The notes beneath the pieces are model-generated. The model made no database searches and was not told the origin of the DNA. It worked only from the letters and a program-made list of their open reading frames with translations. Positions 1 to 64,000 of a stretch of DNA of 64,000 nucleotides are shown here, piece by piece (within the stretch, counting starts at the first letter, position 1; every line of letters begins with the position of its first letter). Made by a program: the position numbers and the translations under genes. This stretch comes from Candidatus Nanopelagicales bacterium (GTDB taxonomy: Bacteria > Actinomycetota > Actinomycetes > S36-B12 > JBBRLC01), in contig JBBRTC010000003.1 in NCBI GenBank assembly GCA_038244765.1, positions 1,332 through 65,331 of the forward strand. Direction: 5' to 3'.

Positions 1-699
1 ATCGCGTACGCGGCGCAGCAACCGATTCGCGATTCGCGGCGTACCGCGCGAACGACCAGCGATCTCGTCACGACCGTCATCATCGATGCGTACATCGAGC
101 AATCCAGCGGACCGCTTCAGGATCCGCTGGATTTCTCCGGTTTCGTAGAAGTCCATATGCGCGGTGAAACCAAAGCGGTCGCGCAGCGGCGGCGGGAGCA
201 AGCCAGCCCTCGTCGTCGCGCCCACCAATGTGAACGGCTCCAAATCGAGCGGAATCGCCGTAGCCCCAGGGCCTTTGCCAACAATGACATCCACCCGAAA
301 GTCCTCCATCGCCAGGTAGAGCATTTCTTCTGCGGGTCGGGCCATTCGATGGATCTCGTCGAGGAAAAGCACCTCGCCTGGTTGCAAGGAACTCAGCACT
401 GCGGCCAAATCGCCTGCGTGTTGAATTGCGGGCCCAGACGTGACGCGGATCGGCATGCCAAGTTCGGCGGCGATGATGAGGGCGAGGGTCGTCTTCCCCA
501 GCCCGGGCGGCCCGGACAGCAGTACATGATCGGCGGCTCCGCCACGCCCGACGGCGGCCTGAAGAACCAACGAGAGTTGATCCTTCACTCGGCCCTGGCC
601 GATGAATTCGGTCAGGTCCCGAGGCCTGAGCGCTCCTTCGACCGTGACGTCGTCGGCCACCGTGTTGGCGTCGACAAGCCGTATGTCCGCGTCGCTCAT
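1..699 (-). CDS. ruvB: Holliday junction branch-migration ATPase RuvB, N-terminal ~233 aa (3' end lies before window start)
   Basis: Own translation of the minus strand from ATG 699: [14 protein letters not shown]... Walker [10 protein letters not shown], Walker [27 protein letters not shown] overlap with the ruvA stop. Absent from the ORF track because it is truncated. Confidence 0.95.
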
Positions 700-1343
700 C
701 CGCGGTCCAAACTGCGAAGAGCGCGGCGGAGCAGTCCGGCAACGTTGGGCTCCTCGATCTCGACCGACCCATTGGCACGGCGCTCTTCGGCAACTTCGTC
801 GGCTACTCGATCCACGGCCACATCGGCATCACGAGTCGTCCATCCCAAGCCGGTGAGCGCGGCATGTACCTGGTCGCGCCAGGGGCCCTGGCCTTTAGCA
901 CTTCGCGTCATGTCGGTGAGGTCAACCGTCGTGGACGACCGCGGTGAGCCGAGCCGGTCCTTCAGCTCCAGCACCATGCGCTGAGCACCCTTACGACCCA
1001 CGCCAGAAATGCGAGTGAGCGTGGCCAAGTCCTCGGAGGCGATCGCCCGACGCAGATCGTCAGGACGCAACGTGGCGAGCGCTCCGAGTGCGATCCGCGG
1101 GCCGATCCCGGACACTGTTTGCAACACGTCGAAGACGACGCGTTCATCGTCGTCAGCGAAGCCGTACAGCGTCAGCGAGTCCTCGCGAACGACCATGCTC
1201 GTCGGTAGATGCGCCTCGTGTCCGACTCGCAAACCCGCGATTGTTTGAGGCGTACATGCGACGAGGAGCCCTACTCCTCCCACTTCGACGACGGCGGCAT
1301 CAGGTTGCAGCTCATCGACACGCCCGCGTACAAACGCGATCAT
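696..1343 (-). CDS. ruvA: Holliday junction DNA-binding protein RuvA
   Basis: ORF 696..1445. RuvA-like sequence begins at internal ATG 1343 ([12 protein letters not shown]...). HhH motifs ([16 protein letters not shown]). ATGA overlaps with the ruvC stop and the ruvB start. Confidence 0.93.
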
Positions 1344-1894
1344 CGGATCACCTCGACGCGTTGCTGGGTAGAAGTGCGGGAAGCAGTCTGGGCACGGACG
1401 GCATCGTCGAGGCGTTGCGTGGCATTGCCCCGCCACAGATGGCAAATGGCCAGCGCAAGTGCATCGGTGGCATCGGCCGGCTTGGGCGTGGCAGTCAACT
1501 TCAGCAGTTTCGTGACCATCATCGCAACTTGTGCTTTGTCGGCACGACCGGACCCGGTGACTGCGGCTTTCACTTCACTCGGCGTGTGCAGCGCGACCGG
1601 GATGCCCCGGCGGGTCGCTGCGACGATCGCTACGGCGCTCGCTTGCGCTGTCCCCATCACGGTCCGCACGTTGTGTTGACTAAACACTCGCTCAATTGCC
1701 ACGACATCTGGCGAATGGTCATCCAGGGCACTGTTGAAGTGACGATCGAGTTCGATCAAGCGATCGCCGATCGCGTCGGTGGGTCGGGTCCGCGCCACCT
1801 CGACGCAGACCATCGAGACCCTCCTCGAGGCTGATCCGTCGACAACCGCGATCCCGCAGCGAGTCAGTCCGGGGTCGATCGCCAGGACGCGCAT
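1340..1894 (-). CDS. ruvC: Crossover junction endodeoxyribonuclease RuvC
   Basis: ORF 1340..1924. Internal ATG 1894 gives [19 protein letters not shown]..., a typical RuvC N-terminus. ruvC-ruvA-ruvB order. Confidence 0.93.
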
Positions 1895-1949
1895 CTCGGA
1901 CCTCCCCGGCGAAATCCTTCCCACACCGAGCTACCTAGCGCCCCGGCCG

Positions 1950-1967
1950 TCCGAACATGTGTTCGGA
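1950..1967. promoter_or_regulatory. Candidate LexA (SOS) box upstream of ruvC
   Basis: Perfect palindrome TCCGAACatgtGTTCGGA with the core GAAC-N4-GTTC of the actinobacterial SOS box. Lies 56-73 nt upstream of the ruvC ATG. Confidence 0.6.
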
Positions 1968-2081
1968 TACCTCACCCTAACGATGCGGTCTCACACGGGC
2001 GGGGCGACTCGCCCAGCCGAATCCACCCACATCGCGGGAGTTGGCCCATCTTTAGGGCGCTCCTGTCCGCCGGTGAGCTGG

Positions 2082-2831
2082 TTAGCTGATGGCCTCGAGT
2101 ATCTCGTCGCTGACGTCGAAGTTTGCGTAGACATTTTGTACGTCGTCGCTGTCTTCGAGGGCATCTATGAGGCGGAAGATCTTGCTCGCGCCCTCTTCGT
2201 CGAGTTCGACTGTGACGCTGGGCAGGAACGACGCCTCGGCGGATTCGTAATCGATTCCAGCGGACTGCAGCGCCGTGCGGACAGCGACGAAGTCGGTCGC
2301 CTCGCTGACCACTTCGAAGGCCTCGCCCAGGTCATTGACCTCTTCGGCTCCCGCATCGAGTACGGCATTGAGGACATCGTCCTCGCTCAACGACCCGTTG
2401 GGCACGATCACGACTCCCTTGCGATGGAACATGTAGGAAACCGAGCCAGGATCCGCCATCGATCCACCATTGCGGGTCACGGCGACGCGCACGTCAGAAG
2501 CGGCTCGGTTCCGGTTGTCTGTCAGGCACTCGATCAGCAAGGCGACACCGTGGGTGCCGTAGCCCTCGTACATGATCGTTTGCCAGTCTGCCCCGCCGGA
2601 CTCGGCCCCGCTACCGCGTTTGACTGCCCGGTCGATGTTGTCAATCGGGACCGAATTCTTTCGCGCCTTTTGCATCGCGTCGTAGAGCGTGGGGTTGCCG
2701 TCGGGGTCGCCGCCGCCGGTTCGCGCAGCCACTTCGATGTTCTTGATCAGCTTCGCGAACAGTTTGCTGCGCTTGGCATCAACAACGGCCTTCTTGTGCT
2801 TGGTCGTAGCCCACTTGGAATGGCCGCTCAT
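2082..2831 (-). CDS. yebC: YebC/PmpR family DNA-binding transcriptional regulator
   Basis: [37 protein letters not shown]... is the hallmark YebC N-terminus. Conserved position next to ruvC. Confidence 0.93.
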
Positions 2832-3424
2832 CGCTGTTTCACCATTTCGACGAAGTATCGGTGAACTCGGGGGTCACCGGTGAGTTCTGGGTGGAACGAC
2901 GTCGCGAGCACCTTGCCTTGTCGAACCGCGACGATCCTACCGGCGGCAGGTCCCCCCTCGATCGTGGCGAGCACTTCGACCTCGGGTCCGGTGGACTCAA
3001 CCCATGGGGCGCGTATGAACACAGCATGCAAGGGTTCGGGCCCAAGGCAGGGCATCGCCAGATCGGATTCGAAGGAGTCCACTTGGCGGCCGAACGCGTT
3101 TCGCCGTACGACCACGTCGAGTCCCCCGAAGGTCTGTTGATCCGGGCGCCCGTCCATCACTCGCTGCGCGAGCATGATCATTCCCGCACAGGATCCATAA
3201 GCCGGAAGGCCTTCGCGAATTGCGCGAGTGATCGGTGCGACCAGGCCATTGGAACTGGCCAGCAGGGACATCGTGGTGGACTCCCCGCCGGGGACCACCA
3301 GCGCGTCGAGGCCTTCGAGGTGATCGGCACTGCGCACCTGGCGGGTCTGCACCCCGCAGGCGGCGAGCACGTCTTCGTGCTCTCGCACGTCGCCTTGCAA
3401 GGCGAGGACACCAATGGTGGTCAC
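2828..3424 (-). CDS. pdxT: Pyridoxal 5'-phosphate synthase glutaminase subunit PdxT
   Basis: [20 protein letters not shown]...; class I glutamine amidotransferase Cys (GSCAGMIML). 4-nt overlap with yebC. Lies downstream of pdxS. Confidence 0.93.
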
Positions 3425-3459
3425 GTCAGCAATCCTCCCCGATCAACGTCGGAGCGTTG

Positions 3460-4452
3460 CTACCAGCCGCGGGCGGCGTACCTCTCACTGTCGGCAAGCG
3501 TGTCGAGGTTGATGCCGACCATCGCTTCCCCGAGCCCACGCGAGACCTTGGCCAACACGTCCGGGTTGTCGAAGTGCAACGTCGCTTGAACGATGGCTTC
3601 CGCTCGCTTTACTGGATCGCCGGACTTGAAAATGCCCGAACCGACGAACACGCCCTCAGCACCGAGTTGCATCATCATCGCCGCGTCGGAGGGAGTCGCA
3701 ATCCCGCCTGCGGTGAACATGACCACGGGCAATTTGCCGCGCTCGGCGACTTCAGCGACCAATTCGTACGGGGCGCCGAGTTCTTTCGCCGCGTTGTAGA
3801 GCTCCTCGGAGCCCATCGATGCGATCCGGCGGATGTCGCCGATCATTTGACGCATGTGGCGGGTGGCCTCAACGACGTTGCCGGTGCCAGCTTCGCCCTT
3901 AGAACGGATCATGGCCGCGCCCTCGGCGATGCGCCGCAACGCCTCACCGAGGTTCGTTGCTCCGCACACGAAAGGAACAGTGAAAGCCCACTTGTCGATG
4001 TGGAGTTTCTCGTCTGCCGGTGTGAGGACCTCAGATTCATCGACGTAGTCCACGCCGAGGGCTTGCAACACCTGGGCTTCTACAAAGTGCCCGATACGCG
4101 CCTTCGCCATCACCGGAATCGACACGGCCTCGATGATTCCGTCGATCATGTCCGGGTCGGACATGCGGGCGACTCCCCCGTCGCGGCGGATGTCGGCCGG
4201 CACGCGCTCCAGTGCCATCACCGCAACGGCGCCAGCGTCTTCGGCGATCTTGGCTTGATCAGGGGTGACGACATCCATGATGACGCCGCCCTTGAGCATC
4301 TCGGCCATTCCGCGTTTGACCCGCGCGGTACCCACAGCGGTTGTTGCGTCGTCGCCGTGAGCGGGGCGGGCGGTGCCGGACTCGCTGGACACAGGAACCT
4401 CTTTCTCGCGCCGTACGGGCGCCGAATCGGGATCGTCAGAAGATGACTCCAT
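3460..4452 (-). CDS. pdxS: Pyridoxal 5'-phosphate synthase lyase subunit PdxS (start uncertain, acidic N-terminal extension)
   Basis: ...[52 protein letters not shown]... is highly characteristic of PdxS/SnzP. Confidence 0.93.
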
Positions 4453-4499
4453 CGTACGGCCCCGCGGGCATTTCGCTCACCGGCTCAAGGTGCGCCGCG

Positions 4500-5546
4500 T
4501 CAGCGCACGGAGATGGGGGACTTCTTGTTCACCAGAAGCACCCACACCTGACCGACCCCGAATGGAAGGCGTTGGCCGTTAGCGCCGAGGTACGTCGTGC
4601 CGGCCGACAGCGAAGGACGCGACCATGTCACCGGCCACGCGCGGCCATCGCGTAGGACCCAACCCTTCCCGGTGCCAGTCGTCACGGACAGCGGTGTCTT
4701 CTCGCCAAACTTGTCGCCGTACCCGGAGTTCTTCTCCTTGACGTACTGGACGACCACTGTCGTCGCGTACTGGCCGCCCCCTTCGGAGGCCCGTGCGGGT
4801 CGACCGTTGAGCGACACCTTGTAAGTGCGCGTGCTGGGCACCCAGACAAATCCCGCCGATGACGATGGCCACGTTGCCCGCATGGTGGTACCAGCGCGAC
4901 CACCCACGGGGATGTCGGTCGAGAAGACAAAGCCAATGTCTTTTGCCGTACCTGCCTTAGGCGCACGGGCCAAGAGTTGCGCCGACCTCCCCATGAGGTT
5001 GTACGGCGCGAAGCGACTGCTATCACGGAAATAGCCACGGCCGCCGGCGTCGTCGGACACGTCGTAGAACGGGGCGGACGCCAATGCTGGCTTGAGTTTG
5101 TGTTGAGCACCGGAGTATGCGAACGCCGGACGCCCGTATTGCGCGAAAAGTCCGATGTCAGTAATGCGAGCGCTTCGAATCGGTCCCACCACGCGCGGCA
5201 GCGTGGTCGCGAACACGGCCGCGATTCGAGTCAGGCCGCCTTCAACTTCCTCGATGTACACAACATCTGCTTGACGCAAGCCCACGTGTGGTTGAGCGGG
5301 TCGGGTGTTGTCGATCTTAACGATCAACACTTGTTTGCCCGCTCCCCCGATCCGTCCCGAAAACGGCGATGCATTCGAAACAGTGGTGGGACTCGGGCTC
5401 ACCGAGGCCGATGCTGACCCCGAGCCCGTCGTGGACGACGAGGCGGCCGTCGGTGCACCCGACGAGCACCCCGCAATCGCGACCGACCCCAAGGCTCCGA
5501 GGACACCGAGGCGGCGCAGAGATTTGATCAGGTGAGGAGTCAGCAC
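4500..5546 (-). CDS. Secreted lipoprotein, DUF3048-like
   Basis: Lipobox (VAIAGCSS) followed by a Ser/Thr-rich linker. Core VKIDNTRPAQPHVGLRQADVVYIEEVEGGLTRIAAVF resembles DUF3048 proteins (recognised by eye). Confidence 0.55.
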   Translation of the reverse strand: MLTPHLIKSLRRLGVLGALGSVAIAGCSSGAPTAASSSTTGSGSASASVSPSPTTVSNASPFSGRIGGAGKQVLIVKIDNTRPAQPHVGLRQADVVYIEEVEGGLTRIAAVFATTLPRVVGPIRSARITDIGLFAQYGRPAFAYSGAQHKLKPALASAPFYDVSDDAGGRGYFRDSSRFAPYNLMGRSAQLLARAPKAGTAKDIGFVFSTDIPVGGRAGTTMRATWPSSSAGFVWVPSTRTYKVSLNGRPARASEGGGQYATTVVVQYVKEKNSGYGDKFGEKTPLSVTTGTGKGWVLRDGRAWPVTWSRPSLSAGTTYLGANGQRLPFGVGQVWVLLVNKKSPISVR

Positions 5547-5581
5547 CGGGTGAGAGTACGTGCCGAGGGCAAACTAGTCGC

Positions 5582-6136
5582 TCAGCGGTCGACCAAGCCC
5601 GGAGGCGGCGTGTCGTCCATCTCGAACGTTGTCGGCCACGATGTGTGCCCAGCAAGGTGAAACCAGCGAGCCATCCGCTGTCTGCGAAGCAACCGCGCTT
5701 GGGCCACCGCATCGTTGAGGAATCGCCGCGACAACTCGACCCGCCGTACGGCCGACGCAAGTCCGCCGAACAACTCGCTTGCCCCAGGTTCGTCTTCGAT
5801 CTCAGTCAATTCTTCGCCCGCGGCAAAGGCGGCACCCAGGACGCGAGTCAACTCGCTTTCGACGAGACCGCGTTCGGCGTCGTCGTCAGGATCTGCGCCT
5901 TGTGAGTCCCGCGCCGCCTCAACAAGCAACAGGCTGGTCGCTGGATCAAGCAGGCCAGACGAAGCGACTTCAAGCGTCGACGCGCTACGTCGAAGCAACT
6001 GTGAGTCCAGCGAAATACGAGCCGTATCGATGCGGTGATGTAGGCGATCCAGTCGTCCCGCTGTCGAACTCAAATACAACCCAAACAAGGCCAGGAGGCC
6101 CAGAAGAACCACGATCAGCGGCCATTGATCACTCAC
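5582..6136 (-). CDS. Membrane-anchored hypothetical protein, distantly LemA-like
   Basis: N-terminal TM helix (WPLIVVLLGLLALFGLYL), then GRLDRLHHRIDTARISLDSQLLRRSA, reminiscent of LemA. GTG start overlaps the pimA stop (GTGA). Confidence 0.4.
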   Translation of the reverse strand: MSDQWPLIVVLLGLLALFGLYLSSTAGRLDRLHHRIDTARISLDSQLLRRSASTLEVASSGLLDPATSLLLVEAARDSQGADPDDDAERGLVESELTRVLGAAFAAGEELTEIEDEPGASELFGGLASAVRRVELSRRFLNDAVAQARLLRRQRMARWFHLAGHTSWPTTFEMDDTPPPGLVDR

Positions 6137-7326
6137 TCGTCGTCTCCAGCAGTCCGCGTGTTCCCCGACGTGCGAGAAAGCTTGCCAATGAGTTGACCCT
6201 TGAGATCCTCACGGACCGGCTGACCCTCAACGGTGACACTGGCATACACCTCGAGCACTGACGCCGCAACGACGTCCCAATCGAATTCGTGCGCCCTCGC
6301 GAGTCCGGCCTTCACGAATGACTCGCGCACGTCATCGTTGGTCAACGTGTCGATCAGTACCTCAGCGAGCGACTTGATGTCTTCGTTGTCAAAGAGTCGA
6401 CCTGCTCGCCCCTCGTCGAGCACGCGGCGAAACGCCTCGAGGTCGCTGGCCACCACGGCCGTTCCCGCCGCCATTGCTTCAAGCAGCACGATGCCGAAAC
6501 TCTCACCGCCGGTGTTCGGTGCGACGTACACGTCGGACTGGTGCAGCGCATCGACCTTTCCTTGTTCGCTCACGAGGCCAAGGAATGTGACCCGCTCCAA
6601 GACCTCGGCCGGGATTCCCTGGGTCGCGGCGTCGATGTCCCCCGGGCCGGCGACGAGTAGTCGTACGCCGGGAACCGCGTCGATTACTGCGGGGAGCGCG
6701 TCGAGCAAGATCTGCAACCCTTTTCGAGGCTCATCGATTCGACCGAGGAACATCAGAGTAGGCACCGACGTCGAAGACCTCGGCGAACTGTCGAGCCGTG
6801 CAAATCGTGCACATGCCACACCATTGGGGATGAGTACGGCGTCACTGCCCAGATGCTCGACGAGTGTTTGCCTGGCGTACTCACTGACCGCAATACGACC
6901 GGTGATCTTCTCTAGTCCGGTTTGGAGGAACGGCGCGGCAAAGGCCAACACGCGCGACCTGGTGTTGGAGGTGTGAAAAGTCCCCACGATCGGTCCGCGG
7001 GCGGCCCAACATGCGATGAGGCTCGTGCTCGGCGCGGATGGTTCGTGGACGTGCAATACGTCGAATTCCCCGTTACGCAACCACTTTCGTACTCGTGACG
7101 CCGCGGTCGGTCCGAAATTCACACGCGCGACCGATCCGTTGTAACTCACCGCGAGGGCCCGACCCGAGGACACCACATGGGCGGGAAGTACGGCGTCATC
7201 GGCCGCCGGAGTCAGAACACTGACGTCGTGTCCGAGATGGATGAGCGCTTCAGCAAGGTCGCGAACATGGGCCTGAACCCCGCCAGGGACAGACCAGTCG
7301 TAGGGGCAGACCAAACCCACCTTCAC
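6133..7326 (-). CDS. pimA: GT4 glycosyltransferase, phosphatidylinositol alpha-mannosyltransferase PimA
   Basis: VKVGLVCPYDWSVPGGVQAHVRDLAEAL... and C-terminal GT-B motif (ESFGIVLLEAMAAG). Start set at GTG 7326 (GTGA overlap with the upstream stop). Context pgsA1-patA-pimA. Confidence 0.85.
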   Translation of the reverse strand: MKVGLVCPYDWSVPGGVQAHVRDLAEALIHLGHDVSVLTPAADDAVLPAHVVSSGRALAVSYNGSVARVNFGPTAASRVRKWLRNGEFDVLHVHEPSAPSTSLIACWAARGPIVGTFHTSNTRSRVLAFAAPFLQTGLEKITGRIAVSEYARQTLVEHLGSDAVLIPNGVACARFARLDSSPRSSTSVPTLMFLGRIDEPRKGLQILLDALPAVIDAVPGVRLLVAGPGDIDAATQGIPAEVLERVTFLGLVSEQGKVDALHQSDVYVAPNTGGESFGIVLLEAMAAGTAVVASDLEAFRRVLDEGRAGRLFDNEDIKSLAEVLIDTLTNDDVRESFVKAGLARAHEFDWDVVAASVLEVYASVTVEGQPVREDLKGQLIGKLSRTSGNTRTAGDDE

Positions 7327-8228
7327 TGTTCTGACCCCGGTGCGCTGTCCAACCAAAAGCGCGCCATCATGTGCCAGTCCTGCGGCGATTGCTCTATCCC
7401 GACTGCGTATACGTCAGCAAGTTCCTGAGTCGCTTTGGCGAGCATGACCTGTCGCTCGGCTCCGAGATCCGGGATGACTTGCTCTCCTATCGTCGCACGC
7501 TGGTGGCGACCGTCGAATCGCAACGTGGCGGGATGCAACGCCGCACCGGTCTGCGCCGCGAGCAATGCGGGGCCGATCGGCATCTTGGTTCGACCGCCGA
7601 AGAAGTCGACTTCGATTCCGCGTTCGGTGAGATCACGGTCGGCCACCAAACACACCAGTCCTCCGGCACGTAAGTGGCCGATGAGCGCACGAAAGGTATC
7701 CGAGCCACCCCCGGTGAGGGGTAATACCGTCATCCCGAGCGATTCGCGATACGCGAGGAACTGGTCGTAGAGACCCTCCGGTTTGAGCCGCTCGGCCACC
7801 GTCATCAGAGGCCGGTGCTTGATGCATGCCCAGGCACCGGCGTGGTCCCAATTCGCCATGTGAGGGAGCGCGAGGACGACGCCACGCTCCGCCGCCAACG
7901 ACGCGACGAGCCGATCCTCATGGACACAGTCGAATCGATCGACGACCTCCGCTCGACTCCACTCGGGCAGCCTGAACGCTTCACACCAGTAGCGCAGGTA
8001 GGACCGCATGCCCGCCCGTGTCACGTCGTCGAGAGCGACATCTCCGGCACCGGCAGCAACGACACGAGCAAGGTTGGCACGCAAACGCTGAACACTCTTA
8101 CCGTTTCGTCGCCACGCCACGTCCGCGATGCGGTTGAACGCGGCGTACGCCTGTTTCTCGGGCATTCGGCGCACTGCCGCCCACCCCGCGCGATAACCCA
8201 ATTCAATGCCGCTATCTCGCACCATCAT
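7323..8228 (-). CDS. patA: Phosphatidylinositol mannoside acyltransferase (LPLAT/HtrB family)
   Basis: Lauroyl/myristoyl acyltransferase-like sequence (LALPHMANWDHAG...VADRD). ATGA overlap with the pgsA1 stop. Same position as Rv2611c. Confidence 0.75.
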   Translation of the reverse strand: MMVRDSGIELGYRAGWAAVRRMPEKQAYAAFNRIADVAWRRNGKSVQRLRANLARVVAAGAGDVALDDVTRAGMRSYLRYWCEAFRLPEWSRAEVVDRFDCVHEDRLVASLAAERGVVLALPHMANWDHAGAWACIKHRPLMTVAERLKPEGLYDQFLAYRESLGMTVLPLTGGGSDTFRALIGHLRAGGLVCLVADRDLTERGIEVDFFGGRTKMPIGPALLAAQTGAALHPATLRFDGRHQRATIGEQVIPDLGAERQVMLAKATQELADVYAVGIEQSPQDWHMMARFWLDSAPGSEQ

Positions 8229-8848
8229 GAGGCCGAACTCTCACGAGCAAAGGCTTGATGCACGGCCACCATGCGTTGGCCGACGGTGATGACGGTGAGT
8301 ACGGCGAGGATCATGAGCGCGATTTGCATGGCGTTCGGCACGTTGAGCCCAGCGAGTAGCGCGCCGATTGCGACGATGATGATTCGTTCAGACCTACCAG
8401 CGATGCCGACCGTGCACTCGACGCCAAGACCCTCAGCTCGCGCCTTCGTATAGGACACAAGAGTCCCGCCGATCAAGCACGTCACGGTCACACCGACCAT
8501 CCAGGGCGAGTCGGTGCGAACGAAATAGATCAGCAGGCCCGAGAACATCGCACCATCACCGACGCGATCCAGCGTGGAGTCCAGAAACGCTCCCCACTTC
8601 CCCGTCGAACCGGACAGCCGTGCCATCGTCCCGTCCAACATGTCCGAAAACGCAAAGCACGCGCACACGAGTAGCGCCCCAAGGAACTGACCTCGTGGCA
8701 GGAAGTACAGCGCGCTCGCGGAAAAGCCCACTGACCCGATGACCGTGACGGCGTCCGGCGTCAGGCCGACGGCGAGCAAAGCCCGCGCGACTGGTTGGAC
8801 GACTCGGGCTACGCCGGCCCGCACAGATTGGTTGTCGAGCATTCCCAT
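8225..8848 (-). CDS. pgsA1: CDP-alcohol phosphatidyltransferase (phosphatidylinositol phosphate synthase)
   Basis: Polytopic membrane protein with CDP-alcohol motif DMLDGTMAR...G...D...D (SDMLDGTMARLSGSTGKWGAFLDSTLDRVGD). Confidence 0.85.
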   Translation of the reverse strand: MGMLDNQSVRAGVARVVQPVARALLAVGLTPDAVTVIGSVGFSASALYFLPRGQFLGALLVCACFAFSDMLDGTMARLSGSTGKWGAFLDSTLDRVGDGAMFSGLLIYFVRTDSPWMVGVTVTCLIGGTLVSYTKARAEGLGVECTVGIAGRSERIIIVAIGALLAGLNVPNAMQIALMILAVLTVITVGQRMVAVHQAFARESSAS

Positions 8849-9041
8849 CCTTAGGTCGCCCCGGGTCGCTGAGGTCGACCGATCGTAGCCGCGTCATCCC
8901 TTGTGGCCGTGGATCGTCGGAATCGGTTGCCTCCGCATACCTAGGGGGTGAACAGTGACCGCACCACTAGGTCACTCAGGGATCGCTGGTACTAATCCCG
9001 TGAGGATCTCGCCAGCATCCCGGGCACGAGGAGGACTCACC

Positions 9042-11180
9042 ATGGCCGACAAGACCCCCGCGGGAGCCGCGGGCACAGCTCCGGAGGCCGACCAGCCCGC
9101 GAAGATTCGCAATGTCGTGTTGGTTGGCCCATCCGGATCAGGCAAGACCACGTTGGTCGAATCACTCCTCGTCGCCGCGGGGACCATTCCGCGAGCGGGA
9201 CGAGTCGAAGAAGGCACGACCGTCAGCGACTTTGACGAAGCTGAGGTACGCCAACAGCGCTCGGTTTCTTTGGCGCTCGCCCCGCTCATGTTCGACGGGA
9301 TCAAGGTCAATCTGCTCGACACCCCGGGGTACGCCGACTTCGTGGGCGATCTACGAGCGGGGCTGCGCGGTGCCGACGCAGCACTGTTCGTCATTGGGGC
9401 CACCGACGGCGTCGACACTTCCACCGCGATGGTCTGGGACGAGTGCGCCGCCGTCGGGATGCCACGCGCCGTCGTCGTGACGAAACTGGACAAGGAGCGG
9501 GCCGACTTTGACGAAATCGTCGCCGTCGCGGGCCGACTCTTCGGCGACGGCGTGCTGCCGCTGTACCTGCCGATGGCCGCCGATGACGGCAGCGTTGCTG
9601 GGCTGGTCGGATTGCTCTCCCAAAACGTGTCTGACTACTCGTCGGGTGTGCGAGTCGTACGCCCGGCAGAGGGTGAGCATCGCGCTCTCATCGAAGGAAT
9701 CCGTGGAACTCTGATCGAGGGGATCATCGCCGAGAGCGAAGACGAAACGCTGATGGATCGCTATCTCGCCGGAGATGACGTCGAAGTCGAAACCCTGATC
9801 GACGACCTCGAGACAGCCGTTGCGCGCGGATCGTTCTTTCCCGTACTTCCCTCGGCTCTCGTACCAAGTGGCTACGGCTGCGTCGAGATTTTGGAACTCA
9901 TCACCCGTGGCTTCCCCTCCCCGTTGGAACATCCGATGCCACCGGCCACAACTCCGAGCGGAAACCCGCGAGCCCCACTGACATGCGACCCGGACGGCCC
10001 ACTTCTTGCCGAAGCGATCAAAACAACGACAGACCCGTACGTCGGCCGCGTCTCCCTGGTCAGAATCTTTTCAGGGCGGCTCCGACCCGATTCGACTCTG
10101 CACGTGTCTGGTCATTTTGCCTCAGACCTGGGCCACGTTGACCATGACGTGGATGAGCGAGTGGGCGCCGTCTCCTCACCTCTCGGCAAGCACTTGCGAA
10201 CGGTTTCACAGGGCGTGGCCGGCGACATCGTGTCGGTGGCCAAACTGACGCGGGCCGAAACCGGGGACACGTTGTCGTCCAAGGAAGAACCGCTCCTCAT
10301 GGAACCGTGGGTGATGCCCGACCCGTTGCTACCGGTCGCGATTGTGGCGCACTCGAAGGCCGACGACGACAAGATGTCGCAAGGCCTCGGCCGCCTCGTT
10401 GCTGAGGACCCGACCATGCGCCTTGAGAAGAACGCTGAAACTGGGCAACTTGTGTTGTGGTGCATGGGGGAGGCTCACGTCGACGTACTTCTCGACCGCT
10501 TGCGTAACAGGTACGGCATCGCCGTTGACTCGGTGCCAGTTCGCGTGTCGCTTCGCGAAACCTTCGCTGGTCCGAGCAAAGGTCACGGGCGCTTGGTGAA
10601 GCAATCCGGCGGCCATGGGCAATACGCCGTGTGTGACATCGAGGTCGAGCCGTTGCCGCCCGGCAGCGGGTTCGAATTCGTTGACAAGGTGGTGGGCGGT
10701 TCCGTTCCGAGACAGTTCATCCCGAGCGTCGAGAAGGGCGTACGCCAGCAGATGGGTCGCGGAGTCGCGGCCGGCTATCCCCTCGTTGATATTCGGGTGA
10801 CGCTGCTCGACGGCAAGTCCCATTCGGTGGACTCGTCGGACATGGCCTTCCAGCACGCCGGTGGACTCGCATTGCGTGAAGCCGCGGCAGCGAGTGGCGT
10901 GTCACTGCTGGAACCCGTCGATGAAGTCACCGTCTTGGTCTCCGACGAATATGTCGGGTCGGTGATGAGTGACTTGTCTGGAAGGCGGGGCCGTGTCAGC
11001 GGCACCGAGCCGGCCGGCAACGGACGTACGTTGGTGCGCGCTGAGGTTCCGGCGCTGGAATTGACCCGATACGCCATTGAGTTGCGCTCGATGTCACATG
11101 GAACCGCGACTTTTACCCGCCACTATCGGGGCCACGAGCCGATGCCACCACAACTGGCAAAAAAGCTCCAAGCCCAATAG
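9042..11180 (+). CDS. Elongation factor G-like GTPase (EF-G paralogue)
   Basis: G1 GPSGSGKTT, G3 DTPGYADF, NKxD-like TKLD, and EF-G domains II-V. ATG 9042 is preceded by GAGGAGGA. ORF track start 8955 is probably too long. Confidence 0.85.
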   Translation: MADKTPAGAAGTAPEADQPAKIRNVVLVGPSGSGKTTLVESLLVAAGTIPRAGRVEEGTTVSDFDEAEVRQQRSVSLALAPLMFDGIKVNLLDTPGYADFVGDLRAGLRGADAALFVIGATDGVDTSTAMVWDECAAVGMPRAVVVTKLDKERADFDEIVAVAGRLFGDGVLPLYLPMAADDGSVAGLVGLLSQNVSDYSSGVRVVRPAEGEHRALIEGIRGTLIEGIIAESEDETLMDRYLAGDDVEVETLIDDLETAVARGSFFPVLPSALVPSGYGCVEILELITRGFPSPLEHPMPPATTPSGNPRAPLTCDPDGPLLAEAIKTTTDPYVGRVSLVRIFSGRLRPDSTLHVSGHFASDLGHVDHDVDERVGAVSSPLGKHLRTVSQGVAGDIVSVAKLTRAETGDTLSSKEEPLLMEPWVMPDPLLPVAIVAHSKADDDKMSQGLGRLVAEDPTMRLEKNAETGQLVLWCMGEAHVDVLLDRLRNRYGIAVDSVPVRVSLRETFAGPSKGHGRLVKQSGGHGQYAVCDIEVEPLPPGSGFEFVDKVVGGSVPRQFIPSVEKGVRQQMGRGVAAGYPLVDIRVTLLDGKSHSVDSSDMAFQHAGGLALREAAAASGVSLLEPVDEVTVLVSDEYVGSVMSDLSGRRGRVSGTEPAGNGRTLVRAEVPALELTRYAIELRSMSHGTATFTRHYRGHEPMPPQLAKKLQAQ

Positions 11181-11206
11181 CCCACTGGGTTGCGTCCGTG
11201 GGCAGA

Positions 11207-11719
11207 TCAGGCGCCCCATGCTTGGGCGAGGAGTTCGCGAGTACGTCCAAGCAACTCGGGCATCGTCTTGGTGCCACCGATCACCGGCATGAAGTTGGTG
11301 TCTCCGCTCCAGCGGGGAACCACATGTTGATGCAGGTGCCCAGCGATCCCAGCTCCACCGGCGTTGCCCTGATTCATCCCGATGTTGAAACCCTGCGCGC
11401 CCGAGACCGCGCGAAGCACGGTCATCGCCTTCGCGGTGAGCGAGGCGACCTCGCTCGTCTCCCCAGGCGTCAATTCGGTGTAGTCAGGGACGTGGCGATA
11501 CGGACACACGAGCAGATGCCCTGCGTTGTACGGGTAGAGATTGAGTACGACGTAGACGACCTCGCCGCGAGCCACGACGAGGTCCTCGTCACCGGTGAGT
11601 AACGGTGCTCGACAGAAGGCGCACTCATCACCGGCATCTTGGTGGTTCGGCTTGTTTTCCCCGAGGATGTATGCCATCCGATGGGGAGTCCACAGCCGGT
11701 CCCAATCCGATACACCCAC
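11207..11719 (-). CDS. HIT family protein (Ap4A phosphorylase / Rv2613c-like)
   Basis: Histidine triad GHLHQHVVPRW. Conserved position upstream of thrS... downstream neighbours. Confidence 0.8.
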   Translation of the reverse strand: MGVSDWDRLWTPHRMAYILGENKPNHQDAGDECAFCRAPLLTGDEDLVVARGEVVYVVLNLYPYNAGHLLVCPYRHVPDYTELTPGETSEVASLTAKAMTVLRAVSGAQGFNIGMNQGNAGGAGIAGHLHQHVVPRWSGDTNFMPVIGGTKTMPELLGRTRELLAQAWGA

Positions 11720-11728
11720 GATCGACCC

Positions 11729-13726
11729 TCAAACCTGAGCGCGCGCTGTGATCGCAGCCACAATTTCGGCCACCGCATCATCGATGGACACGCCGTTTTT
11801 CTGCTCGCCACTTCGATACCGGAACGACACCGCTGACGCACTTACGTCGTCATCACCAGCGAGCAACATGTATGGGATCTTTTGCCTCTGCGCGGTGCGA
11901 ATCTTTTTCTGCATCCGATCATCGGAGCGATCCACCTCAACGCGTACACCCGCGGCACGTAACATGACGGCTACTTCATCGAGGTATGCCACGTGAGTTT
12001 CGGTGATGGGAATGCACACAACTTGCACCGGAGCGAGCCACACCGGGAATGCGCCGGCATAGTGCTCCAACAACACAGCGAAGAATCGCTCGATGGAGCC
12101 AAACATCGCGCGGTGAATCATCACCGGTTGCTGTCGACTTCCGTCGGGAGCCGTGTACTCCAACTCAAACCGCTGTGGTTGGTTGAAGTCGACCTGGATC
12201 GTGGACATCTGCCACGTGCGTCCAATCGCGTCACGGGCCTGGACCGAAATCTTCGGCCCATAGAACGCGGCACCCTCCGGGTCCGGAACCAACTCGAGGC
12301 CACTCTCCTTCGCCGCGTCTGCCAGAGCCGCAGTGGCCTCGGCCCAGTCATCATCGGTGCCGATGGACTTCTCGGGATCGCGAGTCGACAATTCGAGGTA
12401 GAAGTCATCGAGCCCATAGTCACGCAATAGGTCGAGGACAAAATCCAAGAGCGACTTGAGTTCTCCGCCCATCTGCTCGCGGGCGCAATAAATGTGCGCA
12501 TCATCTTGGGTGAAACCTCGCGCACGAGTGAGACCGTGAACAACGCCGGACTTTTCGTACCGATAGACAGTGCCAAATTCGAACAACCGCAACGGCAACT
12601 CGCGATAAGACCGTCCGCGCGAACGAAAAATCAAGTTATGCATCGGGCAGTTCATCGGCTTGAGGTAGTACTCCTGCGCCACCCGCCGGACGTGCCCTTC
12701 CGAGTCGATGTCGGCATCGAGCAACATCGGCGGGTACATGCTTTCGGCGTACCACTGCAGGTGCCCACTGGTTTCAAACAACTGCGCCTTGGTCACATGC
12801 GGGGAGTAAACAAACTCGTAGCCCGCTTCTTCGTGGCGATCTCGCGAGTACGCCTCCATCTCCCGGCGCACCACACCGCCCTTGGGATGAAACACCGCCA
12901 ACCCCGAACCGATCTCTTCCGGGAATGAGAACAAATCGAGTTCGGTTCCCAATCGTCGGTGGTCGCGCTTCTCCGCCTCCTCCAAGAACGAGAGGTAAGC
13001 CTTCAGCGCGTCGCGGTCCGGCCACGCTGTGCCATAGACCCGCTGCAACTGCGGGTTCTTTTCACTCCCCCGCCAGTACGCCGCCGCCGTACGCATCAGC
13101 TTGAAAGCGGGAATAAGCCGAGTCGTCGGCAGGTGTGGACCGCGGCACAAATCGCCCCACACTCGCTCGCCGGACTTGGCATTGATGTTGTCGTAGATAG
13201 TGAGCTGAGTTCCGCCAACTTCCATCACGTCGTCGGCGGCGCCACCTTTCAAGCCGATCAATTCACACTTGTACGGCTCGTGCGCCAACTCCTTGCGGGC
13301 TTCATCTTCGGTGACAACTCGACGCGAAAACCGCTGTCCCGCCTTGGTAATCTCTTGCATTCGTTTTTCGAGCTTCACCAGGTCTTCGGGGGTGAACGGC
13401 GTGTTCACGTCGAAGTCGTAGTAGAAGCCGTCCTTGATTGGGGGGCCAATCCCAAGCTTTGCATCCGGGAACAAGTCTTGAACAGCTTGGGCCAGCACGT
13501 GAGCGGTCGAATGACGCAGCACGTCAAGACCGTCTTCGGAGTCGATGAGCACGGGCTCCACCGAGTCGCCGTCTGCAACTTCGTGGGCCAGATCGCGCAA
13601 TTCGCCGTTGACCCGCGCAACCACAACCCAGCGATCCTCGAACAGGTCTGCGTACGTCGTACCTGAGTCCACCGTCTGGTCAACCTGCTCAGAACCAGAA
13701 CCCACGGCGACACGTACTGACGACAC
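11729..13726 (-). CDS. thrS: Threonine--tRNA ligase
   Basis: 665 aa. TGS, editing, class II core and anticodon-binding domains are recognisable ([19 protein letters not shown]). Confidence 0.95.
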
Positions 13727-13805
13727 GACTACTCCACTCTGTTGTGACCTCGCTGATCGTGCACCCGCGGCGCGCGACGCCCGATGCTACCGGCGGAGGT
13801 CGCGA

Positions 13806-15152
13806 TCAGCGTGCGTAGAAACCCACCCGCATCAGCCGTCCGTCGTATGTGACGACCCAGAGCTCCTGCCCCGGGCCCGTTCCAAAGGCGGTAAGACCGC
13901 GAGCGGAGCCGATCCGCGAGACGATGCCGGATCGGTAGGCGACCACGTTGCCGGTGACAAAGTCGCCCGCCACATAAGTCCCGGCGGCCAAGGAGGCGTA
14001 CTTGGTGCCTCGATAGACGTAGCCGCCGATGAGGGCCTCCGCGCCGGAGAGCTCGGTGCACCCGGCGACGTTGTCGGGGTGGCACCGTTCGAAGACCGGG
14101 TTGCTGTAGCGGGTGCCCGCACTGCACCGGCTCGAGTTGTAGGTGTGGAGGCCTTCGCGACACGACCAACCAAAGTTCAAGCCACGTGCGTGGGGCGACG
14201 CATAGTTGACTTCCTCCCAGCGATTCTGACCTACGTCGCCGATCCACAGCGCGCGCGTCACGGAGTCAAACGACCAACGCCACGGATTGCGAAGTCCGAT
14301 GTGCAGAATCTCCCGGCGAAAGGAGCCAGACCGGGCGTACGGGTTACTCGGCGGGATGCAGTATCGACGCGTTCCGCACCGTGAGGTCGCATTGATCCGC
14401 AACATCTTTCCCGACAGGGATTTGCGGTTCTGCGCGTTGGCGTAGGGATCCCCGCCGCCGCCGCCATCACCGGTTCCGAGGTAGAGCAGGCCATCGGAGT
14501 TGAATCCAATCTGCCCGCCGTTGTGATTCTGTTGACCCGGATGCGGTACGACGAGGACCGTGCGCAACGTTGTCGTCGAGACACGGCTCGAACTTGCGCG
14601 GGTCGCTTTCACGCGCGCCAACACCAACGCATTGTCAGTGCGCGTGTAGGTCACCCAGATGTAGGGCGACGTGGCAAAGCGCGGACTGAACGCAACGCCC
14701 AGCAATCCTTGCTCACCGCCCGACGAGTTCACATAGCGACGCAGATCGAGGTAGTAGCCGCGCTGGGCATGACCACGCGCAACGACCCTGATCGTGCCCC
14801 GCCGTTCGGCGACGAACATCCGACCTGACGAATCTGGCGGCGTACCGGTCCAGATCGGTTGGGCAAAACCATGGGCTTGGAGCCGGAAGTAGATGTGCAA
14901 GTGGGCCGGGGCCACCGGTGTCGTACGCACTGTGGTGCTAGCGCGAACAGCGGTCGTTGGCCCAGAGACCGCCGGAGTGCTGCTCCCTTGAGCCGGTGCG
15001 GCAACCACGGAGGCCAGGATCGCGGTACCGATCGCGGCAATAACCATGCGTCGACGAATCGGCTGGAAGGGCGTGTTGAACGGGCGGGGGAAGTCAGCTC
15101 CAAGAGGCATGCGCGCATCATCGCCTGTACCCCCACGACGATTGACGTTCAT
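13806..15152 (-). CDS. Secreted PQQ-dependent sugar (glucose/sorbosone) dehydrogenase family protein
   Basis: Signal-like N-terminus (RRRMVIAAIGTAILASVVAAPAQG). GGQIGFNSDGLLYLGTGDGGGGGDPYANAQN...GKMLRI is typical of the GSDH beta-propeller family. ATG 15152 preferred over TTG 15173. Confidence 0.75.
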   Translation of the reverse strand: MNVNRRGGTGDDARMPLGADFPRPFNTPFQPIRRRMVIAAIGTAILASVVAAPAQGSSTPAVSGPTTAVRASTTVRTTPVAPAHLHIYFRLQAHGFAQPIWTGTPPDSSGRMFVAERRGTIRVVARGHAQRGYYLDLRRYVNSSGGEQGLLGVAFSPRFATSPYIWVTYTRTDNALVLARVKATRASSSRVSTTTLRTVLVVPHPGQQNHNGGQIGFNSDGLLYLGTGDGGGGGDPYANAQNRKSLSGKMLRINATSRCGTRRYCIPPSNPYARSGSFRREILHIGLRNPWRWSFDSVTRALWIGDVGQNRWEEVNYASPHARGLNFGWSCREGLHTYNSSRCSAGTRYSNPVFERCHPDNVAGCTELSGAEALIGGYVYRGTKYASLAAGTYVAGDFVTGNVVAYRSGIVSRIGSARGLTAFGTGPGQELWVVTYDGRLMRVGFYAR

Positions 15153-15178
15153 CGCCCGTCTAGCGGCACCCAAATGCC

Positions 15179-15242
15179 AAGTTGATCATGGAGTTATGCA
15201 GGCCATTTGGTCGAATACCGCGCAAAAATCCATGATCCACTT
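15179..15242. repeat. Palindromic intergenic element, copy 1
   Basis: AAGTTGATCATGGA-N36-TCCATGATCCACTT: 14-nt terminal inverted repeat with one mismatch. Same arm sequence and same 36-nt spacer length as the copy at 35286-35349. Confidence 0.8.
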
Positions 15243-15258
15243 CGGATTGAAGCAGCTG

Positions 15259-15333
15259 TGGTGGGCGATACTGGGTTCGAACCAGTGACCTCTCCGGTGT
15301 GAGCGGAGCGCTCTACCACTGAGCTAATCGCCC
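15259..15333 (-). tRNA. tRNA-Val (anticodon CAC), CCA encoded
   Basis: Reverse complement folds by hand into a cloverleaf: gggcgat/atcgccc acceptor, gctc..gagc D stem, ctccg-CTCACAC-cggag anticodon arm, actgg-ttcgaac-ccagt T arm. Confidence 0.9.
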
Positions 15334-15364
15334 GCGGAGCCGTACGGCTCCTGGGCCGCGAATG

Positions 15365-16876
15365 TTAGCGCACCCCTGTTGCTGTCGACGTCGTCCGCTC
15401 GGCGGGCGAACCGACGATTGGCGCACCGCGTGACTGCCCCAGTTGCTCGCCGAGTCGCCGGCCAAGTGCGCGGCCGTGTACCAACGCCGGCGTGATCAGC
15501 ATCCCGGAGCAGAACGATTGCCCGGTCGTGGCTGCGGCACCGATGACCTCGCCCACGGCGTAGAACCCATCGATTGTGGTCCCGTCATCACGGCGTACTC
15601 GCATCTGTCCGTCGACGTCGAGACCGACGAAGGTCACCAGCGTCACCCCGTGATTTTCGAGCGCATAAAACGGAGGTTCTTCGATCCGGGCTGGCAGGTG
15701 TCTACGACCGAAGTCAGCGTCGACTCCGCTCGTCACCATCTCGTTGTAGCGATCGACCGCGGCGCGCAATGCATCGGCGTCAATGCCCGCGTGTACCGCA
15801 AGTTCGTCGAGAGTCTCTGCACTCGACACGCCAAGGCGAGTATTGGCGTGAGCACGTAGGTCGTCGGCCGTCCAGTTGACGACGATGGTTCCGCTCTCTC
15901 GGACGGCTCGTTCATCGAAAATGGACCAGAAGGCCAGGTCACCGCCGTGTCCAACTAACGCGCGCTCTTTTGCGTCAATGCTGGGGTTGTCTTCGGCGAC
16001 CCAACGGAGCCCGTCACGATCGATGTAGATCTCCCACGGGTCGCGTTCCGAGGTGAAAAGCGGGCGCTCTTCCCACTGGACGCGACCCGGGGTATTCGGG
16101 TGCGGCAATCCGCCAAAAGTCGGCAGATACACATCCTCACCCTGCAATCCCGCACCAATGGCTCGGCCCAGTTCGATGCCGTCGCCGGTCGACGTGGCAT
16201 GCGAGCCAGAGACCAGCGGCAATCCCACGAGTTCGGCAAACATCTCGGCGTTGTTCCCGAAGCCTCCCGTGGCCATGACCGTCCCAGCGGCGCTCACCTC
16301 AACGTCGGCGCCCTGACGCAGCACCGTCGCACCGACGACTCGCTCATTCCTCAGGGTGAGTCCGATGCACGGGGTATCGGTCCACAGCGTGATTCGCCCC
16401 GCCGCAACGTGCTCGTCCAGGAGCGGTTTGAAGACCGCCAGAATCGAAAGTCCGGCGTCGACGCCGTAGTAAGTCCGCGCGATCCGGTACGGCTCGTGAC
16501 CAAAGATGATCCGAGGGGTGCCGGGTGCGAATGCGAAGCCGTGATCGTCGAGCCAATCAACCAGGTCGGCGGCTCCGTCGATCACTGGTACGACAATGTC
16601 TTCGCGAAAGTTGTCGAAAGTGATCCGACGTACATCAACCAGAAACTCTTGTGGCGAATCCTCGATGCCATGCTCCCGTTGACGACGGGTGCCCGCGGCA
16701 ACGACGTGTCCGCCTGTCGTGTGCAACGTGCCGCCAATGCGGGTGTCCTTGTCGACGAGCAAGACGCGCGCACCGCGGTCAGCGGCCTCGATCGCCACCG
16801 GCAGCCCGGCCGTTCCAGCGCCAATCACCAACAAGTCGACGTCAACATCGGGGTGATCACTGCTGAACGCCCGCAC
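15365..16876 (-). CDS. FAD-dependent oxidoreductase (FAD_binding_2 / fumarate reductase-KstD-like flavoprotein)
   Basis: Dinucleotide fold DLLVIGAGTAGLPVAIEAADRGARVLLVDKD and C-terminal FAD motif GFYAVGEV. Confidence 0.75.
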   Translation of the reverse strand: MRAFSSDHPDVDVDLLVIGAGTAGLPVAIEAADRGARVLLVDKDTRIGGTLHTTGGHVVAAGTRRQREHGIEDSPQEFLVDVRRITFDNFREDIVVPVIDGAADLVDWLDDHGFAFAPGTPRIIFGHEPYRIARTYYGVDAGLSILAVFKPLLDEHVAAGRITLWTDTPCIGLTLRNERVVGATVLRQGADVEVSAAGTVMATGGFGNNAEMFAELVGLPLVSGSHATSTGDGIELGRAIGAGLQGEDVYLPTFGGLPHPNTPGRVQWEERPLFTSERDPWEIYIDRDGLRWVAEDNPSIDAKERALVGHGGDLAFWSIFDERAVRESGTIVVNWTADDLRAHANTRLGVSSAETLDELAVHAGIDADALRAAVDRYNEMVTSGVDADFGRRHLPARIEEPPFYALENHGVTLVTFVGLDVDGQMRVRRDDGTTIDGFYAVGEVIGAAATTGQSFCSGMLITPALVHGRALGRRLGEQLGQSRGAPIVGSPAERTTSTATGVR

Positions 16877-16881
16877 GATGA

Positions 16882-17352
16882 TCAGGATTCCAAACCAAGG
16901 CGCATGTGCGTGCTCGTCGCCCTAAATCCCAACGACTGGTAAAGAAACCGCGCGACGTCGTTATTGGCCCACACATTGAGGTGGACCGCCCCTGCGCCAG
17001 CGATTCTCGCTTCCGTTGTCAGGGCCTCCATCGCTGCGCGACCCAAACCTCGTCCCCTAAACGCCTTGAAAATTTCGACGTCGCTCAGGTGCAGAACACA
17101 CAACCCGTCCTCCACCTGCACACGCCAAATGAGTGAGCCAACGACGTGTCCCTCGGATTCGACATGCCGCCAGTCGTTGTCTTCGTTGGCCGCGACGGAG
17201 TCGTAGTCACGGTTGGCCTTGACGCGTGCTTGGGCGGCGTCGAGCGCTCCGGCGCGGACAATGTCGGTGATGTACCCCTCGACTGCGTGATCGCGGTAGA
17301 TGCGCTTCTCGCCGATAGTCATCTTGCGCAGAACGACTACTGGCGCCTTCAT
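16882..17352 (-). CDS. GNAT family N-acetyltransferase
   Basis: Acetyl-CoA motif FRGRGLGRAAMEAL. 156 aa. 4-nt overlap with the upstream gene. Confidence 0.8.
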   Translation of the reverse strand: MKAPVVVLRKMTIGEKRIYRDHAVEGYITDIVRAGALDAAQARVKANRDYDSVAANEDNDWRHVESEGHVVGSLIWRVQVEDGLCVLHLSDVEIFKAFRGRGLGRAAMEALTTEARIAGAGAVHLNVWANNDVARFLYQSLGFRATSTHMRLGLES

Positions 17353-18176
17353 GGGTCGAGGTCCTCACCGGATCGTTCGGCGAATGTTGCCGCGATCTGG
17401 GCAGTGATTGGCCCCGGAGCTGCCAGCTGGGCGGCGTCAACTTCGTGGACGGGGTGCACATCGCGCGTTGACGAAGTGAGAAAGACTTCGTCTGCAGCGA
17501 CCAGGTCGTCCATGGACAAGTCCGCCTCGACCGCATCGGTCCACTCGAGCACCAACTCGCGAGTGATTCCGGGCAACGCTCCACTGGCCAGAATTGGCGT
17601 GAGCGCGACCCCGTCGCGGACAATGAATATGTTGGAACCTGTTCCTTCGCACAGTTGACCCGCGGTGTTGGCCAGGATCGCTTCCGATGCGCCTTGACTC
17701 TTTGCCCGCGCCAAGGCGACGACGTTCTCGGCGTACGACGTCGTCTTGAGTCCGGTGACGGATGAGTGCTCATTGCGGCGCCAAGGAACAGTCGCGATGG
17801 TCGTCGTCGCGGGCCATGGCTTGGACGCCGAAGCGGCAACGAGCAAGGTCGGTGCGCCGGTCCCGCGGTCGGAGCCGAGTGCCGATTCGCCCGCTGTGTA
17901 GGTGATCCGTAGTCGCGCAAAACCCCCGAGTCCCTCGCGGTTGGCCGCCACGACCTCGTCGATCGCTCGGCGTACCAGATCGGACCGTGGGGCCACTAGC
18001 CCGAGGCCCGCGGCTGAGTCACCGAGCCGGCGCAGATGACGCGAGACGGCGAATGGCTGACCGCCGACAATCTTCAGCGTCTCAAAGACCCCATCAGCGA
18101 CCGTTAACCCTCGATCGAAAACCGAGACGTGGGCATCGCGCTCGTCGACGAGCGAGTCGCCGATCCAAACCAACAC
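17349..18176 (-). CDS. Class IV aminotransferase family, aminodeoxychorismate lyase-like
   Basis: DRGLTVADGVFETLK..., typical PabC/IlvE-fold N-terminus. Immediately downstream of a PabB-like gene. Confidence 0.75.
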   Translation of the reverse strand: MLVWIGDSLVDERDAHVSVFDRGLTVADGVFETLKIVGGQPFAVSRHLRRLGDSAAGLGLVAPRSDLVRRAIDEVVAANREGLGGFARLRITYTAGESALGSDRGTGAPTLLVAASASKPWPATTTIATVPWRRNEHSSVTGLKTTSYAENVVALARAKSQGASEAILANTAGQLCEGTGSNIFIVRDGVALTPILASGALPGITRELVLEWTDAVEADLSMDDLVAADEVFLTSSTRDVHPVHEVDAAQLAAPGPITAQIAATFAERSGEDLDP

Positions 18177-18185
18177 GCAGTCCTC

Positions 18186-19238
18186 CTATCGGCTGGGAGC
18201 CTCCCACGAGCCCGCAGCGACCTGAAGCAGGTGGGCAGCCTTCACCTCGGTCTCGTCCCACTCGTCGCCGGGATCACTTCCCCACGTGATGCCCGCCCCG
18301 GTGCCGAAGTGGAGCAAGTCCCCTTCACGCCAGAACGTTCGGATACCCACCGCGAGTTCTCCGATCTGATGGTCGGCGTCCACCCAACCGATCGCACCGC
18401 AGTACGGCCCGCGTTCGGCGGTCTCGAGGTCTTCGATGATTTTGACGGCGCTGGACTTCGGCGCACCGCTCACGGAACCCGGCGGGAAGGAGGCACCGAT
18501 CAATTCGCTCCACCCGCATTCTTCGCGCAAGTTGCCCGTCACCGTTGAGACCAGGTGAACTAAACCGGGATGCGACTCCTCGACAAGAAGCTCGGGAACG
18601 TGAACCGAACCGGTTTCACAGACCACGCCCAGATCGTTGCGCACGAGGTCGACAATCATGATGTTTTCCGCTTCATCCTTGGCAGCGAAATGGCCTGCGG
18701 CACGAGCGGTTCCCTTGATCGGGCGCGACCGCACGACCGGTCCGCGTCGCCCGAGATACAACTCCGGCGATGCGGATACCACCTGCACTCCCGCGTCGGG
18801 CAAGTTCGCGTGCGCATAGCCATCGACGGAGATGACTCCACCGTAGGGCGCGGGATTTCCCTTTCGTACCAGTCGATGTAGGCCGGTGATATGCGCCCCG
18901 GCGCGGTGATCTGGAAGCGATGTCGAGAGAACTCGACAGATGTTGACTTGATACACGCTCCCCTGTGCGATGAGTTCTCGTACGTCGCTTACGCGAGCGA
19001 GATAGTCCTCACGTGTCATCGACGACGACCATTCGTTGGCCGAGGGTCCGACCCAGCTTCCGCCCGGCAGTTCGTCGCGACGTACGTCGGCGAAGCGCAG
19101 GCAGACGATGTCACCTTCGTAGGTGATTCGTACCGCCCACCAACCTGTCGAGTCCAGCGCCGTGAGATCAGCGGTGACGTCGACAAGTTCGCGCGCGACG
19201 AAATCACCAAATGATGCAACGGCAAGCGATGCGTCCAT
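18186..19238 (-). CDS. Chorismate-binding enzyme, aminodeoxychorismate synthase component I-like (short form, 350 aa)
   Basis: Chorismate-binding core: SASPELYL, PIKGTA, SGAPK, ERGPYCGAIGW, GAGITWGSDP. Confidence 0.75.
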   Translation of the reverse strand: MDASLAVASFGDFVARELVDVTADLTALDSTGWWAVRITYEGDIVCLRFADVRRDELPGGSWVGPSANEWSSSMTREDYLARVSDVRELIAQGSVYQVNICRVLSTSLPDHRAGAHITGLHRLVRKGNPAPYGGVISVDGYAHANLPDAGVQVVSASPELYLGRRGPVVRSRPIKGTARAAGHFAAKDEAENIMIVDLVRNDLGVVCETGSVHVPELLVEESHPGLVHLVSTVTGNLREECGWSELIGASFPPGSVSGAPKSSAVKIIEDLETAERGPYCGAIGWVDADHQIGELAVGIRTFWREGDLLHFGTGAGITWGSDPGDEWDETEVKAAHLLQVAAGSWEAPSR

Positions 19239-19247
19239 GGCACGCCG

Positions 19248-20186
19248 TCAGACTGGATGCAGTCGGGTAGCCAGTCCGGCTGCGAACTCGAGCACGCACA
19301 ATGCGGCGAGCCGGACGGTCCTGCCATCCGCGGCGTCGGCCGTCGCATCGACTTCGGTGATATCGACCGACACCACTCGCGGGTCACAGCCGATCACATA
19401 CGCGGCCCGCCGCAACTCGTCGGCCGATATGCCGCCCGGCGCGGACGCCGGACAGCCCGGTGCCACCGACCGATCACATACATCGACGTCGATGTCAACG
19501 TGGATCGGACCGCCTCCGCCGGCCGCGACGTCAATCGCTTCACTGAGCGCCACCTCGACGCCACGTCGTCCCACATCGGCGCGCGAGATCACGGTGATCC
19601 CGTAGTCACGGGCTCGTAGGGAATAGTCCGGTGAATTCGCGAAGTCGCTAATTCCCACTTGGGCGACATGCGCACCGTTCAAGCCTGACTCGATGAGCCG
19701 GCGTACGGGCGAACCATTGCTGATCCCATCCCGTACGTCGTGATGCGCGTCCAGAGTGACCAGGCCAGCCGTCGCCAACTGAGTCCCGAACGAGCCCGAT
19801 GCGACGGAGTACGTCGCAGAGTTGTCGCCTCCGAGCGCTACTACCAGTGCCGCGCGGGTTCTCGCGCCCTCGATCGCCGATCGAACTCGCGCCTCACCGA
19901 ATTCGCCGTCGGGTTCGTCGATGTCGCCGAGGTCCGCAACGCCTAGCGCATGCAGGTCGTGTCCGTGGCCGCTCAGTGAGTACCGGCTCAGGGCCGCGCG
20001 TACAGCCGCCGGGGTCTGGGCCGCGCCTGTCGCTGAGATCGACGTACGCCACGTCGGCACTCCGATGACTGCGAGATCAAGCCGCCACTGCGGGATTTCG
20101 TCGATGACCGAGCCCAACCACGTACTTGCTCGGGGCCATAAGGGATCGTGCGGCGGGCTCGCGGACGCGTCGTTGACGGAAGGCAC
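19248..20186 (-). CDS. Arginase/agmatinase/formimidoylglutamase (ureohydrolase) family protein
   Basis: Metal-site motifs GGDNS (variant of GGDHS), DAHHD, DIDVDVCD. Confidence 0.75.
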   Translation of the reverse strand: MPSVNDASASPPHDPLWPRASTWLGSVIDEIPQWRLDLAVIGVPTWRTSISATGAAQTPAAVRAALSRYSLSGHGHDLHALGVADLGDIDEPDGEFGEARVRSAIEGARTRAALVVALGGDNSATYSVASGSFGTQLATAGLVTLDAHHDVRDGISNGSPVRRLIESGLNGAHVAQVGISDFANSPDYSLRARDYGITVISRADVGRRGVEVALSEAIDVAAGGGGPIHVDIDVDVCDRSVAPGCPASAPGGISADELRRAAYVIGCDPRVVSVDITEVDATADAADGRTVRLAALCVLEFAAGLATRLHPV

Positions 20187-20287
20187 GCGCCGATGATGCC
20201 GTGTCTGGGCCAGGCACGGGCACCTTTGGAGCGCTCACGCCTGGTCGGCTAAGGTGGCGCGTCGCCTGCGGGGTTCATCTGCAGCGC

Positions 20288-20359
20288 GCGGACGTGGCTC
20301 AGTGGTAGAGCATCACCTTGCCAAGGTGAGGGTCGCGGGTTCGAATCCCGTCGTCCGCT
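20288..20359 (+). tRNA. tRNA-Gly (anticodon GCC)
   Basis: gcggacg acceptor, tcacc-TTGCCAA-ggtga anticodon arm, gcggg-ttcgaat-cccgt T arm. CCA not encoded. Confidence 0.9.
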
Positions 20360-20392
20360 CGAAGGATCCCCGACTTGTCGGGGGTTCGTTTC

Positions 20393-20463
20393 GGTGGAGT
20401 GGCCGAGAGGCGAGGCAACGGCCTGCAAAGCCGTCTACACGGGTTCAAATCCCGTCTCCACCT
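20393..20463 (+). tRNA. tRNA-Cys (anticodon GCA)
   Basis: ggtggag acceptor, acggc-CTGCAAA-gccgt anticodon arm, T loop ttcaaat. CCA not encoded. Confidence 0.9.
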
Positions 20464-20529
20464 CGCGCAAGTCTCGCGGACCCTGGGTTAGCGCCAGGTG
20501 CCGCGATACCCACGACTTGCGAGTTGTAC

Positions 20530-20604
20530 GGGCGATTAGCTCAGTGGGAGAGCGCTTCCCTGACACGGAAGAGGTCACTGGTTCAATCCCAGTATCGCCC
20601 ACCA
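20530..20604 (+). tRNA. tRNA-Val (anticodon GAC), CCA encoded
   Basis: gggcgat acceptor, cttcc-CTGACAC-ggaag anticodon arm, actgg-ttcaatc-ccagt T arm, ...atcgcccacca 3' end. Confidence 0.9.
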
Positions 20605-20844
20605 GTAAAACCCTTGTGGCACAAGGACTTTCGAGGCTACAAAATCACTCGTGCCGGTAACCGCGCCACTGCCGTATGGCAGGGAAGCGCAGGACCGGAT
20701 AGGACTTTGGACTCTGCCTCAATGAACACCATCGGTGCCCGCGCGCCGCGACAAGACTGCAACACTGCAGCAGTGGCCTGATCCTTCACCTTGCGCCTGG
20801 CCAAGGTGGCACGATTTGTCTCGGCTGCTTGGTTGTCACACGGG

Positions 20845-21840
20845 TTACGCGCAGGGGAAACTGGCGGCGAGGACGTCACCACGCCGGCGGAAGTCGAGAA
20901 ACTGATCGCGGATCGCGCTGACAGCAACCTCGAGTGGAAATATCGTCTGCGTCACGAGCATGGTCGGGTTGGTTACGGCTACGGGGTGCCAGAAGACACC
21001 GTCGGCCGTCACGCACACCTCAGGCAGGACTGACTCCCGAGTGATGATGATCCCGTCGGTCGCGAATCCCTCGGAGGCCACGCGGCGCACAATCATGTCG
21101 CTGGACGCGAGGCCCAGTGTCGCGCACAGATCCGCTACGGCCGTCTCGTTTTGTGGTGAACCGGCAGGGATGGTGGAAGCCAGACGCACCCTAAAGCCGA
21201 GATCTCGTGCGACTCGCACGCCGGCGATGGCCTTGGCCCACGAGCCCAGTCCTCTCTGAGCATCGTGCACGTCGGGGGTCGGACTGTCCACGCTGATCTG
21301 GAGCACAAAGTCTGTACGTGGCATCGAATCCAGAACGGCTCTCCGCGCCCCGCTGAACAGCATCCCATTCGTGAGCAGGACCGTTGGTGCGACGCTGACA
21401 CAAGTCGTGACGATCTGCGCGAGATCAGGGTGGAGAAAGGGTTCCCCCCCCGTGAGGTAGATCTCCTTCGTCCCGAGAGCCGCTGCCTGCTCGACCAGCT
21501 TCGAAACCATGCCCACCTCGATCGACCTGGGCTGGGCTTGCGGTGAGGACTCGGCGCAGCAGTACGCGCACGCAAGATTGCAGTGGAAGTTGGTGTAGAT
21601 CCAGAGTCGGTAACCCGGCATCCGCTCCGGGGGGATCGACGCAGCAGCGTCCGACAGCGAACCTCGGTAGATTTCAACGGCGTCGGGATGGACAGCAAGC
21701 ACCGAACTGCCGTTGGCGCGACACCAACGGTCGATGTACTCCACCTCATCTTGCGTTCGGGCTGACACCGACGTTGTCGAACCGGCAGCCGTGGCGCCAA
21801 CAGCGCGCACCAACTCGATAGCCAAGGAGGCACGATTCAC
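20845..21840 (-). CDS. Radical SAM enzyme with ~85-90 aa N-terminal extension, no SPASM-type Cys cluster (function unknown)
   Basis: CX3CX2C (FHCNLACAYCC), GGE motif (YLTGGEPFLHP), LLTNGML. Only 3 widely spaced Cys follow the core. Start set to GTG 21840, 4 nt after the upstream stop; the ORF track's longest start at 21969 overlaps the upstream gene. Confidence 0.8.
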   Translation of the reverse strand: MNRASLAIELVRAVGATAAGSTTSVSARTQDEVEYIDRWCRANGSSVLAVHPDAVEIYRGSLSDAAASIPPERMPGYRLWIYTNFHCNLACAYCCAESSPQAQPRSIEVGMVSKLVEQAAALGTKEIYLTGGEPFLHPDLAQIVTTCVSVAPTVLLTNGMLFSGARRAVLDSMPRTDFVLQISVDSPTPDVHDAQRGLGSWAKAIAGVRVARDLGFRVRLASTIPAGSPQNETAVADLCATLGLASSDMIVRRVASEGFATDGIIITRESVLPEVCVTADGVFWHPVAVTNPTMLVTQTIFPLEVAVSAIRDQFLDFRRRGDVLAASFPCA

Positions 21841-21844
21841 CGGG

Positions 21845-22645
21845 CTACCACCGGAAGGAGATATTCTGCTCCGCGACAGCCTCGAACAATGAGGCGTAGC
21901 CGTCCAGATGGGGTTCAACCCAGCGCGTGAGCCCTTCGAGCTCCAGGATCGTTCGGTGCTCGGGCACATCCCAGTCCATCGCCAGGAGGTGTTTCACCCA
22001 TGGGTCTGTCAATTCCGGATCGATCCGCGCGAGCGCGGTGAAGTTGCAGTGCGAGTACATCGGGCTCGTCCAGAACGCCTCGACGCCTACGTCGCCCGCG
22101 CTGTTCAACTGGTTCCAGGTCGAGATCCCCAACGCGGCGGCGTCCGCCTCGTCATCGAGGACGGCCTGGAGCGCGTCTAGTTCGCTGCGGCCCGTGTCGC
22201 CATGCTTGCCCACGTCGGAATCGAACGCGACCATAGTGATATCGGAGAGCACGCCACTATCGGCGAGGTACTTGGTCGGGAGGATCCGTGCCTGACCCGA
22301 GTCGCGGCTGCCGAGGGCTACGCGCTGCCCAGCGAGGGACTCCAACGATGTGTAGCCGGAACCGGTGCGTGCGACGAACACGGACTGGAAGGTGACGTCG
22401 GTGTCGCGCATGGCCAGTGCCCGGCAGGTGCCGTTGGTGAGACCGACGGTGCGCACGTAGGCGAGATTCGTGTTCCACGCGACATCGATGCTCCCCGCTA
22501 GGAGAGCGTCGACCTGGCGCTCATAGTTGGAGAACAAGACGAAGTCCATGTCGACTGGAGCACCACGAAAGTATTCGCGGATGCCTTCCCAGATAGGGAC
22601 CACGTTCGCGGTGTAGGCCACTGCCCCGACCGTCAGGGTCGTCAC
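21845..22645 (-). CDS. PhnD-type (phosphonate-binding family) periplasmic-binding-protein-fold protein without signal peptide
   Basis: YERQVDALLAGSIDVAWNTNLAYV...FVARTGSGYTSLESLAGQRVALGSRDSGQARILPTKYLADSG is typical of PF12974-like proteins. The N-terminus runs straight into the first beta strand with no leader or lipobox. GTG 22645 overlaps the upstream stop (GTGA). Confidence 0.7.
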   Translation of the reverse strand: MTTLTVGAVAYTANVVPIWEGIREYFRGAPVDMDFVLFSNYERQVDALLAGSIDVAWNTNLAYVRTVGLTNGTCRALAMRDTDVTFQSVFVARTGSGYTSLESLAGQRVALGSRDSGQARILPTKYLADSGVLSDITMVAFDSDVGKHGDTGRSELDALQAVLDDEADAAALGISTWNQLNSAGDVGVEAFWTSPMYSHCNFTALARIDPELTDPWVKHLLAMDWDVPEHRTILELEGLTRWVEPHLDGYASLFEAVAEQNISFRW

Positions 22646-23769
22646 CCGAACAACTCCATCCCGCACAGCGCACGCGCGTAGAGGTCATAGAGGACGTCGG
22701 ATGTGGGGGCCATGACGTGCCCTGCCCGGGCATCACGGAAGTAGCGCTCCATCGGCAGGTGCTTAGAGAACGCCGCACCACCACAGACCCGCATGGCCTC
22801 ATCGATAATCGCGATGGCTGCGTCATTGGCACTGGCTCGAGAGCCGATTACATGAAGTAGCGTTGTGTCATCGGGCTCGGCGATCTTGCGGGCCGTCTCT
22901 CGTAGATAAGCGCGCTGCGCAGCCAGAGAGACACCGGCCGCGCCGATTCTGTGGCGGATCGTCGGCAAGTCGGCCAGCGAGGAACCCAAGTGCTCAAGCC
23001 GCGCACTCGTCACGTGACCCACAGCAGCGTCGACAGCCGCAGCAGCCAGCCCGAGGGTGACCGCGGCATTGCCGAGGTTAAACCACGGCAGTACGGCACC
23101 CATCATTGTCGCGAACCCCGAGCCGGGCGCCCCGAGTCGCGCGGACTCCGCGACCGTCGTGTCGAAACTCATCGGTGACGAAGCGTTTCCTCGCAGGCCG
23201 AGCGCCGACCACGGGGCAGCCACCTTGATACCGGAATCCGTTCCCAGAACCGCGTACAGGTCGGTCTCGGTCGCGCTGGACGCGTCAGCTGACTGGGTGC
23301 TCACCACATAGAGGTCCGCGTAGCCGGCGGATGTCACCCAACTCTTCTCCACTTGGAGAAGGACGCCATCGGCACCGCGTACGCATTGTGAGACCGGCGC
23401 CCAGAAGTGGCTGCGTGAACCGCGCTCGCTAAACGCAAGCGTTCCGAGCGTGCTCCCGTCGGCAAGACGAGCAGGGAGGTCCGGGTACGCCGAGGGCGTC
23501 GAGTTCAGGACCGGCATCGTCGCGGCCACGTGCATCAAATAGATCATCGCGGTCGAGCCGCACGCGCCGGCAAGCTGACTGATCACGTCGAGAAACGCCT
23601 CCGGCCCTTCTCCCAGCCCGCCCAACTCCCGCGGGATTGGGAGGCCGAGGAGCCCAGAGGCCCGCAGGGCCCCCACGGCACTGGCGGGGAAGGCGCCCTC
23701 CTCGTCGACAGCCGCGGCCGAGGATCGTGCCGCTTCGAGAACCGGTTCAAGCCGAGTCTGCAAGTCCAT
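22642..23769 (-). CDS. Acyl-CoA dehydrogenase-fold flavoprotein (possibly monooxygenase-type; MCAD-type catalytic Glu not conserved)
   Basis: ACAD N-, middle and C-terminal domain pattern (FPASAVGALRASGLLGL, EKSWVTSAG, RVCGGAAFSKHLPMERYFRDARAG). Start at ATG 23769 (MDLQTRLEP...). Confidence 0.75.
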   Translation of the reverse strand: MDLQTRLEPVLEAARSSAAAVDEEGAFPASAVGALRASGLLGLPIPRELGGLGEGPEAFLDVISQLAGACGSTAMIYLMHVAATMPVLNSTPSAYPDLPARLADGSTLGTLAFSERGSRSHFWAPVSQCVRGADGVLLQVEKSWVTSAGYADLYVVSTQSADASSATETDLYAVLGTDSGIKVAAPWSALGLRGNASSPMSFDTTVAESARLGAPGSGFATMMGAVLPWFNLGNAAVTLGLAAAAVDAAVGHVTSARLEHLGSSLADLPTIRHRIGAAGVSLAAQRAYLRETARKIAEPDDTTLLHVIGSRASANDAAIAIIDEAMRVCGGAAFSKHLPMERYFRDARAGHVMAPTSDVLYDLYARALCGMELFG

Positions 23770-23857
23770 CGAATGAATTCCATTCCGTTGTATCGAGCCC
23801 AACATGTTCATGCAGGGCAAGCAGTCAGGAGGCGAGGCCTCGGAGTGAAGAAATCTA

Positions 23858-23890
23858 GTCCCGAGTCGATGTCCCGAGTCGATGTCCCGA
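23858..23890. repeat. Tandem 13-nt direct repeat (2.5 copies) in a divergent promoter region
   Basis: GTCCCGAGTCGAT GTCCCGAGTCGAT GTCCCGA, in a locally AT-richer spacer between the ACAD-like gene (minus) and doxX (plus). Confidence 0.85.
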
Positions 23891-24159
23891 CCAAAGTTTT
23901 CTAGACCGTATCGGTGGTCAGGATTTATGCAAGCGGGGTCTCGCTACTTCGTAAGATCCTCGTAACTCCCTGCGGTGCAGAGTTGGAATGCTTGGAATCC
24001 CGGTCGGCTAGTCTCTGCGGGTGGATGGTCGCCACAGTGTGAATCTGCACGTCGATGGTGGAAGCCGCGCGCAGCGAAGGACGCCGCGCGGTATGTCGAT
24101 GCGCCTAGGCCAGCCCGGCTCCCGTCCTTGCCCCACTCATCTCTCCTGAGGAGCGCGTC

Positions 24160-24723
24160 ATGACTACCTCCACCAAGAGCACGAGTCCGCCGCCGACTTC
24201 GGACGTCGAGTCCGGTCCAGCTCGCGATCGCGCCACCTACGTCACCGCGGTCTTCGTACGGGTGGTGGTGGCGCTGCTCTGGCTGGACAACCTCGACTGG
24301 AAGAAGCCACCGGACTTCGGCCAGAACAACAATGCAGGTCTCTACGAGTTCACGGCCGACGCGGTCAAGTACCCGGTGTTCCCGCCGTTCTCGAGCCTTG
24401 TGGAGCACGTGATCCTGCCGCACTTCACCTTATTCGCGTGGGGCGTATTCATCGTCGAGATCTGCTTGGGGACCTTCCTGCTATTGGGGCTGGCCACTCG
24501 CTTGTGGGCGGTCGTCGGGATGGGTCAGGCCCTGGCGATCTATCTGTCGATCGGAGCGACTCCGGGCGAGTGGAAGTGGAGTTACTTCCTGCTGATCGCC
24601 GCACTCGCCGCTGTCCTTGGCCTAGCAGCCGGTCGCGTCTGGGGGCTCGACTCTGTACTGCGTCGCCGGATCGGCGCTGACCCCCGCGGGCGCGTGGCAC
24701 GGCTCTACCTGCGGATTTCGTGA
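24160..24723 (+). CDS. DoxX family membrane protein
   Basis: 4-TM small membrane protein. GAGGAG lies 8 nt before the ATG. GTGA overlap with the next gene. Confidence 0.65.
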   Translation: MTTSTKSTSPPPTSDVESGPARDRATYVTAVFVRVVVALLWLDNLDWKKPPDFGQNNNAGLYEFTADAVKYPVFPPFSSLVEHVILPHFTLFAWGVFIVEICLGTFLLLGLATRLWAVVGMGQALAIYLSIGATPGEWKWSYFLLIAALAAVLGLAAGRVWGLDSVLRRRIGADPRGRVARLYLRIS

Positions 24724-26273
24724 CCGGAGTCGACTCGGTCGGGCTCGCCGACGCGCGCAGAGGCCTCGCCTCCTCGGGTCCGGCGGCGTACAAGTGGACG
24801 GAACGCGCGCTGGTCGTTATCTCGTTCGTCCCGATGCTTGCGTTCGTCGCAGTTGCGCTGCGTCGGATCACCTATCCCTACGAGCTCTCCTACGTCGAGG
24901 GCAGTGTGGCCGAGGTCGTTGCACGGGTCTCGGACGGTGCGGCGATCTACGGGCCACCCTCTGCGGCTTTCACGCCGTGGCCCTACCCGCCGGGTTACTT
25001 CTGGCTGGCCTCCGGCGTCGCCCGTGTCACGGGGACGGACCTGCTCGCAGCGAGGATCGTCTCCTTCACAGCGTCGATCGTCATCTTGGTCTTCCTCGCG
25101 TTGATCGTGCGCTCGGTGACGGGGAGCGTGGTCGGTGGAATCGTCGCTTCCGGGATCTACGCCGCCACATACTGGGTCACGGACACATGGGCGGACACCG
25201 CGCGAGTGGACTCCCTGCTCCTCGCATTCCTGCTCCTGGCCGTCCTCGTCGCCCTGCGAGCACGCACCGCGTTCGCGGGCGTGCTGGTGGGCCTTTTGCT
25301 GCTGGCTGCGTTCCTCACGAAGCAGACGGCTCTGATCGCAGCCGCTCCCATGCTCGTTGTGCTGATCGTCGGACGACGACGGACCGGGGTCGCGGCGCTT
25401 TGCGTCCTCCTCGCTGGCGTCGCGATGACGACGCTGGTCGGGAACGCGACGACGGACGGCTGGTACTCGGTTTACGTATTCGAACAGTTGGCAGGTCAGG
25501 GCTGGAGTCCGAAAGACCTCTACCAGTTCTGGTTCATCGACCTGCTGGTGCCGTTCGCGGTGACTGCGATCGCCACCTTGACGTTGCTGGTGCGTGCGCG
25601 GCCAATCAGTCGACGACGGGTGAGCGCCGACTACCCGACCGCCGTGGTGGCGGCAGCCACCGTTGGCTTCGTGCTGGCGGCGTGGGTGGGTCGGCTGCAT
25701 GAAGGAGGTACGGTCAACGTCGTTCTGCCGGCCTACGCCGCGGTCGCGCTGCTCATCGGCTGCGCAACGGCCGCCCAACTCGCCCGACCTCGACCTTCGG
25801 TCGCCCTGACGCCGCCGTTGGTTGCGGCTCTCGTACTCGCTCAGGTCCTGCTGCTCCTCGCGTGGTCGCGGCCGAGGGCCATACCCACTTCGGCAGACGG
25901 CCGTGCTGGCGACAGGCTGATCTCGTTGCTCGCTTCCGCGCCCGCGGGGGTCGCGGTCCCGAGCCACCCCTACTACGCACGACTTGCGGGAAAGCGTCCC
26001 GGCGCGGCGCTCTTCGCCGTGGAGGACGTATTGCGCGGCGGGCCGACCAGAGCGAGGTCGTCGCTGGTCGCTCAGCTGCCGTGGTCGCTCGCTGGCATCG
26101 ACATCGTCGTACTTGACGACGCGACCCACACCCGATACTTCGGCCCGGATCTGACGCGCGACTTCCAGCTGAGGGCCGGACCGCTCTTCGATGGCGACGA
26201 TTTCTACCCGGTCACCGACTACCCGTCGCGGCCCGAACTCGTGTTCATACGCAAAGGGGTCGTGCTTCGATGA
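24720..26273 (+). CDS. Polytopic GT-C fold membrane glycosyltransferase (PMT_2/ArnT-like)
   Basis: 517 aa, roughly 11-13 hydrophobic helices. N-terminal loop YPYELSYVEGSV... and a C-terminal soluble domain. Operon context with GT2. Confidence 0.6.
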   Translation: MTGVDSVGLADARRGLASSGPAAYKWTERALVVISFVPMLAFVAVALRRITYPYELSYVEGSVAEVVARVSDGAAIYGPPSAAFTPWPYPPGYFWLASGVARVTGTDLLAARIVSFTASIVILVFLALIVRSVTGSVVGGIVASGIYAATYWVTDTWADTARVDSLLLAFLLLAVLVALRARTAFAGVLVGLLLLAAFLTKQTALIAAAPMLVVLIVGRRRTGVAALCVLLAGVAMTTLVGNATTDGWYSVYVFEQLAGQGWSPKDLYQFWFIDLLVPFAVTAIATLTLLVRARPISRRRVSADYPTAVVAAATVGFVLAAWVGRLHEGGTVNVVLPAYAAVALLIGCATAAQLARPRPSVALTPPLVAALVLAQVLLLLAWSRPRAIPTSADGRAGDRLISLLASAPAGVAVPSHPYYARLAGKRPGAALFAVEDVLRGGPTRARSSLVAQLPWSLAGIDIVVLDDATHTRYFGPDLTRDFQLRAGPLFDGDDFYPVTDYPSRPELVFIRKGVVLR

Positions 26274-26941
26274 GCGACCCGATGTCCATCGCTTCGGTGG
26301 ACGTGATTCTACCCGTCCTGGACGAAGCGGCGGCGCTCCCGTGGGTGCTCGGCCGGATGCCCGTCGGCTACCGCCCGATCGTCGTCGACAACGGATCGAC
26401 GGACGGTTCGGCCGAGATCGCCCGGGCCCACGGGGCCCGCGTGGTCGTGGAACCCATACGGGGATTCGGTGCCGCATGCTTCGCCGGCTTAATGGCGTGC
26501 GAGAGCGCCGTCATTGCCTTCATGGACGCTGATGCGAGCCTGGATCCCGAGGAACTCGATGCCGTCGTCAGACCCGTAGTGGACGGCGCGGCTGACCTGG
26601 TACTCGGAGCCCGCATCCACGCCCCGGGCGCGTGGCCACTGCACGCCAGGGTCGCGAACCGACTATTGGCGAGCGAGGTCCGCCGCCGCTGCGGTGTCCG
26701 GCTGACCGACCTGGGTCCCATGCGTGCGGCTCGGCGGGAGGACCTCGAGTCGCTCGGGCTGGTAGACCGGCGCTTCGGGTGGCCGCTAGAGATGGTCGTC
26801 AAGGGCGCGCGGGCAGGGTGGCGGATTCACGAGGTGCCGGTGGGCTACCACCCGCGGCTCGGTAGGTCCAAGGTCACGGGCACCGTTCGCGGGACGATGC
26901 GAGCCGTACACGACATGGCCGCAGTCCTCCGGACGTCATGA
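26270..26941 (+). CDS. GT2 family glycosyltransferase (polyprenyl-phosphate sugar synthase-like)
   Basis: VDVILPVLDEAAALP...IVVDNGSTDGSAEIA...FMDADASLDP (GT-A DXD region). ATGA overlaps on both sides. Confidence 0.8.
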   Translation: MSDPMSIASVDVILPVLDEAAALPWVLGRMPVGYRPIVVDNGSTDGSAEIARAHGARVVVEPIRGFGAACFAGLMACESAVIAFMDADASLDPEELDAVVRPVVDGAADLVLGARIHAPGAWPLHARVANRLLASEVRRRCGVRLTDLGPMRAARREDLESLGLVDRRFGWPLEMVVKGARAGWRIHEVPVGYHPRLGRSKVTGTVRGTMRAVHDMAAVLRTS

Positions 26942-27603
26942 TGCACCTCATCGTCATGGCGAAGTCACCCCTGCCGGGCCGGGTCAAGACCCGCTTGTGC
27001 CCGCCATTGCGGTCAGCGGAGGCGGCGGAGCTGGCGCTGGCGTCGCTGCTCGACACCCTGGACGCCGTGCGTGCGTCCCGTGCCGCGCAGTGGATACTCG
27101 CGCTGGACGGTCCGCCCGGGACGTGGCTTCCCTCCGGCTTCGACGTCCTTCCTCAGCGCGGCGCCGGTCTAGGCGAGCGGCTGGCCAACGCGTGGACCGA
27201 TGTTGGAGGGCCGGGCCTCCTGATCGGGATGGACACGCCCCAAGTGACGGCCCAACTACTTGACGATGCGATGGATCAGTTGGCCGACGGCGATCGTGCA
27301 TCGGTCCTGGGCCTGGCGACGGACGGCGGTTGGTGGGCCATCGGCCTGCACCAGTCGGATCCCGCAGTCTTCACCGGCTTGACGCTGAGCACGCCGGACG
27401 CGGGCTCGGCGCAGATGGAGCGACTGGTTCTACTCGGGCTGCGACCGACCTTGCTCCCCCGGCTGCGTGACGTCGATACCTGGGTCGACGCTCAGGCGGT
27501 GGCCGCGGAAACGACCGGCACCCGATTCGCGTCGGCCGTCCACGAGTTGTCTGGACGGCTCACGTCCCGGGCCGCCGACGAAGGGAAGGCCGCGCAGCGA
27601 TGA
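26938..27603 (+). CDS. DUF2064 (TIGR04282-like, nucleotidyltransferase-fold) protein
   Basis: MMHLIVMAKSPLPGRVKTRLCPPL... and GMDTPQV are characteristic of DUF2064. Confidence 0.75.
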   Translation: MMHLIVMAKSPLPGRVKTRLCPPLRSAEAAELALASLLDTLDAVRASRAAQWILALDGPPGTWLPSGFDVLPQRGAGLGERLANAWTDVGGPGLLIGMDTPQVTAQLLDDAMDQLADGDRASVLGLATDGGWWAIGLHQSDPAVFTGLTLSTPDAGSAQMERLVLLGLRPTLLPRLRDVDTWVDAQAVAAETTGTRFASAVHELSGRLTSRAADEGKAAQR

Positions 27604-28658
27604 AGGTTCTCGTAACCGGAGGCGGCGGGTTCATCGGGTCGCACATCGTCGACGCTCTCGTCGACGAGGGCATCGACACGGTTAGCGTCGACGTCTTCGC
27701 GCCGACGGCGCACCTGCGACCACCCGAGTACTTAAACCCCGCCGCGGATCACCGTCGGGTGTCCATGACCGACCTCGAGTCGCTCATGCGCGCGCTGGAC
27801 GGAGTCGACGCCGTCTGCCACCAGGCGGCCAGGGTCGGGCTCGGCGTGGACTTCGACGACGTCGTGGACTACGTGAACGACAACTCGTCGGGGACGGCGA
27901 CGTTGCTGAAAGCGTTGCACCGGGTTGGTTTTGCCGGTCGTTTCGTCCAGGCGTCGAGCATGGTGGTCTACGGCGAGGGGGCCTACACGTGCGACGAGCA
28001 CGGCGGGGTCGCACCGGCTCCGCGACGCGCAAGGGACCTTGAAGCCGGGGTGTTCGAGCCGACCTGCTCGGCCTGCGGCCGCCCGCTGACCCCTGCCCTT
28101 GTCACAGAGGACGCGATCCTCGACCCGCGCAACGTCTACGCCGCTACGAAGGTCAACCAGGAGCACCTGTCCTGGTGCTTTGCACGCACGAGCGGTGCCG
28201 ATGTCGTCAACCTCCGTTACCACAACGTCTATGGGCCGCGAATGCCGCGCGATACGCCCTACGCAGGCGTGGCGAGCATCGTGCGGAGCGCCCTCGAGGC
28301 GCAGCGCCCGCCACACGTGTTCGAGGACGGCGGCCAGCGTCGTGACTTCGTGCACGTGACCGACGTGGCGCGGGCCAATGTGCTTGCGCTGACGACGAGT
28401 AAGACCGTCGCTGGCGCCTACAACATCGCCTCCGGACGTCCCTGCACGATCGCGGAGATGGCGTCGCTGGTCGCCGAGGGTTTTGGTGCGGGCGCGCCGC
28501 CACCGATCGTTACCGCGGAATACCGCCTCGGTGACGTGCGTCATATCACGGCCTCGCCTGCCCGGGCCCACGAGGTGTTCGGATTTGCCGCGCGAGTGCC
28601 GTTCGAGGTGGGGCTTCGGGCGTTCGCGACCACTCCGATGCGCGAGTCCGTGACCTGA
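27600..28658 (+). CDS. NAD-dependent epimerase/dehydratase (SDR) family protein
   Basis: MKVLVTGGGGFIGSHIVDAL (GxxGxxG) and YAATKVNQE (YxxxK). Confidence 0.85.
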   Translation: MKVLVTGGGGFIGSHIVDALVDEGIDTVSVDVFAPTAHLRPPEYLNPAADHRRVSMTDLESLMRALDGVDAVCHQAARVGLGVDFDDVVDYVNDNSSGTATLLKALHRVGFAGRFVQASSMVVYGEGAYTCDEHGGVAPAPRRARDLEAGVFEPTCSACGRPLTPALVTEDAILDPRNVYAATKVNQEHLSWCFARTSGADVVNLRYHNVYGPRMPRDTPYAGVASIVRSALEAQRPPHVFEDGGQRRDFVHVTDVARANVLALTTSKTVAGAYNIASGRPCTIAEMASLVAEGFGAGAPPPIVTAEYRLGDVRHITASPARAHEVFGFAARVPFEVGLRAFATTPMRESVT

Positions 28659-28684
28659 GGGTCGTCTGGTTGGTTGTTCGGTGC

Positions 28685-29479
28685 TCAGTCCGGCCGGCAG
28701 CCCGAGCACTCGCCTGCGGGCGGAAGGAGCCCGACGGTTGCTCGGAGCAGTTCGCGCATCCGCTGCGTGGACTGCGCGAACGTCGCCAGGACCTCCTGGA
28801 CGCTGACGCCGTCGCCTTCGTGCACGCCCGCGTCCAGATCCGTGACAAGGCCCACTGAGGCGAAACAGATTCTTCGCTCGCGTGCCAGTACGGCCTCGGG
28901 GTGTCCAGTCATGTTGATCAGCGACCAGCCCTGTGCCGCGAAGAACTGCGACTCGGCGCGCGTCGAGAAGCGCGGACCGTCGATGACGACGAGGGTTCCA
29001 CCGTCCCGTGCCGGCCAGTCCTGTAGGCGGGCCGCGGCGAGCACACTGCGTCGCACCGATGCGCAGTAGGGGTCGGCGAACCGAGCATGCTCGGGCACGG
29101 AAGCGAACTCGTCGTGAAAACTTTGAGGGCGGCCTCTGGTCCAGTCGACCAATTGGTCGGGCACCACGAGGTCGCCCGATGTCATCCCTGACTCGAGTCC
29201 GCCGACCGCGTACGGCGCCACGATCTGCCGAACTCCGAGTTGGTCGAGCGCGTCGATGTTCGCACGGTAGTTCACTTGGTGCGGGGGGTACTCGTGGCTC
29301 AGCCCATGGCGCGGGAGGAACGCAACACTTCGTCCGTCGACCTCGGCGATGGTGACGGGCGCCGACGGAGAGCCATAGGCAGTCGGCACCGCCACAGCGC
29401 GTGCGCTGTCGAACAGTTCGTACAGTCCGGATCCACCGATGATCCCGACCTGCGCCTTGGGCTGGGCGGATGGAGCCAT
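28685..29479 (-). CDS. mtnP: S-methyl-5'-thioadenosine phosphorylase
   Basis: VGIIGGSGLYEL..., LPRHG, INMTGHPEAVLARE: typical MTAP/PNP family. Confidence 0.85.
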   Translation of the reverse strand: MAPSAQPKAQVGIIGGSGLYELFDSARAVAVPTAYGSPSAPVTIAEVDGRSVAFLPRHGLSHEYPPHQVNYRANIDALDQLGVRQIVAPYAVGGLESGMTSGDLVVPDQLVDWTRGRPQSFHDEFASVPEHARFADPYCASVRRSVLAAARLQDWPARDGGTLVVIDGPRFSTRAESQFFAAQGWSLINMTGHPEAVLARERRICFASVGLVTDLDAGVHEGDGVSVQEVLATFAQSTQRMRELLRATVGLLPPAGECSGCRPD

Positions 29480-29639
29480 GTCACGTTCACCTCTGTCGTG
29501 GATAGGCGGTCGCGTGTCGTTGCTAGGCGGTCACGGGCGTGCACGATCACGCCTGGAATGCGATCCAAGCATCCCAGGCCCGGATGTCCTCGACGGCCAG
29601 GTCCTCCATGGATGGATCACGAAGAGTTGTGATGCTCCG

Positions 29640-30488
29640 GTGGATGTGAACCTCCAGCCTCGAGCGTACGGTCGAAGGGTGCAGGTCCCTTACTCGTTGT
29701 CGCTGCGCGGGCCCAACCGCCGCCCGCTGATCGCAGCGATCGGCGTCGTGCTCGTGCTCGCAGTCGCTGGCGGCGTCTGGCCGCGCTCCTCGAGCGAGAT
29801 GGCGCCAATCGCCAACCAGACCCGGCTCGGGCCGGTCATTCTGGTGCCCGGGTACGGCGGCGGGACTGACAGCCTCGACAATCTCGCTGTCCGGCTGCGC
29901 AGCGTCGGTCGTACCGCCATCGTGCTTCGACTCGCCGGCGACGGGACCGGCGACCTGCAGGTGGAGGCCATCCTGCTCAAGAGCGCCGCCGATGCGGCGA
30001 TCGCCGGCGGCGCGCCCTCGGTTGACATCGTCGGGTACTCGGCCGGCGGAGTCGTCACGAGGCTCTGGGCCGACGAGCTCGGCGGCGCCGTTCATGCCCG
30101 CCGCATCGTGCTCCTTGGCTCGCCGAACCACGGCACGGATGTCGCCGCGCTGGGAGCGACTCTCGGTGGGTCGCTCTGCCCCGCCGCCTGCCAGCAGTTG
30201 GCACCCGACAGCGATCTGCTGGGTAGGTTGAACGGCGACGACGAGACGCCGGCCGGCCCTCAGTGGGTCAGTATCTGGACACGCCAGGACCAGGTGGTGA
30301 CCCCACCGGACTCCGCCAGGCTCAACGGCGCGGTCAACATCGTCGTCCAGGACGTGTGCCACGGTGTTTCAGTGGACCACAGTTCGCTGCCTACCGATCC
30401 GGCCATGCAGGGCCTCGTTCTGCGTGCCCTCGGCGTGCCGCTCATGATCGTCCCGCCTCCTGCCGACTGTGCCGCCCTGACGTCCTGA
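29640..30488 (+). CDS. Secreted alpha/beta hydrolase, lipase family (start approximate)
   Basis: TM/signal segment (LIAAIGVVLVLAVAGG), PVILVPGYGGG, nucleophile elbow GYSAGG. The longest ORF start at 29439 would overlap divergent mtnP, so GTG 29640/29646 is preferred. Confidence 0.7.
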   Translation: MDVNLQPRAYGRRVQVPYSLSLRGPNRRPLIAAIGVVLVLAVAGGVWPRSSSEMAPIANQTRLGPVILVPGYGGGTDSLDNLAVRLRSVGRTAIVLRLAGDGTGDLQVEAILLKSAADAAIAGGAPSVDIVGYSAGGVVTRLWADELGGAVHARRIVLLGSPNHGTDVAALGATLGGSLCPAACQQLAPDSDLLGRLNGDDETPAGPQWVSIWTRQDQVVTPPDSARLNGAVNIVVQDVCHGVSVDHSSLPTDPAMQGLVLRALGVPLMIVPPPADCAALTS

Positions 30489-30598
30489 TCTCGGCGCAGG
30501 GCACGGACTCGCCCCGCTCGACTCGAGTCTCACGGTGGTGATCCGTCCACTGGGCTGGCTGGCGCCCGCCAGTTGATGAGTTGGCCTGTTGGGCCTCA

Positions 30599-31405
30599 CT
30601 AACTCGTGATGTCTTTGGTCATGAAGTTGGCCCAGGCAGCGCCGATCAGGACCAGCACATACACCCCTTGGACGAGCGTGCCGCGCTCGATGTCGCTCCA
30701 GAGGATCGGGTCACGGAAGAGGTCCACCCACGCCAGCCAGTACCGCGTCGGCAGGTACGGCTTCACGGCGTTGGCTGCGTCGAGGGTGACGAGCACCTCG
30801 CTGAGCACCAGCGCCGCAAGCGCACCGATCGCGGCGCCGAGCGACGAGTCTGTGATGGTCGACAGCAGTAGCGCGATCGACGCGACACCGACCATCGACC
30901 AGGCGATGTAGAACACGACCACGGCAGTGCGTTGGACCACCTGAGCCGTGGTTAGTGGTTGGCCCGATAGCGACGTGGCCAGCGGCTGCGACCCGAAGAG
31001 CGAGATCCCGATGGCGTACGCCGTGACAGCCACCGCACTGACCGAGATGAACAGGAATACCAGCACCGCGACCAGCTTGGCCACAAGCAGCCGGGTCCGC
31101 CCCACCGGCCGGACGAGCAGGTAGCGCAGTGTCCCGGTCGCCGCTTCGCCGGCGATGGAGTCGCCGGCGATGACCGCGACGGCAACGGGCAAGAACAGCG
31201 GCAGCACGATCCCGAGTGCAGCCGCAGGGAACAGCGATCCGTTTGCAAGCACGGCCGACAGAAAGGCTGGTCCCTCACCGGGACGCGGACCCAGCTGGGT
31301 GACCCGCAGCAGCACAGCGACGATGGCCGGAAGCAGGCACAGCAGCAGGATCGAGATCCAGGTACGAGGCCGACGCATGAGTTTGCTGATCTCGACTCGG
31401 ATCAT
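30599..31405 (-). CDS. ABC-2 type transporter permease
   Basis: Six-helix hydrophobic profile. 4-nt overlap with the upstream ATPase. Confidence 0.75.
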   Translation of the reverse strand: MIRVEISKLMRRPRTWISILLLCLLPAIVAVLLRVTQLGPRPGEGPAFLSAVLANGSLFPAAALGIVLPLFLPVAVAVIAGDSIAGEAATGTLRYLLVRPVGRTRLLVAKLVAVLVFLFISVSAVAVTAYAIGISLFGSQPLATSLSGQPLTTAQVVQRTAVVVFYIAWSMVGVASIALLLSTITDSSLGAAIGALAALVLSEVLVTLDAANAVKPYLPTRYWLAWVDLFRDPILWSDIERGTLVQGVYVLVLIGAAWANFMTKDITS

Positions 31406-32331
31406 CGGGCTTCGCCCACCGCACGCACCGAGTCGACCCGATCGTTGCCGGCGCCGGTGATGGAGAGCACGACCTCCTCCAGCGTCGGACGCTCGGCCAC
31501 CACTTCCTGGACCCGCAGACCGTGGCGGACGAGCAGCTCGATCAGGTTCTCAGCCGCGAGCCCGCGGACCACGATCCGGGTTCCATCGCGCTCCTCGACC
31601 CGGCCGTCGAGCAGCGTGACCGCCGCGGCGGGATCGCTGGTGCGCACAATCACGCGCCCTGTAGGCGCCCGCAGTGTGGACAACTCGTCCTGTAGAACGA
31701 GCCGGCCGCGGTCGAGGACGCCGACTCGCGTGCACAGCTGCTCGACCTCGGCGAGCAGGTGACTGGAGACGAACAGCGTGGTGCCCTCGGCATTCATCGC
31801 GAGCAGGAGGTCGCGGATTTCTCGGATGCCTTGCGGGTCGAGGCCGTTGGTCGGCTCGTCGAGGACGAGAAGCGGCGGGCGGCGCAGCCAGGCGCTGGCC
31901 AGCCCGAGCCGCTGCCGCATCCCCAACGAGTACGCCTTGGTGGGCTTGCGCCCGGCGCTGGCCAGGCCGACCTGCTCGAGCGCGGCGTCGACACGCCCCT
32001 TCCGGGTCGAGCGAGACGTGCCCCTGCCGGAGGCGTCCATCAACATGAGGTTCGCCCTCCCGGATAAGTGCGGGTACGCGGCGGGACCCTCGATCAGCGC
32101 ACCGATGTGAGGCAGGGCCGCCGTGAGTCCTCCGGGAACGACCGCGCCCAGCACCTCGGCCGAACCGCTCGTCGCGAAGATGAGCCCGAGTAGCAGCCGG
32201 ACGGTCGTGGTCTTGCCTGAACCGTTGGGCCCGAGGAAGCCATAGCGGTCACCGGCTCGTACGTCGATGTCGATGTGGTCCACCGCGAGTACCGAGCCGA
32301 ACTTCTTGGTGAGCCCGTGGGTGACGATCAC
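31402..32331 (-). CDS. ABC transporter ATP-binding protein
   Basis: Walker A GPNGSGKTT, signature YSLGMRQRL, Walker B LLVLDEPTNGLD. Confidence 0.9.
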   Translation of the reverse strand: MIVTHGLTKKFGSVLAVDHIDIDVRAGDRYGFLGPNGSGKTTTVRLLLGLIFATSGSAEVLGAVVPGGLTAALPHIGALIEGPAAYPHLSGRANLMLMDASGRGTSRSTRKGRVDAALEQVGLASAGRKPTKAYSLGMRQRLGLASAWLRRPPLLVLDEPTNGLDPQGIREIRDLLLAMNAEGTTLFVSSHLLAEVEQLCTRVGVLDRGRLVLQDELSTLRAPTGRVIVRTSDPAAAVTLLDGRVEERDGTRIVVRGLAAENLIELLVRHGLRVQEVVAERPTLEEVVLSITGAGNDRVDSVRAVGEAR

Positions 32332-33455
32332 TGCTGGGCTGCTAGCAGCGCCGCGACAGCCTGCGTCAGCGCGGCGGGCTGTACCGTCCCGGCGACGATG
32401 TATCCCTGTCCGTTTCCGAAGACGACGGCGAGCGAGAGCAACGACGTGGTCAGCAAGGTGCCGGTGCCGCCGGGCACGGTGAACGAGGTTCCCTTGCCTG
32501 TGGTGTCCTCTGAAAGATACCCGGCGAGACGGTCGGGCAGTGGCACGACGAAAACGCGGGTCAGCCCGGAACCGTACGCCGCGACACTGTGCAGCCCCGC
32601 TGCCGCGCTCCCGGTGATGCGCGCGAGCGTGCCCAGGGAGTTGGGCAGTGGCACGCTCCCGAACGAGTTGAGGCGAGCCAGCAAGTCGGGCTCGATGGTG
32701 GAGTCCTGGTCGGCCGTGGTCACCAGTGCCGGGCTTAGCACCGAAGGCGAGGGCCGGACCAGGTCGAGGTCGAGGAACCGCGTACTGATCGACGGACGTT
32801 CGGCACCGCGGGCGTAGACGTCGACCTCCAGCGGCAGGCCGGTCTGCGGCTCCACCCAGAGGTCCACCCGACCCACGGTGGTGCGCGGGTCACTGGGCAC
32901 GATCTCGGCGCCGGCACCGTTGTACCCCGCGATCCGACGCGCGTCCAACGCCAGGATGCGGTCGTTGGGATTGAGCCAACTGAGGAGGCGGCGGGCGGCC
33001 TGCGGCGGCACGAGGTCGTCGGCACGCGGGAGCCGAATGCTGGGGGTGGAGGGCACCTCGGTCTCGGTGTTGTTCTCGAAGCTCCACTGTCGTACGCCAC
33101 CACCGGGGGTGGCCGGGTCCGCGAAGGTGATCTCCTCGCCAGTCCCGGTGAGCGTGTCCGTTCGCCACGAGTCCTGAGTCGCCCACCAGGTACGGACACG
33201 AGTCGTCCCGGAGAGGATCTTGGTCTCGTCGCTCACGATCGGCAGGTCGGGGATCCCGAGTGACGCGTCGATCTCGACTAGGCCTTGGTGCGGGACGTCG
33301 GCGGACCTCGTGGCTGCCGCCACGACGTCACCCGCCGACAGCATCGACGCGGCCACGGGGCGGGCGGCCAGCAGGACTGGCGTCGCGACCAGCACGCCGG
33401 TTGCCGCGGCGAACGAGGCCCACCGTCGCGCAGCCTGCCGACGGACGATGCTCAT
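32328..33455 (-). CDS. Secreted/anchored hypothetical protein, LolA/RseB-like (tentative)
   Basis: N-terminal signal/anchor (WASFAAATGVLVATPVLLAA). 4-nt overlap with the ABC ATPase. The LolA-like call rests on general resemblance and context only. Confidence 0.4.
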   Translation of the reverse strand: MSIVRRQAARRWASFAAATGVLVATPVLLAARPVAASMLSAGDVVAAATRSADVPHQGLVEIDASLGIPDLPIVSDETKILSGTTRVRTWWATQDSWRTDTLTGTGEEITFADPATPGGGVRQWSFENNTETEVPSTPSIRLPRADDLVPPQAARRLLSWLNPNDRILALDARRIAGYNGAGAEIVPSDPRTTVGRVDLWVEPQTGLPLEVDVYARGAERPSISTRFLDLDLVRPSPSVLSPALVTTADQDSTIEPDLLARLNSFGSVPLPNSLGTLARITGSAAAGLHSVAAYGSGLTRVFVVPLPDRLAGYLSEDTTGKGTSFTVPGGTGTLLTTSLLSLAVVFGNGQGYIVAGTVQPAALTQAVAALLAAQQ

Positions 33456-33768
33456 GATTCACCGTACATGCCGCTTGCACGAGGAAGTGCTCCCTCGACG
33501 GGTCCGCGGCTGGACCGGGGTGCGCTGCGCTCGCGGACAATTCGCGCTTGTCCGGGGCGGGTCGTGTTCTCGGGACGGACATCAGTTGGGCTGCAGGTCG
33601 GTTGCGACGGTTTGATGCTGGGCGATGATCTACCACCCCCTGACGACGTCAAGGGACGTGTCGGAAGCCTTGAAGTCGCGAGCGTCTTCCTCGGCAACCT
33701 CGATCACGATGCGGTGACTGCTGGGTTAGACCGGTCGCGGCACAGGGAGTCCCGGGTAAGACTGGGGT

Positions 33769-35157
33769 GTGCGCACCGCTGTGATCATGGTGGCCTCGAT
33801 GGCACTTGCTGCCTGCTCGAGCACGGCCGCCCTCCCGACAACGACCCCGACCGTGCCCGGCCGCGCCGGCACGGTCACGACCACGACTGCTGCGCCGAGC
33901 GCGGGCACGAGCACCGATTGGCCGACCTATCACGGAGACCTGCGGCGTACGGGAGTCTCGGCGTCGATGCCGCTTGCTGTGGGCGCCCTCACCGTGGTCG
34001 CGACCCTCGATCTGGGTGCCGCCGTATACGCATCGCCGATCGTCGTTAACGCGACAACGATCGTCGCCACCGAGCGCAACATGGTCGTCGGTCTCGACAG
34101 CACAGGTCGTGAGCGGTGGCAGGTGTCACTCGGGTCGCCGGCATCCCTCTCCGAGCTGCCCTGTGGCAACATCGATCCGCTCGGCGTCACAGGCACGCCC
34201 GTCTACGACGCGGGCACGAAGCTTGTCTACCTCGTCGCGGAGCACGGTGGTCCGCCGAGCCACGAGCTGGTCGCCCTCAGCGCGATCGACGGCACCGTCG
34301 CCTGGCGCACCAGCCTCGACCTCCCTGGCGTCGACCCCGCAGCTATGCAGCAGCGCGGTGCGCTGTCGCTCACGGGCGGGAGGGTGTGGGTCCCGTTTGG
34401 TGGTCTGGCTGGCGACTGCGGCGACTACAAGGGCAGACTCGTCGGCGTACCGCTCGCGGGAGAGCACACGCCGATCGCCTACACCGTGCCTACGAAGCGC
34501 GAGGCAGGCATCTGGACAGCCCCTGGACCGACGGTCGACGGCGCGGGCCACCTGCTCGTCTCCGTCGGCAACGGAGCCTCAGGCCCCGGCGACCCCTACG
34601 ACTCGAGCGACTCGGTGCTCGAGTTCGAGGGGACAACGCTGGTCGACTCCTTCGCACCGTCGTCGTGGGCTGCTGACAACGCCGCCGACCTCGACCTCGG
34701 GTCTCAAGGCCCCGCACTCGTCGGTGACAACTGGGTCTTCATCGCGGGCAAGTCGGGTACCGCCTACCTCCTGCGCCAGGGGCGGCTCGGTGGAATCGGC
34801 GGCGAGGTGTCTCAAACCGAGGTGTGCACCTCATTCGGCGGCACCGCCGTGGTCGACGACGTGGTCTATGTCCCCTGCAGCGACGGTGTGCGCGCGGTGC
34901 GCATATCCCCTGCGGGCACGATGAGCGTGGTATGGGCCGCGGACCCGGCGGTCTCAGGGTCACCGGTTGTCGGCGGTGGTCGCGTCTGGTCGCTCGACCC
35001 TGGGGCGGGCGTGCTGCACTCACTCGACCCCCAGAACGGAGCGTCGCTCGCGCAGGTGACCGTCGGCGTCACCTCGCGGTTCGCGACGCCCGCGATCTCC
35101 GGCACTCAACTGTTGGTGCCGACCATGACCGGACTCACGATCGTGCGAACGTCGTGA
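33769..35157 (+). CDS. PQQ-like (BamB-type) beta-propeller repeat lipoprotein
   Basis: Lipobox MALAACSS, Thr/Pro-rich linker, and repeated A.P.V.....V......L.ALD..TG...W units. Confidence 0.7.
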   Translation: MRTAVIMVASMALAACSSTAALPTTTPTVPGRAGTVTTTTAAPSAGTSTDWPTYHGDLRRTGVSASMPLAVGALTVVATLDLGAAVYASPIVVNATTIVATERNMVVGLDSTGRERWQVSLGSPASLSELPCGNIDPLGVTGTPVYDAGTKLVYLVAEHGGPPSHELVALSAIDGTVAWRTSLDLPGVDPAAMQQRGALSLTGGRVWVPFGGLAGDCGDYKGRLVGVPLAGEHTPIAYTVPTKREAGIWTAPGPTVDGAGHLLVSVGNGASGPGDPYDSSDSVLEFEGTTLVDSFAPSSWAADNAADLDLGSQGPALVGDNWVFIAGKSGTAYLLRQGRLGGIGGEVSQTEVCTSFGGTAVVDDVVYVPCSDGVRAVRISPAGTMSVVWAADPAVSGSPVVGGGRVWSLDPGAGVLHSLDPQNGASLAQVTVGVTSRFATPAISGTQLLVPTMTGLTIVRTS

Positions 35158-35285
35158 TCCTGGCAGCACTGCGGTCTCGGAGGCGTTGTACCCAGCAGGT
35201 GTCAATGCCGGTGGCAGCTACGAATTGGGTTGAAATGAACTTCCTTGCAAACACTGCTTCCGCAGAATGCCGCGCCCCGAGCCCC

Positions 35286-35349
35286 AAGTTGATCATGGAC
35301 TTTTGCCCGGCATTTCTCGGAAAGCGGTGCATTTCTCCATGATCAACTC
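35286..35349. repeat. Palindromic intergenic element, copy 2
   Basis: AAGTTGATCATGGA-N36-TCCATGATCAACT: perfect 13-nt terminal inverted repeat. The right arm overlaps the stop codon of the YihY-like gene. Confidence 0.8.
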
Positions 35350-36386
35350 TCCCGTGTGCTGGGGAGTGGCGGTTTAGCGGAACTGTCGCGGAGGATGACC
35401 AGGGCGTCGCCACCGATGGACTCCAATTCCGTACGCCCAAGCCAGATCACGTTTGCGGCCGCACCCACGAGTACGGCGAGCGAACTCACGTATGCCCACA
35501 GCAAGATCGCGATCGGTGCAGCGATCGCGGTGTAGATCGATCCGTCGCGGAACAGGTATGAGAAATACACACGCAACCCGATCGAGCCCAGCAACAGCCC
35601 AGCGACCGACACCGCCGTCCCCGGAATCGTGTCCCGCCAGCGCAGCGAGGGGGACGGAGAAACGCGATAGAGCGTGCTCAGCACGCCAACGATCAACCCT
35701 CCCACCACGACCAGATATCCAAGGAAACTCAACCACGAAGCCCACGGGAACCAGTGCGACACCAGGTCGGGGCCAATCAACAGCAGTGGGATGGCAATTG
35801 CGATAACGAGGAGGAGCGCCCCGTAGACGATGACCGCCAAAATGCGCGAACGGGTGTACGACCGCTCCGCGCTGCCATGAATCGACGCGATGGACTGGAC
35901 AGTTGTTGCGAGCAAACGAGATCCGCCATAAATCGCAACCGCAAATCCCAGCAGACCCAGCGAGGCGTTTCCGCCGGAAACGATCTCGTTCCGAATAGGA
36001 ATGACGTAGTCGTTGACAACTTGCGGAGTGACAAACCTCGACAGAGTCGCCACCACCTGCTTTTCGAGGTCGTCGAGATCTGATTGAGGGACGAACCGAG
36101 CCACAAACGCACTCGTCGACACGGCTCCCATCACGATCCAAGGCATCGAGAAGACCCCCCAGAAGGAGATCTCGGCAGCCCGTCCATTGAGGCGGACGCG
36201 CTTTTGCAGGCGCGAGCCGACCACGAGGACCCCGCAACCAACACGTAAGCGACGACCGCGCCCGGCAGGAAGTTGTTCCACCCAGCCACCGAAACGGCCG
36301 GTACCGCGTCGCAACCACGACTGCGCGTGGGCTCGCGTACGCCCTGTCACTGACACAGCCGCAACGCTATCCGGGGGGCCTGGCAA
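35343..36386 (-). CDS. YihY/BrkB family membrane protein (start uncertain)
   Basis: RLNGRAAEISFWGVFSMPWIVMG... and multiple TM helices typical of the YihY (formerly RNase BN) family. Confidence 0.7.
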   Translation of the reverse strand: MPGPPDSVAAVSVTGRTRAHAQSWLRRGTGRFGGWVEQLPAGRGRRLRVGCGVLVVGSRLQKRVRLNGRAAEISFWGVFSMPWIVMGAVSTSAFVARFVPQSDLDDLEKQVVATLSRFVTPQVVNDYVIPIRNEIVSGGNASLGLLGFAVAIYGGSRLLATTVQSIASIHGSAERSYTRSRILAVIVYGALLLVIAIAIPLLLIGPDLVSHWFPWASWLSFLGYLVVVGGLIVGVLSTLYRVSPSPSLRWRDTIPGTAVSVAGLLLGSIGLRVYFSYLFRDGSIYTAIAAPIAILLWAYVSSLAVLVGAAANVIWLGRTELESIGGDALVILRDSSAKPPLPSTRES

Positions 36387-36397
36387 ACGTGTCGCGA

Positions 36398-37255
36398 TCA
36401 GGGTGCGGCTTCGACGAGTCTGCGTTGCTCGGCCACGTTGAAATCGGCGGGCGGGTACTGCAGCGCCATTGTCTCAAGCGCCCCGAGAAGAAGATGTGCC
36501 ACTGCCCAGTTGCGATACCACTTGGAATCCGAGGGGACGACGTACCAAGGCGCGACGTCGGTCGTGCACTTCTCCAGCGCGTCGGAGTACGCCGTCGAGT
36601 AATCGCCCCAGCGCGCCCGCTCGGCAAGATCGGCCGCGTTGTACTTCCAATATTTCGTTGGATCGTCAAGGCGAGCGAGCAGCCGCTCCTTCTGCGCCTT
36701 AGGGGAAATGTGGAGCATGCACTTGACCCACACAACTCCGTCGTCGCTATGACGGTGCTCGAATTCGTTGATGCGCTCATAACGCGTCGACAACTCTTCC
36801 TCGGGCACCATCTTGTGAACACGCACGATGAGTACGTCCTCGTAGTGCGACCGATTGAAGATGCCGACGTAACCCGGTTTGGCGACCGCGTTCTCGATCC
36901 GCCATAGGAAATCGTGACGCCGCTCCTCGGCGGTCGGTGCCTTGAACGAATAGACAGCGACCCCTTGCGGATTCAAGGAGCGGGTCACCTGGCGGATCGT
37001 GCCGTCTTTCCCGGACGTATCCATTCCCTGCAGCACGAGCACGACTCGCCGCTCACCACCGCCAACAGATTCGGCCCAGAGTCGCTCCTGCAATCCCTCA
37101 AGCCGTGAGTCGAGATCAAGGAGTTGAGTGGCCGCTTGGCCCTTGTCCGATTGCCCGGGTGTCGCTCGCGTGTCGAGGTTGGCGAATTTCGTTTCGCCGG
37201 GGACAAACCGCAGCGCATCGGCAACCGCGCTGGCCCGATCGAGTGCTTGATCCAC
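36398..37255 (-). CDS. Polyphosphate kinase 2 (PPK2) family protein
   Basis: VVLVLQGMDTSGKDGTI (Walker A-like) and FNRSHYEDVL. GTG 37255 was chosen because the longest start at 37384 overlaps the divergent neighbour. Confidence 0.8.
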   Translation of the reverse strand: MDQALDRASAVADALRFVPGETKFANLDTRATPGQSDKGQAATQLLDLDSRLEGLQERLWAESVGGGERRVVLVLQGMDTSGKDGTIRQVTRSLNPQGVAVYSFKAPTAEERRHDFLWRIENAVAKPGYVGIFNRSHYEDVLIVRVHKMVPEEELSTRYERINEFEHRHSDDGVVWVKCMLHISPKAQKERLLARLDDPTKYWKYNAADLAERARWGDYSTAYSDALEKCTTDVAPWYVVPSDSKWYRNWAVAHLLLGALETMALQYPPADFNVAEQRRLVEAAP

Positions 37256-37356
37256 GTGCGCTCCCCCAAGTCGGGTCGATCGAAAATGCCGGTACGGGCG
37301 ATCACCGCGACCGTAGCCGGTACGCAGCTTCGACGTGCCAAGATCGAGGGGTGCGC

Positions 37357-38124
37357 ATGCTCTTGCCCGACCCTCGTGGCCCACTTGATGATGACGACAT
37401 CGACGCGGCGTACGCCTGGCCCGCGCAGCCGTGGCTGCGCGCGAACATGGTCGCCACCGTTGACGGGGCCGCCCACTCCGCTCAGGGCACCTCCCGCGGG
37501 ATCTCCTCGGATTCGGATCGCAAACTCTTCGCCGCGCTGCGCGGCCTCACCGACTTCATCTTGGTCGGCGCTCAGACAGTCCGTGCCGAAAACTACCGGG
37601 CGGCCAAGCCCAAACCCGAGTACGCCGAGCGCCGAACTACCAATGGTCAATCCCCCGCGCCCACGCTCGCAGTCGTGAGTAGGTCGTTGAACTTGCCGTT
37701 GGAATCGCCGCTATTCACCGATGGCGGCGACGGCATTGCGACTCCGATCGTGATAACGACCCTCGATGCTGATCCTGCGCGGCGACGAGCACTACCGGAT
37801 TCCGTCGAGGTGCTCTCGTACGGCGAGGGCCAGGTCGACTTGACCGGTGCGCTTGGGGAGTTAAGCAGGCGCGGACTTGGTCGCATCCATTGCGAGGGCG
37901 GACCCCACCTCCTCGGCGAACTGATCGGCGCTGGTCTTCTCGACGAACTGTGTTTGACGATCAGTCCTCAGTTGGTCGGCGCGACAAACGGCGAACTGAT
38001 CGGTCGGGTCGCAGTGCCACCGGCCCGGACCTACCCGGACGTTGATCTCACCGTGGGTCACCTTCTTGAAGACGACGGATCCCTGTTCGCTCGTTACCTC
38101 GTGAATAGTCGGAACAACCAATGA
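37357..38124 (+). CDS. RibD C-terminal domain / dihydrofolate reductase-like pyrimidine reductase family protein
   Basis: ANMVATVDGAAHS...SDSDRKLFAALRGLTDFILVGAQTVRAENY. ATG 37357 is preceded by GAGGGG. Confidence 0.7.
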   Translation: MLLPDPRGPLDDDDIDAAYAWPAQPWLRANMVATVDGAAHSAQGTSRGISSDSDRKLFAALRGLTDFILVGAQTVRAENYRAAKPKPEYAERRTTNGQSPAPTLAVVSRSLNLPLESPLFTDGGDGIATPIVITTLDADPARRRALPDSVEVLSYGEGQVDLTGALGELSRRGLGRIHCEGGPHLLGELIGAGLLDELCLTISPQLVGATNGELIGRVAVPPARTYPDVDLTVGHLLEDDGSLFARYLVNSRNNQ

Positions 38125-38137
38125 CCAGGAGCCACAC

Positions 38138-39259
38138 ATGACCGTGCCGGTTCAGATGTCACTACCGGTTCAGTTCCCGGTCTCCCCCATGCTGGCCAAG
38201 CCCACGAAGGGCGTACCGGCCGCGGATTCAGTCGCGGGCGGATTGTCGTACGAACCGAAGTGGGATGGCTTCCGGATGCTCGTCTTTCGTGACGGCGAGG
38301 ACATCGCGTTGCAGAGCCGCAACGGTGAGGATCTGACCTACTGCTTCCCGGAGATCCTCGAACCGTTGCGGCAGTCCACACCGGATCGATGCGTGCTCGA
38401 TGGCGAACTCGTCATCGCCCACGACGGGCGATTGTGGTTTGAAGAATTGACCGGCCGTATCCGTCCCCGCAAGGAAGCCGGCGGCTGGAAGATCGATGAA
38501 CTCGCCGCCAAATTCCCTGTCTCGTACGTCGGTTTCGACCTCCTCGCCCTTGGAGACGAGTCACTTCTCGGCACTGCGTTTCGCGCCCGCCGCTCGCTAC
38601 TCGAGACGACGCTCGCGAACCCGCAGCCGGGCGTACACATCACACCGTCCACCGGTGACGAGGCCGTCGCCGCGCAGTGGTTCGGCCAATTCGAGGGCGC
38701 CGGACTAGATGGGCTGGTCTGCAAGCCGTGGGATGGCCTTTACCAGCCTGGTGTGCGATCCCTGCTCAAAGTAAAACATTCGCGTACGGCCGACGTGGTT
38801 GTCGCCGGGTGGCGAGCCCACAAGAATCCGGGGCCCGACGGTTCGCCTATGGTCGGGTCACTCCTACTTGGCCTGCATGATGCCCGTGGCTTTCTCAACC
38901 ACGTGGGCGTCGCGTCGTCATTCACGGCCGTACGCCGCCACGAACTGATCGCATTGCTGGCGCCCTACGAGTCCGACGTCTCCGACCATCCGTGGTCCGC
39001 ATGGGGCGGCTCCGGCGATACCGAGGCAGGGCGTCGTCCCGGTGGTGTTTCCCGCTGGACTGGCGGCAAGGACTTGTCATTTACGTTGCTACGCCCGGAG
39101 TTGGTCTGCGAAGTCGCCTATGACCACATGGAAGGCGATCGGTTCCGACACACGACTCAGTTTCAACGGTGGCGCCCTGATCGGACTCCGCAATCATGCA
39201 CATACGACCAGTTGGAGCGCCCCGTCACGTTCGACATCGACACGATCCTTCACCGGTGA
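38138..39259 (+). CDS. ligC: ATP-dependent DNA ligase, LigC-type (ligase domain only)
   Basis: Adenylation motif I YEPKWDGFR, plus nucleotidyltransferase and OB domains. No fused polymerase or nuclease domain. Confidence 0.85.
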   Translation: MTVPVQMSLPVQFPVSPMLAKPTKGVPAADSVAGGLSYEPKWDGFRMLVFRDGEDIALQSRNGEDLTYCFPEILEPLRQSTPDRCVLDGELVIAHDGRLWFEELTGRIRPRKEAGGWKIDELAAKFPVSYVGFDLLALGDESLLGTAFRARRSLLETTLANPQPGVHITPSTGDEAVAAQWFGQFEGAGLDGLVCKPWDGLYQPGVRSLLKVKHSRTADVVVAGWRAHKNPGPDGSPMVGSLLLGLHDARGFLNHVGVASSFTAVRRHELIALLAPYESDVSDHPWSAWGGSGDTEAGRRPGGVSRWTGGKDLSFTLLRPELVCEVAYDHMEGDRFRHTTQFQRWRPDRTPQSCTYDQLERPVTFDIDTILHR

Positions 39260-39307
39260 TCGAGGAGCAGTTTTCGCTCGCCCGGGCACCGGTGAAGGAG
39301 TGCAGTT

Positions 39308-40573
39308 CTAGGCGCGACCGGTTGCGGTTGCGCGACGACGCGACAACGCGTCGACGCCAGCTGCCAGAAGCAGCACCACGCCGGTGACCATGTAGACGAC
39401 GGCGGCAGGCTGATTGAGCAGCCCCATGCCGTTGGCGACGACAGCGACAACGAGCCCACCAATAATCGCGTCAATGGGTCGACCCTTGCCGCCGAAGAGG
39501 CTCGTACCACCGATAACCGCCGCACCGACGGCGAACAGAAGCGTTTCGCCGCCACCCGAACTGGGCGTGATCGAGTTGACCCGGCTGGCGAGCAGGATGC
39601 CGGCGATCGCGGCGACGGACGAGCAGATCACGAAGCACATCAGCCTGATGAACGGCACGTTGATACCTGCTCGTCGGGCTGCTTCGGCGTTCCCGCCCAC
39701 GGCGTACACGTGTCGACCGAACGTGGTGCGGTGTAGAAGGAACGTGAGGACAACGAGCAGGACCAGGAGAAGGGGGATGGCGAATGGCACGCCGATGATG
39801 GAGGTGATCGCCGGGTTCCTGCTGCGCTCGACGTTGAGGTAGTAGGTGCAGAGCCCCAACAGGACGGCGAGGCTGACGACCTTCAACACCCAGACCGACA
39901 TTGACGAAGTGACGAGACCCTTGGACCGCCGGATCCTCATCGCACGATAGGTGACCCCCGCATAGCCGAGGACTATGAGGGCGTAGAGCGCCCAACCCCA
40001 CCCGGGCGTCATGGTATTTCGCATGATGCCTAGGAGGGTCTCGCTCTCAATCGGGATCGTGCCACCCTCGCCGATGATCTGCAGCAGTACGCCCTGCAGC
40101 GCCAAGAACATGGCCAGTGTTACAACGAAGGAAGGTATTCCGACTCTTGAAACGAGCAAACCGATCAGCAGTCCGATGAAGGCACCGGTGGCCAGACACA
40201 CCAGCACCGCAGCCCACCACGGCCAGTCGTGCCGGGTCGCCGCCACCCCCAACATTGCGCCCGCAACACCGGCGGTGAAGCCCGCGGACAGGTCGATCTC
40301 GCCAATCAGCAGCACGAAGACAAGGCCCATGGCGATGACGATGACCGCGACGCTCTGAATCAGCAGGTTCGCGAAGTTGAACGGGTTCGTGAATGTCTCG
40401 GGGCGCAACGACGCGAACACGATCAGCAGGGCAACCAGTCCGAGGATCGCGGGGAGTGGACCGACGTCGCCCCCACGCACGCGAGCGAGGTAGTCGCGCG
40501 CAGAATCTGCCAACCCCATCTCCGGGACAGTTTCCGCGTTCTCCAACTCCTTGTCCATCATGGTCTGGCTCAT
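39308..40573 (-). CDS. Sugar ABC transporter permease (XylH-like)
   Basis: 421 aa polytopic protein resembling the branched-chain/monosaccharide permease family. 4-nt overlap with the ATPase. Confidence 0.8.
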   Translation of the reverse strand: MSQTMMDKELENAETVPEMGLADSARDYLARVRGGDVGPLPAILGLVALLIVFASLRPETFTNPFNFANLLIQSVAVIVIAMGLVFVLLIGEIDLSAGFTAGVAGAMLGVAATRHDWPWWAAVLVCLATGAFIGLLIGLLVSRVGIPSFVVTLAMFLALQGVLLQIIGEGGTIPIESETLLGIMRNTMTPGWGWALYALIVLGYAGVTYRAMRIRRSKGLVTSSMSVWVLKVVSLAVLLGLCTYYLNVERSRNPAITSIIGVPFAIPLLLVLLVVLTFLLHRTTFGRHVYAVGGNAEAARRAGINVPFIRLMCFVICSSVAAIAGILLASRVNSITPSSGGGETLLFAVGAAVIGGTSLFGGKGRPIDAIIGGLVVAVVANGMGLLNQPAAVVYMVTGVVLLLAAGVDALSRRRATATGRA

Positions 40574-41457
40574 GAGTTGCCGCCCTCGTCAGAAACGATC
40601 GGATCGACGGTTGGAAAGGCGTCGACGGGAAGCGCCCCGAGATTCCCAGCCGGCTCCACCCCCACCGACTCGCCCTCGGACACCAGCTTGCCGCCCGTGA
40701 TGAGTTCAACGACCTGCGCGTGTGTAACGTCTTTGGCTTGGACGTGCGCCGTCAACCGGCCGAGGTAGAGAACGGCGATATCATCGGCCACCGCGAGCAC
40801 GTCATTCATATTGGGGCTGATCAGGATGACGGCGAGGCCGCGGTCGGCCAGGCGACGAACGAGTCGCAGGACCTGCTCGGTCTGCGCGACACCGAGTGCG
40901 GCGGTCGGTTCGTCCAGGATCACAAGTTTGGAGTTCCACAACACAGCTCGCGCGATGGCCACAGTCTGGCGTTGACCACCGGACAGGCTAGCCACCTTCT
41001 GTCGAACTGACTTCACCGTCCGCACGGACAAACCGGCGAGGGTCTCCGAAGCGCGGCCCTCCATGGTGATCTCGTCAAGCGTTCCAACGCTGGTCAACTC
41101 ACGGCCAAGAAACAGGTTTTGGACGATGTCCAGGTTGTCGCAAAGGGCGAGGTCCTGGTAAACGACCTCGATTCCGAGCGCGTTTGCCTGCTTCGGCGAC
41201 GTCACGTGGACCCGTTCGCCCTCGAAGTGGTACTCGCCGCCGTCAAACGCGTAAATCCCTGCGATGCCTTTGATCAGCGTGCTCTTGCCGGCGCCGTTGT
41301 CACCGACGAGTGCGGTCACCTTCCCGAGCCTGAATTCGATGTCGACGTCTTTGAGGACTTCAACGGCCCCGAAGCTCTTGTTGATCCCCCGCAGAGTGAG
41401 CAACGGTTGACCGTCTTGAGGTGGGGCTAGTTCTCCGGCGGAGGCAGTGATCGTCAT
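40570..41457 (-). CDS. Sugar ABC transporter ATP-binding protein (single ABC domain)
   Basis: Walker A GDNGAGKST, signature LSGGQRQTVAIA, Walker B LVILDEPTAALG. Confidence 0.88.
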   Translation of the reverse strand: MTITASAGELAPPQDGQPLLTLRGINKSFGAVEVLKDVDIEFRLGKVTALVGDNGAGKSTLIKGIAGIYAFDGGEYHFEGERVHVTSPKQANALGIEVVYQDLALCDNLDIVQNLFLGRELTSVGTLDEITMEGRASETLAGLSVRTVKSVRQKVASLSGGQRQTVAIARAVLWNSKLVILDEPTAALGVAQTEQVLRLVRRLADRGLAVILISPNMNDVLAVADDIAVLYLGRLTAHVQAKDVTHAQVVELITGGKLVSEGESVGVEPAGNLGALPVDAFPTVDPIVSDEGGNS

Positions 41458-41498
41458 CGGACCTCACAAAGGACGTTGGGGCGCAAACACTACCGAAA

Positions 41499-41537
41499 GG
41501 CGGGAGTCAGGCACTAGGAAAGTGCCTAACCCCCGCC
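41499..41537 (-). terminator. Two-tier stem-loop between the binding-protein and ATPase genes (possible attenuator/mRNA stabiliser)
   Basis: GGCGGG...AGGCACT-aggaaa-GTGCCT...CCCGCC; on the transcribed strand it is followed by TTTCGG. Confidence 0.4.
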
Positions 41538-41559
41538 GTCTCGCTAACTAGCTAACTCG

Positions 41560-42681
41560 CTAGGACAGGCCGAGCGTCGTGCACTGCGCCGCGTAATCCG
41601 GCGTACATACCTTTGCGACGGTCGTGTAGTTCGCGTCGAAAGGCACCTTGATGTTCGCCTTGGTGATCCAGACAGGCGTGGCAAAACCGGACTTGACCGG
41701 CTTGTTAGCGATCGTGTCCGTCACCGTGCTGGTGGCCAAAGCATCGGCACCAGGCGTGTCACCGGCAGCCATCTTGACGGCGATGTTGGCAGCAAGCGTT
41801 GCCTCGATCGCTGTGTCCTTGAAGACGGTGCCGCACTGCGTACCTGCAATGACGCGCTGCAGTCCTGGGTCGGAGGCGTCCTGACCAGTGACCGGCACCT
41901 TGCCGGCAAGCTTGTTGTTGCCCAGCACGGTGACAATTCCACCGGCCATCGTGTCGTTGGCCGACACCACACCATCGACCTTGCCGTTGTTGGCCGTGAA
42001 GAGCTGCTCGAAGGTCGTCTGAGCAACCGTAGCGTCCCACTTGCCAGTCTGGTCGCCGACGATCTTGTACGCGCCCGAGTCCACCTTTGGCTTCAACGCT
42101 TCAACGTAGCCCTGCTTGAACAGCGACGCGTTGTTGTCTGTCGGGTCACCATTGATCAACACGACGTTGGCGCTGGTCTTGCCGCCAGCCGTGAGGCAGT
42201 CGGTCAGACCCTGGCCCATGAGTTTGCCAACCTGGACGTTGTCGAAGGATACGTAGTAGCTCGCGTACCCGCCGAGTGTGAGCCGGTCGTAGTCAATGCT
42301 CTTGATGCCCGCATCCAGCGCCTTCTTCTGGCACGCCGCTCCACTCTGTGAGTCGATGTTTACGATCATCAGGACCTTGACGCCCTGGTTGATCAGTCCG
42401 TCACAGATGGACGCGAACTTGGTCACGTCTTTGGTGGCGTTTTGGATAACGGCTTCGTAGCCGCCGGCCGTAATGGCCTTCTCCAGGTTGGGTCGGTCAG
42501 TTGACTCCCAACGCGGCGACGATGCTGCGTCCGGGAGGATGACGCCGATCTTTCCGCCGCTGGCTGGAGAACTCGAACCACTACTTGTCCCTGAACTACT
42601 ACACGCTCCAAGAAGGAGAGTGACGACCGCGAGCCCTGCCACGGTCAATGATCGCTTTGCCATTGTCGTCCTTTCCTGCAT
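41560..42681 (-). CDS. Sugar ABC transporter substrate-binding lipoprotein (XylF-like)
   Basis: Lipobox LLGACSS. KIGVILPDAASSPRWESTDRPNLEKA...GVKVLMIVNID...IDYDRL resembles D-xylose-binding proteins. Confidence 0.8.
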   Translation of the reverse strand: MQERTTMAKRSLTVAGLAVVTLLLGACSSSGTSSGSSSPASGGKIGVILPDAASSPRWESTDRPNLEKAITAGGYEAVIQNATKDVTKFASICDGLINQGVKVLMIVNIDSQSGAACQKKALDAGIKSIDYDRLTLGGYASYYVSFDNVQVGKLMGQGLTDCLTAGGKTSANVVLINGDPTDNNASLFKQGYVEALKPKVDSGAYKIVGDQTGKWDATVAQTTFEQLFTANNGKVDGVVSANDTMAGGIVTVLGNNKLAGKVPVTGQDASDPGLQRVIAGTQCGTVFKDTAIEATLAANIAVKMAAGDTPGADALATSTVTDTIANKPVKSGFATPVWITKANIKVPFDANYTTVAKVCTPDYAAQCTTLGLS

Positions 42682-42859
42682 GTCTGCCCATGCGTTGGCC
42701 GAGCCGCAGATGGCTCCGCCACGTGCAGATTCGGTCGACCGTCGCCATCGACAATCGGAGTAATACAGGGGGAACCTATTCCGGTGTGATCAAGTCCGCG
42801 CGTCGAAGCAGTGAGCATCACGTAACGATTCGGTCGCGCTCGGCTGGGAGGCGAGGCGT

Positions 42860-43930
42860 TCACTCGTCGGCGGAAAGTTGAACGATATGGCCGGTAGCGG
42901 CGCTCTCCCGAGCTGCCGCTATCACGTGCAACCCACGAATAGAGTCACGAGCATCGACGGGGACGACCCCGTCCCCGCGTACGGCGGCAGCGAAGGCCGG
43001 GTAGTACGTATCCCAGCGACCTCTCTCGCTGGGGACTCTTTCGGTTTGAGCTTCTCCGCGCCTTATCTCGCCCCAGGCCGATTCCGGTTCTATCCCCCAC
43101 GTCGCGCCTTCGGCGGCAGGACTTCGGCCTTCCTTCAACGCTGCTTCCTGTCCGTCTAAACCATCGACGGCGTACGCGCCGGCGGTACCTGACACCACGA
43201 ATCGCCGTCGGGAGTCTCCCGCGGTCCAGCTACAGATGAGGTGGGACGTGAATCCCGATTGGTGGGTCAGCGCGAGGAAGACGTCGTCGTCGCGCCCCTC
43301 CTGATCAGGTCGTACGCGCAACTCGCCATAGACCGAGGACACCGGACCGAAGAGAAGCAACGCCTGATCGATGAGGTGCGTTCCGAGATCGAGGAGCGTG
43401 CCGCCCCCCGCGCGCCGCGGTCCCCGCTCGGGAGCGAAGCGTTCAAATCGGGATTCGAAACGGGTGAGGGTGCCGAGCGAGTCGGCGTGGATCAGCTTTT
43501 GCACCGTCAGCAGATCCGAGTCCCACCGACGATTTTGAAACACGCTGATCACAGCATGATCGCGCGCGGCATGGTCGTAGGCCGACTGGGCACTCTGCGG
43601 ATCTAGCGCGAAGGGTTTGTCGCAGACGACAGCCAAACCGAGGTCGATCGCCTGATGCACCAACTCAATGTGGGTTTCGGCAGGAGTGGAAATCGCCACG
43701 GCTTCAACGCCGAGCCGGATCAAGTCCGGGAGCGAATCGACACACTGAGCGCTCGGATGCTCGGCCTGAGCAGCTGCGCGTCGGTCGGGATTACGAGTGA
43801 CTATCGCGACCAATTCGCAGTTTGTTGCCGCCGCGATGAAGGGCGCGTGAAAAGTGCGACCACCGAAGCCGTAACCGATTAGCCCGATGAGGACAGGGGG
43901 CTGCGTCATATTCGTGATACTAGGAGTCAC
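42860..43930 (-). CDS. Gfo/Idh/MocA family oxidoreductase
   Basis: N-terminal Rossmann fold IGLIGYGFGGRTFHAPFI and EKP-like CDKPFAL. Confidence 0.85.
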   Translation of the reverse strand: MTPSITNMTQPPVLIGLIGYGFGGRTFHAPFIAAATNCELVAIVTRNPDRRAAAQAEHPSAQCVDSLPDLIRLGVEAVAISTPAETHIELVHQAIDLGLAVVCDKPFALDPQSAQSAYDHAARDHAVISVFQNRRWDSDLLTVQKLIHADSLGTLTRFESRFERFAPERGPRRAGGGTLLDLGTHLIDQALLLFGPVSSVYGELRVRPDQEGRDDDVFLALTHQSGFTSHLICSWTAGDSRRRFVVSGTAGAYAVDGLDGQEAALKEGRSPAAEGATWGIEPESAWGEIRRGEAQTERVPSERGRWDTYYPAFAAAVRGDGVVPVDARDSIRGLHVIAAARESAATGHIVQLSADE

Positions 43931-45042
43931 TTCCTCGGACGGTCACGGTCTCGCGAGGGTTGGACGCGTTTCGGCTCGCCTGCCATCTTCGGATAGTCCG
44001 GCGGATAGGGCATATCGGCGAGTCCGTGATCGCGTTCGTCGCGCTCGTACCACTCCAAAAGAGGGGTCAGGTCGTGCGCGACGTCATTGATGCTCGCGTG
44101 CAGATCACCGAGCTCGGCGAATCGCGGCGCCACCGTACGTACGGTGAAATCTCCTGGCGCGACCTGCGGGACTTCATCCCACGTCACGGGTGTCGACACC
44201 AACGCACCTGGTCGCGCGCGGACAGAGTACGCCGAAGCGATGGTTCGATCGCGCGCATTTTGGTTGTAGTCGATGAAGACGGTCTCGCCTCGTTCTTCCT
44301 TCCACCACAGCGTCGTCACCTGCCCGGGCATACGACGCTCGAGTTCGCGGCCAAGTGCGATCGCTGCGTGGCGCACGTCGGTGAACGTCCAGCGCGGTTG
44401 GAGCCGTACATAGATGTGGATGCCACGCCCGCCGGAGGTTTTCGGGAAACCGATCCACCCGAGTTCATCGAGTACCGCGCGGGTTTCGCCTGCGACTCGA
44501 ACGCAATCGCTGAAATCGGTACCGGGTTGCGGGTCGAGGTCGATGCGCAATTCATCGGGATGGTCGACATCGGCGCGGCGTACCGGCCACGGATGAAAGG
44601 TAATCGTGCCAAGGTTTGCCGCCCAAGCAATCACCGCTGGTTCCGTGGGACAGACCTCGTCGGCGGTACGGCCGGACGGAAAAGTGATGTGCGCGGTCTC
44701 GACGTAGTCGGGAGCACCGGAGGGGATCCTCTTCTGATAGAAGGCCTCTCCCTTAGCTCCGTCACGTGTCGCCATCTTGACGTCGGGACGTACGCCGGAG
44801 GGCCATCGCTCCAACGTGGTGGGACGTTCGTAGAGGGCACGCAGGATGCCGTCGCTCACCGCGATGTAGTGCTGAACCACGTCGAGCTTGCTCACGCCAA
44901 CGTCAGGGAAGTACGGCTTGTCCGGATTGCTGACGCGCACAAGGCGTCCGGCAACCTCCAACTCAATCGCCGGAACATTCGCTTTCACCACCCCCCTACC
45001 CTCCCGCAAATCCTCGATAAAGGTGCCAAATTTGCACGACAA
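43927..45042 (-). CDS. Stand-alone LigD polymerase-domain protein (AEP primase-polymerase, Prim-PolC-like)
   Basis: VSNPDKPYFPD, LERWPSGV, DPDELRIDLDP, KTSGGRGIHIYV and FIDYNQNARDRT are diagnostic of the NHEJ PolDom family. Confidence 0.85.
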   Translation of the reverse strand: MSCKFGTFIEDLREGRGVVKANVPAIELEVAGRLVRVSNPDKPYFPDVGVSKLDVVQHYIAVSDGILRALYERPTTLERWPSGVRPDVKMATRDGAKGEAFYQKRIPSGAPDYVETAHITFPSGRTADEVCPTEPAVIAWAANLGTITFHPWPVRRADVDHPDELRIDLDPQPGTDFSDCVRVAGETRAVLDELGWIGFPKTSGGRGIHIYVRLQPRWTFTDVRHAAIALGRELERRMPGQVTTLWWKEERGETVFIDYNQNARDRTIASAYSVRARPGALVSTPVTWDEVPQVAPGDFTVRTVAPRFAELGDLHASINDVAHDLTPLLEWYERDERDHGLADMPYPPDYPKMAGEPKRVQPSRDRDRPRK

Positions 45043-45062
45043 CCGATGGGCTGCCAGGCATC

Positions 45063-45713
45063 ATGACGATCATGAATTCCGCTCTCCTTGCACCGCTTAT
45101 TACCGGTGCCCTGCTCGGCGCATTTGCCGCTGCACAAGTCGGTCCGATGTGGCTGATGTGTGCGCGGACGTCGGCTCGCTTTGGCTTCCGCAGCGGTGCC
45201 GCACTGGGCGCGGGTGTGGCCTCCGTCGATCTCGCGTACGCCGTACTCGGATCCCTCGGCGCAGCCGCACTCTTGCGAATCACGCCGCTTCGGCTCGCGC
45301 TCGGCCTCGTCGGCGCCCTTGTCTTGATCTGGATCGGTGCGCGCAGCATCCATACCGCGCTTCGGTTGCGGATCGGCGCGGTATCTGACGACGAAGTGAT
45401 GCAACCCGCGCGAGCGTTCCGGACGGCCGTGGTGGCGACCGCGTCGAACCCACTGACAATTCTGACGTGGGGTGCCGTCTTCGGTGGCGCCGCGGTCGCG
45501 GACGTCACCGGGTCACCGGAGCGAGCCATTGCCTTCATCGTGGGAATTGGCGTGGGTTCGTTGGCGTTCCATCTGAGCCTGGCCGGGATCATGTCCCTCA
45601 TTGGTGGGCGACTGACCGACCGGGCAGCCGCGCTCGTCGACGCGGCGAGCGGTCTTGGTTTGGTGACGTTCGGCGGCTTGCTCGCTTACCGAACGGTTAC
45701 CAACCCGCAGTGA
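45063..45713 (+). CDS. LysE family amino-acid exporter
   Basis: Six-TM 216 aa protein; [16 protein letters not shown] motif region. Confidence 0.75.
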
Positions 45714-45792
45714 CCCCACTTCCGCGGGCTCCGACGGCGATTCCCCGGGTACGGTCGTCCACGTGAGTTGGCTCTCAAGGAAGTGGTGGCGC

Positions 45793-46236
45793 ATGAGTAG
45801 CACCGATATGTCCGAGACTAAGCCCGACGGCACGCCCTACGTCGTTGCTCGCACCGACGAGGAGTGGCGCGCGCAACTGGCGCCCGAGGAATACCAGGTG
45901 CTGCGGCAGGCTGGAACCGAGAGAGCCTTCACCGGCGAGTACACCGACACCAAGACACAGGGCGTCTACTCGTGTCGCGCCTGCAACGCGGAGCTCTTTC
46001 GATCAACCGAGAAGTTCGATTCGCACTGCGGCTGGCCGTCGTTCTTCTCCCCGCTCGCGGGGGACGCGATCGTTGAGATCGAAGACCGTTCGATGGGGTC
46101 AGTGCGTACCGAAGTTCGCTGCGCCAATTGCGGCTCGCATCTGGGGCACGTCTTTTCGGGCGAGGGTTACGGCACTCCCACCGACCTGCGCTACTGCATC
46201 AACTCGGTATCGCTCAAGCTCGAACCCGTCGAATAG
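45793..46236 (+). CDS. msrB: Peptide-methionine (R)-S-oxide reductase MsrB
   Basis: CRACNAELF...CGWPSF...[12 protein letters not shown]...RYCINS (two CxxC pairs and the catalytic Cys). Start is ATG 45793 or 45808. Confidence 0.9.
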
Positions 46237-46254
46237 GCGCGCTCCGAGCGGGGG

Positions 46255-46965
46255 TTAGGGGTGGGTAGTGATGAGGTCGGCGGGGGCGCGGCGTCGGCCG
46301 GTGTAGAACGGGGTTTCCTCGCGAACATGCAGTCGCGCTTGCGACGCGCGCAAGTGGCGCATCAAGTCCACAATGCGGTGCAACTCCGCGCACTCAAAGG
46401 CGAGGATCCATTCGTAGTCCCCCAACGCAAAAGACGCCACCGTGTTGGCTCGTACGTCGGGATACTCCCGACCCATGATTCCGTGCTCCATCAACATCGC
46501 GCGACGTTCCTCTTCGGGTAGTACGTACCACTCGTATGACCGCACGAACGGATACACGCACACGTAGTCGCCCGGTTCTTCACCAGCGAGGAATGCGGGC
46601 ACATGCGAGCGATTGAATTCCGCCGGTCGATGCAACGCCATGTTCGACCACACCGGGGTGAGCACACGACCCCAGGCCGTACGTCGCAACATGGAGTAGG
46701 CCTCCTGCAACGCATCCGAGGTCGATGCATGCAACCAGATCATCACGTCCGCGTCGCCCCGCAATCCGGCGACGTCGTAGCAACCTCGGACGATCACATC
46801 CTTGTGAGCTAGCGACTCGAAGAGCGCATCGACTTCGGCAATGACTGCGACTCGGTCATCCGGGAGCCCGTTCTCGACCCGGAAAACCGACCACATGGTG
46901 TAGCGAATTTCGTCGTTGATCTCGCGGGCTTTGGGGCGGGGGGAATCGCTGGTCGGATTGCTCAT
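46255..46965 (-). CDS. hemQ: Coproheme decarboxylase (chlorite dismutase family, HemQ/ChdC)
   Basis: [11 protein letters not shown]..., and the conserved hemY-hemQ adjacency of the coproporphyrin-dependent pathway. Confidence 0.85.
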
Positions 46966-47014
46966 GGGCCTATTCTCTCCGACTGATGCGCGTGCCGGCC
47001 ACTCGGCTTACGAA

Positions 47015-48481
47015 CTAGCGAACACCGAGTTGATCCATCACGGCAGTTGCCGCGGATTGACCGCTGGCGATGCACGCCGCGATTCCCACTCCGTCGTACG
47101 CCGCACCCGCCACTTCTAGTGCGGTATGACTGGCGAGAGCCGACCTGATTCGGGCAACTCGATCAACGTGGCCTACTCGGTATTGCGGCAACGATCCTCC
47201 CCACCGCGTCACGACGTGATCTATCGAGTCCGCTCGGGCGCCGATGAGGGGGCGCAGTTCCGACTCGGCTATCGAGGCGAGTTCGTCATCGTCGCACTGC
47301 AATACGTGCTGTTCGCCGAAGCGACCGACCGACGCGCGAAGGATGACAAGCGGTTCCGCTTCCTCGGCGCACAACTGCGCGAGCCATCCCCACTTCGACG
47401 ACGAATACGTCGACGCCTTCACGATTCGATCCGGGCGCGGCACCATCAACAAGCCGCTCGACCGGTCAACGCCCACTTCGTCGACGTCGCAACGCCGAAA
47501 CGCCATCGTGATCACCGCAACGCTCGCGTAGTCAATCGCCGCGATGTCCTCCGCTGCCGCACTGGCGACATCGCGGACCAAGCGAGCGGCGGCGAGCCCC
47601 GGCGTGGCGATCACGATCCCGTCGAACTCCGCGACTGCTGGTACGGCGGCTGATCCGAGCGTGAGCGACCACCCGGACGCGGTTCGTGCAAGTCCACGCA
47701 CGGTTGTGTTGAACCGCACCTCGGCTCCGCGAGCTGCCAACACTCCGAGCGCCGCATCAACGACGCGGCTGACACCCCCATGCACGCCGACAAACCGATT
47801 CCCTCCTCGCGAGCCCCTAGAGCCGACTTCCAGATCCACGGCACGCGCGCGTGCCACCAATTCGCGAGCCGCCGTGGTGAGGGCGACCCCTTTCGTCGCT
47901 GCGGCGTAGATCCCAGGAATGCACGCCTGCAGGCTCAACTCATCGGCGTGGCCGGCGTACACCCCACCGAGCAACGGTTCGATGAGCCGGTCAACCACTT
48001 CATCGCCGAGCCGAGTACGCACGAATCCACCGAGCGACACGTCGGCGTCAATCGTGTTGGTGGGGCGATTCGCTTCGGCGCGAACGAATTCCAATGCCTG
48101 TGGTGACAACACTCCCGCGCGATCTAGCGAATCCAGATCGCCCGGAATTCCCAGCACCAGGCCCGGCGGTAGCGCGCGCGCGACGCCATCGCTGAGCACC
48201 AGCCCGGGCGCGCTAATCGCTGGCACCACTAAGTCCGAGCCAAGCCCGACGTGTCGCGCTAAGTCCGCAGCCTCGGGGCGAGTGGCCAACATTGACTCGG
48301 CTCCTACATCCACCGTGACTCCGGCCACCGAGTCCAACTGCAACTTCCCACCGGCTCGACTCGATGACTCCAACACGACAACTTCGGGCGGATTCGGCCG
48401 CGATGACAGCTGAAGCGCTGCGGCGAGTCCGGCAATCCCGCCACCCACAACAGCAATTCGTTGTCGCGGGGTCGAAGTCAC
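47015..48481 (-). CDS. hemY: Coproporphyrinogen/protoporphyrinogen oxidase (HemY/CgoX)
   Basis: IAVVGGGIAGLAAAL FAD fold. 488 aa. Lies between hemE and hemQ. Confidence 0.88.
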   Translation of the reverse strand: MTSTPRQRIAVVGGGIAGLAAALQLSSRPNPPEVVVLESSSRAGGKLQLDSVAGVTVDVGAESMLATRPEAADLARHVGLGSDLVVPAISAPGLVLSDGVARALPPGLVLGIPGDLDSLDRAGVLSPQALEFVRAEANRPTNTIDADVSLGGFVRTRLGDEVVDRLIEPLLGGVYAGHADELSLQACIPGIYAAATKGVALTTAARELVARARAVDLEVGSRGSRGGNRFVGVHGGVSRVVDAALGVLAARGAEVRFNTTVRGLARTASGWSLTLGSAAVPAVAEFDGIVIATPGLAAARLVRDVASAAAEDIAAIDYASVAVITMAFRRCDVDEVGVDRSSGLLMVPRPDRIVKASTYSSSKWGWLAQLCAEEAEPLVILRASVGRFGEQHVLQCDDDELASIAESELRPLIGARADSIDHVVTRWGGSLPQYRVGHVDRVARIRSALASHTALEVAGAAYDGVGIAACIASGQSAATAVMDQLGVR

Positions 48482-48501
48482 TCGGGCGCCTGCCAGTTCA
48501 T

Positions 48502-49611
48502 TTAGTTCACCGAGGTGTTGTGGACTGACTCAACGACCCGGGCGAGCGCATCGGGGTTGGTCTCGGGCAGTACCCCGTGACCCAGATTGAAGATGTGTCC
48601 GCGGGCGCCGCGCCCGCTCTGCACGATACGAGCCACTGCCTCATCGAGAGCATCGGAGGATGCAAACAGCAAGGCTGGATCGAGATTGCCTTGCACCGAG
48701 ACGCCAGGACCGAGACGAGCGATCGCGTCGACCAAATCTACGCGGTAGTCCACGCCGACGACATCGCATCCGACGCTGGCCATCGACGTGAGCAACTCAC
48801 CGGTCCCGACGCCGAACTGAATCATCGGAGCGCCGAGGCCGCGTACTCGATCGAAGCAGGCGCGCGAATGGGATAGCACGTGTCGCTCGTAGTCTCGGCG
48901 GCTCAACGACCCTGCCCACGAGTCGAACAACTGCACAGCGCTCGCGCCATGGAGTACTTGAAGTCGCAGGAATTCCCCGGCGATGTCTGCCAGCCGCGCG
49001 CACAAGTCGGACCAGAGTTCAGGGTCGCTGTGCATAAGAGCTTTGGTATGCACATGATCTCGACTCGGTCCACCTTCGACGAGGTACGACGCCAACGTGA
49101 ACGGTGCTCCGGCGAAACCGATCAGCGGCGTTGCTCCCAACTCACCTGCCTCGGAGGTCAGCAACGAGACCGCCGCCAGCACGGACTCCACATCGGCTTG
49201 TTCGAGTTCCCGTAGGCGCGCAAGGTCGGCACGGGTTCGAAATGGCCGCGCCACAACCGGTCCGACTCCCGGAACAATTTCGACATCGACACCAACGGCG
49301 CGCAGAGGAACCACAATGTCGGAGAAGAAGATTGCGGCGTCCACCCCGTAGCGACGTACCGGTTGCATAGTGATCTCGGCAACCATGTCCGTGCGGAAGC
49401 ACGTATCCAGCATCGAGGTTCCTTCGCGCAAGGCGCGATACTCCGGCAACGAGCGACCCGCCTGACGCATAAACCACACCGGGATTCGCGTCGGCCTACG
49501 CCCCAGCGCGGCCGCAATGAGTGGTGAATCCGATGTACGGCCCGACGTCAACGGATGCGTAGCGGGCAGCGCAGCTGACGGGACGGCACTTGATGGCGCG
49601 GCGATGGTCAC
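48502..49611 (-). CDS. hemE: Uroporphyrinogen decarboxylase
   Basis: PVWFMRQAGRSLPEYR signature. Confidence 0.93.
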   Translation of the reverse strand: MTIAAPSSAVPSAALPATHPLTSGRTSDSPLIAAALGRRPTRIPVWFMRQAGRSLPEYRALREGTSMLDTCFRTDMVAEITMQPVRRYGVDAAIFFSDIVVPLRAVGVDVEIVPGVGPVVARPFRTRADLARLRELEQADVESVLAAVSLLTSEAGELGATPLIGFAGAPFTLASYLVEGGPSRDHVHTKALMHSDPELWSDLCARLADIAGEFLRLQVLHGASAVQLFDSWAGSLSRRDYERHVLSHSRACFDRVRGLGAPMIQFGVGTGELLTSMASVGCDVVGVDYRVDLVDAIARLGPGVSVQGNLDPALLFASSDALDEAVARIVQSGRGARGHIFNLGHGVLPETNPDALARVVESVHNTSVN

Positions 49612-49636
49612 ACCGCCGATCGTCGCACGTGCGGTC

Positions 49637-50473
49637 TCACCCGGCGCCGCCCGTACTTATCAGAGCAACTCCGCACAGCGCGATCCCGACGCCGACATAT
49701 TGCACGGGCACAAGGCGCTCGTCGTGGAACCAACGGGCGAGCACGACGGTTGTCACCGGGTATAGCGAACCGAGCACCGACACGATCACTAGCAACCCCA
49801 GTCCCGTCGCGACCCCAAACGACAGGTTCGCCGCGACGTCGAAGATGCCGATCGCGGCGAGCATTCCGATGTCGGCGGGCACAAGACCACCTCGGCTACG
49901 CGCGAAAGATGCGATGACCAGAACCACCGCCACGGTTGTCGCACGCATCGCGACCATCGTCATCACCGCGCTGGTACGGCTGCCTTGGGCAATGGCCGAC
50001 AAGGACGTTCCAAACATCAGCGCCGCGAGGCCAGCCAACAGCAACGGAAGGAGCTCTGTCCGGCCCGTCAGTTCCGGTCCACTCGCTGCGACGATGCCCA
50101 TAAGGGCAAGTGCAATGCCAACAAACTGTGCCGCCGTGGGCGACTCGCCGCGGATCAAACCCAAACCCAGCGGGACCAGGACGCCGAGTCCGGCGATCGG
50201 CGCGACGATGCCCATGGTTCCTCGCGACAAGGCCGCATAAAACGCCACCAACCCGATGAAGCCAGACAGGCTCGCAAGGATGGCCCACCGCCAGTACGCC
50301 GGATCGTCGCCCCACTTTCCGAGAACGCTGGCGATGGCAATCGCGGCGACGAGTCCGGCCAACTGAGAGCCGCCGACGACAGCGAGGGCCGGACGGCGCC
50401 GGGACAGGGTGCCACCGAGAAAGTCCGCACTTCCCCACATCACGCTGGAGATCAGCGCTAGGAAGACGGCCAT
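49637..50473 (-). CDS. EamA/DMT family transporter
   Basis: 10-TM profile; N-terminal ALISSVMWGSADFLGG. Confidence 0.75.
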   Translation of the reverse strand: MAVFLALISSVMWGSADFLGGTLSRRRPALAVVGGSQLAGLVAAIAIASVLGKWGDDPAYWRWAILASLSGFIGLVAFYAALSRGTMGIVAPIAGLGVLVPLGLGLIRGESPTAAQFVGIALALMGIVAASGPELTGRTELLPLLLAGLAALMFGTSLSAIAQGSRTSAVMTMVAMRATTVAVVLVIASFARSRGGLVPADIGMLAAIGIFDVAANLSFGVATGLGLLVIVSVLGSLYPVTTVVLARWFHDERLVPVQYVGVGIALCGVALISTGGAG

Positions 50474-50577
50474 CGGGCGACTCTAAGGCGTGGGCCACGG
50501 GGGCTGAAATTATTGCGACGCGCCGACCGTATTCGTCGCTACCGGTTCCACCGACAGATGCGACTTACTCTCAGGGC

Positions 50578-51177
50578 GTGACTTCGGTGCGGCGTCCAGA
50601 CGCAAACTTCAGCGGAACGAGCGGCGGGGATTTCTCCGCCGACTTCGCCGCTGCGCTGACATCGTTGTCGGGATTCACCACCCGACCCGAAATCGACATT
50701 GACGAGGCCCCGGCCCCCCAGCGTCTCGCCCGCTTCGCCCTCGCGCTCACCGCTGACGTCGGTGCCGAGGAGGAACTCGGAAGTGGGCGCCTGGTCGTAC
50801 TCCATGAACCCGACGGTCAGCCGACGTGGCACGGCACGTTTCGGATCGTGACTTTCATTCGGGCCCACGTCGAATCGGAACTCGCCGCCGACCCCATGCT
50901 GGCCGAGGTGGGTTGGGCGTGGCTGGTCGAGTCCCTGCAACGCAATCAGGCTGAGTACGGCCACATCGCCGGCACTGTGACGCGGACGGCTTCGACGTCG
51001 TTTGGATCAATGTCCGATCAGCGCGCCAAAGGTGAACTCGAAGTGCGTGCGTCCTGGACGGCGATGCACCACAACTTGGCTCCACACGTCCGGGCGTGGA
51101 CCGAATTGCTGGCGACCGCTGCGGGGCTCGAACCGCTTGCGCCTGGAGTGGTGGCGTTACCTCGTCGTGCCCGCTGA
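50578..51177 (+). CDS. DUF3000 domain protein
   Basis: RPEIDIDEAPAPQRLARFALALTADV... Position equivalent to Rv2680, next to RNase D. Confidence 0.65.
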   Translation: MTSVRRPDANFSGTSGGDFSADFAAALTSLSGFTTRPEIDIDEAPAPQRLARFALALTADVGAEEELGSGRLVVLHEPDGQPTWHGTFRIVTFIRAHVESELAADPMLAEVGWAWLVESLQRNQAEYGHIAGTVTRTASTSFGSMSDQRAKGELEVRASWTAMHHNLAPHVRAWTELLATAAGLEPLAPGVVALPRRAR

Positions 51178-51370
51178 CTCTGACTGAGCATCTCGGCTCG
51201 CTCAAGACCAGCCTCGTCACCCACACGCCAGCTGGCCCCACCCGAACGGGTGAGCGTAGGCCCTCGTTGGGCGTAGCGGGTCAAGTAACCGCGCAGGGGG
51301 TCCGATACGGCACAAGGACCTCAAATTCGTGGTCTTGAGTGTATTGCTGTCACCGTTGAGGAGGCCCGGC

Positions 51371-52000
51371 GTGGTCGCTGTTGTCGAACGCCCAGGCGCC
51401 GGACTTGCTGGACTCCCCCGGTCCCGCTTTACCGCGTTGTTAGTTGCTGAATCGCCGCACCGGAGGGCTTTTCTCGCCTCGCGACTGCGTGGTCTCGGAG
51501 CTCGCGACGTGATTGAGGCAGCCAGTGCCGCCGAGGCACGCGTGCGCGCTCGCCATGAATCCTCGCAAGAACTCCTGATCGTCGACGGTGGACTGCCCGA
51601 CAGTCCCGTGTTGCCGCTCTTGGCGGAGTTGCGCCAGCTGGGGTGGCGTCGAGTAGTCCTGCTCACCGTTCGCGATGACTCGTACGCCGTCCGAGCGGCG
51701 ATGGCTGGCGGAGCCCGCGGTTACCTCGTCACCGCAGACCACTCCGTCCCTGACCCGCTCCCCTTCGTTGCGGTCAACCGCAGTCGTAGCCGTTCAGGCT
51801 CGCCCGATGATTTGTCGGCTCGCGAAGTCGAGGTGCTTCAACTCGTTGCTGAAGGGCACTCCAACAAGGCAGTCGGGGAAGACTTGGGTCTTTCCGCGTT
51901 GACCGTGAAGAGTCACCTCGCTCGTATCGCCCGCAAGCTAGGAACCGGTGACCGCGCCGAAATGGTCGCCCTCTCGATGCGGGCTGGCCTGGTCCGCTAG
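51371..52000 (+). CDS. LuxR/FixJ-type response regulator with atypical receiver domain (orphan)
   Basis: C-terminal HTH: LSAREVEVLQLVAEGHSNKAVGEDLGLSALTVKSHLARIARKLG. Receiver-like N-domain. GTG 51371 is preceded by GAGGAGG; ORF track start is 51329. Confidence 0.75.
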   Translation: MVAVVERPGAGLAGLPRSRFTALLVAESPHRRAFLASRLRGLGARDVIEAASAAEARVRARHESSQELLIVDGGLPDSPVLPLLAELRQLGWRRVVLLTVRDDSYAVRAAMAGGARGYLVTADHSVPDPLPFVAVNRSRSRSGSPDDLSAREVEVLQLVAEGHSNKAVGEDLGLSALTVKSHLARIARKLGTGDRAEMVALSMRAGLVR

Positions 52001-52080
52001 TCGGATCCGTGATCGTGTAGCCGCGCGGCTGTGTCGGGCCTTTTTACGGGACAGACCTACCCACGTCGTACGGTGGGCAC

Positions 52081-53478
52081 GTGACGTCATCGCCGGACAA
52101 CTCCGCGCCGGAGCCCGGTGACGTTGAGATCGCAGCTGGCGTGGGATCCGCTGGTGACGCTGACGACGCAGCACTGGTCATACCTCCCTTGCTCCTGGCC
52201 GACGGTTTACCTCCTCTCATCGATGAGCCAGGTCCGTTGGCTGAGGCGGTCACCGCGTTGCGCGACGGCCATGGCCCGATCGCCGTCGATGCGGAACGAG
52301 CATCGGGCTATCGATACGGACAACGCGCCTATCTCGTGCAACTTCGACGTTCCGGCGCCGGCACCATGCTCATCGACCCGACTGCCTTTGACGATTTGAG
52401 ATCGCTCGCTGCGGTACTGGGGGAATCGGAGTGGGTGCTGCACGCGGCCAACCAAGATCTGCCTTGCCTCGCGGAGATCGGTCTCATCCCGCACGCTGGA
52501 GTCTTCGACACCGAGTTGGCCGGACGACTTCTCGGACTTCCCCGAGTCGGGCTCGCAGCACTCATGGAACGCCAACTCGGGTTCTCGCTAGCCAAGGAGC
52601 ACTCCGCCGCGGACTGGTCGACTCGGCCACTGCCGGAAGCGTGGTTGCACTACGCCGCCCTAGACGTTGAACTGCTCGTGGAACTGCGCGACATCCTCGA
52701 TGAACTCCTCGTCGTTGCTGGCAAACGCGAGTGGGCCAGCGAAGAATTCGCCGCGATCGTGGCGGCACCGCCTGCGCGTCCGCGCACCGATCCCTGGCGG
52801 CGTACCTCAGGCATGCACCGGGTACGCAACCCGCGCGGTTTGGCGATCGTTCGAGGGCTCTGGTACTCCCGCGACGAGATCGCACAGACCCGCGACATTT
52901 CGCCGGGTCGGATCCTGGCCGATGCCGCGATTATTGAAGCCTCACTCGCGCTACCGAGTGATATCGATGCCCTGCAAGCGCTCGGTGCCTTTCGCCATCG
53001 CGGCGCAAAGCGCCACATTGCGACGTGGAGTCGCTCGGTGTCAGCCGCATTGGCGCTGCCGGCCTCTGAATTGCCACCCCTGTCGCTCCCTGGCGATGGC
53101 CCGCCGCCGCCGCGCGTTTGGGCCGACCGCGATCCGGTGGCGGCGGCCCGGCTTCGCAAGGCTCGAGCCGATCTCAACGGGGTGGCTGCATCGAGTGACC
53201 TACCGGTGGAAAACCTCATCTCACCGGACGCTGTCCGCCGGGTGATCTGGAAACCGCCGACTCCGACCACAGCCGAGGCGGTCGCCGCGGACCTCGTCCG
53301 ACTCGGCGCCCGCCCCTGGCAGATTGAACTAACCCTTCCGATATTTCTCGAGGCCCTCGCCATTACCGAACCGGTGGATATCGAGGCAGAGCCGGGCCTA
53401 GGTGAGTCGCCGCCCACCGAGGTATCCCCCCCCATGTCGCCCCCGGCCAGCCCGCCACCGGATGCGACCTCCGACTAG
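52081..53478 (+). CDS. rnd: Ribonuclease D-like 3'-5' exonuclease with HRDC domain
   Basis: DEDD motifs (IAVDAERASGYRY, HAANQDL, YAALDVELL) and an HRDC-like middle region. Confidence 0.75.
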   Translation: MTSSPDNSAPEPGDVEIAAGVGSAGDADDAALVIPPLLLADGLPPLIDEPGPLAEAVTALRDGHGPIAVDAERASGYRYGQRAYLVQLRRSGAGTMLIDPTAFDDLRSLAAVLGESEWVLHAANQDLPCLAEIGLIPHAGVFDTELAGRLLGLPRVGLAALMERQLGFSLAKEHSAADWSTRPLPEAWLHYAALDVELLVELRDILDELLVVAGKREWASEEFAAIVAAPPARPRTDPWRRTSGMHRVRNPRGLAIVRGLWYSRDEIAQTRDISPGRILADAAIIEASLALPSDIDALQALGAFRHRGAKRHIATWSRSVSAALALPASELPPLSLPGDGPPPPRVWADRDPVAAARLRKARADLNGVAASSDLPVENLISPDAVRRVIWKPPTPTTAEAVAADLVRLGARPWQIELTLPIFLEALAITEPVDIEAEPGLGESPPTEVSPPMSPPASPPPDATSD

Positions 53479-53571
53479 CGCGCACTAGGGCAGTTACTCG
53501 TCAGTAGAGTAGGCTGTTACCGGCCAGTAACTCGCCCCCTTCGGCCTCCCCCGGACCGCCCAGGAGCCCCC

Positions 53572-54795
53572 ATGTCTGAGACCACGCGCCCGTCCCGTCT
53601 GATCCGCGATGTCGTCGTCGTTGACGCCGTACGGACCCCATTTGGTCGCGCCGGCGACAAGGGGATGTACGCCCGCACCCGTGCTGACGATCTCGCCGTC
53701 AACGTGCTACGCGAGCTGGTGCGACGTAACGATGCACTGGCGCCAGACCGGATCGACGACGTCGCCATCGCCGCGACGACCCAGATCGGCGATCAAGGAC
53801 TCACGATCGGGCGAACTGCTGGCATCTTGGCGGGGTTGCCACGTTCGGTTCCCGGGTTTTCCATCGACCGAATGTGTGCTGGCGCGATGACGTCGGTGAC
53901 CACGATGGCTTCCGCCATCGGCATCGGCGCCTACGAAGTGGCCATTGCCGGTGGGGTCGAGCACATGGGTCGACATCCGATGGGCGAAGGCGTCGACCCG
54001 AATCCGCGTTTTGTGTCTGAGCGCTTGGTAGATCCCGATGCGCTGCAGATGGGCAAGACGGCCGAAAACTTGCATGATCGCTTCCCGCATCTCAGCCGCG
54101 CACGCGCCGACGAGTACGCCGTGCGAAGCCAGGAGAAAACCGCCAAGGCCTACGCCGACGGACGAATTCAGCCCGACCTCGTCCCGGTCGCGACGCGAAC
54201 CGCGGACGGCGGCTGGGGTCTTGCCACCGTCGATGAACCACCGCGCCCCGGGACCACCGTCGCCGGGCTCAGTGAACTCAAAACTCCGTTCCGCCCGCAC
54301 GGTCGCGTCACGGCCGGCAACGCTGCCGGTCTCAACGACGGCGCCACTGCAGCGTTACTCACCTCGGAAGCAGTCGCCGACGAGTTGGGGCTCACCAAGA
54401 AGTTGCGCCTCGTCTCGTTCGCCTTCGCCGGGGTTGAACCAGAAGTGATGGGCGTCGGCCCCGTGCCATCGACGGAAAAAGCCTTGCGGCTGGCCGGTTT
54501 GAGCATCGATGACATTCAGCGATTCGAAGTCAATGAAGCGTTCGCGGTGCAGGTGCTGGCCTTCCTCGATCACTTTGGCGTTGCCGACGATGACCCTCGG
54601 GTCAACCCGATGGGCGGCGCCATCGCCGTCGGTCATCCGTTGGCGTCCAGTGGCGTACGGCTGATGGCCTACCTCGCCAACGAATTCGTCGCTCACCCCG
54701 AGGTTCAATATGGCCTCACCACCATGTGCATTGGCTTGGGCATGGGCGGAACGGTCATCTGGGAAAACCCCAACTTCGACGGGTCGAGGAACTGA
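53572..54795 (+). CDS. fadA: Acetyl-CoA C-acyltransferase (thiolase)
   Basis: Active-site Cys (IDRMCAGAM), NEAFA, and GGAIAVGHPLASSG...CIGLGMG. Confidence 0.92.
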   Translation: MSETTRPSRLIRDVVVVDAVRTPFGRAGDKGMYARTRADDLAVNVLRELVRRNDALAPDRIDDVAIAATTQIGDQGLTIGRTAGILAGLPRSVPGFSIDRMCAGAMTSVTTMASAIGIGAYEVAIAGGVEHMGRHPMGEGVDPNPRFVSERLVDPDALQMGKTAENLHDRFPHLSRARADEYAVRSQEKTAKAYADGRIQPDLVPVATRTADGGWGLATVDEPPRPGTTVAGLSELKTPFRPHGRVTAGNAAGLNDGATAALLTSEAVADELGLTKKLRLVSFAFAGVEPEVMGVGPVPSTEKALRLAGLSIDDIQRFEVNEAFAVQVLAFLDHFGVADDDPRVNPMGGAIAVGHPLASSGVRLMAYLANEFVAHPEVQYGLTTMCIGLGMGGTVIWENPNFDGSRN

Positions 54796-54796
54796 C

Positions 54797-56884
54797 ATGA
54801 GCGATGCCGTACACCCCAACGAAATCGTCACCCATTCGGTCGTCACGCTGGTCGACATCCCTGGTGGTCCCGGGCGAATTGCCGTCATCACCTTGGACAA
54901 CGGGTTCGATCACGCGAAACCCAATACGTTCGGGCCGGCCGGTTTGCAAGAACTCGACACCGCGTTGACCGAAGCGCTTTCGCACAATGTCAGCGCTGTC
55001 TGCGTCACGGGCAAGCCGTTCATCTTCGCTGTGGGGGCAGATCTCACTGGCGTCCCGATGATTGCGTCGCGCGACGCCGCTCTGCAGATCAGCGAACTCG
55101 GTCACCGGGTCTTCCGGCGTTTCGGCGAGTGCGGCCTACCGACCTTCGCATTTGTCAACGGCGCTGCGCTAGGTGGTGGAGTCGAGCTCGCGCTTCACTG
55201 CACCTATCGCACGATCTCCACCGGGGTCACTGCGTTTGCCCTTCCGGAAGTCTTCCTCGGAATTGTTCCGGGCTGGGGTGGCTCCTACTTGCTTCCGCAT
55301 CTCATCGGAATCGACGCCGCGACCACGGTCATCGTCGAGAATCCGTTGAATACCAACCGAATGTTGACTGGTCCTCGCGCGGCCAAGTTGGGCATCGCTG
55401 ACCGCCTGCTCGAACCCGCCGATTTCCTCGAGCGCTCACTGAACTGGGCCGGGGCCGTACTCCGCGACGAATTGAGCGTCCCGCGTCGCCCGCTCGACAG
55501 CCAGGAGACGTGGGACGCCGCGATCGCGCGTGGCCGCGAAATCGCCGACGACAAGTTTCATGGCGCAACTCCGGCGCCGTACCGGGCCCTCGACCTGCTA
55601 CGCGACGCGCGCGGCCGTTCTCGAGACGAGGGTTTCGCCGCCGAGGATGTGGCCCTCGCCGATTTGCTCATGACCAACGAACTTCGTGCTGGTCTGTACG
55701 CTTTCGATCTCGTACAGCGTCGCGCAAAGCGACCCGTCGGCGTACCCGACAAGTCGCTGGCTCGCCCCATCACCAAGGTCGGGATCGTTGGGGCCGGCCT
55801 GATGGCCACCCAACTGGCGTTGCTTTTTGTGCGCCGTCTTCAGGTGCCCGTCGTTATCACCGACCTTGACCAAACTCGCGTCGACGCGGGGTTGGAACAG
55901 ATTCGAGCCGAGATTAGCGCTCTGGTGGAGAAGAAGCGCATCAGTACGGACAAGGCGAACCGATTCATCGCATTAGTCACCGGTGCGACTGACAAGTTTG
56001 GTTTTGCCGACGCGGACTTTGTCATCGAAGCCGTGTTTGAGGAATTGTCGGTGAAGCAAACTGTGTTTGCAGAACTCGAGGCCATCGTCTCCCCCACCTG
56101 CGTTCTTGCAACGAACACGTCATCTCTGTCGATCAGCGCGATGGGCGCAAAACTTGAGCATCCAGAACGAGTAGTCGGATTTCATTTCTTCAATCCCGTA
56201 GCCGTCATGCCGCTACTAGAAATCGCGAAGGCGGATAACACTGATGACGCCACCCTGGCTACCGCCTTTTCCGTCGGCAAGTCGCTCGGCAAGTCGGCCG
56301 TCCTCGTCGCTGATGCGCCGGCCTTTGTTGTCAATCGTCTACTCACCCGGTTTCTCGGCGAGGTAACCGCTGCGGTCGACGAGGGCACCCCCTTCAACGT
56401 CGCAGATAACGCGCTGGCGCCGCTCGGTCTGCCGATGACTCCGTTTGCGCTTCTTCAACTGGTCGGACCGGCCGTCGCGCTGCACGTGTCGGAAACCATG
56501 CACGACGCCTACCCCGACCGTTTCTCGGTATCTGAGAATCAGCGCCGGATCGTCGAAGCAGGTAAGCGCTCATTGATGCGTTTCGACGGTACGGGATTTA
56601 GCATCGATCCGAGTGTCGCGGAGCTGTTCGAGGTCGGGACGACGCCGTCGACGTCGGGTGAGGTACGCCAACGCGCGCTCGACGCACTGGCTCAAGAAAT
56701 CGCGTTAATGCTGTCCAGCGGTGTCGTGTCCGCGCCCCAAGACATCGACCTGTGCATGCTCTTGGGTGCGGGCTGGCCGTTCCACCTGGGCGGCATCACG
56801 CCCTACCTCGATCGGACGGGGACATCCGAGCGAGTCAATGGGTCGCGGTTCCTACCACCGGGATACTCAACGCTGCCGCAGTGA
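54797..56884 (+). CDS. fadB: Fatty-acid oxidation multifunctional enzyme (enoyl-CoA hydratase / 3-hydroxyacyl-CoA dehydrogenase)
   Basis: Crotonase fold (FIFAVGADL...GGGVELAL) followed by an NAD-binding domain (VGIVGAGLMATQLA). ATG 54797 lies 1 nt after the fadA stop. Confidence 0.92.
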   Translation: MSDAVHPNEIVTHSVVTLVDIPGGPGRIAVITLDNGFDHAKPNTFGPAGLQELDTALTEALSHNVSAVCVTGKPFIFAVGADLTGVPMIASRDAALQISELGHRVFRRFGECGLPTFAFVNGAALGGGVELALHCTYRTISTGVTAFALPEVFLGIVPGWGGSYLLPHLIGIDAATTVIVENPLNTNRMLTGPRAAKLGIADRLLEPADFLERSLNWAGAVLRDELSVPRRPLDSQETWDAAIARGREIADDKFHGATPAPYRALDLLRDARGRSRDEGFAAEDVALADLLMTNELRAGLYAFDLVQRRAKRPVGVPDKSLARPITKVGIVGAGLMATQLALLFVRRLQVPVVITDLDQTRVDAGLEQIRAEISALVEKKRISTDKANRFIALVTGATDKFGFADADFVIEAVFEELSVKQTVFAELEAIVSPTCVLATNTSSLSISAMGAKLEHPERVVGFHFFNPVAVMPLLEIAKADNTDDATLATAFSVGKSLGKSAVLVADAPAFVVNRLLTRFLGEVTAAVDEGTPFNVADNALAPLGLPMTPFALLQLVGPAVALHVSETMHDAYPDRFSVSENQRRIVEAGKRSLMRFDGTGFSIDPSVAELFEVGTTPSTSGEVRQRALDALAQEIALMLSSGVVSAPQDIDLCMLLGAGWPFHLGGITPYLDRTGTSERVNGSRFLPPGYSTLPQ

Positions 56885-59800
56885 GATCGAAGTGGGAGAC
56901 CGGCACGGGTCGCCCGTAGAGCCAGCCTTGAGCCCAGTCGCAGCCCATCGCGGTCACGGCGTCGGCCTGCCCCTGCGTTTCGACGCCTTCAGCCACCACG
57001 AGTAGCCCCAGATCGTGGGCAACCTGGACCACAGCGCCCACGATGGCGGTGTCGTCGCTGTCGTCGACCACACCGGCGACGAAGGAACGGTCGATCTTGA
57101 TGATGTCCGCGGGAAGGCTTTTCAGCCGCGTCAAACTTGAATAGCCCGTACCGAAGTCATCGATAGCCACGTGAACGCCGCGATCTCGCAGTGACTTCAA
57201 CGTCTTATACGCCGGGTCCAACTCATCGACGACGGCTTGCTCAGTTACTTCCAATGTCAATCGAGCTGGGTCGACACCGGTGCCCGCGCAGATCGAAAGG
57301 ACTTGCTCGGCGAAGTCGGCGAGCCGCAACTGGCGCGGGCTAACGTTGACCGAGACGCCGATCTCCGCGCCAGCCTCCAACCAACCACTGAGATCAAACA
57401 TGGCTCGGCGCAGCACCGATCCGCCAATGGGGACGACCAGTCCGGTCGACTCGGCGACATCAATGAATGAGGCCGGGTAGAGCAGGTCACCTGTTTCTGG
57501 CTGGATCCGGACCAGGGCTTCGGCATCGACGACGTCACCCGTCCCGAGGTTCACAATCGGTTGGTAGTGAACGATCAGCCCGGTTCCCGCCACTGCCTGG
57601 CGCATCTCGGTTTGGATGGCGACCGATGCGCTGACACGTTCTTCCAGTTCATCGTGGTAGAAGTCGGCGCGGTTTCGTCCTTGTGCTTTGGCTCGGTACA
57701 TCGCGAGGTCCGCGCGACGCAACAAGTCCTCGGCGCGAATGGTGGAGTCGCGTGTCGTCGCGATTCCGATGCTCATGGTCGGCAGGAAGACTCGCCCGTC
57801 GCACTCCCAGGGCGTCGAGAGCGCAATTTGGGCGCGATCCGCAATAACGCGTGCCTCAGCGTCGTCGTGCAACTTTTCACACACGATCACAAATTCGTCG
57901 CCACCGTGTCGCGACACTGTGTCTTCGGGTCGCACTGCGTGCCGCAGACGTACGGCGACCTCCTCCAGCAACAGGTCGCCAGCACCGTGACCGAGCGTGT
58001 CGTTGACTTCTTTGAAGTTGTCCAAGTCGACGAAGAGCACCGCAACGGCGCCTTGAGCCCGAGCGAGACGTCGAATGGCTGCATCCAATCGATCGACGAG
58101 TGCATGGCGGTTCAACAACCCCGTCACTGCGTCATAGAGAGCCTGCTTTGTCAGCGTCGCTTCGGCATCGCGGCGCGCTGTGACGTCTTCGACCTGAATC
58201 ACGATGTCAAAAAGGCCGTCGTCGTCGTTGACGCCGAGGGCAGCGAGTCCGAGCCGCACCCAAGCCTCACGCCCATCGCCACGCATCAAACGAATCTCGC
58301 GTTGACGAACTGCATCGGCGGACGCCCGCTGCGGATCACTGATCGCTTCGGTCGGCTCCGCGAGCGCCAACATCGCGTTGCTGATGATGAAACCTCGATC
58401 ATTTGGGTGCAGCAAACTGGTCAAGTCAGCCGCCGCTAGTTCGACCGGCTCGAGGCCGACGAGTCGACACATCGCAAGATTCGCGTCACGTAGCATCAAG
58501 ATCCCTCGCTGAGAAATCCCCACCCGCGCGGTTGCCACCGGTGACCGGTCGAACATCGCGCGCATCATGCGCTCACTTGCCGCAATTTGCGCTTGATCCT
58601 TTTTGCGGCCGGTGATGTCGGTCGACATCCCACCGATGCCGACGATTCGCCCGGAGCCATTGCGCACCGGAAAGCGAGTCGACAAGAAGGTCTTCAACTC
58701 GCCCTCGCTATCGACGGTGACGTCTTCTTGAGTGATCACGTCGTCGTACTGCATGACTTCGTAATCCATGGCGCGGAATTGCTCGGCTCGCTCGACTCCG
58801 AAGATTTCATCGTCGCGCCTTCCTTCGTGAACCAGGCCATGAGTTCCATGGGTTCGCACGAAGGTGTGGTTCGCGAGCACGTAGCGGCCGTATCCCTCAA
58901 GGTCGTCGTAACTCTTCACATATACAAGAGCCTCAGTGGTATCGAGAACGAGATTCATCAGGCGGATCGCTGTTTGGGCGTTATCCGCGACGCGGCGGCG
59001 CTCTTCCACCAGCACCGTGATTGCCAGGGCAGTCAGTGTCCCGATGCAGAGGAACTCCTGAAGAGTCGCAATTTGGCGACCGGATTCTGCAGATATCAGG
59101 GTGTACGGCCCCAGCCCGGCCAACGTGAAACTCACACTTGTCACCGCCATCACGGCCATGACCGGCGTGATCGAGCCCGCACCAAACTTGACTCCCAGCC
59201 ACACCAGCAAAACCAGAATCAGATACGGCAGGCCCACGATGCCGGTGCTAAATCGAGCCGGTGCCTCGAAGATTGCGGTGATGAGTGCGCAGAGAAGAAC
59301 CACCACGACGGTCAATTCCAGCCGACGCTTCCACGTCCCCAGGATGGGTCGGTCCAATCGCAGCACCAACGCCCCGATACAGACGAGCGCGATGAGATCT
59401 CCGTTTGTCCATGACCTCCAGACCCGAATGAATTGGCTGCCACCATCGGTGGTCACCGACCACGAACCAAGTACCCCCGCAGCGAACGTCGCAATCAGCG
59501 CCGCCACGGTGAACCACAACACGTCGCGGGCTCGATCTATCGACGTGGCGGAACGCCACTTGAGAATCGCTGCGAACACCACCGCTTCAATGACGTTGAT
59601 AACGCCGAACATCAAGGCGACAACGAGGGTGGAACCGGCGTGCAGGTCAACGAGTGTTTCGGCAACAACGATCGCACCCATGAGCGGCAGCCACATGCGC
59701 ATGCGAGACAGGGCAAGGACCGGGCCGGCTAGTCCGACCGGGATCCATAAGGATGAGGATCCGTCGGCCACACCGGTAAGGGGTTGAGCCAGCAGCGCGA

Positions 59801-60011
59801 GGGCGATATACGCGACGGTGAAGCACAGCACTCCGAGTGCTCGACGGCCCGGCTGGCTGGATCGATCGATGAAGTCGGCGAGCGCGCGGATTCGAATGAA
59901 CTCGCGTGGAGCGGCCACCTCTAACCCGGGCGAGGACAAGTTCGACCCGCCTCCTGACTCCCCCGCGGGGAAAAGAAAGAGAACGCCGTTGGTGCAGGCT
60001 AGGGGTCGCAC
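56835..60011 (-). CDS. Membrane sensor, MASE1-like / PAS / PAS / GGDEF / EAL (c-di-GMP turnover); start uncertain
   Basis: About 8 N-terminal TM helices; intact GGDEF (RHGGDEFVIV) and EAL (VDAEALVRIQ...DDFGTGYSSL...KIDRSF). Confidence 0.85.
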   Translation of the reverse strand: MRPLACTNGVLFLFPAGESGGGSNLSSPGLEVAAPREFIRIRALADFIDRSSQPGRRALGVLCFTVAYIALALLAQPLTGVADGSSSLWIPVGLAGPVLALSRMRMWLPLMGAIVVAETLVDLHAGSTLVVALMFGVINVIEAVVFAAILKWRSATSIDRARDVLWFTVAALIATFAAGVLGSWSVTTDGGSQFIRVWRSWTNGDLIALVCIGALVLRLDRPILGTWKRRLELTVVVVLLCALITAIFEAPARFSTGIVGLPYLILVLLVWLGVKFGAGSITPVMAVMAVTSVSFTLAGLGPYTLISAESGRQIATLQEFLCIGTLTALAITVLVEERRRVADNAQTAIRLMNLVLDTTEALVYVKSYDDLEGYGRYVLANHTFVRTHGTHGLVHEGRRDDEIFGVERAEQFRAMDYEVMQYDDVITQEDVTVDSEGELKTFLSTRFPVRNGSGRIVGIGGMSTDITGRKKDQAQIAASERMMRAMFDRSPVATARVGISQRGILMLRDANLAMCRLVGLEPVELAAADLTSLLHPNDRGFIISNAMLALAEPTEAISDPQRASADAVRQREIRLMRGDGREAWVRLGLAALGVNDDDGLFDIVIQVEDVTARRDAEATLTKQALYDAVTGLLNRHALVDRLDAAIRRLARAQGAVAVLFVDLDNFKEVNDTLGHGAGDLLLEEVAVRLRHAVRPEDTVSRHGGDEFVIVCEKLHDDAEARVIADRAQIALSTPWECDGRVFLPTMSIGIATTRDSTIRAEDLLRRADLAMYRAKAQGRNRADFYHDELEERVSASVAIQTEMRQAVAGTGLIVHYQPIVNLGTGDVVDAEALVRIQPETGDLLYPASFIDVAESTGLVVPIGGSVLRRAMFDLSGWLEAGAEIGVSVNVSPRQLRLADFAEQVLSICAGTGVDPARLTLEVTEQAVVDELDPAYKTLKSLRDRGVHVAIDDFGTGYSSLTRLKSLPADIIKIDRSFVAGVVDDSDDTAIVGAVVQVAHDLGLLVVAEGVETQGQADAVTAMGCDWAQGWLYGRPVPVSHFDLTAAALSIPVVGTATH

Positions 60012-60146
60012 GTTCCGGATGCGTGTTGGCGCGCGGTCGCTCCGGCGTTTGTGTACGCGCTAGGTGAGTGCTGGCCACCCTGCGTGACCCTCGGTCACCC
60101 TTGCGGCCGTCGTAGCGCGGCACGCTGAACGCGTACCGTCACCAGA

Positions 60147-61022
60147 GTGCTGGGCGACCGCGTGACCCGCGCTCATCGGACGATCGTTCTTGCGATCACT
60201 GTGCTCGACGATGTCGATATTCGACTCGACGAGTTCGGTCCGGTGCTGCCACCTGTACGACCCGGGGGGAACCCGCTCTGCGTGGGCTGGAACGAGGTCA
60301 CCGAAGCCATCGGAATCGCTGCCCCAGACGGCGACCTCGCGCGCGATCGGGTCCGACGTTGGTTTGCGATTCGGCAAGCGCTTGGGATGCTTTCGGGTCG
60401 GCGCGCGATGCGCCGCTTGCGTCCACTTGCTTTGCCGGTTTCTCACATCTTGCATCCCGGTCCGTCGTGGCCCTATCGCCGCGTGCTGGGTGGTGCACTC
60501 GACGTCGGGCTGGGCATCTCGCTAGAACGCCACGGCTCTCAACCCGCCGATCCGCTGAGTTTCGTTCCTGTCCCGCGCGGACTTACTCGCGCCGCGGGAA
60601 TCGATGTGCCCCAAGTGATGGCACACGCCGAAGCGCACCTGCGCGCGATGGCTCGGCTGGCGGCTATTCGAGTACGGCTTGCCCCCTTCGCACCGCTCCG
60701 ACCGCTCGGTGATTGCGATGTACTCACTTTGCTTTCCGTCCCACAGTTTCGCAGCGCATTGCTGACGTGGGACCGCACTGGAATGCGTACGGCCGCAGTT
60801 CCGATGCGCTCACGCGGTTGGCTCGATCTGGGTCGCGTTGACCCGGCGTTTGCGTTGGCAGCGGCGGCTGCGACGGGGCCGATCGAACGGGGGTTCGCCC
60901 GACCAATCTTGATTACTCGCGAGGAGATCGCACTAGCTCGCCCGGGAGGCAAAGCGGTCCTGCACGCCCTCGCAGATCCGTCGGCGTCAGATCCGTGGGA
61001 ACAGGTCTCGCGTCAAGCTTGA
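60147..61022 (+). CDS. Hypothetical protein (no recognisable motif)
   Basis: 291-aa ORF with a coding-like third-position GC bias in my reading. 3' end overlaps the dxs 3' end by 10 nt. Confidence 0.5.
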
Positions 61023-62941
61023 TCGCGCGACCAGGGCGACGTGGGTTGGCCACTCGTCGGGGTCGCATCATCCATCTGGGCCATCTTCTCAACGACCTTG
61101 CGAGCCACGTCTTGGCCGGTTAAACCGACGCGCTCCAACACCTGCGCCCGGAGACCTTGATCGAGGAATTTTGGCGGCACACCAAAGTCTCGGACCGGTA
61201 CGTCGACGTCTGCGTCGCGCAAGGCCTGGGCAACCGCACTGCCGACTCCTCCCGCGCGTACACCGTCTTCAATCGTGACGACCAGTCGATGCCGGCGTGC
61301 TAGTTCGACGACACCAGCAGGCACGGGCAACACCCAACCCGGGTCGACCACAGTGGCGCCGACGCCTTGCGATTCAAGTCGGCTGGCGGCGTCGAGGGCG
61401 ATTTGGGCCATCGCCCCGACGGCCACGATTAATACGTCGTCGGCGCCCGTGCGGGCCAACACATCGATGCCGGCAACCCGATCGATCGCGGGTATCTCCA
61501 CGGTCACAGCACCGCGAGGGAATCGCACCACCGTCGGCGCATCGTTGACCGCAACCGCTTCGCTGAGCAACTGGGTCAGCGTGGCAGCGTCGCGCGGTGC
61601 CGCCAATCGAAGTCCCGGCACGATCTGCAGCAGGGCGAGATCCCACACTCCGTTGTGACTTGGTCCGTCCTCCCCGGTCACACCCGCACGATCGAGCACG
61701 AATGTCACACCCGCGTGATGCAGCGCACAGTCCAACAGCACCTGGTCAAAGGCGCGATTGAGGAACGTGGAGTAGACCGCGACGACGGGATGCATGCCGG
61801 CGTAGGCCAGGCCCGCCGCGCTCGTGACCGCATGCGCCTCCGCGATCCCGACGTCGTACATGCGGTCAGGGAAAGCGGTGGCAAAACGGTCGAGCCCAGT
61901 CGGACCGGTCATGGCAGCAGTAATGGCCACGACGTCCTTTCGCTGGTTGCCGATCGCGACGAGTGCATCAGAAAACACCGATGTCCAGGTGAGCGCCCCA
62001 CCACGAAGGGGTCGACCCGCGTCGGGGTCGATGATTCCCACGCTGTGGAATCGATCGGCTTCATCGGCCTCCGCCGGCGCGTAGCCACGACCCTTCTGGG
62101 TCAGCACATGCACGATCACTGGGCCACCGAAATCGCGAGCCCGGCTTAATGCGTGTTCGAGTTCGTTGAAGTCGTGCCCACCCACCGGGCCGATGTACTT
62201 CAGCCCGAGATCCTCGAACATCCCCTGCGGCGCGACGATGTCCTTGATGCCCTTCTTGACCCCATGCAACGCTTCAAAAACCGGAACTCCGACGACGGGC
62301 GTACGGCCAAGTGCGCGTTTGCCCCACTCAAGGAATCGTTCGTAGCCGCGGGTCGTCCGCAACGTCGAGAGGTGATGAGCCACCCCACCGACGGTGGGTG
62401 AATAGGAGCGTTCATTGTCGTTGACGACGATCACGACAGGCCGCTTCGATGCCGCAATGTTGTTCAGTGCTTCCCACGACATTCCGCCGGTGAGTGCCCC
62501 GTCACCGACGACCGCCACCACGTGACGCCGCAACCCGAGTCCACGTTGCTCAAAGGCCTTGGCAATTCCATCGGCGTAGGACAGCGCCGTCGACGCGTGC
62601 GAGTTTTCGATGACGTCCGAGGGCGACTCGGCCCTACTCGGGTATCCCGACAATCCGCCCTGCTGGCGCAGACTGTCGAAGTCGTCGCGACGCCCGGTCA
62701 CGATCTTGTGCACGTACGCCTGATGGCCGGTGTCCCACAAGACGACGTCACCCGGAGACTCAAAGGTGCGGTGCAGAGCAATGGTGAGTTCGACGACGCC
62801 CAAATTGGGTCCTAGGTGCCCGCCGGTCGCCGAGACCTTCTCCACCAGGAAATCGCGAATCTCTTTCGCCAACTGGGGCAACTGGTCCGCGGGGAGCCGC
62901 TTGAGATCAGCCGGTGAGTTCACCGTGGGGAGAAGGAGCAC
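61013..62941 (-). CDS. dxs: 1-deoxy-D-xylulose-5-phosphate synthase
   Basis: [18 protein letters not shown], ThDP motif [16 protein letters not shown], 642 aa. Confidence 0.95.
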
Positions 62942-63006
62942 GCAAGAAGTCTAAATGCCTGCGACGGTTCCGCACCCCAACACCTCGTCAACGAGCCAGC
63001 CTTGCG

Positions 63007-64000
63007 TTACTCGACCAGGGACCGGAGAACGTACTGAAGGATTCCGCCGTTGCGGAAGTACTCGGCTTCACCGGGGGTGTCGATCCGGACGAGGGCATTG
63101 AAGCTGAGGGTGGTCCCATCGGCCCGGACCACATCGACCGCCACTGTGTTGGGAGTGACCCCCTCGTTGAGCGCCACGATCCCTGTCACGGAGAAAGTCT
63201 CGGTGCCGGTGAGGCCGAGAGACTCCGCTGTGCTCCCCGGCGCGTACTGCAACGGCAGTACCCCCATCCCAATCAGGTTGGACCGGTGGATTCGCTCGTA
63301 GGACTCGGCGATGACAGCGCGTACGCCGAGCAGCGCAGTGCCCTTGGCGGCCCAGTCGCGAGACGACCCGGAGCCGTACTCCTTGCCCGCCAGGATGATG
63401 AGCGGGATTCCCGCAGCGGCGTACGTCTGGGCGGCGTCGTAGATGGTGGTCTGGGGAGCACCCTGGGCAGTGAAGTCGGCTGTGAATCCGCCTTCGACGC
63501 CGGGGACGAGTTGGTTGCGCAGGCGAATGTTGGCGAACGTCCCGCGAATCATGACCTCGTGATTGCCGCGACGCGATCCGTAGGAATTGAAGTCGGTACG
63601 CGCGATTCCATGTGCGGCGAGGTAGTGACCCGCCGGACTGTCCGCCTTAATCGATCCCGCGGGCGAAATGTGGTCGGTCGTGACGGAATCACCGAGCTTG
63701 GCCAGCACGCGCGCACCCGACACATCCGTGACCGGTGTTGGCGTCATGCCCATTCCCTCGAAATACGGCGGCTTGCGCACGTACGTCGACTCCGGCGACC
63801 AGGCGAACGTGTCCCCTGTCGGGGTCGGCAGGTTCTGCCAACGCTCATCGCCGGCAAACACGTCGGCGTACCTCGAGGTGAACATCTGCGGGTCGATACA
63901 GGAATCGATCGTGGTTTCGATCTCAGCGGGCGTGGGCCAAATGTCGCGCAGATAGACCGGGGCACCATCGCTGCCCGCACCCAAAGGCTCCGTGGTGATG
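63007..64000 (-). CDS. acn: Aconitate hydratase, C-terminal part (5' end beyond window end)
   Basis: [47 protein letters not shown] is the classic aconitase swivel domain. The frame stays open to the window edge. Confidence 0.93.

Follow-up and report, generated by a model that had tools for sequence, protein, structure and literature searches.

Identity, conservation and sugar-operon linkage of an actinobacterial Rv1679-Rv1680-Rv1681 module in a Candidatus Nanopelagicales bacterium

We analysed a 64,000-nucleotide stretch of contig JBBRTC010000003.1 of a Candidatus Nanopelagicales bacterium, hereafter called the window, whose organism comes from a sediment metagenome. Three genes encoding an ACAD-fold flavoprotein, a PhnD-fold (SBP-like) protein and a radical SAM (rSAM) enzyme are packed there on the minus strand, in front of a divergent intergenic region:

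20845..21840, minus strand: radical SAM enzyme of the Rv1681/MoeX family, 331 aa, GTG start (NF049973, PF04055)
20851..21015, minus strand: rSAM C-terminal region with C276, G281, W284-H285-P286 and C330 (alignment of 95 sequences)
21559..21582, minus strand: CX3CX2C cluster motif of the rSAM enzyme (C87, C91, C94) and C95 (read from the sequence)
21616..21840, minus strand: rSAM N-terminal domain, about 75 aa (homologue alignment and structure model)
21845..22645, minus strand: PhnD-fold protein of the Rv1680 family, 266 aa, GTG start (NF049985, PF12974)
22642..23769, minus strand: ACAD-fold flavoprotein, Rv1679/FadE16-like, 375 aa (Pfam Acyl-CoA_dh_N/M/1/2)
23770..24159, no strand: divergent intergenic (promoter) region between the trio and a DoxX-led sugar operon (GC content, TRF)

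Both gene junctions were read in the sequence as the initial annotation had described them. The ACAD and SBP-like genes meet in 'gggtgacg', where the TGA stop and the GTG start share the GTGA at 22642-22645, and the SBP-like and rSAM genes are separated by a 4-nt gap at 21841-21844 ('tggtag cccg gtg'). The three genes form a genuine operon with tight coupling, and we infer that it is co-transcribed. The maximal ORF of the ACAD-like gene extends over 22642..23820; the ATG at 23769 (MDLQTR...) fits the family-model start and the N-termini of homologues. The neighbouring tRNA-Gly/Cys/Val cluster was placed at 20288-20604 on the plus strand. The AT-richer promoter region with a tandem repeat was also found as claimed, with a GC content of 0.587 at 23770-24159 compared to 0.643 in the operon and a perfect 13 bp x 2.5 repeat at 23858-23890 (TRF score 66). 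No Rfam family matched this region.

The trio had been presented as an unrecognised combination, but it is already catalogued, with dedicated NCBIfam models for all three families: NF049984 (Rv1679_FadE16), NF049985 (SBP_like_Rv1680) and NF049973 (radical_Rv1681). For the SBP-like protein NCBI made an 'exception' model, meant to keep it from receiving a transporter name. The window trio is the local copy of the actinobacterial Rv1679-Rv1680-Rv1681 module, fadE16-Rv1680-moeX in Mycobacterium tuberculosis, whose three families, arrangement and close packing it shares. The SBP-like protein (431.6 bits, cutoff 400) and the rSAM enzyme (422.3 bits, cutoff 380) exceed the curated cutoffs, whereas the ACAD-fold protein, at 575.5 bits, falls just under the cutoff of 600. 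A relative of the rSAM enzyme is encoded in at least 569 species genomes. The trio was collinear in nearly all of the 80 genomes (loci) analysed, and lay on one strand in essentially every locus with sufficient flanking sequence; the ACAD gene is absent from two loci (L029 and L063). The tight spacing was kept, with a median ACAD-to-SBP gap of 16 nt (n=66) and a median SBP-to-rSAM overlap of 7 nt (n=74). This collinearity and spacing support the earlier view of the three genes as a coupled unit, one that recurs in many genomes. Modules of the Rv1679-81 type are near-universal in many actinobacterial lineages. Our literature search returned no functional study of the Rv1679-Rv1681 module and no biochemical or genetic data on its members.

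The initial annotation missed a DoxX partner and the adjacent methylthioxylose-type sugar operon:

24160..24723, plus strand: DoxX/DoxD-like membrane protein, 187 aa (PF04173 DoxD, PF07681 DoxX)
24720..26273, plus strand: GT-C type membrane glycosyltransferase with a putative MtxT-like role (PF13231 PMT_2), overlapping the DoxX gene by 4 nt
26270..26941, plus strand: GT2 polyprenyl-phosphate sugar synthase-like protein with a putative MtxS-like role (PF00535), 4-nt overlap with GT-C
26938..27603, plus strand: DUF2064 protein with a nucleotidyltransferase-like fold (PF09837), 4-nt overlap with GT2
27600..28658, plus strand: NAD-dependent sugar epimerase/dehydratase (PF01370), 4-nt overlap with DUF2064
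28685..29479, minus strand: S-methyl-5'-thioadenosine phosphorylase MtnP (NF005876, 358.3 bits, cutoff 306)

The DoxX/DoxD-like membrane protein is a fourth conserved partner, at the Rv1678 position: 62 of the 80 loci carry a homologue no more than 10 kb from the trio, and the window protein is 46% identical to the product of the gene directly upstream of ACAD on a Mycolicibacterium vanbaalenii plasmid. A DoxX-like gene at this position is common to the window and M. tuberculosis; in the window, however, it is divergent and does not precede the ACAD gene. It heads the sugar operon and is translationally coupled to the GT-C, GT2, DUF2064 and epimerase genes, with MtnP adjoining.

The sugar-gene linkage of the module is facultative and asymmetric. 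In 27 of the 80 loci a GT2 and DUF2064 pair occurred no more than 10 kb from the trio; an epimerase homologue was nearby in 20, an MtnP homologue in 10, and a different PNP_UDP_1 phosphorylase in 4. The sugar-linked loci span Actinomycetes and Acidimicrobiia with varied gene orders, and in one of them (L008) the MtnP match starts 2 nt past the end of the rSAM match. A plasmid of Miltoncostaea (Thermoleophilia) holds DoxX, AhpD-like, Rv1681-like rSAM, GT2, DUF2064-Nudix, ACAD and SBP genes in one array adjoined by selD, selA and selB; its rSAM variant has lost C95, C276, H285, C330 and the N-terminal domain all together. Among 26 DUF2064-seeded metagenome loci of at least 8 kb, one contained the rSAM gene and one a DoxX gene. 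In mycobacterial loci the 10 kb around the trio were free of sugar genes.

The window brings together the same families, side by side, as the methylthioxylose (MTX) capping of lipoarabinomannan in M. tuberculosis: 5'-methylthioadenosine (MTA) phosphorylase, DUF2064, GT2, NAD epimerase and GT-C. In that pathway MTA is the initial donor for MTX, MtxS (Rv0539) makes the decaprenyl-P-MTX donor and MtxT (Rv0541c, GT-C) transfers it (PMC8780516, PMC11127046). The MTA donor, the decaprenyl-P donor and the GT-C transferase parallel the window families, the roles of the window GT2 and GT-C being putative; AglJ-, dolichyl-P-hexose- and PpgS-type models scored below their cutoffs on the GT2. The M. tuberculosis MTX cluster, reportedly given by Angala et al. 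in 2017 as the five genes Rv0535, Rv0536, Rv0539, Rv0540 and Rv0541c, differs in being unlinked to Rv1679-81. No MTX role of Rv1679-81 is reported in the literature, and the known M. tuberculosis route needs no rSAM enzyme, which argues against a sugar-cap reading of the module.

In the ACAD-fold protein, 'VMAPT' aligned on the 'IYEGT' of human SCAD and of 8i4p (HMMER). This motif is at least 95% conserved among 59 homologues; the proposed replacement of the catalytic Glu by Ala was thus confirmed and is family-wide, and the Glu is missing at both known positions. DszC, SfnB, 3-sulfinopropionyl-CoA desulfinase and the nitrososynthases KijD3, ORF36 and DnmZ, all found among the HMM or PDB matches, are likewise ACAD-fold proteins that lack the classical catalytic Glu; their reactions take place at heteroatoms (S or N), and nucleotide sugars are the substrates of some. 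The next-best HMM matches of the window protein include the sulfur enzymes 3-sulfinopropanoyl-CoA desulfinase, SfnB and DszC. The window protein scored far below the cutoffs of these families, and ordinary SCAD-type dehydrogenases outscored or equalled the non-dehydrogenase relatives in the PDB search. ACAD-fold monooxygenases normally require a flavin reductase, and no flavin reductase gene is conserved beside the trio.

The SBP-like protein matches PF12974 and has a type II periplasmic-binding-protein fold. Its structure model (pLDDT 94.7) places the first β-strand from residue 3 and homologues are 262-296 aa long, so that there is no room for a leader. The sole ABC genes nearby, of ABC-2/MutG type, lie about 8 kb off (30599-32331), and no permease or ATPase partner was found in the 80 loci. 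Model start, homologue lengths and neighbourhood thus agree with the initial description of a protein lacking both a signal peptide and an ABC partner, and its proposed cytoplasmic location stands. Foldseek matched the model to PhnD, PtxB, ArrX, AioX and HtxB (TM about 0.7). The STS anion motif of PhnD is altered to D-S-x-Q, with an invariant Asp in the pocket, and 76 columns are invariant in an alignment of 49 sequences. In marine algae (diatoms and dinoflagellates), Rv1680-type domains that keep the family signature motifs are fused to FMO-like monooxygenases.

The rSAM enzyme carries HCNLACAYCC and TGGEPF, with 86 aa before the first cluster Cys, as expected from the canonical CNLACAYC and GGE motifs and the 85-90 aa extension noted earlier. 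C87, C91, C94 and C95 are invariant in both rSAM alignments. A SPASM cluster had been judged absent, and indeed no SPASM domain matched even at E<=1. Three scattered Cys had been noted after the core; four follow CX3CX2C, including the directly adjoining C95, and C95, C276 and C330 are invariant. Across 95 sequences the C-terminus retains C276 (PEVCVT), G281, W284-H285-P286 and a terminal FPCA (C330). A β-hairpin is predicted at 276-283, followed by a tail with pLDDT < 50, and the region could represent a degenerate twitch-like hairpin or else serve as a redox site or an accessory metal site. Foldseek on the whole model (pLDDT 86.4) gave generic rSAM-core matches only (among them SkfB, SuiB, BlsE, MoaA, EpeE, viperin and AbmM); sequence and fold similarities alike are generic and fit adenosyl transfer as well as H-abstraction.

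Conservation of the N-terminal domain of this enzyme extends over 95 homologues, and its model has pLDDT values of 80-88. Such conservation in more than 90 homologues, together with the model, disfavours a start at the internal MPGYRL Met. Its predicted topology is α-β-α-β-β and not the RRE/PqqD fold suggested for comparison. A degenerate TusA-like fold lacking the CPxP Cys is a possible identity of the domain: PF01206 matched weakly in 5 of 16 members (best E 0.023) and hhalign against E. coli TusA gave E 0.042 in the expected register, while a profile search of the PDB returned nothing.

The best non-family HMM and PDB matches of the rSAM enzyme are peptide-modifying SPASM/twitch enzymes, its nearest sequence and fold relatives being SkfB, SuiB, PqqE, MftC and ScmE, which would suit a RiPP or peptide-maturation system. 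These matches are, however, restricted to the rSAM core and SPASM is absent. Since the N-terminal domain lacks RRE topology and a conserved small ORF next to the module is missing in the lineages compared, the trio junctions moreover being too tight to hold one, we regard such a system as very improbable. Hardly credible, finally, are the legacy annotations, which make MoeX a molybdopterin synthesis enzyme, Rv1680 the binding protein of a phosphonate ABC transporter and FadE16 an acyl-CoA dehydrogenase of β-oxidation. MoaA models do match the rSAM enzyme weakly, Rv1680 appears as a 'putative phosphonate transporter component' in a structure-based annotation (PMC8562490) and all ACAD Pfam domains are present. 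These names are nevertheless contradicted by the MoaA scores (56-58 bits, far under the cutoffs of 284-325, with no moa genes adjacent), by the leaderless SBP-like protein without transporter partners and its NCBI exception model, and by the missing catalytic Glu. We infer that the module is a small-molecule pathway, neither peptide-modifying nor a transporter.

Several features would fit a stand-alone sulfur/thiol redox system that salvages or detoxifies methylthio, persulfide or thiosulfate-type compounds and makes no sugar caps, a reading that we consider possible but rather doubtful. Electrons would reach the quinone/thiol pool through the DoxX-like protein, as in TQO and DoxX-SseA systems, the TusA-like rSAM domain would carry sulfur and the ACAD-fold protein would act like the desulfinase, SfnB or DszC. 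The DoxD/DoxX matches of the membrane partner, the weak TusA likeness and the sulfur enzymes among the ACAD matches all point this way. CcdA and a disulfide oxidoreductase are encoded near five loci and on the M. vanbaalenii plasmid, glutaredoxin, AhpD-like, deiodinase-like, CoADR-like, DsbA-like and rhodanese genes recur as neighbours, and most trio loci have no sugar genes within 10 kb. However, the statistics for TusA are weak and the domain has no CPxP cysteine, and the sulfur-enzyme HMM scores lie far under their cutoffs, ordinary SCAD-type ACADs doing as well in the PDB search. DUF2064, GT2 and MtnP genes are enriched roughly 100-fold beside the trio, which this reading leaves unexplained, as it does the interleaved Miltoncostaea operon.

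By analogy, the closest functional counterpart of the neighbourhood is the ArsS system. The arsenosugar set (ArsS TIGR04167, TIGR04282, TIGR04283) likewise combines a MoaA/PqqE-clade rSAM enzyme, DUF2064 and GT2, and the window DUF2064 protein nearly reaches the cutoff of TIGR04282 ('arsenosugar biosynthesis glycosyltransferase'; 127.6 bits, cutoff 134). ArsS moves the 5'-deoxyadenosyl group to a heteroatom, converting DMAs(III) into DDMAA (PMC13598754), and is a plausible model for the window enzyme. As a statement of membership, 'not ArsS' was nevertheless right, the rSAM enzyme scoring 47 bits on the ArsS HMM (cutoff 300); the window GT2 also differs, being of the polyprenyl-P-sugar synthase type (35.5 bits on TIGR04283, cutoff 182). 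To our knowledge, the arsenosugar set has no ACAD-fold, SBP-like or DoxX partners. The futalosine pathway (MqnA, MqnE, MqnB, MqnD) also uses a cytoplasmic periplasmic-binding-fold protein as an enzyme, and in it and the hopanoid pathway (HpnH, HpnG) a PNP_UDP_1 enzyme trims an rSAM adenosyl adduct. The HpnH model is among the HMM matches of the rSAM enzyme (52.6 bits), and PNP_UDP_1 or MtnP genes adjoining the trio resemble these nucleosidase/phosphorylase steps. The likeness is one of logic, not membership: no Mqn or Hpn family cutoff was reached, and futalosine had been excluded earlier.

These parallels could also describe an ArsS-like radical adenosylase acting on an As, P or Se oxyanion (arsenite, methylarsenite, phosphite or a selenium species) delivered by the SBP-like protein, with the 5'-X-5'-deoxyadenosine product becoming an 'X-sugar' via MtnP, DUF2064 and GT2 as in arsenosugar synthesis. 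Adenosylating pathways, HpnH/HpnG and MqnE/MqnB among them, typically have a phosphorylase or nucleosidase next to the rSAM enzyme, and the algae with SBP-FMO fusions are known producers of arsenosugars. The likeness to PtxB, PhnD, ArrX and AioX, which bind phosphite, phosphonate, arsenate and arsenite, the DUF2064 score, the ArsS reaction itself and the sel genes at the Miltoncostaea locus agree with it. We nevertheless judge it unlikely, given the low ArsS score, the altered STS motif with its invariant Asp and the absence of ars, phn, pepM or sel genes among recurrent neighbour clusters; for a near-universal module, a housekeeping sulfur/sugar role fits better than arsenic chemistry.

We tentatively favour a pathway for a SAM-adenosyl-derived anionic metabolite that would feed or tailor polyprenyl-P methylthio-pentose (MTX-type) envelope caps. 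Its link to sugars is suggested by the 27 neighbourhoods with GT2 and DUF2064, the coupled window operon, L008 and the Miltoncostaea array. Weighing against this pathway are the facultative, asymmetric linkage, the mycobacterial loci free of sugar genes, the two loci lacking an ACAD gene and the want of a conserved flavin reductase gene. The substrate might be 5'-methylthioadenosine, 5-methylthioribose-1-phosphate or a related 5-substituted pentose phosphate, an anionic ligand being indicated by the nearest SBP folds, which bind phosphate, phosphite, phosphonate and arsenic oxyanions. As a cytoplasmic ligand-binding subunit, the PhnD-fold protein would grip the phosphate/oxyanion end and hand the substrate to the flavoprotein. 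Having lost the dehydrogenase base, the latter would act as an oxygenase or oxidase on a heteroatom, most likely sulfur, and not as an acyl-CoA dehydrogenase; the family-wide Glu to Ala change, the sulfur-enzyme matches and the algal fusions argue for this role. The rSAM enzyme might either transfer 5'-deoxyadenosyl to the substrate in the manner of ArsS or HpnH, a phosphorylase then removing adenine, or abstract H from the pentose. The DoxX-like protein would anchor the enzymes at the membrane or couple them to the quinone/thiol pool, near the lipid-linked sugar machinery. In M. tuberculosis, PacL1 baits anchored in the membrane biotinylated MoeX (PMC13043812), which suggests membrane proximity.

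The three minus-strand genes singled out in the initial annotation correspond to fadE16 (Rv1679), Rv1680 and moeX (Rv1681) of Mycobacterium tuberculosis. In the direction of transcription they are:

22642-23769, minus strand, ACAD-fold flavoprotein (Rv1679 counterpart)
21845-22645, minus strand, SBP-like protein with the PhnD-type binding-protein fold (Rv1680 counterpart)
20845-21840, minus strand, radical SAM enzyme, rSAM (Rv1681 counterpart)

Pfam placed all the ACAD domains on the first protein, Phosphonate-bd on the second and Radical_SAM on the third. The correspondence with the M. tuberculosis set comes from NCBIfam models. The rSAM matched NF049973 ('Rv1681 family radical SAM protein') with 422.3 bits, above the cutoff of 380, over model positions 3-326 of 326, and the SBP-like protein matched NF049985 ('Rv1680 family SBP-like protein') with 431.6 bits, above the cutoff of 400, over positions 2-268 of 268. 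The flavoprotein matched NF049984 ('Rv1679 family acyl-CoA dehydrogenase') over its full length with 575.5 bits (E = 5e-173), slightly below the cutoff of 600; synteny and a family-wide VMAPT motif argue for its orthology to the Rv1679 family. The trio is thus a member of a catalogued, functionally uncharacterised module that curators have already recognised as a set, and the combination is not new. It had initially been assigned to no described pathway; this stands insofar as no functional study was found in the literature on Rv1678-Rv1681, moeX, fadE16 and the family names, but the families themselves are catalogued in NCBIfam. That literature consists of biomarker, proteomic and transcriptomic lists and one structure-based label. 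MoeX is listed as a urine antigen and biomarker, occurs in omics tables and was proximity-labelled by the membrane-anchored PacL1 (PMC13043812); Rv1680 has a single mention, in which its structure led to the label 'putative phosphonate transporter component' (PMC8562490). The labels 'molybdopterin', 'phosphonate transporter' and 'FadE' are almost certainly wrong, and it is scarcely credible that these legacy annotations describe the true functions.

Reading of the sequence confirmed the tight packing of the trio, and the sequence-level statements of the initial annotation all proved correct. The TGA stop of the ACAD-like gene and the GTG start of the SBP gene share the GTGA at 22642-22645, and the TAG stop of the SBP gene is followed by 4 bases (21841-21844) and the GTG start of the rSAM. 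The maximal ORF of the ACAD-like gene begins at 23820, and the ATG at 23769 (MDLQTR...) is the start in the family model and in homologues. The upstream intergenic region (23770-24159) is indeed AT-richer, with a GC content of 0.587 against 0.643 in the operon and about 0.63 in the overall window. Within this divergent promoter region, which separates the trio from a DoxX-led operon, 2.5 perfect copies of a 13-bp unit (GTCCCGAGTCGAT) are repeated in tandem (23858-23890), a candidate operator for some regulator. At the gathering threshold, Rfam matched four tRNAs and no riboswitch or RNA leader, with nothing credible in 23700-24250, and a promoter and terminator scan gave no signal exceeding shuffled expectation. 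The source is an uncultured sediment MAG, a sediment-metagenome actinobacterium, and a search for RNA evidence of the operon found the window sequence in sediment-metagenome DNA runs only. The neighbouring tRNA-Gly, tRNA-Cys and tRNA-Val genes lie 240 nt downstream, convergent with the trio. Beyond them, 16882-20186 contains four genes that seem unrelated to the module:

19248-20186, formimidoylglutamase/agmatinase-like gene
18186-19238, short PabB-like gene, matching model positions 80-355 only
17349-18176, class IV aminotransferase/PabC-like gene
16882-17352, GNAT gene

In a scan of one genome per species, relatives of the rSAM were encoded in at least 569 genomes, M. tuberculosis included, which places the module among the more widespread Actinomycetota rSAM systems without an assigned function. 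In the best 80 loci the ACAD, SBP and rSAM genes were collinear on the same strand wherever upstream DNA sufficed. The concern raised at the outset, that the three genes might not co-occur elsewhere, is thus clearly not borne out. The ACAD gene was absent from two loci (L029 and L063), and an extra gene separated the ACAD and SBP genes in another (L012). Among the module loci the median ACAD-to-SBP gap was 16 nt and the median overlap of the SBP gene with the rSAM gene was 7 nt. The matches listed span Actinomycetes and Acidimicrobiia, and SBP relatives were found in Dormibacteraeota too.

HMMER alignment of the flavoprotein to SCAD-type enzymes placed Ala on the catalytic Glu position (VMAPT in place of IYEGT), as first read by eye, with the flanking GG..F and RDAR motifs retained. 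VMAPT was at least 95% conserved in 59 homologues, so the base is lost family-wide. The alternative base position of LCAD and IVD, in helix G, is Gly as read by eye from the same alignment. Since the catalytic Glu is replaced, the flavoprotein is unable to use the classical dehydrogenase mechanism, and with Ala at the YEGT position and, by eye, Gly at the LCAD/IVD position we rejected a classical acyl-CoA dehydrogenase. The next-best HMM matches included 3-sulfinopropanoyl-CoA desulfinase, SfnB and DszC, all far under family level. PDB matches, which included nitrososynthases, were also far under family level, and ordinary SCADs scored at least equally.

The model of the SBP-like protein (pLDDT 94.7) begins at the first beta-strand of the fold, from residue 3, so the protein has no leader; homologues are 262-296 aa long. 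No ABC permease or ATPase gene recurred beside the SBP gene in the 80 loci, and the SBP gene adjoined the rSAM gene in every locus with sufficient upstream sequence. The protein is a cytoplasmic subunit for ligand binding or catalysis, as had been suggested for a leaderless PhnD-type protein. The nearest structures (TM about 0.7) bind small phosphorus or arsenic oxyanions (PhnD, PtxB, HtxB, ArrX and AioX), the PhnD structures having phosphate, phosphite or methylphosphonate bound. Where PhnD carries its S-T-S anion motif, the SBP-like protein has S-x-Q after an invariant Asp. Membership among the PhnD/PtxB binding proteins of ABC transporters was rejected: the scores were 36.5 bits for TIGR03431 (cutoff 261) and 63.7 bits for TIGR01098 (cutoff 112), the leader and the S-T-S motif are lacking, and the fold alone is held in common. 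Conservation of the Rv1680-type family is unusually high, with 63-92% identity across orders and 76 invariant columns that include DxDVGKHGDTG and YxHCNFT.

An exhaustive HMMER search with this protein returned 95 representatives at E<=1e-30. At least six long ones (P0281, P0284, P0346, P0349, P0377 and P0386) are fusions to an FMO-like flavin monooxygenase, from diatoms (Skeletonema), a dinoflagellate (Biecheleria), MMETSP transcriptomes and some metagenome contigs. Their binding domains keep the Rv1680 signature motifs (DxAWN, MRDxD, DSxQ, DxDxGKHGDT, HCxF and LEG..W.P..GY) and therefore probably have the same pocket. FMOs oxygenate soft heteroatoms, and we know of no function described for these fusions. 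They are an independent pairing of an Rv1680-type domain with a flavin oxygenase, with which a role of the base-less ACAD-fold protein as an oxygenase or oxidase on a ligand held by the SBP-like protein would fit.

The rSAM carries HCNLACAYCC and TGGEPF, i.e. CX3CX2C and GGE motifs, both invariant in 95 homologues. Eighty-six residues precede C87 of the CNLACAYC-C motif, close to the 85-90 first estimated. The N-terminal 75 residues are conserved in the 95 homologues and were confidently modelled as alpha-beta-alpha-beta-beta, which supports the long start and speaks against the internal MPGYRL start considered earlier. RRE domains have three strands followed by three helices; the resemblance to RRE or PqqD folds put forward for checking was not found, the topology being a different one. 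The N-terminal consensus (...G.T..V.V..PDDV..V.RWC.ATGN.VL.V....VEV.RG) is like TusA but without the cysteine of the CPxP active-site motif, which was not found in this domain. PF01206 (TusA/SirA) matched 5 of 16 members at E>=0.023, below the gathering score, hhalign against TusA was weak (E = 0.042) and a PDB profile search gave chance matches only. On these grounds we rejected membership of the TusA/SirA sulfur-carrier family; a resemblance to TusA in fold is possible.

No SPASM match (PF13186) was detected in the rSAM at E<=0.01 or even at E<=1, as anticipated from the scarcity of cysteines, of which two C-terminal of the core are invariant; assignment to the SPASM/twitch enzymes was rejected accordingly. 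Beyond the cluster motif, C95, C276, G281, W284-H285-P286 and a C-terminal FPCA (C330) are invariant. In the model, C276 lies in a predicted beta-hairpin and C330 on a disordered tail. In a distant Thermoleophilia variant (L162, on a plasmid of Miltoncostaea oceani), the N-terminal domain is absent along with C95, C276, H285 and C330. This single example suggests that they may form one functional unit, for instance a candidate accessory metal or redox site. Separately, the rSAM on a Mycolicibacterium vanbaalenii plasmid (L161) has Thr in place of C276. The sequence and fold neighbours of the rSAM are generic for the clade (SkfB, SuiB, PqqE, BlsE, MoaA, EpeE, anSME, viperin and AbmM); they do not discriminate between functions and do not reveal the reaction. 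Two families were tried and rejected: the ArsS arsenosugar rSAMs (TIGR04167, 47 bits over the rSAM core only, cutoff 300) and the MoaA GTP 3',8-cyclases (TIGR02666 and TIGR02668, 56 and 58 bits, cutoffs 284 and 325). A RiPP system, with the rSAM as maturase, is very improbable: no small ORF conserved across lineages was found beside the module that could be its precursor, for which reason it was dropped, and the N-terminal domain does not have the RRE topology.

In order to survey the gene neighbourhood, the flanking ORFs of the 80 trio loci were clustered. In 62 of them, tblastn found a gene for a DoxX/DoxD-like membrane protein (about 190 aa) near the trio, in most cases immediately upstream of the ACAD gene or following the rSAM gene. 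On the M. vanbaalenii plasmid, the Rv1678 position is occupied by an unnamed homologue (46% identity). The module therefore has a four-gene core including the DoxX-like protein, which the first reading had missed. In the window, this gene heads an operon divergent from the trio (five genes with four 4-nt overlaps), with a phosphorylase gene beyond it; together they cover 24160-29479:

24160-24723, divergent from the trio, DoxX-like protein, first gene
second gene, GT-C (PMT_2) glycosyltransferase, PF13231 match
third gene, GT2 of the polyprenyl-P-sugar synthase type, PF00535 match
fourth gene, DUF2064 protein, PF09837 match; TIGR04282 127.6 bits, cutoff 134
fifth gene, NAD epimerase, PF01370 match
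beyond the epimerase gene, convergent, 5'-methylthioadenosine (MTA) phosphorylase, NF005876 358.3 bits, cutoff 306

By family matches, the whole gene set of a methylthioxylose (MTX)-type glycan cap, comprising MTA phosphorylase, DUF2064, GT2, NAD epimerase and GT-C, is thus present beside the trio. We take these to be the protein families of the M. tuberculosis MTX cap pathway, whose cluster was reportedly described as composed of five genes by Angala et al. in 2017. That pathway starts from MTA as initial donor; MtxS (Rv0539) forms the donor decaprenyl-P-MTX, from which the GT-C enzyme MtxT (Rv0541c) transfers MTX (PMC8780516, PMC11127046). As a side observation, GC rises to 0.66-0.69 over about 11 kb (24001-35000) from the DoxX-led sugar operon on and falls sharply to 0.61 at 35001, the flanks being at 0.59-0.65. 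The stretch may have been acquired horizontally or may represent a compositional island.

Within 10 kb of the trio, the GT2-DUF2064 pair was found in 27 of the 80 loci, the epimerase in 20, MtnP in 10 and another PNP_UDP_1 phosphorylase in 4. The sugar genes occurred in varying orders in Acidimicrobiia, Micrococcales, Streptomyces, Nakamurella, Kineosporiaceae and others; at one locus (L008) the MtnP match starts 2 nt past the end of the rSAM match. As, by our estimate, a single-copy gene of a 4-8 Mb genome is expected within 20 kb by chance in less than 1% of cases, the adjacency is enriched about 100-fold. Mycobacterial trio loci had no sugar genes within 10 kb. The reverse test was seeded on DUF2064, using an alignment of closer sequences as the broad one was too diverse. 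It covered 26 metagenome loci that were 8 kb or longer; GT2 occurred in 22 of them, as did the epimerase, and the rSAM and the DoxX gene in only one each. The link is therefore real but facultative, and in most cases the sugar genes have no module close by. Relatives of the DUF2064/GT2/epimerase core were very common in metagenomes (at least 550 confirmed matches), which shows that putative MTX-type gene sets are common well beyond mycobacteria. Their abundance bears on a published question, the existence of an MTX-type modification beyond lipoarabinomannan (LAM) having been called unclear in 2024 (PMC11127046).

Our tentative reading is that the substrate of the module is a small anionic metabolite that stems from the adenosyl moiety of SAM, and that the module feeds or tailors the thiopentose pathway. 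Together, the SBP-like protein and the flavoprotein would form a heteroatom oxygenase, probably acting on sulfur. LAM of M. tuberculosis contains both MTX and its sulfoxide, MSX, the latter being abundant (PMC8531672). Formation of MSX is a candidate reaction for this pair of proteins. Because LAM carries MSX and we know of no enzyme reported to form it, the sulfoxide hypothesis lends itself to direct testing and concerns a glycan of antigenic importance. For the rSAM we propose a radical step, whose kind cannot be specified from sequence. An ArsS/HpnH-type adenosyl transfer is an attractive option because phosphorylase genes adjoin the rSAM gene; ArsS provides a precedent for such a transfer (PMC13598754). 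A bolder and rather unlikely proposal is that Rv1678-Rv1681-type modules supply the missing enzymes by which SAM-derived thiopentoses are diversified. The ACAD-fold flavoprotein, guided by the SBP-like protein, would be a flavin S-oxygenase converting a methylthio-pentose to its MSX-type sulfoxide, and on that scaffold the rSAM would catalyse a radical reaction of a new kind, either an ArsS/HpnH-like adenosyl transfer to a heteroatom or a sulfur insertion via a C95/C276/H285/C330 accessory site. If true, this would be a new class of cell-envelope sugar modification, found in M. tuberculosis as in most Actinomycetota and paralleled by an FMO-fused version in marine algae. The interest of the module lies in its breadth, its presence in M. 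tuberculosis and its testable links, for which the DoxX-like fourth partner, the strong but facultative association with MTX-type genes and the Rv1680-type/FMO fusion provide three handles.

Other neighbours bear on two further explanations. Thiol-disulfide and sulfur-redox genes recurred beside the module (CcdA and a disulfide oxidoreductase, as well as glutaredoxin, AhpD-like, deiodinase-like, CoADR-like, DsbA-like and rhodanese proteins), and a stand-alone sulfur or thiol redox module is a possible, somewhat doubtful, explanation. An ArsS-like route adenosylating a metalloid, phosphorus or selenium is improbable, as ars, phn, pepM and selenium genes did not recur among the neighbour clusters and selD/selA/selB were seen beside the M. 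oceani array (L162) only. The remaining probability goes to something else altogether. The M. oceani array (plasmid NZ_CP064357.1, 600921-617676) interleaves sub-threshold relatives of all the parts in the order DoxX, AhpD-like, rSAM, GT2, DUF2064-Nudix, ACAD, SBP, a hypothetical gene and an rSAM/SPASM gene.

Further module copies lie on large plasmids or megaplasmids of Rhodococcus opacus (pHG203, L060) and Mycolicibacterium (L161); with the Miltoncostaea copy, they indicate that the module is sometimes plasmid-borne. An MFS transporter gene of the aromatic-acid/H+ symporter type adjoins the module at five loci (L161, at 3544-4914, L029, L002, L063 and L008). The proteins of Mycolicibacterium, Lolliginicoccus, Nanopelagicales, Cryobacterium and Kineosporiaceae share 72-83% identity, an unusually high value for different orders, pointing either to tight constraints on the substrate or to horizontal transfer with the module. 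Finally, a second rSAM (527 aa) followed by a methyltransferase-domain protein was observed near the module at three distant loci (L161, at 10592-12960, L049 and L067), with 72-75% identity.
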